NCBI GenBank assembly: GCA_963609155.1
Contig: CAVDHS010000040.1
Location: 2,768-35,586 of the forward strand
Direction: 5' to 3'
Length of the DNA: 32,819 bases
From: Bulleidia sp.
Lineage (GTDB): Bacteria > Patescibacteriota > Saccharimonadia > Saccharimonadales > Saccharimonadaceae
Every line of letters begins with the position of its first letter. Position 1 is the stretch's first letter. The notes below the pieces were generated by a model. That model worked only from the letters and a program-made list of their open reading frames with translations, searched no databases and was not told the origin of the DNA. Position numbers and translations under genes: made by a program. Shown piece by piece: positions 1-32,819 of the stretch.

Positions 1-228
1 GATGTATTTGTCAACAAACATCTCGACGGTTCCGCCGATAGAGGTCATGCCTTTAAGGTTTGTGACAATGCCGTTGGTGTTTTTAGCGATGTCTTGACTT
101 TCGATCACAACTTCACGCGCTTCTTTAGTGAGATTGATTAATTTGACAATTAAAACAATTCCCAAAATTAGAAACACTAGCAAAGTGATGCTTAAAATTG
201 CTACGATAATCCATTCTGCTACATTCAT
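1..228 (-). CDS. Small membrane-anchored hypothetical protein (partial, runs off window start)
   Basis: Not in the ORF track. ATG at 228 preceded by AAGGAG (235-240). Open frame to the window edge: MNVAEWIIVAILSITLLVFLILGIVLIVKLINLTKEAREVVIESQDIAKNTNG..., an N-terminal TM helix followed by a heptad-like segment. Confidence 0.75.
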   Translation of the reverse strand, partial: MNVAEWIIVAILSITLLVFLILGIVLIVKLINLTKEAREVVIESQDIAKNTNGIVTNLKGMTSIGGTVEMFVDKYI

Positions 229-244
229 ATTTATCTCCTTTGTT

Positions 245-1114
245 CTATTGTATCATTTTTCGGATTTCATCGCCATAGTCAGTTTCAGAAAGAACGTATT
301 CAAGATGCGCCATGAAATAGTTTTTCGGGTCGCCGGTGGTGATCCATTTGCCTTGACTTTTTGCGACTATAACGTCACCATTTTCAGTAAGTTTAGTAAT
401 CGCATCGACCGTCCATAATTCACCATCAAGACCGGTATTTGACGGAACGAGATAATCGAAAACTTCTGGGGTTAACAGATAGCGACCGTAGCTGGTTAAA
501 TTACTTGGTGAAAGATCTGGTGTTTTTGGTTTTTCGACAATATGGCTCAAAGTTCCGTTTTCTTTCAAAGCGATCATGCCGTATTTATTCCAAACTTCTT
601 CCGGCATTTCTTGCGCAGTAATAACCGCTTTTGCATCAGGATTTTTTTCGTATTCATCGATCAAAGTTTTTACATCGCTCGGTCCGAGAATTAAGTCGTC
701 GCTATAAAGCACTACGAAAGCGTCCTCGTCTTTGACAAATTCTTTAGCAGAAACGATCGGCGAACCATTACCATAAGGCAAGTTCGGATCTTGTTCAATG
801 ACAGTGATTTTTGGAAAATTCAAAACTTCTTCGACTGGTTCGAAACGCTTAGACTTTCCCTGTTTATCCAACAATTCTTTAACGTTAGTTGCTGGATTAT
901 GGAAATAATCTTCGTAGATTTCTTTGGATTTAGTGTTCGGAGTAGCAACGATAATAATTTCTTCAATGCCGGCCGCGGCACATTCCTCGACACAAAATTG
1001 CATGACAGGTTTCGCGCCAATCGGAATCATGGCTTTCGGAATGGTTTTAGTGATTGGTAAATACCGGCTAGCGAAACCGGCGTCGGTGATGATAGCTTTT
1101 TTGATAGTTGTCAT
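245..1114 (-). CDS. galU: UTP--glucose-1-phosphate uridylyltransferase-like sugar-phosphate nucleotidyltransferase
   Basis: KKAIITDAGFASRYLPITKTIPKAM N-terminal motif, YGNG, SDD, IVEKP, YGRYLL, GELWTVDAI. AAGGAG RBS upstream. Confidence 0.8.
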   Translation of the reverse strand: MTTIKKAIITDAGFASRYLPITKTIPKAMIPIGAKPVMQFCVEECAAAGIEEIIIVATPNTKSKEIYEDYFHNPATNVKELLDKQGKSKRFEPVEEVLNFPKITVIEQDPNLPYGNGSPIVSAKEFVKDEDAFVVLYSDDLILGPSDVKTLIDEYEKNPDAKAVITAQEMPEEVWNKYGMIALKENGTLSHIVEKPKTPDLSPSNLTSYGRYLLTPEVFDYLVPSNTGLDGELWTVDAITKLTENGDVIVAKSQGKWITTGDPKNYFMAHLEYVLSETDYGDEIRKMIQ

Positions 1115-1149
1115 AATAAGGTCTCCTTGAAACTTTATTATAACATAGA

Positions 1150-2781
1150 TTAGTCAATTTGGAGAGCTTGAATTTTGCGAAGCAGGTCGTCGTAGTTTTC
1201 GTCATCTTCATCGAGTTCGGCGAGTTTGGCGGAGAGAGTGCGAATCTGATGTTGTTTTGATTCTTTTTTATAACGCGCGAGCAATTCTCTCGCTTCTTGT
1301 TCGAGATCAGTATCGGAAATTTCGTGTTCGCGATTAAAAATCAATTCGAGTTCGGCCAAACGCGTTTCATCATCAGGAACAGCGAGCGGAATTTTAGTTT
1401 CAGTAATGCCTCCGAAAATTTTAAGCGCTAGTAAACTATTTTCGAGTGCAAGAAGTTTATCGTTTTTGGAAGCTTCAGTTTTCGGTTTTTTCAAGAAACG
1501 CTTCGGTTTTTCAGCAAGTTTTTGATTTAATCGCTCGCCTTTTTCACGCAAAACTTCCGTTTCAACGCCTAGTTTTTTCGCAACTTTCTTTTCATAGCTG
1601 GCACGCTCGACCTCGTCTTTGATATAACTCAGCAATTTCAGAGCGATGTCAGAATATTTACGTTTATCGGGCGCGGAATTTAGGTTTAAGTTTTCTTCGT
1701 ATTTTTTAAGCAGCCAGTCGACGGCGGGAACTTTGTGTTCGACAGCTTGTTGCCAAAGTTCGGGATCTTTTTGAATTAATTCATCGGGGTCTTTAGCGCC
1801 GTGATAATCAGAAATTACCGTAAGATCGATACCGAGATCGCCAGCCATCATAATCGCTCGCTCGGTCGCACGAATACCCGCAGCATCGCCATCATAAGCG
1901 AGACGGATGTCGGAAGTTAATCGGCTTAGAGCTTTTAGATGATGCTCGGTCATAGCAGTGCCACTGGTTGCGACGGCTTCTTTGACGCCGGCTTGATGGG
2001 ACGAAATAACATCCATATTGCCTTCGACAATCACAACATAGCCGCTGTGGCGGATAGATTCTTTGGCTTGAAAAAGTCCGAAAATGAATTTTGATTTGTT
2101 GAATAATAGCGTTTCGGGTGTGTTTAAATATTTCGGTTCGGATTTATCGAGAACGCGAGCGGTGAAACCGATGACGTTGCCGGTGGTGTCGATAAACGGA
2201 ACTGTCATGCGATTGCGAAAAAGATCGCCTTTGAAACGATTGAGAAGTCCAGCAGTGTCGAGTTCTGCTTCAGAAAAACCGCGTTTTTTGAGAGCTGTGA
2301 CCATATCTTTGCCGTTTGGAGGAGCGAAACCGATTTTGAATTCTTCAACGGTTTTACGATTTAGGTTGCGATTATAAAAAACATATTCGCAAACTTTTTT
2401 ACTGTGCGAGAGACAAGCTTGATAAAAACGTGTTGCGAGAGCGAGAGCTTCGCGAGTGCGCACTTTCTTTTCGGCAACTTTTTGGTCGCCACCGTGATAT
2501 TTCGTAAGTTCAACACCAGCTTGAGCAGCAAGTTTTTCCAACGCTGTTTTAAAGTCAACACCTTCCACTTCCATGATGAAAGTGAAAATGTCGCCGCCTT
2601 TGTTCGCAGAAAAATCGTGCCAAATGCCTTTTTCGGGAGAAACCATGAAACTCGGAGTTTTATCAACGCCCCAAGGCGAACGGCCTTTCAGATTTCGGCC
2701 GGCGCGCTTCAATTCCACATATTGCCCGACAACATCCTCCACCGCAAGTCGGGATTTTATTTCCTCTTTTGCGTCTTGCAT
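1150..2781 (-). CDS. dnaG: DNA primase
   Basis: KTPSF N-terminal domain, FRNRMTVPF, GFTAR, PKYLNTPET, TOPRIM motifs VEGNMDV and YDGDAAG, KDPDELI. Confidence 0.97.
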   Translation of the reverse strand: MQDAKEEIKSRLAVEDVVGQYVELKRAGRNLKGRSPWGVDKTPSFMVSPEKGIWHDFSANKGGDIFTFIMEVEGVDFKTALEKLAAQAGVELTKYHGGDQKVAEKKVRTREALALATRFYQACLSHSKKVCEYVFYNRNLNRKTVEEFKIGFAPPNGKDMVTALKKRGFSEAELDTAGLLNRFKGDLFRNRMTVPFIDTTGNVIGFTARVLDKSEPKYLNTPETLLFNKSKFIFGLFQAKESIRHSGYVVIVEGNMDVISSHQAGVKEAVATSGTAMTEHHLKALSRLTSDIRLAYDGDAAGIRATERAIMMAGDLGIDLTVISDYHGAKDPDELIQKDPELWQQAVEHKVPAVDWLLKKYEENLNLNSAPDKRKYSDIALKLLSYIKDEVERASYEKKVAKKLGVETEVLREKGERLNQKLAEKPKRFLKKPKTEASKNDKLLALENSLLALKIFGGITETKIPLAVPDDETRLAELELIFNREHEISDTDLEQEARELLARYKKESKQHQIRTLSAKLAELDEDDENYDDLLRKIQALQID

Positions 2782-2799
2782 ATGATATAATTATAGCAT
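2782..2799. promoter_or_regulatory. Overlapping divergent extended -10 promoters (near-palindromic 18-bp intergenic region)
   Basis: ATGATATAATTATAGCAT: TGATATAAT on + (2783-2791) and TGCTATAAT on - (2790-2798), each 8 nt before an ATG, with no RBS. Confidence 0.7.
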
Positions 2800-3456
2800 A
2801 TGGACGGGCAACAGTATCTGGACCAGATTTCGCAAACAAACCGACCGGTGAAGCAATCTGGTGGGGGGTTGAATAAAATTTTAACTTCGAAAATATTTAT
2901 TGTCGGGGCGATTGGATTGGTGTTGTTGATTTTGATTATTATTCTCGGATCGGTAATTGGGGGCGGGAAAAAAAGTGTGAAAGAATTGGGCTATGAGCTG
3001 ATTTTACATCTGGATAATACTTCGGCAGTAATAAAAGAATATCAGTCGAATGTAAAATCCTCGAGACTAAGAGCGAGTAGTGCGTCGCTTGATGGGGTGT
3101 TGTCGAACACACGAAGTCAAATCAATACCGTTTTAGTGGATGAATTAGCATTTAATGAGAAAAAAGATATAAGCAAAAGTGCCGAAGAAGAAGCGGCGGC
3201 GGTTGGTGAAGAATTGAAAAATGAATTGTTTGAGGCGAAAATTAATGGGGTTTTAGACCGGATTTATGCGCATAAGATGGCTTATGAAATTTCGTTGTTT
3301 TTAGCGGAAGAGGAACAAATACTTGAAAATACCAGCAACGAAAATTTGACAAATGCGATCAACACTTCACGCGAAAGTTTAACAAATCTATACGATAAAT
3401 TTAATGATTTTTCGGAAACGGATAATTCGCTCGGTACGCAAACTACTGCGCAATAA
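2800..3456 (+). CDS. Hypothetical protein with one TM helix and a helical C-terminal domain
   Basis: 218-aa ORF with hydrophobic segment IFIVGAIGLVLLILIIILGSVIG; leaderless-type promoter upstream. Confidence 0.8.
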   Translation: MDGQQYLDQISQTNRPVKQSGGGLNKILTSKIFIVGAIGLVLLILIIILGSVIGGGKKSVKELGYELILHLDNTSAVIKEYQSNVKSSRLRASSASLDGVLSNTRSQINTVLVDELAFNEKKDISKSAEEEAAAVGEELKNELFEAKINGVLDRIYAHKMAYEISLFLAEEEQILENTSNENLTNAINTSRESLTNLYDKFNDFSETDNSLGTQTTAQ

Positions 3457-3468
3457 AGTTATGCTGGT

Positions 3469-3771
3469 TTAAACGGTGAGATTGTAGCTTAATCTAATAA
3501 GGTCGATAAGTTCGGCCTGGGAGAGTTGTTCGGCAGGCACGATTTCGACGCCGCCACGGCCAAAATAACGCGACTGCATGACTGATTCGTATTTTTCCTG
3601 TAAAAGTTGGCCGAGTTTTTGGTCGCAACGTATTTCGAAAGTGTTTTGATTGACGACAAGAAAAGTAATGCCGTTTTTTAGAAACCTGGTGCGAGACTTG
3701 CCATCCCCGTCTTTTTCGGCAACTGTTTCGTATTCGCCGTCTAAGTTTATTTGAGAAAAGTCAGGTACCAT
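3469..3771 (-). CDS. MmcQ/YjbR-like (double-wing) small protein
   Basis: IRCD...LQEKYESVMQSRYF...LIDLIRLSYNLT resembles the YjbR family C-terminal pattern. Overlaps the orn 3' end. Confidence 0.65.
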   Translation of the reverse strand: MVPDFSQINLDGEYETVAEKDGDGKSRTRFLKNGITFLVVNQNTFEIRCDQKLGQLLQEKYESVMQSRYFGRGGVEIVPAEQLSQAELIDLIRLSYNLTV

Positions 3772-4271
3772 TTTAATTCCTCAATTGAGCCGTTAATGTC
3801 GTCTAAAGCACGATGATTCTCGGGCTTGGTAAATTTTTTGTTCAGGGCGTTTTCGAAATAAATTTTCCAGGCCGAAACGTCGAGCATGCGATAGTGAAGT
3901 TTTTGGTTAAGCGCAGGCATTTCGCGTTCGATGAATTTGCGGTCTTGGTGAATGGAATTGCCGGCGAGATAGACGGTTTTGCCGAAATTGGCGTCGATAA
4001 AATTGAGTAATTCCCTTTCGACCTCGGCGACTGGTTTGCCGGAAGCGTTCTGAGCAATGAGCGCATCGCGAGATTTGGCATTTTTCTCCCAAAATTCACC
4101 GATCATGCGTGTCTGAATCAGTTTGTCGTCAACTTTGACTACGGCTTCGTAAGTGGCGACTGGTTTTAAATTCATGTCGGTCGCGATGGCGGCAACTTCG
4201 AGAATTTTGTCTTTTTCGGGGTCTAGCCCGGTCATTTCTAAGTCAATCCATAAAAGTTTGGCTTTTTTCAT
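3747..4271 (-). CDS. orn: Oligoribonuclease (DEDDh exonuclease)
   Basis: LLWIDLEMTGLDP, LAGNSIHQDRKFI, LHYRMLDVS, HRALDDI motifs. Confidence 0.96.
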   Translation of the reverse strand: MKKAKLLWIDLEMTGLDPEKDKILEVAAIATDMNLKPVATYEAVVKVDDKLIQTRMIGEFWEKNAKSRDALIAQNASGKPVAEVERELLNFIDANFGKTVYLAGNSIHQDRKFIEREMPALNQKLHYRMLDVSAWKIYFENALNKKFTKPENHRALDDINGSIEELKWYLTFLK

Positions 4272-5989
4272 TACATTTCCTCCGGAATTTTAATGCCCAG
4301 TAGTTCGAGACCGTGAGTCATAGTGTCGAGATAAACCTGGACGAGTTTTTGGCGTTCGGATTCTTGAGCGGAGCCGGCGACGGGGCAATTTTCATAAAAA
4401 CGCGAAAATTCTTGCGCGAGTTCGTAAAGGAAATTCGCGAGTTTGTGCGGCGCCATGTCGCGAACGGACTCTTTTAAGATTGCTTTATAGGCGAGTAGTT
4501 TTTGGGCGAGATTTTTTTCGAATTGATTGTAAGTGTAGTTTTTGATAGGCGCGGAATTTGAAGTTTTTTCGAGGATTTTTTTAGCACGGACGGCGGAATA
4601 TAACAGGTATGGGCCAGAGTTGCCGGTCATTTTGACGGACTCTTTGGGATCGAAGATAATGTTGCCGCCCATTTTGTATTTCAAAAATGCGTATTTGGTT
4701 GCGGCGAGGGAGACTTTTTCGTCGGTGGAATTATAAGCGGTTTTTAATTCGGTGCGAACGAGGTCGAGCACATCGACAGCTTTTAGGAAATTGCCTTTGC
4801 GCGAGGACATTTTGACGTTGCCGGGAAGTTTAACGAGACCGTGAGTTAGATGCGCGGTTTTTGCGACGAGGTCGGGAGCGTATTGCTCGATCGATTTTAG
4901 CACTACTTTCATGTATTCAAGCTGTTCGTTCCCTGTGATGATGACGGATTTATCGAAATGGTAATCTTGCCACTTAGTAAAAATCAGACCGACATCTTTG
5001 GCTTCGTAGGTCGGGACGCCTTCGTTGTTGATGAAAACGCGAGTGTGGAGGCCGTATTTTTCGCCGTCGAAAATAACTGCACCGTTGGATTCTTCGTAAA
5101 TGCCGGCTTTTAATTGTTCTTTGACGGTTTTAAGCCCCAGCGCGGCAACGGTGGATTCGGGGTAGTATTTGTCGAACTTGAGGCCGATGCTAGCGTAAAA
5201 ATTATTAAAGTATTCGTACGACAGTTCGCGCCCGCGCCAATAGAGGTCGGCGAGCGGAGTGCCGTGTTCGTCGTCGGCGTTGATTTGGTAAATTTGTTTA
5301 TTTAATTTGGTAATTTCGGTTTTGGCTTCGGGGTCGTCTTCGTAGCTGGCAGTGCCCTTAATATAACACTTAGCGATGTCTTCGATAGTTAAATTATCTA
5401 GGTCGTTTTCGGCGGATTTTTGCAAGAGGGCGTACATGGTTTTCGCGACATGTAGACCAACGTCGCCGCCGAAATTGGCGCGGATGACTTTGGCGCCGGC
5501 ATACTCAAAGAGCCGGCTAATTGCATCGCCGACGATGGAAGTGTATAAATGCCCGACGTGGAGGACCTTGAAAGGGTTTGGATCGGAGAATTCACAAATA
5601 ATGGTTTGGTTTTGATATTCGTCCCATGATATATTTTGACCGAAGTTTTCGGCAAAATCGGTGATTTTTGTGGAAAAATATGCGTCTGGTAGACTGAAAT
5701 TGAGAAAGCCGGGAGGGGTGATAGTGATGTCGGTGGCGAGTTCGGGAGAACTTGTGCCGCCGGTTATATTTTGAGCTTCAGATGATTGGTTGAAATGGTT
5801 ATCTAGAAGATTTTTTAGTTCCTCTGCGATTTGGAGGGGGCTTCGACGCAGCGCTTTAGCGAGTTTTAAAGGGGTGTTCGTGGAATAATCGGCGGGGATA
5901 TTTTCGGGCGCGGGGGTGATTTCAGGCTCAAAATCTAGACCAAAATGGTCTTTGATGATATTTTTCAGAGAAATTTGGAGTTCTTCCAT
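4271..5989 (-). CDS. argS: Arginine--tRNA ligase
   Basis: EFSDPNPFKVLHVGH (HIGH), KMSSRKG (KMSKS), GNSGPYLLYS, FSRFYE, LGIKIPEEM. Start reassigned to ATG 5989 (MEELQISLK), 8 nt after TGGTATAAT; the longer 6145 start overlaps a tRNA. Confidence 0.96.
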   Translation of the reverse strand: MEELQISLKNIIKDHFGLDFEPEITPAPENIPADYSTNTPLKLAKALRRSPLQIAEELKNLLDNHFNQSSEAQNITGGTSSPELATDITITPPGFLNFSLPDAYFSTKITDFAENFGQNISWDEYQNQTIICEFSDPNPFKVLHVGHLYTSIVGDAISRLFEYAGAKVIRANFGGDVGLHVAKTMYALLQKSAENDLDNLTIEDIAKCYIKGTASYEDDPEAKTEITKLNKQIYQINADDEHGTPLADLYWRGRELSYEYFNNFYASIGLKFDKYYPESTVAALGLKTVKEQLKAGIYEESNGAVIFDGEKYGLHTRVFINNEGVPTYEAKDVGLIFTKWQDYHFDKSVIITGNEQLEYMKVVLKSIEQYAPDLVAKTAHLTHGLVKLPGNVKMSSRKGNFLKAVDVLDLVRTELKTAYNSTDEKVSLAATKYAFLKYKMGGNIIFDPKESVKMTGNSGPYLLYSAVRAKKILEKTSNSAPIKNYTYNQFEKNLAQKLLAYKAILKESVRDMAPHKLANFLYELAQEFSRFYENCPVAGSAQESERQKLVQVYLDTMTHGLELLGIKIPEEM

Positions 5990-6080
5990 GAAATATATTA
6001 TACCATACAGGGGCGAAATTGGGAAATTTGGAACTTTGTTCTTGAAAACTGGGGGCGGTTGTGGCATAATAGAGGCAGTA

Positions 6081-6155
6081 GCGGGTATCGTATAACGGCT
6101 ATTATGTATCCTTCCCAAGGATGAGATTGGAGTCCGACTCTCCATACCCGCACCA
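6081..6155 (+). tRNA. tRNA-Gly (CCC), CCA encoded
   Basis: GCGGGTA/TACCCGC acceptor stem, anticodon arm TATCC-TT-CCC-AA-GGATG, T arm TGGAG-TCCGACT-CTCCA, ACCA end. Confidence 0.93.
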
Positions 6156-6180
6156 AAATAAGGGCTTGCCCTTGTTTTTT
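6156..6180. terminator. Probable bidirectional intrinsic terminator between tRNA-Gly and the SurA-like gene
   Basis: AAATAAGGG-CTTG-CCCTTGTTTTTT hairpin with T tract on + and A tract on the other side. Confidence 0.6.
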
Positions 6181-6214
6181 GTTTCGTAAAAACCTGGGTT
6201 TTGCGCGGAAGAAA

Positions 6215-7240
6215 TTATTCAGCAGTGTCGTTCCCTTCCGTAGCATCTAAAGTGATGTATTCGGAAATTTTGTTTTCGGCGGAAAGTTTATCGAAGCGAC
6301 TTGAAAATTCGGAAAACGGAATACGGATAGAAACGAAGTTGACTTGGGTGTCGTTTTTGCTGACGAGTTTGACAAAATAATAACCATCACCGCTCATGGA
6401 AATGAACTTGCCGCTGCTTTCGCCGGGTTCAAGTTTTGCGGCTTCAGAAGCGCGACCGCCATCGATATTTTTGCTGTCTACCAAACCACCAGTTTCCTGA
6501 TAAATAATTTGTTCACCAAGTTCCTCGGCAACAGCCGGATAATCGTTCCCGTTTTCGGCGAGCAGTTTTTCGACTTTATCGGCGGTTTTATTGGCTTCGT
6601 TGTCAATCGCAACTTCAACTTTGGATTTCATCAAAGATAAGTAAAGCATGCGCTCATATTCGCTTTTGCTTAAGCCGAAGTTGTCGTTGATGATTTTAAT
6701 GAAACTTTCTTCGCTGCGTTCGATGCCACCGAGGTTAAGATGACGGTTGAATTCAGCGTTTATTTCTTCGCTAGAAACGGAGAGATTAAGCTCTTCCGCA
6801 AGTTTTAAGGCGAAGGTGTATTTTTCGGCTTCAGAGAGCGCGGAACGTTTATATTCGGAACGAAGGCGCTCGAGAGATTCGGCATCGAATTGGCTGCCGG
6901 ATTGACGTTCAATCGAAGTCATACTGCTGCGATAAAGCATCAAATAATCCGAAAAACGCACGTCTTTCGAGTCGACAGTGGCGACGGGAACTGGGAAAAT
7001 TTTCGTAACGCGAAAAAGCAACTCGTCGGTCATGTTAAACCGATAAAGCGCCAGCCAACCGCTCACAATCACCATGGCCAAAATAACCACAGTAATGAGA
7101 ACGGTGTTAACAATAATTCGGTGATGAGTCCATTGTAGAGGATATTTAAATTTCCGACCCCGACTCAGAACCTCTTCGCGACGTTCGTCGACTTTTTCTT
7201 TTTCGGTTTTCTTGACGTCTTTTTTCTTAAACACACCCAT
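6215..7240 (-). CDS. SurA/PrsA-like membrane-anchored foldase (SurA N-terminal domain, degenerate parvulin-like region)
   Basis: N-terminal TM helix, PVATVD, LAEELNLSVSSEEINAEF, and LEPGESSGKFIS..GYYFVKL resembling the PPIase C-terminal part. Confidence 0.7.
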   Translation of the reverse strand: MGVFKKKDVKKTEKEKVDERREEVLSRGRKFKYPLQWTHHRIIVNTVLITVVILAMVIVSGWLALYRFNMTDELLFRVTKIFPVPVATVDSKDVRFSDYLMLYRSSMTSIERQSGSQFDAESLERLRSEYKRSALSEAEKYTFALKLAEELNLSVSSEEINAEFNRHLNLGGIERSEESFIKIINDNFGLSKSEYERMLYLSLMKSKVEVAIDNEANKTADKVEKLLAENGNDYPAVAEELGEQIIYQETGGLVDSKNIDGGRASEAAKLEPGESSGKFISMSGDGYYFVKLVSKNDTQVNFVSIRIPFSEFSSRFDKLSAENKISEYITLDATEGNDTAE

Positions 7241-7258
7241 GATATAATTATTATATCA
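7240..7258. promoter_or_regulatory. Divergent extended -10 promoters for tRNA-Arg (+) and the SurA-like gene (-)
   Basis: TGATATAAT-T-ATTATATCA perfect inverted repeat giving TGATATAAT on both strands. Confidence 0.65.
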
Positions 7259-7263
7259 AATTT

Positions 7264-7339
7264 GGCCCGGTAGCTCAATGGATAGAGCAATTCCGTCCTA
7301 AGGAAGAGGTTGTGCGTTCGACTCGCACCCGGGTCACCA
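7264..7339 (+). tRNA. tRNA-Arg (CCT), CCA encoded
   Basis: GGCCCGG/CCGGGTC acceptor, GCTC/GAGC D stem, TTCC-GT-CCT-AA-GGAA anticodon arm, GTGCG-TTCGACT-CGCAC T arm, ACCA end. Confidence 0.95.
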
Positions 7340-7350
7340 CTAAAGTTTTG

Positions 7351-7371
7351 CGCCTCCAGTGGGCGTTTTTT
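7351..7371 (+). terminator. Intrinsic terminator after tRNA-Arg
   Basis: CGCCT-CCAGT-GGGCG followed by TTTTTT. Confidence 0.6.
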
Positions 7372-7466
7372 AAGCTTATACTATAAACGACAACATAGTC
7401 ATGTTGATCTGCATATTTTCGCCTAATCTATTTTTGCACCTCGCTTTTTCCATAAAATCTCACATA

Positions 7467-7497
7467 CAAAAAGCGTCCAGAAATTGTTCTGAACGCT
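7467..7497 (-). terminator. Intrinsic terminator of the hsd-RT operon
   Basis: Minus strand AGCGTTCAGAA-CAAT-TTCTGGACGCT then TTTTG, about 60 nt downstream of the RT stop. Confidence 0.7.
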
Positions 7498-7554
7498 GTT
7501 TGATCTTGGGATTATTATACTACAGATAATTAGTTTTAACAAGCATCCGTAGAA

Positions 7555-8904
7555 TTAATTATTCACATTCAATATTGTATCGATTTTTAGCCAGTTAAAC
7601 TCCTCTTCGCTTATTAATATTTTATTTTTTAATACATTAAATCTTCGGATTGATTGAACTTCGTGTCTAGTCATTTCGCCATACTCTTTAATAAATCTTT
7701 GCCACTGCGATTGAGATAGTGCCACTTTTAGCTCTTCCGTCATCCTTTCGTCGTAATCTAAATATAGATATTCACTCATCATGATATCAAATATAGCATC
7801 TTTTATCCCCGTCTCGACCCTTTCTAGCCCAAGATGAATGATGGTTTTAAATATATGACTTCCGTTTTTCAACATCTTGCCTCGATCCATGGAAACAAAA
7901 TCATTTATCAGCGTTTCGATTTTTTCTATTGGCTGTTCTTTCATTCGAGTTCCAGGAGTAAGTTTGTCTAATATATCCATACCTTTATACTTAAAATAAT
8001 TGGTGATATCCCCAAATACAAGGACTTTACTGACATTAATATCTAAACCAAGAAGCATAAGTCTATTCGACGCGTAGGAAACAATTTTTTCTTCGGTTCC
8101 TTTTGGCATGAGCAATACTTGGTCATCAGCGAATCTAAAATATTTTCCACCTATAGATTCAATATATTCTTTCATTGTGATGTCGTAAGGTTGTAAATAA
8201 AAATTTGCTAAAATTCTAGAGCAATCGCCAAAATATTCTTGTGGAATCCCCACCGATTGTGGCGAAAAAGAGTTAATTTTTCTATCCCAATTTCGCAAGA
8301 AAAACATCAGGCAATTTACTATTTCTTTCTTATCAATCGGCACTATGCTCCTAATATTATCCTCTAATAAATCTAGTCTAATTCTATTATAATAATTTGC
8401 GATATCTAAAGTCACAACAGATAGATTATTCTCTTCAGCAAACGGCAATAGCTCTTTAATTCTAGAATTAAATTCTCCAAATTGCTCAATGTAGGCATTT
8501 CTATTAAATGTATTCGAACAAGGCGAAGGATTTTCGGCGGCTATAATTTCATCAAACTTTTCTTTTTCTCTTTTTCTCATAGCGCAAGACATTTGCCATC
8601 CCCCATAAGTGTCTTCGACTCTATTTTTAGTTAAATACTCATCTATTTCTGAAATACAAAACGAATAAACAATATTGTCTTCTCTAGATAAAATTGGGAC
8701 GAATCTAAGCACACCTTTGCCCTTATCGCACGACAATAGTAACGATGGTGTTTTTGGAAAGTATGTATTATCTAATAATGTATTGAAAACTTTATCACGA
8801 AAAGTTTTTTTGTTTTCCACTTTATCAAAGTATAATTTTTTATCAATTTTACTCAAAAATTTGTCTGTGATCGATTTATTAAAGGCGTCTTGCGAAATAT
8901 TCAT
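7555..8904 (-). CDS. Reverse transcriptase, probably of the UG/Abi (defence-associated) class
   Basis: RT motifs K..GVLRFVPI, LDIANYYNRI, GIPQ...SRILANFYL, YFRFADD (8122-8133), LGLDINVSK. C-terminal helical extension; no retron VTG motif and no group II intron maturase/HNH domain seen. Confidence 0.9.
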   Translation of the reverse strand: MNISQDAFNKSITDKFLSKIDKKLYFDKVENKKTFRDKVFNTLLDNTYFPKTPSLLLSCDKGKGVLRFVPILSREDNIVYSFCISEIDEYLTKNRVEDTYGGWQMSCAMRKREKEKFDEIIAAENPSPCSNTFNRNAYIEQFGEFNSRIKELLPFAEENNLSVVTLDIANYYNRIRLDLLEDNIRSIVPIDKKEIVNCLMFFLRNWDRKINSFSPQSVGIPQEYFGDCSRILANFYLQPYDITMKEYIESIGGKYFRFADDQVLLMPKGTEEKIVSYASNRLMLLGLDINVSKVLVFGDITNYFKYKGMDILDKLTPGTRMKEQPIEKIETLINDFVSMDRGKMLKNGSHIFKTIIHLGLERVETGIKDAIFDIMMSEYLYLDYDERMTEELKVALSQSQWQRFIKEYGEMTRHEVQSIRRFNVLKNKILISEEEFNWLKIDTILNVNN

Positions 8905-8911
8905 TATTATT

Positions 8912-11900
8912 CTACTCAGCCATTTCTTTGCATTTCAGCTCGGCTTGTTTAACCACCGTTTCGACCGCTTTAAAACTTTTATTTGGCGGATAATTATACT
9001 TAATCAGAAGTCTCTTAATTTCCATACGCATGTGAGCCTGCGAATCACGTTTAATATCCCAGTCTACCGTCATATTATTATTTACTACTTCTACCAATTC
9101 TTTTGCGATTTGAACTAGGGTTTCATCTTTCATGAGTTCGCGAACTTCCGGATCATCGCCTAAAGCATCGAAAAAAGCCGTCTCTTCTGGAGATAAGTCA
9201 AAATCATTTGAATGAATTATTTCTTTATCAATGTCTTTTTTAAGATCAATCATTTGCTGCAGAATTTTTTCTATATCAGTAATAGCAGTGCGCTCATTAT
9301 ATAGCTCTGCAATCTTTTTGAATTTCTCGGAAAATTTTTGAGACATAACATAATTCGTTCTACCAATTTGTGCAATATAGGCCTTGAGCGCTTTTCTTAA
9401 GATCTCAACGGCAATATTTTTATTCTCCATATTTGCCAAGCGATTTAGCATCACATCGCTAAGTATGCTTAGTTCTTTACCATGTTTAACTTCGCCAATT
9501 TGCACAAGTTCATCATCTTGGATTGCCTGCTGCAGCATTTCCGCAACATCGCGATTAATTTCCAGAACATCTAGCTTCCCGCTATCTACAATTTTGTTAA
9601 TAAACGAGCGCACCGAAATGAAGAACATTGATTTCCATCTAGTATTAAAATCAATTGAACCGGTTGAAATTGAATAAAGATTTTTTACATCACGACTATG
9701 ACGCATGAATTGATTTTTAGATTCTTCATCTTTTAAAATGAAGTTTGCGGCAGAATTTATCAATTTATACTTACCAAGATTATCAAGTGAATTGTAATGT
9801 AAATAAGTAAAGCCGTAAAATATCTGATCTATTAATTCAAGTTTATCTTTCAAAACTTTTATAATTTGCTCAGTGTCGACAATTTTGCCTTGATCGCGTT
9901 TTGTATAGGTACTTAGCGCTTCGAGAAGCCATCTTTTAAGACCGATATAATCTACAATGAGGCCACCAGTTTTATCTTTATAAACACGGTTTGTACGAGC
10001 AATGGCTTGCATTAAATTATGCGCCTTCATCGGCTTGTCAATATACATCGTACCAAGACATGGAACATCGAACCCGGTCAGCCACATATCAACTACAATT
10101 ACAATCTTAAATTCTGACCCCGGATCTTTAAATAATTTTTCACGTTCCTTTTTCTCATACTTTCCACCAATAGCCATCGCCATCTCTTCAGTGTCTTGAT
10201 TACTCGGCGTCATAACCATATTAATTTTGTTTTTGTAATCAGGGCGAAGTTTAAGAATTTTCTGATACATTATAAACGCGCTCTTACGAGAATATGCCAC
10301 AATCATCGCTTTATTTGCAACTAAATCTTTTCGTGATTCGTAATGTTCAATAATATCTTTTACGATCATCTCGAGACGGTCTGGATCTTCGATAATCTGA
10401 GAAATCTTAGTCATAGCTTGTTTTGAACGATTAATTCTTTCTTCATCGGCTAGACCTTGATTTTCAATCGAATCATAATATTCGTCGATTTCTTGCAAAA
10501 TTCTATCATTCAAACCAATCTTCGCCATGCGTCCTTCATAAGTAATTGGCACAGTTGCACCATCATCGATAGATTGAGTCATGTCGTAAATGTCGATAAT
10601 ATCGCCAAAGACATTTGTAGTAGAATGATCCTTATTTTCTACAGGCGTACCAGTAAAACCAATATAAGTTGCGTTTGGGAAAGCATCGTGAAGATATTTG
10701 GCGGTGCCGTATTTTTCAACGACAATCATTTTCTCCATATCAAGTTTCGTTTTCGCGTCTATGCCATAGTGGCTACGATGCGCCTCGTCCGCCATCACGA
10801 TGATGTCTTTGCGGTTCGAGAGTAGCCCCGTGTTTTCTTCAAATTTTTGCAGCGTAGTAAAAACAATACCACCAGCAACTTTGCCATTCAGTCGTTCTAC
10901 TAGGTCCTCGCGGTTCTCGACGTGTTCTGGCTTCTGACGAAGATATTCTGAACATTTTGCAAATGTAGTAAAAAGCTGGTCGTCTAAATCATTGCGATCT
11001 GTCACTACAACGATTGTTGGGTTATTCAATTTCTTAATCATATTCGCAGCATAGAATACCATCGAGAAACTTTTGCCCGAGCCCTGCGTATGCCAGAAAA
11101 TACCGACGCGGCCATCAGTAGTTGCAAGCGTACGGTCAATTGCTTTTTTTACGCCATAATATTGGTGGTATGCTGGCGCAATTTTTGCATCGTCTTGAAA
11201 CAAAATAAAGTTGCCAATAAGGTCGAGTAAAGTTTCGCGACTAAGCATACCATTTAGCATTGGCTCCAAAGTGTTCAAATTTTCTACTTCATCATCGCTA
11301 CTAGTTTTTTTCCATTCAGAAAAACGTTCCCATTTGCTTGTAATCGTGCCGACGCGAGCCGAAGCACCGTCGGAGGCTATGAGAAGCTGATTGTAGTAAA
11401 AAAGGCTCGGAATATGCGTAGAAAGATAGCCACGAAGCTGTTTATATGCGTCATTAATCTCCACATCTTCGCGAGTCATACTCTTAAGTTCAAACACAAC
11501 TAACGGCAAGCCATTGATGAATAAAATTAAATCCGGACGTTTTTCGCTATGTTCAATAATCGTAAATTGATTAACGATTAAAAATTCATTGTTATCGACA
11601 TTTCGCCAATCGATAAGGTTTATCGTATGATATTCAACGCCGTGCTCGCCATAAACTGGAACCGAAACTCCAGCGTGAAGCATACGAGAGAACTCTTGAT
11701 TGTTTTTAATTACATTATTTTGGTCGAGATTTTTGACAATACGAATTGCTTCGTCAATAATTTCTTCTGTCGCCGCTGGATTAATTCTTGAGAGCGCACT
11801 TTTTAAATTCGGAGTCAACATCACGTCGTGATAATCGCGCTCGATTTCTTCGCCGGGGCAATAATCGTAGCCTTGCCTGCGCAAAATTTCTATAATCGCC

Positions 11901-11929
11901 CGCTCAAGTGCTTCTTCGTTGAAATTCAT
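8912..11929 (-). CDS. hsdR: Type I restriction endonuclease subunit R
   Basis: RPDLILFINGLPLVVFELK nuclease motif, WHTQGSGKS Walker A, DEAH, FTGTP, MWLTGFD, QAIARTNR. Confidence 0.97.
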   Translation of the reverse strand: MNFNEEALERAIIEILRRQGYDYCPGEEIERDYHDVMLTPNLKSALSRINPAATEEIIDEAIRIVKNLDQNNVIKNNQEFSRMLHAGVSVPVYGEHGVEYHTINLIDWRNVDNNEFLIVNQFTIIEHSEKRPDLILFINGLPLVVFELKSMTREDVEINDAYKQLRGYLSTHIPSLFYYNQLLIASDGASARVGTITSKWERFSEWKKTSSDDEVENLNTLEPMLNGMLSRETLLDLIGNFILFQDDAKIAPAYHQYYGVKKAIDRTLATTDGRVGIFWHTQGSGKSFSMVFYAANMIKKLNNPTIVVVTDRNDLDDQLFTTFAKCSEYLRQKPEHVENREDLVERLNGKVAGGIVFTTLQKFEENTGLLSNRKDIIVMADEAHRSHYGIDAKTKLDMEKMIVVEKYGTAKYLHDAFPNATYIGFTGTPVENKDHSTTNVFGDIIDIYDMTQSIDDGATVPITYEGRMAKIGLNDRILQEIDEYYDSIENQGLADEERINRSKQAMTKISQIIEDPDRLEMIVKDIIEHYESRKDLVANKAMIVAYSRKSAFIMYQKILKLRPDYKNKINMVMTPSNQDTEEMAMAIGGKYEKKEREKLFKDPGSEFKIVIVVDMWLTGFDVPCLGTMYIDKPMKAHNLMQAIARTNRVYKDKTGGLIVDYIGLKRWLLEALSTYTKRDQGKIVDTEQIIKVLKDKLELIDQIFYGFTYLHYNSLDNLGKYKLINSAANFILKDEESKNQFMRHSRDVKNLYSISTGSIDFNTRWKSMFFISVRSFINKIVDSGKLDVLEINRDVAEMLQQAIQDDELVQIGEVKHGKELSILSDVMLNRLANMENKNIAVEILRKALKAYIAQIGRTNYVMSQKFSEKFKKIAELYNERTAITDIEKILQQMIDLKKDIDKEIIHSNDFDLSPEETAFFDALGDDPEVRELMKDETLVQIAKELVEVVNNNMTVDWDIKRDSQAHMRMEIKRLLIKYNYPPNKSFKAVETVVKQAELKCKEMAE

Positions 11930-13272
11930 TTTTTGCCTTCCTCGTTTTTAATGTTTTCATAAATGGAAAAATCATATCCTAACCCCATCAATTCTTCTAA
12001 TTTCGCACCGTTAAGCTTGTCATAAATCTGCCTGTTATTATTTAAAATATTAAATACATCTCGTAGGTCATCTTGGGGAAAACGTTTAATATCTGTTTTA
12101 ATTATTTTTAAAAATGATTCTAGGCAATTATCAGCATCATCATAGCCATTAAAGATTGGAATTTTTGCAAACATTTTTTTGAATAGATCTATCAGATTTT
12201 CCGTGTCTAATTCTTGAACAAAATTATCCAAAATCCTGCAATATTCTTTACTCCCCACATCATCGAGTTTTTTTATCGATTCATTAATATTTGATTCGAA
12301 AATCGTCCAATATTTAATAAAATATTCTATATTTTTATAAATGGATGATTCGAGTAATTCAAAAATATCATGTTTTTTGCTTTTTATTTCATTTAACAGA
12401 TAGTGTCTTTTTAATAATATTTCATATAAGTACGTCAGCGCCAACCAATCCTCATCGAAAGAATCCGATTTTTCATCTTTAATATTATCAATCTCTATTT
12501 TTTCCCAATCAAAACAATTTTCTATTAATGAGTTTTTTCCGTTATTATTTATATAATCCAATAATGCACTCAATACTAAAAAATTTGCATACTGTTTTCT
12601 TTGAATTTCTTCGCTCCGCTTACCAATTATTAAAACAAGGCTGGCATTAAATACCCTTTTCAAGTTGTCATCAGTGAAATCAGTGAAGTATTTATTGAGT
12701 AACTTTTCGGCTTGCTTAATTTCTTTTTCAACCGTTTGCTTGCTAAAAATAAACATTGCTCCAGTATTCAATTTTGGATATATGTGTTCATTAATCTCTT
12801 TTTTAATTATCTCATATGGCTTTTTAAAAAATGCTCCAACTATCAAAATATCATTGTAAATTTTAGTTATAAACGCAAATACTAACTCCTCTTCTGGTAT
12901 ATAATCTTTTTCACCAAAAACAAATGGATGAGCACACATATCTCTTGTTTCTTTCAAATATTTTAAAAGACTAATCGTCGAGTCGCCTATAATTCGCTGT
13001 TCTTGGTATATTTCAAAGATTTTCTTTTCTATCTCAGAATATTTAGTATCGCTAGAGTTTTTGCCTTCTAGGATTTTTTCTATCTCTTTGATATTCTTGT
13101 CGAGGTCTATATAGCCCGATTCGTTCATGAGAATCATTTTTCCATATAAATCATTTACTACGAGATCATATAGTAACAAAATACACGCTTTGTAATTTTT
13201 TGCATAATAAGATTGTAAAATATATTCAAAATTGGCGCGGCTTTGTTTATTTTTAATTTTATAGAGATCCAT
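11926..13272 (-). CDS. Hypothetical protein with predicted N-terminal HEPN-like domain (RxxxxH)
   Basis: Very AT-rich 448-aa ORF between hsdS and hsdR (ATGA overlap with hsdR). First helix FEYILQSYYAKNYKACILLLY and RDMCAHP motif at 12928-12945. Confidence 0.7.
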   Translation of the reverse strand: MDLYKIKNKQSRANFEYILQSYYAKNYKACILLLYDLVVNDLYGKMILMNESGYIDLDKNIKEIEKILEGKNSSDTKYSEIEKKIFEIYQEQRIIGDSTISLLKYLKETRDMCAHPFVFGEKDYIPEEELVFAFITKIYNDILIVGAFFKKPYEIIKKEINEHIYPKLNTGAMFIFSKQTVEKEIKQAEKLLNKYFTDFTDDNLKRVFNASLVLIIGKRSEEIQRKQYANFLVLSALLDYINNNGKNSLIENCFDWEKIEIDNIKDEKSDSFDEDWLALTYLYEILLKRHYLLNEIKSKKHDIFELLESSIYKNIEYFIKYWTIFESNINESIKKLDDVGSKEYCRILDNFVQELDTENLIDLFKKMFAKIPIFNGYDDADNCLESFLKIIKTDIKRFPQDDLRDVFNILNNNRQIYDKLNGAKLEELMGLGYDFSIYENIKNEEGKK

Positions 13273-13274
13273 AA

Positions 13275-14456
13275 TTATGTCAAAACCTTTTCTAAAACAA
13301 TTTTGTCATTCATGAGTTTCGGAAGTAAAATGTCACGCAAAGAGGTTAGTCTGATGTTTTCGTCAATATTATTTTGCATTTTCTGAATTAGGGGTCTATT
13401 TGCAGATTCAAAGGTAAGCATTTTTTTATAATCTATTTCTGGAACATTATAGTCGCAAAAATCTTTCCAAGATAAAACCGGCATTTTTGTTCCACCCGCC
13501 CTTACGGTTGCATACTTAATAAAATGATTAGAAGACAAAAGCCCCAAAAGAAAGCAATACATATATTCTTCTTGTGGTCTCACATTGATAACTGTTCCAG
13601 CAAACCCACCATCAAATGGCGCGAAGCAACATTTTCCAAAATATGGACGAATAGCTCCGAACATAATATCTCCCTGTTTTAATTCCAAAATATTTGAATC
13701 AAAATTATTACCACATGACCATTCTGACAAGCATATATTGAATCTTGGCATTACGGATAGGTCAAGAATTTTTAAGTCTTTCCAATCATCTTTTTTGGCA
13801 AAACGCTTTGTATTTCTACAGACTAAATCTTGCAGCTTAATACTGTGCGAATCGATAATGTTATTATTCAAAAGTCTTGTTAGGTTTTCTTGCAAAACTT
13901 TTTGTAAAGTTAAGTTCTGTTGATTGTTGAGCTCGATTTTGTTGTCGAAGGCGGAGAGGATGCGGACAACTTTTTTCTGAATTTCTAGGTTGGGAAGATC
14001 TATGGTCTGATTACGTAAATCTGTTTTGTTAAATTTGGGAACTGCACTACTAGAAGTAATTGAATCTAGCAAGTGTCTCCCTTGCAGCGATTTAAAATAA
14101 TAATATAGGTATTTTTGAATACAAATTGATTCATTTGTAGTAACCATAACAACATTTGGCCCTAAAGTCATAGGTATATCTAATGTAGGACACTGAAAAA
14201 TTTCTCCAATTGTACCCACATTTGCAAGGATTAATTCTCCACCAAACAATTTTGTCTTTTCAAGAAAATCGTAGGCGTGCTTAGACACATAAACCGCTCC
14301 TTGCTGATTAAAATTCCTACTATAATCAACAAAACGAATTAACCTAGCAAAATCCTTCTTATTGTTGTACTGAACATTATCGCGCAATGTTTTAAAACTT
14401 CCATTAGCAACATAATCAGTTATAACACTGCAAATATCGAAAAGTTTATATTTCAT
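13275..14456 (-). CDS. hsdS: Type I restriction-modification specificity subunit S
   Basis: Two TRD-like halves, central conserved LPNLEIQKKVVRILSAFDNKIELNNQQNLTL, C-terminal LTSLRDILLPKLM. ATG at 14456 overlaps the hsdM end (alternative GTG at 14468). Confidence 0.93.
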   Translation of the reverse strand: MKYKLFDICSVITDYVANGSFKTLRDNVQYNNKKDFARLIRFVDYSRNFNQQGAVYVSKHAYDFLEKTKLFGGELILANVGTIGEIFQCPTLDIPMTLGPNVVMVTTNESICIQKYLYYYFKSLQGRHLLDSITSSSAVPKFNKTDLRNQTIDLPNLEIQKKVVRILSAFDNKIELNNQQNLTLQKVLQENLTRLLNNNIIDSHSIKLQDLVCRNTKRFAKKDDWKDLKILDLSVMPRFNICLSEWSCGNNFDSNILELKQGDIMFGAIRPYFGKCCFAPFDGGFAGTVINVRPQEEYMYCFLLGLLSSNHFIKYATVRAGGTKMPVLSWKDFCDYNVPEIDYKKMLTFESANRPLIQKMQNNIDENIRLTSLRDILLPKLMNDKIVLEKVLT

Positions 14457-15945
14457 ATCCAATCTCACTCAAAACTTGCTTAATTTCTTGGTCTAACTCG
14501 GCGGATTTTTGCATTTGTGCGGAAAGCTCGGCGGTGAGGGTCTTCATTTTTTCTTCGAAGGGGATTCCGTCTCCTTCTTCCTCTTTGATACCTACATAGC
14601 GACCTGGGGTCAAAACGTAATCATTGGCTTTAATTTCCTCTAGCGTGGCAGATTTACAAAAGCCAGCGACGTCTTCGTAATTTTCATCATTTTCGAAGGC
14701 GTGGTAAGTGTTGGCGATTTTCATGATGTCGTCTTCGGAGAGTTCGCGGAGCTTGCGGGTGACCATGGCGCCAAGTTCGTTGGCGTTGATAAAGAGCGTT
14801 CTGCCGCAAGTTTTTCTATTAGTATTACGATTTAGAATCCAGATTGAGCACGGCACTGCGACGGTGTAGAATAAATTCGTTGGCATCGATAAAATACAAT
14901 CGACAAGGTTAGCTTCGAGAAGTTTCTTTCTAATTTCGGCTTCTTGACCGCCAGCAGAAAGTGAGCCATTGGCAAGAATGATTGCGGCTTTGCCGGTGAC
15001 GGATAATTTTGAAACCATGTGCTCGATCCAAGCATAGTTCGCATTACCCTTTGGCGGAATACCGAATTTCCAGCGATAATCATTAGTAAGTTTTTCTTGG
15101 CCCCAATCGCTGAGATTGAAAGGTGGGTTTGCCATGACGAAATCGGCTTTTAGATTTTTATGTAAATCTTCAGTAAAAGTGTCCGCCGCAAATTTGCCAA
15201 GGTCGCCGTCGATCGAGCGGATGGCGAGATTCATCTTTGCTAATTTCCAAGTGGTTGGGTTTTTCTCTTGACCATAGATTGAAATATCGCGAGCGTTGCC
15301 TTGATGGCGTTGAATAAACTTCAGAGATTGCACAAACATTCCACCAGAGCCGCAGGCGGGATCATAGACACGGCCTTTGTATGGCTCGAGGATTTCGACC
15401 ATTGTACGGACGAGACATGCTGGAGTATAAAATTCGCCGCCTTTTTGGAGCTCATTTGACGCAAATTCACCGAGAAAATATTCATAAATTCGTCCGAGTA
15501 AATCTTTCTCGGTCGCCTCTTTCGTTCCGATTTTGATATTCGTGAATAAATCAATGATTTCACCAAGGTTTACATTACGATTGTCCGGGTCATTATAGAC
15601 TTTAAACAAAACGCCCTTCAAGGTTGGGTTTTCTTTTTCAATCGAGTCGAGGGCTTTGTCGAGAATTTCGCCAATATTATAATCTTTAGCGTGTTTAACG
15701 AGGTAGCTCCAGCGAGCATTTTCTGGGACAAAGAAAATATTGTCTTGAATATATGCGTCACGGTCTTCCTCAAACCCCAATCCTTCGGCTTTTAATTTCT
15801 CGTATTGTTCTTCGAAAGAGTCGGAAATATATTTAAGGAATATCAATCCGAGAATTAAAAATTTATAATTTGTTACCGAAATGCCACCACGCATTTTGTC
15901 GGCGGCCGCCCAAAGGGTCTTTTCTAGATCTTTAATATTACTCAT
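14446..15945 (-). CDS. hsdM: Type I restriction-modification m6A methyltransferase subunit M
   Basis: LWAAADKMRG, GGEFYTP, YDPACGSGGM (SAM binding), NPPF catalytic motif, YVLTPGRYVG. ATG at 15945 (alternative TTG at 15960). Confidence 0.97.
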   Translation of the reverse strand: MSNIKDLEKTLWAAADKMRGGISVTNYKFLILGLIFLKYISDSFEEQYEKLKAEGLGFEEDRDAYIQDNIFFVPENARWSYLVKHAKDYNIGEILDKALDSIEKENPTLKGVLFKVYNDPDNRNVNLGEIIDLFTNIKIGTKEATEKDLLGRIYEYFLGEFASNELQKGGEFYTPACLVRTMVEILEPYKGRVYDPACGSGGMFVQSLKFIQRHQGNARDISIYGQEKNPTTWKLAKMNLAIRSIDGDLGKFAADTFTEDLHKNLKADFVMANPPFNLSDWGQEKLTNDYRWKFGIPPKGNANYAWIEHMVSKLSVTGKAAIILANGSLSAGGQEAEIRKKLLEANLVDCILSMPTNLFYTVAVPCSIWILNRNTNRKTCGRTLFINANELGAMVTRKLRELSEDDIMKIANTYHAFENDENYEDVAGFCKSATLEEIKANDYVLTPGRYVGIKEEEGDGIPFEEKMKTLTAELSAQMQKSAELDQEIKQVLSEIGYEI

Positions 15946-16160
15946 AGTTGTAGGTTCCAATTACTCTTATGATTGTTTTTAAATAAAACCAGTTTTTACA
16001 AAAAGAATGCAGCCTTCTGGTGTGTCGGCTGGAACCTACAATTTTTCGCTTTACATCGCAAACAAACTATAAGACCGACGCCTTTAAGGCTGCAGTCTAG
16101 CTTGTTTGAGATATAAACTAAAAAATCTCAAATCAGCGATTTTAAAATTGTAAGTTCCAA
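15946..16160 (-). ncRNA. Candidate structured cis-regulatory leader / antisense RNA of the hsd operon
   Basis: 9-bp closing stem 16008-16016/16086-16094, inner stem 16019-16028/16075-16082, hairpin 16106-16131. The element at 16030-16045 is complementary to repeats at 16144-16159 and 15948-15959. Confidence 0.6.
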
Positions 16161-16164
16161 TTTA

Positions 16165-16173
16165 ATTATACCA
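16165..16173 (-). promoter_or_regulatory. Extended -10 promoter of the hsd operon
   Basis: TGGTATAAT on the minus strand; predicted start about 16158-16157. Confidence 0.65.
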
Positions 16174-16269
16174 TATTTGACAAATTTTTACCCGTCTTTG
16201 TCTCTATATTCTTTGAATTTAGATTAAAAAAATATCACCGGTTTGATTGATGATAATACTTTTAAAATC

Positions 16270-16298
16270 TTGTATTTTTCAGTTGTCTGTGTTATAAT
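16270..16298 (+). promoter_or_regulatory. Near-consensus sigma70 promoter with no credible downstream CDS
   Basis: TTGTAT (16270-16275), 17-bp spacer, TG-T-TATAAT (16293-16298). Confidence 0.65.
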
Positions 16299-16304
16299 GA
16301 GAAT

Positions 16305-16360
16305 ATATTCCGATGCGGGCGAATCAAACGGAGAGATACCAAAGATGGACCCGCTTTTTT
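16305..16360 (+). ncRNA. Candidate ~55-nt small RNA convergent with the NYN gene
   Basis: Follows the promoter above. GCGGG (16315-16319) pairs with CCCGC (16350-16354), then TTTTTT; internal ATC/GAT and GG/CC pairings. Confidence 0.45.
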
Positions 16361-16362
16361 GA

Positions 16363-16869
16363 TTACTTTTGGCGCTTCTTGTATGCGATTTTATTCTTTA
16401 TGCCGACATTATCTAAGAAATCAACATATTTTGGGGTGAAAATTCTGTATAGTGAAGATGTTGAGTGGCGGTTTGGCGATAGCAACTTGCAAAACCGATT
16501 TTTATTCACGAGATATTTAACCATTTTAAAATAATCGCCATCCCCAGACACCAGAATTACATTATCGAATTTTTCCCTATCCGCGATTTTGGACATAACC
16601 GAAAACACGATATCCGTATCTACGTTGCCTTTTTTCTTACCAATCATCGACTGGCTATGCTCTCGAAATACAAGTATAAAACCAGCTTCCTGAATTAATT
16701 CGTAAACGCTTTGATTGTCTTCATTTACTGCGCCAAGAAAATAGTACGCTTTTTCGACATCGTATTGCTCTTTGAGATAAACTCGAAATCTCTTTAAATC
16801 AACTTTCCAACCATGCGCATTGGTATTCATATAAAGATTTTGACCGTCAATGAAGGCTTGGTTATTCAT
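16363..16869 (-). CDS. NYN (LabA/DUF88, PIN-like) domain ribonuclease
   Basis: AFIDGQNL, KKGNVDTDI, ILVSGDGDY acidic motifs. Confidence 0.92.
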   Translation of the reverse strand: MNNQAFIDGQNLYMNTNAHGWKVDLKRFRVYLKEQYDVEKAYYFLGAVNEDNQSVYELIQEAGFILVFREHSQSMIGKKKGNVDTDIVFSVMSKIADREKFDNVILVSGDGDYFKMVKYLVNKNRFCKLLSPNRHSTSSLYRIFTPKYVDFLDNVGIKNKIAYKKRQK

Positions 16870-16992
16870 TCTTTTTATTTTACCATATTTATCTCGTGAA
16901 AAATGAAAAAACGGCTAGGTTTATGTCGTTTTCTCGCCGCATATTTGAATCCTAAAATAGAAAAGCTCATCCGAGCCCAAGAGCGGCGTTAA

Positions 16993-17097
16993 TATTCAAA
17001 TCATAACTCCCCTAGCAAGCATACTAACCCACATCAGCATGCTATAATAATAGAAAATGGTCACATAAAGCGTGGCAGACAGGAGCCAATAAAATGA
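16993..17097 (+). pseudogene. C-terminal remnant of a polymorphic toxin-like gene
   Basis: Start-less frame YSNHNSPSKHTNPHQHAIIIENGHIKRGRQEPIK* ending in an ATGA overlap with the next gene. The H-x5-H-x2-PHxH...RG..EP pattern recalls His-rich toxin tips. Confidence 0.5.
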
Positions 17098-17339
17098 GAA
17101 TAACAAAATTCACAGAATTAGTCAACAACGGCTTTGACGTAGAAATGCGTTACAATGGCAAAACTTATTGGGCCGCATGGTATGGCGACAATACGCAAGA
17201 AAAAGCTTTTTACGAAGCAGACACTAAAAATGCAATTATATTCACAAAAGCAGGAGAAATTCTAGATAAAGAATATGGTGGCTTCAAAATTCGCAATATG
17301 ATTGAATCGCTTGACGAAAATGAGGATATCGATTATTAG
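17094..17339 (+). CDS. Small acidic protein, possible orphan immunity protein
   Basis: 81 aa, AGGAG RBS, DVEMRYNGKTYW motif; coupled to the toxin-like remnant. Confidence 0.65.
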   Translation: MRITKFTELVNNGFDVEMRYNGKTYWAAWYGDNTQEKAFYEADTKNAIIFTKAGEILDKEYGGFKIRNMIESLDENEDIDY

Positions 17340-17440
17340 CAAATGAAGGCTTCCTGTCATCTGGGTTGCCAATGTTCTAGGATGTATTGCTTAGTTCTAG
17401 TGAGGTCGGGGAGTGCGCTTTTTCAACACTATATTAATAG

Positions 17441-19285
17441 TTATCTTCGGCCGGTGTTGGGGGCGAGGGGGATAGTAAAGGCAGGAGTCCAGTCCGTGGC
17501 GGAGTGGTCTGAGGCATCGGGCGTGGTTTCGGCTGAGAATTCTGTGCTTAGGTCGACCGAGGCGGATTCGCCGCGACGAGAGTCGGAAAGAGGGACGAGA
17601 GTCAAGGTATTTACGATAGAGCGGTCGAGGTCGGCGAGAGTAATTTCGGTGTCGGCGGTGACACCGAGAATGGCGTCGTTTAGAATAACCAGAGTTTTTG
17701 TGCCGTCGGTTTTGAAACTGACTTTCGAGGCGGTGTCCGAAACGATTTCGACGCTGGTAATGCTGAGGCTCGGCAAAGTATTGTCGTAGGTTTCGTCCGC
17801 GTATTCTTCTTCAACTTGTGGAAGGCTGTCAAAACGTTCGATAATGGCGTCGGTCGAGGCCTCGAGTTCAATTTCGTCGGTGGCAGAGACGACTGCGCCA
17901 CCAGTGGCCTCGGCGAGAGGTTGATAAGTTTCGAAATTGTATTCTGGAGTGAGAATGTAGAAATTGACTGGATCGATTTGTTGACTTAATTTTTTAACGT
18001 CATAGAAAGTGGTGCCGTCAAGATCGGGAGAGTGAAAACCGGCGTCGGTTAAAACGACGAGCGATTTAGTCGCGCCAAAACGCCAGTTGAGTTTTTTCAT
18101 TACTTGAAATGAGGCCGAAAGTAGGGATTCGGGATCGTCGCCGCCGCCTTCGATAGTGATAGCGTCAAGCCCAGCCGTAAAAGTCTCGAGCGTGCAAGTT
18201 TCAAAACTACATCTTTCAGCTGGCGCGTAGCCGTCGGCGATGTCGCGATAGTCATAAAGCGCAACTCGCCCGCCAGCGTTCAAAGTTTTTTCAGCAAGAC
18301 GCAAGGCTTCGTTGCGATATTTTGAAAATAGCCAAGACATTGAACCGGTGGAATCAATCAAAATTGCGGTGTCGTGGAGTGAAATATATTCATTCTTCAA
18401 ATCGAACGCTTCGGTGATTTTGTTGAAAATAAGTTTGGAGGCGTCTTCGTAAATGCCGTCGGTGGCGTAGGCGGTGTGACTGCTGATACTAAGATACGAG
18501 CTACAGAGAATATCGTATTTATTGCACCAAGTGCCGATTTTGCCGGCGTATCCCGATGAAACATAGGGATTGCGAGCGCCGAGCAGTCCGACGTAAGCGC
18601 GACAATCTGGCACATAAATGCGATATGCGGAAAGATTTTTGCCGCTACAGGCAGCGGGAAAACGTCCGGCGCCTTCGGGTAGATAGATTTTGGGGTCGCC
18701 GAAGAGCGCGGAGTAGATGACTTTGTCGGAATTGATTTTTGACAGAGCGGTAGGAATGACTAGAGCGCCTTGGGAATAGCCAGCGAAGACATATTTGGTG
18801 TTTTTGCAACTGCTAGTATTGACGGTTGAGACGAGTGAATTCACGCCAGCTTTGACGCTGTCGCCAAAAGCATAGGCGTCGCCACGACCGACGAAAGCGC
18901 CGATGGTGACGTCGAGATTTTCGACACCGACGCCGATGGCGGGATAGTCGAGGTCGTCGATTTCGTAGTTTAGGGTGCCGGTGTTTAATTTGGATTCCAT
19001 GGCGGTTTTGAAAGCGATATAGTGGTCGGTATTGTATCGTTCCCCGCCCGAGCCGCGGACGAAAATGATTTTTAAGTCGGGGCAACCTTCGGCGTGAGCG
19101 AGTTCGAACGGGCGAGAATTAGCAATGAGAATTCCGCCGGAGATAATTGCGGACGCAAGGATTAAGTGCCTGATTTTGATTTTGTGAGTGTGGGTTTGGT
19201 ATTTCAACCGAATTTTGTGCCAACATTTTTTTGCGACACTAGCTAGCGGTTGTGGGCGACTAACTCGTTTTGTTTGTGCAGTCAT
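17441..19285 (-). CDS. Exported cutinase-family esterase fused to a vWA domain
   Basis: Signal/TM ending AHA-E; CPDLKIIFVRGSG, GYSQGA nucleophile elbow, LFGDP, C..YDILC, H.AY. vWA motifs LIDSTGSM, GGDDPES, VVLTDA. C-terminal APNTG. AAGGAG RBS. Confidence 0.88.
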   Translation of the reverse strand: MTAQTKRVSRPQPLASVAKKCWHKIRLKYQTHTHKIKIRHLILASAIISGGILIANSRPFELAHAEGCPDLKIIFVRGSGGERYNTDHYIAFKTAMESKLNTGTLNYEIDDLDYPAIGVGVENLDVTIGAFVGRGDAYAFGDSVKAGVNSLVSTVNTSSCKNTKYVFAGYSQGALVIPTALSKINSDKVIYSALFGDPKIYLPEGAGRFPAACSGKNLSAYRIYVPDCRAYVGLLGARNPYVSSGYAGKIGTWCNKYDILCSSYLSISSHTAYATDGIYEDASKLIFNKITEAFDLKNEYISLHDTAILIDSTGSMSWLFSKYRNEALRLAEKTLNAGGRVALYDYRDIADGYAPAERCSFETCTLETFTAGLDAITIEGGGDDPESLLSASFQVMKKLNWRFGATKSLVVLTDAGFHSPDLDGTTFYDVKKLSQQIDPVNFYILTPEYNFETYQPLAEATGGAVVSATDEIELEASTDAIIERFDSLPQVEEEYADETYDNTLPSLSITSVEIVSDTASKVSFKTDGTKTLVILNDAILGVTADTEITLADLDRSIVNTLTLVPLSDSRRGESASVDLSTEFSAETTPDASDHSATDWTPAFTIPLAPNTGRR

Positions 19286-19300
19286 AAATAACTCCTTTAA

Positions 19301-19397
19301 GATTTGGGGCTATTTATGCACAACGCACGCAAAAAATCAACCGCCAAATGCGAATTTTGCGAGCTTGAGCGTTTTGACCGATGGGGATTTGGGGTTA
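19301..19397 (-). promoter_or_regulatory. Structured leader of the cutinase-vWA gene
   Basis: Long imperfect hairpin 19318-19370 flanked by 12-bp direct repeats GATTTGGGGYTA (19301-19312, 19386-19397). Confidence 0.4.
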
Positions 19398-19521
19398 GTG
19401 TAGCTGGGTAGACATTGTTAATTCTCCGTGGTATTATTGCACTAATGATAGAGTGAGGCTTGAACGATTTTTATTATTTAATGCAAGTTTTTAGAAAACT
19501 TAATGATGGGAAGGATATAGT

Positions 19522-20574
19522 ATGAAAAAATGTGTCGGGATTGTATCTTTGTCGAGTGGGGTGCTGGGCGAAGATTTTGTGAAGCACGAAGTTAGGTTGG
19601 TTGAAGAGCGTTTACAAAAGATCTTTGGTTTTAGCTTTAAGTATATGAATAATGCTAAAAAAGGTGAAAAATATTTGGCCGAGCACCCTGAGGCTAAGGC
19701 TGCCGACTTAAAACAGGCGTTTTTAGATCCAGAAGTTGATATCATTTGGACGGTTTTAGGCGGCGACGATACTTTTCGCACCTTGCCATATTTAATGAAC
19801 GAGGAATTTAAAGAAATTGTACAAAAAAATCCGAAACCATTCCTTGGTTTTTCTGATACGACCAATAATCATTTGATGCTTCATAAAATGGGGTTAAAAA
19901 CTTTTTATGCGCCTTCGCTTTTTGCTGATATCGCTGAACTTGGTCCAGAGATTTTGCCATATACCAAAGAATGGCTGGATTTATTGTTTGCTGATACAAA
20001 AACCACTATCACGGTCGAGTCGAGTCCGTTTTGGTACGAAGCTCGAGCCGATTTTAGCGAAAAACAGCTCGGGGTGGAGCGAATAAAGCATGAAGAAAAG
20101 CATGGTTTTGAATTCCTTTATGGCAACGGTATAATTGAGGGCGAATTACTCGGTGGATGCCTAGAAAGTTTGTCGGAAATGTTGACTGGTGGGCGGTATG
20201 ATGACCAGCTTGAAATTTATGGAAAATACAATATTTTTCCGACGCCGGCGGAATGGAAAAATAAAATTGCATTTATTGAAACTAGCGAGGAACGTCCTAC
20301 CCCAGAAAAAGTTAGAAAAATGTTGGAAGCTTTAGAAAAACAGGGCGTTTTTGAAGCGATTTCTGCGCTGATTATCGGTAAGCCTCAGGATGAGATTTAT
20401 TATCATGAATATAAAGAACTCTACCAAGAGTTGGCAGAAAAATATTCTTTACCGACAGTCTATAATCTAAATTTTGGGCATTCTTCTCCGCGTATGGTAT
20501 TGCCGTATGGGCGAAAAATGCGGATTGATTTTGAGTGCCAAACAATAACTTTGCCGGAAGGATTAGTGGGATAA
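19522..20574 (+). CDS. Peptidase S66 family (LD-carboxypeptidase / MccF-like)
   Basis: VGIVSLSSG, GGDD, GFSDTT (catalytic Ser), LLGGCLES, FIETSEE (Glu), NFGHSSP (His). Confidence 0.92.
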   Translation: MKKCVGIVSLSSGVLGEDFVKHEVRLVEERLQKIFGFSFKYMNNAKKGEKYLAEHPEAKAADLKQAFLDPEVDIIWTVLGGDDTFRTLPYLMNEEFKEIVQKNPKPFLGFSDTTNNHLMLHKMGLKTFYAPSLFADIAELGPEILPYTKEWLDLLFADTKTTITVESSPFWYEARADFSEKQLGVERIKHEEKHGFEFLYGNGIIEGELLGGCLESLSEMLTGGRYDDQLEIYGKYNIFPTPAEWKNKIAFIETSEERPTPEKVRKMLEALEKQGVFEAISALIIGKPQDEIYYHEYKELYQELAEKYSLPTVYNLNFGHSSPRMVLPYGRKMRIDFECQTITLPEGLVG

Positions 20575-20577
20575 AAT

Positions 20578-21405
20578 ATGAAAAATTTGCAAGAAATGGA
20601 TTATTCAACTTTCGTGGGGCTGATAAACGAACGAAATCGTCCGTCTGGTGGTATTAAAACAATCCAAGAGGTGATCGTAAACACTCATATCGACAAAAAG
20701 AGCAAAGTGCTGGAAATTGGCAGTAATACAGGTTTTACTACCGTAAATTTAGCTCTGTTATCTGGAGCTACCGTTTTTGGTATTGACATTATTTCTGAAT
20801 CGGTAGAAAAATCCAAAATTTATGCTAGCGAAATGGGCGCAAAAAATGCTAATTTTATACATGGAACCGCACTTAATCTCCCATTCAAAGACGAAGAATT
20901 TGATTTAGTCTGGTGCAGTAATGTGACTTCTTTTATAGAGAACAAAGACGAAGCGATTTCGGAATATTTAAGAGTATTGAAACAAAACGGCTACTTAGCA
21001 GTGGTGCCGATTTATTATAGAAAGGCTCCACCTATAGAACTGTTAAATAAAGTGTCGGGGGCAATTAATTGTAGTATCGAAATCTGGGATAAAAAATTTT
21101 GGGTAGATTTGTTTCAAAAAGTTGGTGATAGCATTGGCGTCGGTCTAGAAGTATTTTACAGCAAAGATTATAAGTATCTGAACCAAAATGACAGATTGGA
21201 AAAATATATTGATAATATTTTAGACACAAATTTGCCAAGAGAATTAAAGGCTCCTGAAAAACTTAAGCAAATAAAAGAAAGAGCGACTTATTTTTATACG
21301 TTATTTAATGAAAATAATTACAAATATGCGGGCTATTCAACAATTTTAATGCAAAAACGCTTAAAAATAGACGAAGAAGAGCTGTTTTTGTCGGAGGAAA
21401 TTTGA
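20578..21405 (+). CDS. Class I SAM-dependent methyltransferase
   Basis: VLEIGSNTG motif I, GIDI, LPFKDEEFDLVW, RVLKQNG. Confidence 0.9.
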   Translation: MKNLQEMDYSTFVGLINERNRPSGGIKTIQEVIVNTHIDKKSKVLEIGSNTGFTTVNLALLSGATVFGIDIISESVEKSKIYASEMGAKNANFIHGTALNLPFKDEEFDLVWCSNVTSFIENKDEAISEYLRVLKQNGYLAVVPIYYRKAPPIELLNKVSGAINCSIEIWDKKFWVDLFQKVGDSIGVGLEVFYSKDYKYLNQNDRLEKYIDNILDTNLPRELKAPEKLKQIKERATYFYTLFNENNYKYAGYSTILMQKRLKIDEEELFLSEEI

Positions 21406-21923
21406 ATTATATTTTTAGAAAAGCGACGGAGGACGATGCTGCGAACATTTGTTTAGTGCAACAAATAACGTGGCGAGCTACGTATGCTTCGAAAGAAAAT
21501 CATATTACACAAGAGGAAATTGATGAATACACAAGCTCTTGGACTTCGGATAGAAATATCCAATTATTCAGAGAAATTATTATGTGTCGCGATGAATGGC
21601 TGGTTGTCGAAATAGAAGAGAAAGTTGTCGGTCATCTACTCATCGAGAAAGAAAATGATCATAAAATCATTCGAATGTTTTATATTCTCCCTAAATATCA
21701 AAATCTCGGGCTTGGGAGAGCCCTATTGAATTTGGCTTGTGCTGGAAACGAGATCGATATAATTGTCGATGTTGTGGCATATAACCAAAAAGCGATTAAT
21801 TTCTATAAAAGAAACGGTTTTGAGTACTATTGCGATGAGCCAAACTTAGCAGAGCCATTGCCGTCAGGAAAGACGCTTCCCTTAAAAAGGTTTAAAAAGC
21901 CCGCTACAGAGCAGGCTTTTTAA
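21402..21923 (+). CDS. GNAT family N-acetyltransferase
   Basis: FRKATEDDA, YILPKYQNLGLGRALL (motif A), NQKAINFYKRNGF. TTGA overlap with the upstream gene. Confidence 0.9.
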   Translation: MNYIFRKATEDDAANICLVQQITWRATYASKENHITQEEIDEYTSSWTSDRNIQLFREIIMCRDEWLVVEIEEKVVGHLLIEKENDHKIIRMFYILPKYQNLGLGRALLNLACAGNEIDIIVDVVAYNQKAINFYKRNGFEYYCDEPNLAEPLPSGKTLPLKRFKKPATEQAF

Positions 21924-22968
21924 AATTGCGTATTATAATTTCGGTCCCAATACCGCTGGCAACAGTGAAAAGTTGTTTATTGTTGCTTAGTTTTGTTGCC
22001 CAATCGGTCGATCCCCCGTCGCCTAAGGATATTTTTTCTCCATGACAATTCGTGCCGACGATTGAATAGCAGATGTGCCGATAATAGTCAATGCCAGCCG
22101 AGCGCGTCAGATCAAAATAAAAATGTATATGATGTTTCTTAGTCCAAGTTTCGAAAAAGAAGCTAGAGACATCGATAAACATTTCTAAAATTTTCAAACC
22201 TTTTTTAACTCCTACGTCTTTTAAATTTTCTGGTAGATTTTCGTCGATATCTAAATGACCGTACTTACCCAAGAAATTTTCGCCGAGACTTTTAAGGACT
22301 TGCTCGAAGTCATTCTTTTTGTGTCCAGTTTTTGAATAGTTTGGTACAAAGAGCTCCAGTAGTTCATCCATAAAAACAACATTACTAATTCCAACATTGA
22401 TTGACTGAAAGTCAAATTCTGCAGAATGATACAAGCAACAAAGTGCATCGAGTTCACCGAAGAGATGGTCGCGAATTGCCAAGACCTCGTTTAGCCCAAA
22501 AGGTTTCCCTTGGATTCCTATCGTTACTTCGGCAAATACTTTAAAATGTGGTAAGAACTTGGATTCTGGAGAAAAAATCTTCGGTCGAATCGTTCTGACA
22601 TTGGTGGCCAAATCAATGTCTTGGTCACTGTCAAATCGCTTAAAGGCTTCAAGAAATAGCGCCGTTGTCGCATCAGAGTTTACTTCTTGGCCTCTAATGG
22701 TCGGTATGATTTTCTTTCCGTTCGTGCCAGCCAAAAAACAATTCAGGCCCAGCGGTTGCAGTGGTGAAAGTTCTACAAACTCAGTCGAACTAAAAGTTTT
22801 AAAGAAAATATTTTCTACTGTTGCAAAATCCTTTTGAGACACCGAGGAACTTTCAACGAAACGGTCGTTCCTTAATAAATCTTTTCTGGTTTTTTTCTCA
22901 GCTTTTTTGCCAATATATGGAATAAGTTTATGAGCCAGTTCTGAGACAGAATAATTCTCGAAATTCAT
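21904..22968 (-). CDS. Hypothetical protein resembling a stand-alone class II aminoacyl-tRNA synthetase catalytic domain
   Basis: VELSPLQPLG (motif 1-like), RTIRP...HFKVF (motif 2-like), DYY, LGDGG...ASGIGTE (motif 3-like). AGGAGG RBS. Confidence 0.6.
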   Translation of the reverse strand: MNFENYSVSELAHKLIPYIGKKAEKKTRKDLLRNDRFVESSSVSQKDFATVENIFFKTFSSTEFVELSPLQPLGLNCFLAGTNGKKIIPTIRGQEVNSDATTALFLEAFKRFDSDQDIDLATNVRTIRPKIFSPESKFLPHFKVFAEVTIGIQGKPFGLNEVLAIRDHLFGELDALCCLYHSAEFDFQSINVGISNVVFMDELLELFVPNYSKTGHKKNDFEQVLKSLGENFLGKYGHLDIDENLPENLKDVGVKKGLKILEMFIDVSSFFFETWTKKHHIHFYFDLTRSAGIDYYRHICYSIVGTNCHGEKISLGDGGSTDWATKLSNNKQLFTVASGIGTEIIIRNFKKPAL

Positions 22969-23094
22969 ATGATCACCTCCTAATACGCTTTTAATGTGCT
23001 CCGTTTGTGGCGGATATCAATATTATACCATACTTTCGTTTTTAGTAAGTAGAGATGCTAAGGTGTGGTATAATGTAGTAAACAAGGAGAAAAA

Positions 23095-24288
23095 ATGAAA
23101 GTATTGTGTGTCAATGCGGGGTCGTCGTCGTTAAAGTTTCAACTTTATGATATGCCGGCGGAGATTTCGATTATCAGCGGTTATGTGGAGAAAATTGGGG
23201 CGAAGGACAGTTTTTATACCATCAAGCACGAGGGCAAGAAAAACGAAGTGAAGCGAGAAATCAAGGATCACGCCGAGGCGGTAAAAGTGATGCTTGAGGA
23301 GCTTTTGAATTATGGCGTGGTGAAAGAGCTGGAGGAAATTCGCGGGGTAGGACACCGAGTGGTGCATGGGGGTGAAAAATATGCAAAATCGGTAGTGATT
23401 ACTGACGAGGTAATTAAAGATATTGAGGAATTTACGAAGTTTGCGCCGCTACATCACCCTGGGAACTTGGCGGGCATTCGGGCGATGCAAAAGGCCTTGC
23501 CAGACGCGACGCAAGTGGCGGTGTTTGACACGGCATTTCACCAAACAATTCCGAAAGTGCAATATATGTATCCGGTGCCGATGGAGTGGTACGAAAAATA
23601 CGGGGTGCGAAAATATGGTTTTCATGGAACAAGCCACAAATATATCACCGAGGTGATGCAGAAAAAACTCGGCAAAGAAGACGTGAATTTGATTGTGTGC
23701 CATGTCGGGTCGGGGGCGTCGATCACGGCAATAAAAGACGGTAAAAGTTATGACACCACCATGGGGTTGACGCCACTGGATGGGCTGATGATGGGCACGC
23801 GGTCTGGTTCGATCGATCCATCGATTATCAAGTACATGATTGACGAGGCGGGCATGACTTATCACAAAGTCGATGAGGCGTTGAACAAAAAGTCGGGGCT
23901 GCTCGGAGTGTGCGGATTTAACGACAACCGCGACGTAGAAAATGCAATCGCAGAAGGCGACGAGAATGCACGACTAGCACTGGATATGTACGTGGATCGG
24001 ATTGTGCGCTACATTGCAGAGTACTACTTGGAGCTAAGCGGTAAAGTGGATGCAATTGTGTTTACGGCCGGTGTGCTAGAAAACGGGGCGGAGACGAGAG
24101 AGTCGATTATCGAGGGGCTGGCGCCGCTAGGAGTGAAAGTCAACACCGAGGTAAATAACGCAATCGCGAGCTTTAAGGAAATTACGAGCGGAATTATTAC
24201 GACCGAGGATTCGACCATTCCGGTTTATGTCGAGCCGACCAACGAAGAAGTGATGATTACTCGCGACGCATACAAGCTTTGCCGATAA
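23095..24288 (+). CDS. ackA: Acetate kinase
   Basis: NAGSSSLK, GHRVVHGG, APLHHP, FDTAFH, YGFHGTSH, MGTRSGSIDP, TNEE. Confidence 0.97.
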   Translation: MKVLCVNAGSSSLKFQLYDMPAEISIISGYVEKIGAKDSFYTIKHEGKKNEVKREIKDHAEAVKVMLEELLNYGVVKELEEIRGVGHRVVHGGEKYAKSVVITDEVIKDIEEFTKFAPLHHPGNLAGIRAMQKALPDATQVAVFDTAFHQTIPKVQYMYPVPMEWYEKYGVRKYGFHGTSHKYITEVMQKKLGKEDVNLIVCHVGSGASITAIKDGKSYDTTMGLTPLDGLMMGTRSGSIDPSIIKYMIDEAGMTYHKVDEALNKKSGLLGVCGFNDNRDVENAIAEGDENARLALDMYVDRIVRYIAEYYLELSGKVDAIVFTAGVLENGAETRESIIEGLAPLGVKVNTEVNNAIASFKEITSGIITTEDSTIPVYVEPTNEEVMITRDAYKLCR

Positions 24289-24317
24289 CCGCTTTCGCCT
24301 CGTGCTATAATATAGAC

Positions 24318-25256
24318 ATGGAAGTCAACGACCTAATCAATGATTTTTTGGAGCATCTCGAAGTCGAGGGTGGGCGAAGTAAGAAAACAACTGAAAATTA
24401 TCGGCTGTATCTTGAACGGTTTTACGAAATTGCATTAGAGATTTTGGGTAAAGAGTCAATGAAGCCGAGCGAAATCACGCGCGAGTTATTGCGAAAATAT
24501 CGGTTGAAATTAAATCGATATGGGACAGAAAATGGCAGTGATGATTTGAAAACGATTACACAAGCGTATCATTTAATCGCTTTGCGTGGATTTTTGAAAT
24601 ATCTGGCGCGACGAGAGATCAAGTCGCTCGATCCGTCGTTGGTGGATTTGCCACATGTAGTTCGGAAACAGGTCACATTTTTGCATTATGACGAAGTGGA
24701 GGATATGCTAAACGAAATTGACACTTCGACTGAGTCGGGGCTGCGCGACCGGGCGATTATTGAACTGTTATATTCGGGCGGATTGCGGGTGTCGGAGCTG
24801 GTGGGGCTAAATCGGGATTCGATTAACCTGGAACGGCGCGAATTTATGGTGCGCGGAAAAGGTTCGAAAGATCGGCCGATTTTTATTTCGGAAGCGTGCG
24901 CGGACCGAGTGCAGGATTATCTTGATGCGCGGACTGATTCCCTGCCGGCGCTGTTTTTGAACAACTCGCGAAATTTACAGGCGGTGGACACGAGCGGAAA
25001 TTATCGACGAATCACGGCGCGATCAGTGGAACGAATCGTCGAGAAATATGCGCGGCTGGCGGGAATTACAAAAAAAGTGACGCCACATACTTTGCGCCAT
25101 TCGTTTGCGACAGATTTGCTGATGAATGGGGCGGACCTCAGATCGGTACAATCAATGCTCGGGCATGCAGACATTTCGACTACGCAAGTTTATACTCACG
25201 TGACCGATAAACATCTTAAAGAAATCCATGACAAGTTTCATTCCGAAACGAATTAA
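24318..25256 (+). CDS. XerC/XerD-like tyrosine recombinase
   Basis: RDRAIIELLYSGGLRVSEL, GKGSKDR, HTLRHSFAT, LGHADISTTQVYTHV. Start reassigned to ATG 24318 just after TGCTATAAT. Confidence 0.93.
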   Translation: MEVNDLINDFLEHLEVEGGRSKKTTENYRLYLERFYEIALEILGKESMKPSEITRELLRKYRLKLNRYGTENGSDDLKTITQAYHLIALRGFLKYLARREIKSLDPSLVDLPHVVRKQVTFLHYDEVEDMLNEIDTSTESGLRDRAIIELLYSGGLRVSELVGLNRDSINLERREFMVRGKGSKDRPIFISEACADRVQDYLDARTDSLPALFLNNSRNLQAVDTSGNYRRITARSVERIVEKYARLAGITKKVTPHTLRHSFATDLLMNGADLRSVQSMLGHADISTTQVYTHVTDKHLKEIHDKFHSETN

Positions 25257-25275
25257 TGAAAGTTATTAGATGTCG

Positions 25276-26091
25276 TTAGTTAGTTTCAATCGTGTCGGGA
25301 TTATAAAGGCGAATGACGGTCGAGATAGTTGACGGAACGGTGGCGTCGGTGCCATACCAACAAGCGCGAATATAAAAATCATAGTAGGCGGAAGCTCGGT
25401 CGGTTTTGCCTTCAAATTTTTCGCCAACAACTAGAGTTCCTTGGTTGGAACCGGTGCTGCTGCTGGCATCCTTTACGGCGATGACATAAATCCCTTCGGC
25501 ACGCCAGAGGTTCGTATAAGAGACGGAACTATCTTCATCAAGACTTTTTCCCTCGTCCGTTGTGGAGCTAGATAAAGATTTGCTAAAGATAAGTCGTGGG
25601 TAAGTAGAGGCTTTTGCGAATTTACCGCTAGCGTTCTGGCGCAAAAAATAAACTGTTGTTTTCACATCTCCGGCAGAGAAAGAGTTAAGACCGCGCGGAT
25701 TAATAATAAAAGCGGATTCGGCAATTTTATTGTTTGCATAAATCGTGCTGTCATCACAAGATGTCGGAGCATATTCAAGAATTTCTTTTTTCTGATCTTC
25801 GCTCGTAATTGCACCGACGTCAATCGCATGAGAAGTGATTTCGTCCCAAAGCGTAGAATACTTTTTATCAGCGGCATATTTATCAGCGGCATAAGAGGAT
25901 TGGATAAAACGCAAAGCTTCGGCTTGTGCGTCGATTTCTTCGCGCGCTAATGTAGTTTCCAGCGCAGTCTGTGCGCCCGAAGTTCCACTACTCATGACCG
26001 CAGCAATACCAATCGCAATCATCGAAAAAATTCCTATCGCGATTACCACCTCAATCAAAGTGTCACCTCTTTTACCCACGTGACTAAACAT
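25276..26091 (-). CDS. Type IV minor pilin-like protein
   Basis: KRG/DTLIEVVIAIGIF class III signal (G-D-T-L-I-E variant); hydrophobic N-terminal helix. Confidence 0.85.
   Translation of the reverse strand: MFSHVGKRGDTLIEVVIAIGIFSMIAIGIAAVMSSGTSGAQTALETTLAREEIDAQAEALRFIQSSYAADKYAADKKYSTLWDEITSHAIDVGAITSEDQKKEILEYAPTSCDDSTIYANNKIAESAFIINPRGLNSFSAGDVKTTVYFLRQNASGKFAKASTYPRLIFSKSLSSSTTDEGKSLDEDSSVSYTNLWRAEGIYVIAVKDASSSTGSNQGTLVVGEKFEGKTDRASAYYDFYIRACWYGTDATVPSTISTVIRLYNPDTIETN
25864..25893. repeat. Perfect 15-bp tandem duplication
   Basis: TTTATCAGCGGCATA x2, encoding YAADK-YAADK in the pilin-like gene. Confidence 0.85.
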
Positions 26092-26147
26092 AAGTTTATT
26101 ATAGCATAGGTTGCGATTTTAACGAAATTAATTTATAATCAAAGCAT

Positions 26148-26765
26148 ATGCATAATAAAAAAGGCTTTACGATTATTGAGGTGTTGTTGGTATTAGGAAT
26201 TGCGGGGTTGATTTTTATGATGGTGTTTGTTGCGGTACCGAATTTACAACGATCGCAGCGTGATGCACAACGACGCGAAGACGTGACGAAAGTGGTAAAG
26301 TTGATTACAGATTATCAGGCGAACCATCGCGGGGCGTTGCCGGAACGAAAAGCGACGGTAAAAAACGGCCAGGATGTTGCATCCAGTTGGGAATCGATCC
26401 GTTGTGGAGACGATGAGAATAATGATGATTGGGACACTTTATATTGTGAATATTTAGGGGACGAATTTATTGATCCGGATGGAGACGGCTACCGATTACA
26501 GGTTGGCTATTGTCAATCAAACGGCGCAGCAGTACCGGATGTGGACTGCGTGAAAACAAGCACTAGTTATACTTTTCCAGATGGGACTACTATCAATGTC
26601 AAAAACCCTAGTAGTTCAGATGCAACCTTCCCAAATGAACACATGATGACAATTCTAATCGGAGCGACATGTAGCGGCGATAAAGCAATCGGGACATCAA
26701 ACCCGCGAAAAATTGCGATTTTATATAAACTTGAAGGTGGAGGAACTTATTGCGCAAACTCATAG
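26148..26765 (+). CDS. Type IV pilin (paralog 1)
   Basis: KKG/FTIIEVLLVL prepilin motif, QRSQRDAQRREDV, C-terminal KLEGGGTYC. Confidence 0.92.
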   Translation: MHNKKGFTIIEVLLVLGIAGLIFMMVFVAVPNLQRSQRDAQRREDVTKVVKLITDYQANHRGALPERKATVKNGQDVASSWESIRCGDDENNDDWDTLYCEYLGDEFIDPDGDGYRLQVGYCQSNGAAVPDVDCVKTSTSYTFPDGTTINVKNPSSSDATFPNEHMMTILIGATCSGDKAIGTSNPRKIAILYKLEGGGTYCANS

Positions 26766-26813
26766 AATGAGTTGATAATTGCTAAGGCGACAGACGATTG
26801 AAATCCGAAAATA

Positions 26814-27608
26814 TTAGATCAAATTTGTGAGAAAATTGGCGAAAGTGGTGACGATAATAAAAGCCAACACCATGAAGGGGCCGAGATAGATTTTTTGAGT
26901 CTTTTTTAGGCGCGGGAGAGAGCTAAGACAAGCAAGAAAATTCGCGCCGAATAACGTGGTTAGGGCGAGCCAAGGTTCATAGAGCGCAAGCCCAAGGGAA
27001 AGCCCAAGCAACCAATCGCCATCGCCGACCCATTTGCCGCGACTAAGCCCATAAAGTAAGAGATAAAGACCGCCGAGGATAAGGACGGACAAAAGCGGTT
27101 TCCAGATTAATTCCGGAGAAAAAGCAGAACTGGCAAATAATGCCCATTCTTTCAGAGCTAAAACAATTATAGCACAGAAAACAGAAATAGTCAAGTATCT
27201 AACCGGGAGTTCACCGTAAAGACCGTCATAAATCGCTAGAAAGGCGAGAGGAAGAGTAAGGGCGAGAGTGGCGAGAAAAGTCGCCCAAGTGAGAGGGTCG
27301 GAAGAGAGCGGGTTCAATGTCGTTCCGAGTGCAAGCCAAGAGAGTGCGAATAAGAGTTCGGAAAGAATCTCGGCACCACCGATTTTAGCGTGACATTTTC
27401 GGCATTTACCACGAAGAAATAACCATGAAAGAAGTGGAATATTATCATACCACTTTAATCGGTAATGACAATGCAAACAGACCGAGCGCGCGCCGAGAGG
27501 TTTACTTCCCTTTTTCGTGTTGTGATGCAAGCGACGAGCCTGACAGCATAAAAATGAGCCGAAACAGGCACCGAGGACGAACAATAAAATCAGAAATAAA
27601 ACTTCCAT
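26814..27608 (-). CDS. pilD: Prepilin peptidase (A24)
   Basis: GSFL, RSVCLHC...NIPLLSWLFLRGKCRKC zinc motif, IYD and GDGD aspartates, GPF, multiple TM helices. Confidence 0.93.
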   Translation of the reverse strand: MEVLFLILLFVLGACFGSFLCCQARRLHHNTKKGSKPLGARSVCLHCHYRLKWYDNIPLLSWLFLRGKCRKCHAKIGGAEILSELLFALSWLALGTTLNPLSSDPLTWATFLATLALTLPLAFLAIYDGLYGELPVRYLTISVFCAIIVLALKEWALFASSAFSPELIWKPLLSVLILGGLYLLLYGLSRGKWVGDGDWLLGLSLGLALYEPWLALTTLFGANFLACLSSLPRLKKTQKIYLGPFMVLAFIIVTTFANFLTNLI

Positions 27609-27644
27609 ATTGTTATTTTAGCATAAATAACCTATAATAAGGTT

Positions 27645-28190
27645 ATGAAAAAGGGTGAGATTCGAAAGACGGAATGGGGGTGGCGTGGTTTTACAATTAT
27701 TGAGGTAGTGCTAGTGTTGGGGATTGCGGGGTTGATTTTTCTGATGGTCTTTATTGCTTTGCCGGCTTTACAACGATCACAACGTGATACACAACGACGG
27801 GAAGATGTGGCGAAAATAATTAGTGCAATAAAAGATTATCAGTCTAATAACCGCGGGACACTGCCATCAGGAACGGGAACGGTGAATTATAACGCGAATG
27901 CGAGCGGGACGACTTGGGCAGGGTTTTATCATGATTATCTGGGAGAAAATTTTATCGATCCGGACGGGACGAGTTATCAATTGAACGTCGTAAAATGCGA
28001 TAGCAAAGAAGGCAATTGCGGAAACGGGGCGCAAATTCCAAATACGACGAGCTTTCCGAATAATTATAAAATGTTAGTGGTACTTGAAGCGGAATGCCAA
28101 GAGGAAATAACAGTGAAGGTTGGCAACCCGCGAAAGTTGGCAGTGGTTTATAAACTCGAGGGAGGAGGAGTCTATTGTTCGAGCACATAA
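27645..28190 (+). CDS. Type IV pilin (paralog 2)
   Basis: RG/FTIIEVVLVL, QRSQRDTQRREDV, KLEGGGVYC. Confidence 0.92.
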   Translation: MKKGEIRKTEWGWRGFTIIEVVLVLGIAGLIFLMVFIALPALQRSQRDTQRREDVAKIISAIKDYQSNNRGTLPSGTGTVNYNANASGTTWAGFYHDYLGENFIDPDGTSYQLNVVKCDSKEGNCGNGAQIPNTTSFPNNYKMLVVLEAECQEEITVKVGNPRKLAVVYKLEGGGVYCSST

Positions 28191-28231
28191 CGGAAAAAGC
28201 TCTTGCTTTTTTCCGTGTTTTTCGGTATCAT
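28190..28231 (+). terminator. Terminator hairpin overlapping the promoter of the next pilin
   Basis: ACGGAAAAAGC-TCTT-GCTTTTTTCCGT hairpin; TTGCTT (28203-28208), 17 bp, TATCAT (28226-28231). Confidence 0.55.
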
Positions 28232-28295
28232 AAAATAAAGGATAATCGCACAACAGCTCTTGTGGGATAAATTAAAATCTAGAAAGGATTTATTT

Positions 28296-28814
28296 ATGGC
28301 AAAGCGAAATATTAACTCTAAAAAAGGTTTCACCATTATTGAGGTGGTGTTGGTGCTGGCGATTGCGGGCTTGATCTTCCTCATGGTTTTTGTTGCTTTG
28401 CCGGCTTTACAACGGTCACAACGTGATACACAGCGGCGAGATGATATGGCGAGATTTTCGTCGCAGTTGTCTCAGTATCAGGCGAATAATAGTGGAAAAG
28501 TGCCCGACATAAAAAACACGAGTGCTTGGAGCAAGTTCCTGACGGATTACTTGAAGGCCGGTGGTGATAGTTTTGCAGATCCGTCAACTGGTAGTGATTA
28601 TGAGATTTCTAAAGTCGTTAATTGTACAACTTTTAAATCGCAAGCCCAATGTAACCCCAACCGCGATAGCATTACGGACGCAACGCTTGGCCATATCTAT
28701 GTCTATGCCAATGCAACTTGCGATGGAGAAAATCCGAAATATGTCCAGGGTGAGCGTAAAATTGCCTTTACACTCAAACTTGAGGGCGCGGGCATTTATT
28801 GCGGGCATAACTAA
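28296..28814 (+). CDS. Type IV pilin (paralog 3, likely major pilin)
   Basis: AAAGGA RBS before ATG 28296, KKG/FTIIEVVLVL, KLEGAGIYC; has its own promoter and a strong terminator. Confidence 0.92.
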   Translation: MAKRNINSKKGFTIIEVVLVLAIAGLIFLMVFVALPALQRSQRDTQRRDDMARFSSQLSQYQANNSGKVPDIKNTSAWSKFLTDYLKAGGDSFADPSTGSDYEISKVVNCTTFKSQAQCNPNRDSITDATLGHIYVYANATCDGENPKYVQGERKIAFTLKLEGAGIYCGHN

Positions 28815-28828
28815 AATCCTTATATAGC

Positions 28829-28855
28829 AAAATCACCTCTTCGGAGGTGATTTTT
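28829..28855. terminator. Bidirectional intrinsic terminator
   Basis: AAAATCACCTC-TTCG-GAGGTGATTTTT between convergent pilin and pilC genes. Confidence 0.88.
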
Positions 28856-28896
28856 GTTGTACGGAGTTATAATTCCCTGCTTGTGTTATCCTGATA

Positions 28897-30102
28897 TTAA
28901 ACCGAAATAGAGTTAACTAGCGAGTAAATCGGGAGCAGAGTACCGCCAATCACGACACCAATCAGTGCGGCCATGATCACCATAAGGATTGGCTCGATTG
29001 TGGTCGAGATGGCGTTGATTTGTTCGTCGAGTTCGTTTTCATAAACTTGTGCGGCTTTACCGAGCATTTCATCGATTTTACCGGCTTCTTCGCCGATAGA
29101 AGCCATTTGCGGTACTAATGGGAGCATGTAGTCACGGTCTTTAAGCCCTTCGGAAAGAGATTTGCCGCCTTTAATAATTTCAATTGATTTAGAGTATTCT
29201 TCTTCAACAACGGTATTTGAAACGGCGCCAATAGCGATTTTGACGGAATCCAACATCGGCACACCAGTCGCAAGCATCATTTCGGTAGTTCGCGCAAAAC
29301 GCGAAACATAAAGTTTGCGGAATAAAGGTCCAAAAATAGGGACATCGATTTTAATAGTGTCGGCAATTTTACGACCGAGACGCGTACGTTTAACACTATA
29401 CCAACAACCAACAGAAATGCCCGCAACAATTAATGCCACTAACCACCAAAATTGACCGAAGAAATCAGTGAGGCCAACAAGAAATTGAGTTAATGCTGGC
29501 AAAGTTTCGCCCATGTCCTCGTAAAGGTCCTTGACTTGCGGAACAACCATAATCATCATGAAGGCGAGTACGGCGATAATTACGACTAAAATAATTGCTG
29601 GATAAACTAATGCGCCACGAATTTTCGAAAGCATAGCAGCATTTTTCTCTTCTTGGTCAGCAAGACGCTTCAAGGCAAGATCCAAGGTTCCCGAAGTTTC
29701 GCCAGCTTTAATCAATGCGAGATAAACACCGTTAAAGATGTCGGGATATTTCGCAAAAGAATCGTGAAGGGTTTTACCAGCTTCGACATTGGCAAGAATT
29801 TCTTCAACGACGGCGCGCATAGCTTTAGCTTGCGTTTGTTCGACGACAGTACGAAGACTAGTTGCAAGCGGCAACCCAGCGCCGATCAAAGTCGCGAGCT
29901 GACGCGTAAACATAATGCGGTCTTTACTGGTAACTCTATTGTTAACGCCTAAAAATCCGCCCCCTTCTTCGGTGACAGTCTGCGGGATGTAACCTTGTTC
30001 AACTAAGAGTCGCCCGGCGGTTTGTTCGTTTTCGGCTTGAATATTGCCTTTGACGATTTTGCCAGTTTCCTTCTCTTTTGCTTTATAATTAAAACGCCGC
30101 AT
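28897..30102 (-). CDS. pilC: Type IV pilus platform protein (PilC/GspF)
   Basis: FTRQLATLIGAGLPL, GETSGTLD, ALVYP, GEEAGKID, IEPILMV. Confidence 0.95.
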   Translation of the reverse strand: MRRFNYKAKEKETGKIVKGNIQAENEQTAGRLLVEQGYIPQTVTEEGGGFLGVNNRVTSKDRIMFTRQLATLIGAGLPLATSLRTVVEQTQAKAMRAVVEEILANVEAGKTLHDSFAKYPDIFNGVYLALIKAGETSGTLDLALKRLADQEEKNAAMLSKIRGALVYPAIILVVIIAVLAFMMIMVVPQVKDLYEDMGETLPALTQFLVGLTDFFGQFWWLVALIVAGISVGCWYSVKRTRLGRKIADTIKIDVPIFGPLFRKLYVSRFARTTEMMLATGVPMLDSVKIAIGAVSNTVVEEEYSKSIEIIKGGKSLSEGLKDRDYMLPLVPQMASIGEEAGKIDEMLGKAAQVYENELDEQINAISTTIEPILMVIMAALIGVVIGGTLLPIYSLVNSISV

Positions 30103-30103
30103 T

Positions 30104-31204
30104 TTAGCCCTTCACTAACCGATCTAATTCGTTGATATCGACGGCGTATTCGCGCGCCGAATCGTAGGAAATAACGCCAGTTTGAATTAATTTCGCTAAA
30201 GTGCGGTCCATAGTCTGCATGCCTTGGTCGGCGCCGGTTTGGATGGCGGTGTCGATTTGATGAGTTTTACCATCGCGAATCAATGAACGAATGGCAGAAT
30301 TTGCGACCATAATCTCCGCAGCAACAACTCGGCCACCACCAAGTGCTGGGACTAAGCGTTGCGCACAAACTGCCATTAGAATGTTCGAAAGCTGAGAACG
30401 AACCTGAGGCTGCTGATGTGCCGGAAAAACATCAATCATACGATCGATCGACTGCGCAGCGGAGTTTGTATGAAGAGTTGCGAAGACTAAATGTCCTGTT
30501 TCAGCGATCGTAATCGCAGCTTGAATAGTTTCGAGATCACGCATCTCACCGATTAGCACAACGTCTGGATCTTCACGCAGAACCGAACGAAGTGCGGCGG
30601 CGAAACTAAATGTATCGTAATGAACTTCACGCTGAACGATGACGGAACGTTGTGATTTATGAGTAAATTCAATCGGATCTTCGATAGTGATGATGTGTGT
30701 GGACTTTTCTTGATTGATTTTATTAACTAGGGCCGCAAGAGTAGTCGACTTACCAGAACCAGTCGGGCCAGTAACAAGAACTAGGCCACGCGGAAAATCC
30801 GCAAATGTTTCGACAATTGCCGGCATGCCGAGTTCAGTGATGTTTTTGATTTGATTCGGGATCAAACGGAAAGCCGCAGCAAGTTTACCACGTTCGTGGA
30901 AAGCGTTAACGCGAAAACGCGCCACATCGCCAAAGGCAAAAGAATAATCGAATTCCTTATCTTTCAAAAGAATTTTTTGTTGCTCTTCGTCAAGCGTGGC
31001 AAAAATTAAGTTGCGAATCGTGTCTTCATTGAGAGAATTAACCCCGGCAACAGGAGTCAAAGCACCGTCAACCCTCAAAATTGGCGGGAGGCCGTATTGA
31101 ATATGTAAATCCGAAGCGTTACGACGGACACACTCTTCGAGTAAGGTCTCGATTTTCGGAGTGTTAGTTGTTGATGTATTTGTTGTTTGCCCACTATTTT
31201 GCAT
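30104..31204 (-). CDS. pilT: Type IV pilus retraction ATPase
   Basis: ASDLH, RFRVNAF, GPTGSGKSTT, TIEDPIE, LREDPD, AETGHLVFATLHT, AIRSLIRDGKTHQI. Start reassigned to ATG 31204 after TGGTATAAT. Confidence 0.96.
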   Translation of the reverse strand: MQNSGQTTNTSTTNTPKIETLLEECVRRNASDLHIQYGLPPILRVDGALTPVAGVNSLNEDTIRNLIFATLDEEQQKILLKDKEFDYSFAFGDVARFRVNAFHERGKLAAAFRLIPNQIKNITELGMPAIVETFADFPRGLVLVTGPTGSGKSTTLAALVNKINQEKSTHIITIEDPIEFTHKSQRSVIVQREVHYDTFSFAAALRSVLREDPDVVLIGEMRDLETIQAAITIAETGHLVFATLHTNSAAQSIDRMIDVFPAHQQPQVRSQLSNILMAVCAQRLVPALGGGRVVAAEIMVANSAIRSLIRDGKTHQIDTAIQTGADQGMQTMDRTLAKLIQTGVISYDSAREYAVDINELDRLVKG

Positions 31205-31225
31205 AATATTATTATACCACAAGCT

Positions 31226-32818
31226 TTACGATAAGTCGCTAGCTACTCGGTTTACCTCCTCTAAAGTTGTTATACCTGATAAAACCTTCAAGATGCCGTC
31301 TTGGCGCATAGTGACAGTACCTTTAGATTTTGCTAGGCGCATAATTTCGTTAGCAGTCGCATGAGAAATAATCATTTTCTGGATGTCTTCATCGACATCA
31401 ATAGTTTCATAAAGACCAGATCGACCAGAATAACCACCAGGAGTTTCTTTCGAATCGATACCCTTGGTGAGAATGTAAGACTGATCGTTTTTAAGCGGGA
31501 GCCCGGGATAACCGAGATCTTCACTAACACTGACGATTTGTTCTTTGTCATTTGGTAATAGATCACCGACGATACTATTGATACTTTTAGTTTCAATATC
31601 GGAAGATTTGTATGTTTCCCTTTTTTCAGTGACGCGACGCACAAGACGCTGACCGATCACCACGTTCAAAGTCGAGGCGAGCAAGAACGGCTCGATGCCC
31701 ATATCTAAAAGACGCGGAAGAATCCCAGCAGCGGAGTTCGTGTGAAGGGTGCTAAAAACGAGATGACCAGTAAGCGCAGCCTGAACCGCAAGATTTGCAG
31801 TTTCGGAGTCACGAATTTCCCCGACCATTACAACATCAGGATCCTGACGCAAAATCGAACGCAAACCGCTGGCGAAAGTGAGACCGGCGTCAACATTCAC
31901 TTGGATTTGATTAATTCCGTCCATTTTGTATTCGACCGGATCTTCGAGAGTGACGATGTTAATTTGTTCGGATTTGATTTGTTGGATTAAAGCATAGAGA
32001 GTGGTCGACTTACCGGAACCAGTCGGGCCAGAAGTTAAAATCATGCCGTTTGGTCTTTTAATGCCAGTGAGCACCGAACGCAACGCTCGCCCGGACATAC
32101 CCATTTTTTCAATTTCCATCGAGACACTTTTCTTATCGAGAAGACGAATTACGACTTGTTCGCCCCAAGTCACCGGCGAAATCGCAATACGTAAATCGAT
32201 TTCTTTCCCATCGACTAAAACTGTGAACTGACCGTCCTGTGGAATGCGGTGTTCGTCAATTTTCAAATTCGACAAAATTTTAACGCGCGAGACCAGCGCC
32301 GGAGCAACGGTTTTAGGCAATTCCATGATTTTACGCAATACTCCATCAATACGATAGCGAATAATCAATGATTTTTCAAGCGGTTCGATGTGAACATCGG
32401 AAGCTTTAGTTTTAGCGGCATAACTTAAAATCGTGTTCAAAGCTTTAGAAATTGGCGAATCTTCGACGATGGTTTTCGCGTTTGATTCGGCATTGGATTC
32501 AGCCACGTTTTCATTAGTCGCACGAACGGCATCTTTCACGCCAGAAAAATCACCGTGATATTGTTCGAGAATTTCACGAACGCCTCGTTCCGAAGACATC
32601 CAGACGCGCAAAGGGCGGTTGATTAAACTGGAAAGATAATCAGTGGCCTGAACGTTAGTGACGTCGACCATAGCGATGTTTAACATTCCGTCTTTTTCGC
32701 CGAGCGCTACAGCCAAAACGCGCGAAGAAACGTCGCCAGGAATTTTAGAAAGAATTTCCTGGTCGATAGTAATGTTTTTTAATTCCACATAAGGCACACC
32801 GAGAATTGCCGCTGTCGC
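31226..32818 (-). CDS. pilB: Type IV pilus assembly ATPase (PilB/GspE), 5' end outside window
   Basis: ASDVHIEP, PQDG, GPTGSGKSTT, LRQDPD, TGHLVFSTLHTN; frame stays open to the window edge. Confidence 0.95.
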   Translation of the reverse strand, partial: ATAAILGVPYVELKNITIDQEILSKIPGDVSSRVLAVALGEKDGMLNIAMVDVTNVQATDYLSSLINRPLRVWMSSERGVREILEQYHGDFSGVKDAVRATNENVAESNAESNAKTIVEDSPISKALNTILSYAAKTKASDVHIEPLEKSLIIRYRIDGVLRKIMELPKTVAPALVSRVKILSNLKIDEHRIPQDGQFTVLVDGKEIDLRIAISPVTWGEQVVIRLLDKKSVSMEIEKMGMSGRALRSVLTGIKRPNGMILTSGPTGSGKSTTLYALIQQIKSEQINIVTLEDPVEYKMDGINQIQVNVDAGLTFASGLRSILRQDPDVVMVGEIRDSETANLAVQAALTGHLVFSTLHTNSAAGILPRLLDMGIEPFLLASTLNVVIGQRLVRRVTEKRETYKSSDIETKSINSIVGDLLPNDKEQIVSVSEDLGYPGLPLKNDQSYILTKGIDSKETPGGYSGRSGLYETIDVDEDIQKMIISHATANEIMRLAKSKGTVTMRQDGILKVLSGITTLEEVNRVASDLS

Positions 32819-32819
32819 C

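What the first reader, a model, noticed from the sequence alone, without database searches (positions are those of the whole stretch)
15946..16173. Antisense-switch leader (P4 CI / P1 C4-like architecture) in front of the R-M operon
Seen, reading the minus strand: promoter TGGTATAAT, then element A (TTGGAACTTACAATTTT-AAAA-TCGCT, 16160-16135) at the predicted 5' end. An 87-nt domain closed by TGCAGCCTT/AAGGCTGCA (16094-16008) and followed by TTCTTTTT contains element B (AGCGA-AAAATTGTAGGTTCCA, 16050-16030), which is complementary to A. Element C (TTGGAACCTACAA, 15960-15948) lies on the hsdM translation start and is also complementary to B. A second pair, CAAACAAGCTA (16108-16098) and TAGTTTGTTTG (16069-16059), competes with the closing stem. 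Known: phage P4 CI RNA (seqA/B/C) and P1 C4 RNA are short processed RNAs that regulate their own transcript in this way. Inference: an RNA-based establishment or induction switch for a Type I R-M/HEPN/RT operon, or alternatively the RT's cognate ncRNA.
Basis: partly seen in the sequence, partly recalled or inferred. Interest (0 to 1): 0.8.

Follow-up and report, generated by a model that had tools for sequence, protein, structure and literature searches.

The report
RNA switch leader for restriction genes
A roughly 215-base structured RNA leader in front of the restriction-modification operon is a conserved, portable cassette in two genera of tiny Saccharibacteria; it can fold in mutually exclusive ways that should let transcription and translation proceed or stop them.

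Summary
The 12-base core occurs 3 times in the window against 0 expected by chance.

The element is not private to this operon. The same leader (extended -10 promoter, 5'-terminal A, long hairpin, terminator domain holding B, then C on the start) occurs in:
- 3 other genomes of the same genus,
- 21 of 59 genomes of a second genus,
- 17 metagenome contigs.

There it precedes different cargo: Type I hsdM, two kinds of N6/N4 methylase, a small methylase, ResIII/DEAD helicases, and once a short ORF plus a sugar transferase.

Covariation supports two exclusive RNA folds:
- the A:B long hairpin (28 of 49 pairs with compensatory change),
- the terminator stem (8 of 9 pairs).

B:C pairing is kept but invariant, so covariation does not test it.

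Thermodynamic models give near-equal states. Blocking A makes the terminator the best fold in 30 of 35 leaders.

There is no Rfam match. The leader occurs without any RT, so the RT-ncRNA idea fails.

The best reading is a new cis-regulatory attenuator and start-site sequestor for defence operons. Its trigger is unknown, and trans action like P4 CI remains possible.

The parts
16165..16173 (-). Extended -10 promoter TGGTATAAT (within TATGGTATAAT). The predicted transcript start is about 7 nt downstream, at the G of GGAAC, so A would be the 5' end of the RNA.
   Evidence: Sequence. The same promoter stretch recurs across genomes of the genus. All homologous leaders keep TATAAT or TAAAAT 6-7 nt before GGAA. 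The start site is inferred, not measured.
16135..16160 (-). Element A. The core UGGAACUUACAAUUUU (16159-16144) pairs with B. After a 4-nt bulge, the extension UCGCU (16139-16135) pairs with AGCGA of B.
   Evidence: The A:B helix and its extension covary in relatives: helices 1 and 2 have 5 of 14 and 10 of 11 pairs with changes on both sides in the fitted alignment. On the unfitted alignment, 14 of 49 pairs overall show such changes.
16104..16134 (-). Variable side hairpin (GAUUUGAGAU ... AUCUCAAAC). Relatives have a hairpin of quite different sequence at this position.
   Evidence: Inverted repeat I6. Per-sequence folds show a hairpin here in the relatives. Helices 3 and 4 have changes on both sides in 5 of 5 pairs. 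In the window's own MFE fold this hairpin is replaced by a longer pairing.
16098..16108 (-). 5' strand of the second helix (CAAACAAGCUA), partner of 16059-16069.
   Evidence: Relatives have GCAAAAACU/AGUUUUUGC or GCAGAAACU/AGUUUCUGC. Helix 5 is 99.7% paired, with 6 of 9 pairs changed on both sides.
16008..16094 (-). 87-nt terminator domain. The closing stem is UGCAGCCUU (16094-16086) with AAGGCUGCA (16016-16008). Inside are the small hairpin GCCU-UAA-AGGC (16090-16080), GUCGG (16079-16075) with CCGAC (16028-16024), and B.
   Evidence: Fold at -39.7 kcal/mol, z = -5.59. RNAalifold picks this as the consensus. The closing stem is 100% paired in 25 distinct sequences, with 8 of 9 pairs compensatory. 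The inner helices show one-sided changes only. The domain is identical in the window, L109 and L110 while their flanks differ.
16030..16050 (-). Element B (AGCGA-AAAAUUGUAGGUUCCA). It is complementary to A, to C, and to an internal A-like stretch (CUUAUAGUUU, 16073-16064).
   Evidence: The core is invariant across 34 unique leaders, apart from compensated changes in the L118 and L157/L158 lineages.
16000..16007 (-). U-run (UUCUUUUU) directly after the closing stem. Together they look like an intrinsic terminator.
   Evidence: Sequence. A U-run follows the stem in all relatives. The simple terminator scan misses it because the enclosed loop exceeds 8 nt.
15943..15968 (-). Start region. It holds an SD-like AAGAG (15968-15964), element C UUGGAACCUACAA (15960-15948) whose UUG (15960-15958) is in frame with the hsdM AUG (15945-15943).
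   Evidence: The block CATAAGAGTAATTGGAACCTAC is identical in both genera. The UUG is in frame with the cargo ATG or GTG in nearly all C-bearing leaders. L159 has ATG in place of TTG, L156 is 3 nt shorter and still in frame, and L154 has a TAATG stop-start overlap. The B:C duplex is -19.0 kcal/mol against -6.1 +/- 2.2 for shuffled C.
7555..15960 (-). Downstream operon:
- hsdM 15960/15945-14446
- hsdS 14468-13275
- 448-aa PD-T7-3-like protein 13272-11926
- hsdR 11929-8912
- reverse transcriptase of class UG13b 8904-7555
   Evidence: ORFs, Pfam, PADLOC.

Best explanation
The stretch encodes a roughly 215-nt cis-acting 5' leader RNA that works as a three-state switch for the operon behind it.

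**Transcript.** Transcription starts about 7 nt after an extended -10 box, so element A is the 5' end of the RNA. This start is inferred.

**Default state (ON).** As the RNA is made, its 3' strand zips onto the 5' strand. This forms a long, branched hairpin whose base is the A:B helix. That fold is shown by covariation. It uses up the 5' half of the terminator stem, so it acts as an antiterminator. It also keeps B away from C, so it acts as an anti-sequestor. The polymerase therefore reads through, and the start region (SD-like AAGAG, then UUG/AUG) is free.

**OFF states.** If A is made unavailable, B has two other partners.
- B can fold back on an internal A-like stretch. The closing stem plus U-run then forms an intrinsic terminator. 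The stem is shown by covariation; termination itself is inferred.
- In read-through RNA, B can pair with C over the start codon region. This complementarity is conserved but invariant, so it rests on inference.

**Role.** The cassette is portable. The same promoter-leader-start module is fused in frame to different restriction-modification and defence genes in two Saccharibacteria genera. Here it sits on a horizontally acquired Type I operon. Its likely role is to set or feed back on the expression of such toxic operons.

**Open point.** The factor that removes or masks A is not identified.
For: **Conservation with modular cargo**
- The leader is found in 10 of 400 other genomes of the family, in 2 of 95 genera.
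- It is found in 21 of 59 genomes of the second genus and on 17 metagenome contigs.
- Cargo includes hsdM, two kinds of N6_N4_Mtase, a small MmeI-like methylase, DEAD/ResIII helicases, and Bac_transf behind a short ORF.
- Upstream genes are unrelated to each other.
- Of the 24 hsdM-relative loci (out of 80 fetched) whose upstream DNA I read, only the 2 closest carry the leader. The others have a promoter about 45 nt from the start with a GGAG SD.

**A:B long hairpin**
- On an unfitted MAFFT alignment of 34 unique leaders, 89.3% of cells are paired, against at most 51.2% for slid controls.
- On that alignment 14 of 49 pairs changed on both sides, and 0 of 500 shuffles reached this.
- On the model-fitted alignment, 94.4% of cells are paired and 28 of 49 pairs changed on both sides. 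The covariation score is 0.266, against at most 0.055 for slid controls.
- All 17 printed single-sequence folds (of 34) give the same architecture.

**Terminator**
- The closing stem is 100% paired, with 8 of 9 pairs compensatory.
- A U-run follows the stem in all relatives.

**RNA on this strand**
- G.U cells outnumber A.C cells 175 to 22 in the long hairpin and 137 to 5 in the terminator domain.

**Balance between states**
- For RNAs ending at the U-run, the long hairpin is the MFE fold in 31 of 35 leaders and the terminator in 3 of 35.
- The gap between the two is 0.1-3.2 kcal/mol in most of the second genus (up to 6.3 in one leader) and 7.4 kcal/mol in the window.
- With the first 14 nt forced unpaired, the terminator is the MFE fold in 30 of 35 leaders, the window included.
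- For full leaders, the ON, B:C and terminator states are -64.1, -61.1 and -57.5 kcal/mol in the window. B:C is the MFE fold in 4 of the 10 leaders folded.

**B:C pairing**
- The duplex is -18 to -26 kcal/mol in 24 of 26 distinct C-bearing variants, against about -6 to -8 +/- 2-3 for shuffled C.
- 98.8% of cells are paired.
Against: - No RNA data exist. The transcript start, termination at the U-run and any switching are all inferred.
- B:C has no compensatory change: 12 of 14 pairs never vary, so covariation is silent on it.
- In the most divergent pair (L157, L158), B follows A by compensatory change but keeps only 7 contiguous pairs with C, at -12.8 and -14.4 kcal/mol.
- The inner helices of the terminator domain show no double changes.
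- In the window's own clade the long hairpin is favoured by 7-9 kcal/mol, so the terminator may seldom form without a factor.
- No trigger was found. There is no leader peptide (by reading), no riboswitch match, and no CsrA or Hfq in 4 of 4 leader-bearing genomes tested.
- The sequences fall into about six lineages, so cell counts overstate the number of independent events.
- The alignment is fitted to the structure.
Confidence: 0.6

Rival explanations
1. A self-contained small-RNA gene acting in trans, as in the P4 CI / P1 C4 logic. Most transcripts would end at the terminator. The stable B-containing RNA, perhaps after removal of A, would pair with A and C of nascent leader transcripts of every copy with the same address. 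That would force termination and block the start, giving copy-number-dependent negative feedback or immunity.
For: - The layout is that of P4, where CI lies between the complementary seqA and seqC (passage read in PMC4825925).
- The unit of promoter, A, B and terminator also occurs without a C next to it, in L117/L150, L151 and L152.
- One genome carries two copies with identical A..B, 3.5 kb apart, in front of a helicase gene and a methylase gene.
- In the terminator fold the bases UUCCA of B are unpaired and could seed pairing.
- Blocking A in silico flips 30 of 35 leaders to the terminator.
- A sister leader with the same architecture but other A/B/C sequences exists, as expected for orthogonal addresses.
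Against: - B is base-paired in both covariation-supported folds.
- No Rfam C4-type match was found.
- No extra C-like start sites exist in the three genomes with orphan units. The 4 further 10-mer hits lie inside genes or unrelated DNA, at about the chance rate.
- No processed RNA could be looked for.
- No Hfq was found, although long antisense pairing need not require it.
Confidence: 0.2
2. A constitutive expression cassette with no switching. The 5'-terminal long hairpin would merely stabilise or insulate the mRNA. The stem and U-run would give fixed partial attenuation. The conserved start block would be a translation-initiation module. The likeness of A and C would be a by-product of how the cassette arose.
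For: - The long hairpin closes the very 5' end of the predicted RNA and is the MFE fold in 31 of 35 leaders.
- The cassette is fused in frame to many cargos.
- At least 8 of 24 genes in the window look leaderless, so a ready-made start module could be useful for imported genes.
- No trigger was found.
Against: - Two mutually exclusive folds each carry compensatory changes.
- They are nearly isoenergetic in most members, which is unexpected for a passive stabiliser.
- B keeps strong complementarity to three partners, and A and C stay alike across genera despite 72-79% overall identity.
Confidence: 0.12
3. DNA-level sites. A, B and C would be operators for a DNA-binding regulator, or recombination sites: an invertible segment between A and B, or a target duplication A/C left by a small mobile insertion.
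For: - There are three copies of a 12-nt core in direct, inverted, direct order within 215 bp.
- A and C form a 15-nt direct repeat flanking the element.
- Close hsdM relatives lack the whole insert.
Against: - Helices outside the core covary.
- G.U outnumbers A.C 175 to 22 and 137 to 5, so the pairing is read on one RNA strand.
- All 34 unique leaders have the same orientation.
- A and C are kept across two genera rather than decaying like a target duplication.
- In L157 and L158, A changed together with B, not with C.
Confidence: 0.04
4. The cognate non-coding RNA (template or scaffold) of the UG13b reverse transcriptase at the end of the operon.
For: An RT of class UG13b lies in the same operon (E = 9.4e-95). 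Several defence RTs are known, from recall, to use a neighbouring ncRNA.
Against: - The leader lies 7 kb from the RT.
- The closest relative, L028 (HsdM 95% identical), has the leader and hsdM-hsdS-hsdR but no RT.
- Leaders in the second genus precede methylase or helicase genes, with no RT among the ORFs examined.
Confidence: 0.01

Closest known systems
Satellite phage P4 immunity: CI RNA with seqA, seqB and seqC
   Same: An antisense segment (B, like seqB) sits in a structured RNA within an untranslated leader. Complementary copies lie upstream (A, like seqA) and downstream (C, like seqC) in the same transcript. The outcome is premature termination. The P4 description comes from the passage read in PMC4825925.
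   Different: - No match to any Rfam model.
- The host is a Saccharibacteria chromosome and the cargo is defence genes, not phage replication genes.
- Nothing was found in viral contigs (0 hits), plasmids (0) or phages (only a 43-nt marginal hit).
- The terminator here is an intrinsic stem plus U-run built into the B domain.
- A:B pairing in cis is the covariation-supported state.
- Processing and trans action are untested.
Phage P1/P7 C4 antisense RNA controlling icd-ant
   Same: By recall, a short structured RNA from the same transcript is complementary to sites before and after it, and the downstream site overlaps a ribosome-binding site. Here C overlaps the start region.
   Different: There is no Rfam C4-family match. 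C4 uses two loop segments and RNase P processing (recalled, not tested here). Here a single B segment serves three partners.
Terminator/antiterminator attenuators and riboswitch expression platforms
   Same: A GC-rich stem plus U-run competes with an alternative helix that uses the stem's 5' half. Both are supported by covariation. In addition there is a sequestor of the start site.
   Different: No aptamer, leader peptide, T-box or known protein-binding motif was found. The antiterminator is closed by the very 5' end of the RNA. The same B segment serves as terminator core, antiterminator strand and start-site sequestor.
hok mRNA of the hok/sok system (tac, fbi and metastable 5' hairpins)
   Same: By recall, the 5' end of an mRNA for a potentially lethal module takes part in long-range pairings. 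Those pairings decide between inert and translatable folds, and the order of folding matters.
   Different: hok pairs its 5' end with its 3' end and is activated by 3' processing, and its regulator is the separate Sok RNA. Here all partners lie within a 215-nt leader that includes a terminator. No sequence relation was tested.
Known restriction-modification regulation: C proteins, methylase autorepression, EcoRI antisense RNAs
   Same: All tune the expression of a toxic R-M module. The EcoRI system uses small antisense RNAs (PMC3141266, seen only as a search listing and the start of its abstract).
   Different: Those act through DNA-binding proteins or through RNAs made from reverse promoters inside the genes. 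In the 2013 review PMC3874152, 'riboswitch' occurs 0 times, and 'attenuat', 'leader' and 'terminator' once each. None of the 12 passages shown describes a leader attenuator for an R-M system.

Membership tests
P4 CI / P1 C4 antisense RNA families (Rfam) | Match to the family covariance model | tested here: not met
   cmscan at E <= 10 over 15000-17500 gave only three chance-level hits, all outside the leader. The gathering-threshold scan of the whole window found only one tRNA.
P4 CI / P1 C4 antisense RNA families (Rfam) | An antisense segment inside a structured RNA of an untranslated leader, with complementary sites both upstream and downstream in the same transcript | tested here: met
   The A, B and C coordinates and their complementarity are confirmed. 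The feature is as described for P4 in PMC4825925.
P4 CI / P1 C4 antisense RNA families (Rfam) | A mature RNA of about 70-80 nt released by processing and acting in trans | not testable with these tools
   No RNA run holds the stretch. The three RNA runs laid gave 0 reads.
P4 CI / P1 C4 antisense RNA families (Rfam) | Phage or satellite immunity context | tested here: not met
   The context is chromosomal defence operons in Saccharibacteria. There were 0 hits in viral contigs and 0 in plasmids. The phage collection gave only a 43-nt match at E = 5e-3.
Intrinsic-terminator attenuator | A GC-rich stem directly followed by a U-run | tested here: met
   A 9-bp stem is followed by UUCUUUUU. The stem is 100% paired with 8 of 9 pairs compensatory, and a U-run is kept in all relatives.
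Intrinsic-terminator attenuator | A mutually exclusive antiterminator that uses part of the terminator | tested here: met
   The long hairpin takes the 5' half of the stem into its apical helices. It has 28 of 49 pairs with double changes, or 14 of 49 on the unfitted alignment. The two states are nearly isoenergetic.
Intrinsic-terminator attenuator | An identified sensor (ligand aptamer, leader peptide, tRNA or protein) | tested here: inconclusive
   No Rfam riboswitch or T-box match. No conserved leader ORF by reading. No CsrA or Hfq in 4 of 4 genomes. A trigger is not excluded.
Translational sequestor (anti-start pairing) | A conserved helix covering the SD or start, supported by covariation | tested here: inconclusive
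   B:C is 98.8% paired, but 12 of 14 pairs are invariant and none is compensatory. Duplexes are far stronger than shuffles. The pairing is weaker in L157 and L158.
RT-associated ncRNA (retron or defence-RT ncRNA) | Co-occurrence with, and adjacency to, the reverse transcriptase | tested here: not met
   The leader is present without an RT in L028 and in loci of the second genus. In the window it lies 7 kb from the RT.

The most novel reading that the evidence does not exclude
The leader would be an RNA-only, self-addressed feedback or immunity device for restriction-modification modules.
- A stable B-containing RNA from terminated transcripts would act in trans on the A and C sites of every operon that carries the same address. 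This would shut off both transcription and translation once enough copies have accumulated.
- Diversified A/B/C addresses would define orthogonal groups. Examples are the L157/L158 variants and the sister leader seen in L150.
- A newly arrived defence operon would then get a burst of expression followed by a clamp, with no protein regulator. This would happen in bacteria that lack Hfq and CsrA and otherwise favour leaderless mRNAs.
Probability: 0.2. Interest if true: 0.85.

Novelty: new variant of a known kind. Interest (0 to 1): 0.72.

Why it matters
- To my knowledge, restriction-modification systems are known to be controlled by C proteins, methylase autorepression, antisense RNAs from internal reverse promoters and proteolysis. 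A covariation-supported terminator/antiterminator leader shared by Type I, Type III-like and other defence genes would add an RNA-based mode of control.
- It would be one of the few regulatory RNAs described for the ultra-small Candidate Phyla Radiation bacteria.
- The cassette is compact. One segment (B) has three alternative partners.
- The cassette is portable, being fused in frame to unrelated cargo. It is balanced close to the switching point. These properties make it directly testable in vitro and potentially useful as a part.
- The three library searches I ran listed no paper describing such a leader. That covers only open-access text and my chosen terms.

Tried and rejected
- **Rfam.** No family matched the leader, and the whole window gave only a tRNA.
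- **RNA evidence.** No RNA holder was listed for the stretch. Three RNA runs of the same label gave 0 reads, which is no test because the organism was not shown to be in them. One DNA run's contigs showed a variant.
- **Wider spread.**
  - DNA search of 60 relatives found only promoter-sized matches.
  - The covariance-model scan of 150 genomes across the order found none besides the window's own.
  - Viral contigs gave 0 hits and plasmids 0.
  - Phages gave one 43-nt match at E = 5e-3 in two records, taken as chance.
- **Trans targets.** In the three genomes with orphan units, the exact 10-mer of C occurred at 4 further places. None was at a start codon, and the count is near the chance rate.
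- **Conserved partner gene.** The NYN ribonuclease-like gene upstream in the window is kept only in its own clade. Upstream genes elsewhere are RuvB, pyrophosphatase, QueH, GNAT, PemK and others.
- **CsrA or Hfq as effector.** Neither was found in 4 of 4 genomes.
- **Leader peptide.** No conserved ORF is present. The codon at the 5' end of A is TTG or GTG in some leaders but CGG, GCG or ACG in others.
- **Hairpin D.** This would join the terminator's 3' half and U-run to a downstream copy of the 5' half. It is clear in many relatives (z = -2.4 to -3.8 in 17 of 30 distinct segments). It is absent in the window itself (-1.3 kcal/mol, z = +1.0), so it is not listed as a part.
- **HEPN label.** It has no Pfam or NCBIfam hit, and PADLOC calls it PD-T7-3-like.
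Full report
**1. The observation**

- TGGTATAAT is at 16173-16165.
- A is at 16160-16135.
- The domain runs 16094-16008, closed by UGCAGCCUU/AAGGCUGCA and followed by UUCUUUUU.
- B is at 16050-16030.
- C is at 15960-15948, ending 3 nt before the hsdM ATG at 15945.
- The second pair is 16108-16098 with 16069-16059.

The repeat finder reports four relevant features.
- A/B arms of 16 nt are 94% complementary.
- B/C arms of 12 nt are 100% complementary.
- The closing-stem arms of 13 nt are 92% complementary.
- A/C form a 15-nt direct repeat at 93%.

The 12-nt core TGGAACYTACAA occurs three times in the window, against 0.00 expected by chance. The leader folds far better than shuffles: z = -5.71 for 226 nt and z = -5.59 for the 103-nt domain.

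The promoter has no -35 hexamer, and the simple scan missed it. It is of the TRTGnTATAAT extended -10 type. The stretch around it recurs in many genomes of the genus.

**2. The surroundings**

The window belongs to a 629-kb genome that is 94.5% complete. Related records are titled Candidatus Saccharibacteria.

The leader heads a tightly packed minus-strand operon:
- hsdM
- hsdS
- a 448-aa PD-T7-3-like protein
- hsdR
- a UG13b-class reverse transcriptase

A NYN-domain gene lies upstream. A tRNA gene lies just beyond the RT.

At least 8 of the 24 larger ORFs in the window have a TATAAT-like box ending 6-8 nt before the ATG. They look leaderless, so a 215-nt leader is exceptional here.

**3. Relatives**

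*hsdM homologues.* I fetched 80 loci encoding hsdM relatives and read the upstream DNA of 24 of them.
- Only the two closest (95% and 94% identical) have the leader.
- Other Saccharibacteria (76-87%) and Firmicutes (72-77%) have a promoter about 45 nt from the start, with a normal GGAG Shine-Dalgarno.
- The leader is therefore not part of the imported R-M operon.

*Searches with the leader itself.*
- A DNA search of 400 other genomes of the family found the leader in 10 of them. Three were in the window's genus at 88-90% identity, and seven in a second genus at 72-79%.
- A covariance model of the domain (R1) found it in 21 of 59 genomes of that second genus.
- The same model found it in 0 of 150 other genomes sampled across the order.
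- An exact 22-mer from the start block found 17 metagenome contigs.

*Shared layout.* Nearly all of these share one layout:
- a -10 box
- 6-7 nt of spacer
- GGAAC...(A)
- a variable hairpin
- the terminator domain holding B
- a U-run
- a spacer
- the block CATAAGAGTAATTGGAACCTAC, and then the cargo's start codon

Three lineages lack C (section 7).

*Cargo.* The cargo differs between loci:
- Type I hsdM
- two kinds of N6_N4_Mtase
- a small MmeI-like methylase
- DEAD/ResIII helicases
- in the two most divergent members, a 20-codon ORF followed by a sugar transferase

One genome has two copies 3.5 kb apart. The first precedes a 1079-aa helicase. The second precedes a methylase-methylase-T5orf172/ResIII group. 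Genes upstream of the leader are unrelated to one another.

The closest relative, L028, has the leader with hsdM-hsdS-hsdR but no RT, and a different middle gene. That removes the RT-ncRNA reading.

**4. RNA structure**

*The long hairpin.* I folded each of the 34 unique A..B segments singly and printed 17 of them. All 17 gave one architecture:
- a basal A:B helix
- a 5'-side bulge
- an extension helix
- a three-way junction with a variable hairpin
- the second helix
- an apical part that pairs the 5' half of the terminator stem

I tested this structure on two alignments.

| Alignment | Cells paired | Best slid control | Pairs changed on both sides | Other |
|---|---|---|---|---|
| Unfitted MAFFT, 34 sequences | 89.3% | 51.2% | 14 of 49 | 0 of 500 shuffles reached this |
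| Re-aligned to model R2 | 94.4% | 46.5% | 28 of 49 | covariation score 0.266 against at most 0.055 |

The second alignment is fitted to the structure, so it leans towards it.

Examples of compensation:
- Extension: UCGCU/AGCGA (window), UCGCGUUUUAG/CUAAAACGCGA, CACAUUUGA/UCAAAUGUG, CGCGACGAAG/CUUUGUCGCG.
- Second helix: GCAAAAACU/AGUUUUUGC against GCAGAAACU/AGUUUCUGC.
- Core, in L157: UCUGCAU/AUGCAGA in place of UUACAAUU/AAUUGUAG.

*The terminator domain.* RNAalifold picks this as the consensus. On 25 distinct sequences aligned to R1:
- The closing stem is 100% paired, with 8 of 9 pairs compensatory.
- The two inner helices show only one-sided changes.

*Strand.* G.U cells outnumber A.C cells 175 to 22 in the long hairpin and 137 to 5 in the terminator domain. 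The pairing is therefore read in RNA of this strand. It is not read in DNA or in the opposite strand.

*B:C pairing.*
- It is 98.8% paired, but 12 of 14 pairs never vary and none is compensatory.
- Duplex energies are -18 to -26 kcal/mol in 24 of 26 distinct variants, against about -6 to -8 for shuffled C.
- The remaining two, L157 and L158, give -12.8 and -14.4 kcal/mol.
- B:C is thus conserved complementarity that covariation does not test.

**5. Energetics**

For RNAs ending at the U-run:
- The long hairpin is the MFE fold in 31 of 35 leaders, the terminator in 3, and another fold in 1.
- The two states differ by 0.1-3.2 kcal/mol in most of the second genus, and by up to 6.3 in one leader.
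- They differ by 7.4 kcal/mol in the window.
- With the first 14 nt (A) held unpaired, the terminator becomes the MFE fold in 30 of 35 leaders, the window included.

For full leaders:
- The three states are close. In the window they are -64.1 (A:B), -61.1 (B:C) and -57.5 (terminator) kcal/mol.
- B:C is the MFE fold in 4 of the 10 leaders folded.
- In the B:C state the rest of the long hairpin persists, and only the basal partner of B changes from A to C.

**6. Mechanism**

*Shown:* two mutually exclusive, covarying folds, and a conserved third complementarity over the start.

*Inferred:*
- The transcript starts at A.
- The 3' strand of the long hairpin emerges before the terminator's 3' half, so the hairpin forms first.
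- The default is then read-through with a free start.
- Anything that masks or removes A hands B to its internal partner (termination) or to C (start blocked).

What masks A is unknown.

*The start codon is ambiguous.*
- UUG at 15960 follows AAGAG by only 3 nt.
- AUG at 15945 has no good SD.
- UUG is in frame with the cargo start in nearly all C-bearing leaders. L159 has ATG in its place. L156 is 3 nt shorter and still in frame. L154 has a UAAUG overlap. Five of the 24 unique leaders in A1 have GTG at the downstream position.
- Either way, C covers the initiation region.

**7. Rivals**

*Trans-acting P4 CI-like RNA.* This remains possible.
- For it: units without a C (L117/L150, L151, L152), two same-address copies in one genome, and a sister leader with other A/B/C sequences in front of another methylase.
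- Against it: B is paired in both supported folds, and no distant C-like targets were found.

*Passive stabiliser or start cassette.* This does not explain two balanced, covarying, exclusive folds.

*DNA operators, an invertible segment or a target duplication.* These are contradicted by three observations:
- helices outside the core covary,
- G.U pairs far outnumber A.C pairs,
- all 34 unique leaders have the same orientation.

*The RT's ncRNA.* This is contradicted by the co-occurrence data in section 3.

**8. Comparison and novelty**

- The layout is that of P4 CI with seqA and seqC (passage in PMC4825925). It also matches, by recall, P1 C4.
- Membership fails, because no Rfam model matches and the context is not phage.
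- Functionally it is closest to a terminator/antiterminator attenuator with an added sequestor. No known sensor was found.
- In the 12 passages I saw of the review of R-M regulation, none describes a leader attenuator for an R-M system (PMC3874152).
- My three searches listed no paper on such a leader.
- I rate it a new variant of a known kind. It is a new RNA family with a one-segment, three-partner design. It serves as a portable expression-control cassette for defence operons in Saccharibacteria.

Noticed in passing
window 7264-7336 (+) and 7440-7555 (-): A tRNA gene (57.2 bits) lies just beyond the RT end of the operon. The operon seems to end with a stem plus U-run (AGCGUUCAGAA...UUCUGGACGCUUUUU) about 60 nt after the RT stop. 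The R-M/RT block may be an island next to a tRNA gene.
   Followed up: partly
window, many gene starts, e.g. 2781/2800, 7240, 16869, 26091, 26148, 27608, 27645: At least 8 of 24 ORFs have a TATAAT-like box ending 6-8 nt before the ATG, which suggests leaderless mRNAs. Genes 1150-2781 (-) and 2800-3456 (+) are divergent and only 18 nt apart. That 18-nt spacer carries a -10 box on each strand.
   Followed up: partly
window 16315-16360: This stretch lies between the NYN gene stop and the leader promoter. On the plus strand it reads GCGGG, then 30 nt, then CCCGC, then TTTTTT, which is terminator-like and antisense to the operon. It is almost identical in L109-L111 while the neighbouring DNA differs. 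Its purpose is unknown.
   Followed up: no
L150 (G209:C2) and L151 (G600:C38), downstream of the orphan unit: After an A-B-terminator unit that lacks C comes a second promoter and a different long-hairpin leader. This leader's 5' end pairs with a distant segment. In L150 it has a terminator, and a copy of a 5' motif (ACAACAGAG) abuts the ATG of another DNA methylase. The architecture is the same with other sequences, so it may be a sister family.
   Followed up: partly
window 7555-8904 and 11926-13272; L028 9576-10214: The RT is of class UG13b (E = 9.4e-95), and the 448-aa protein is PD-T7-3-like (E = 1.4e-23) with no Pfam domain. In the 95%-related operon of L028 the RT is absent, and a 212-aa ORF of no known family replaces the 448-aa gene. 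The Type I operon therefore has swappable inserts.
   Followed up: partly
L172 (G259:C3:73600-82000): This is a defence locus with two copies of the leader. The first precedes a 1079-aa DEAD/Helicase_C/ResIII protein. The second precedes a 219-aa methylase-like ORF, a 509-aa Eco57I-type methylase and a T5orf172/ResIII protein.
   Followed up: yes
L157 and L158: These are the most divergent leaders. A and B changed together, C is altered, and the C start opens a 20-codon ORF. The ORF is followed by a Bac_transf sugar transferase, which is not a defence gene.
   Followed up: partly
L152 1021-1434 (-): Here a leader unit without C is followed by a 138-aa ORF with a CdiA_C (contact-dependent inhibition toxin C-terminal) domain.
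   Followed up: no
L168 and L170 (G600:C65, G209:C4): A stretch conserved between two genomes contains the 10-mer TGGAACCTAC, is GC-rich and lies ahead of an ATG. It looks like a structured RNA and is unrelated to the leader.
   Followed up: no
window 17441-19285 versus L028 13359-15155: The cutinase/VWA gene lies upstream of the NYN gene in the window but downstream of hsdR in L028. This indicates a rearrangement around the island.
   Followed up: no
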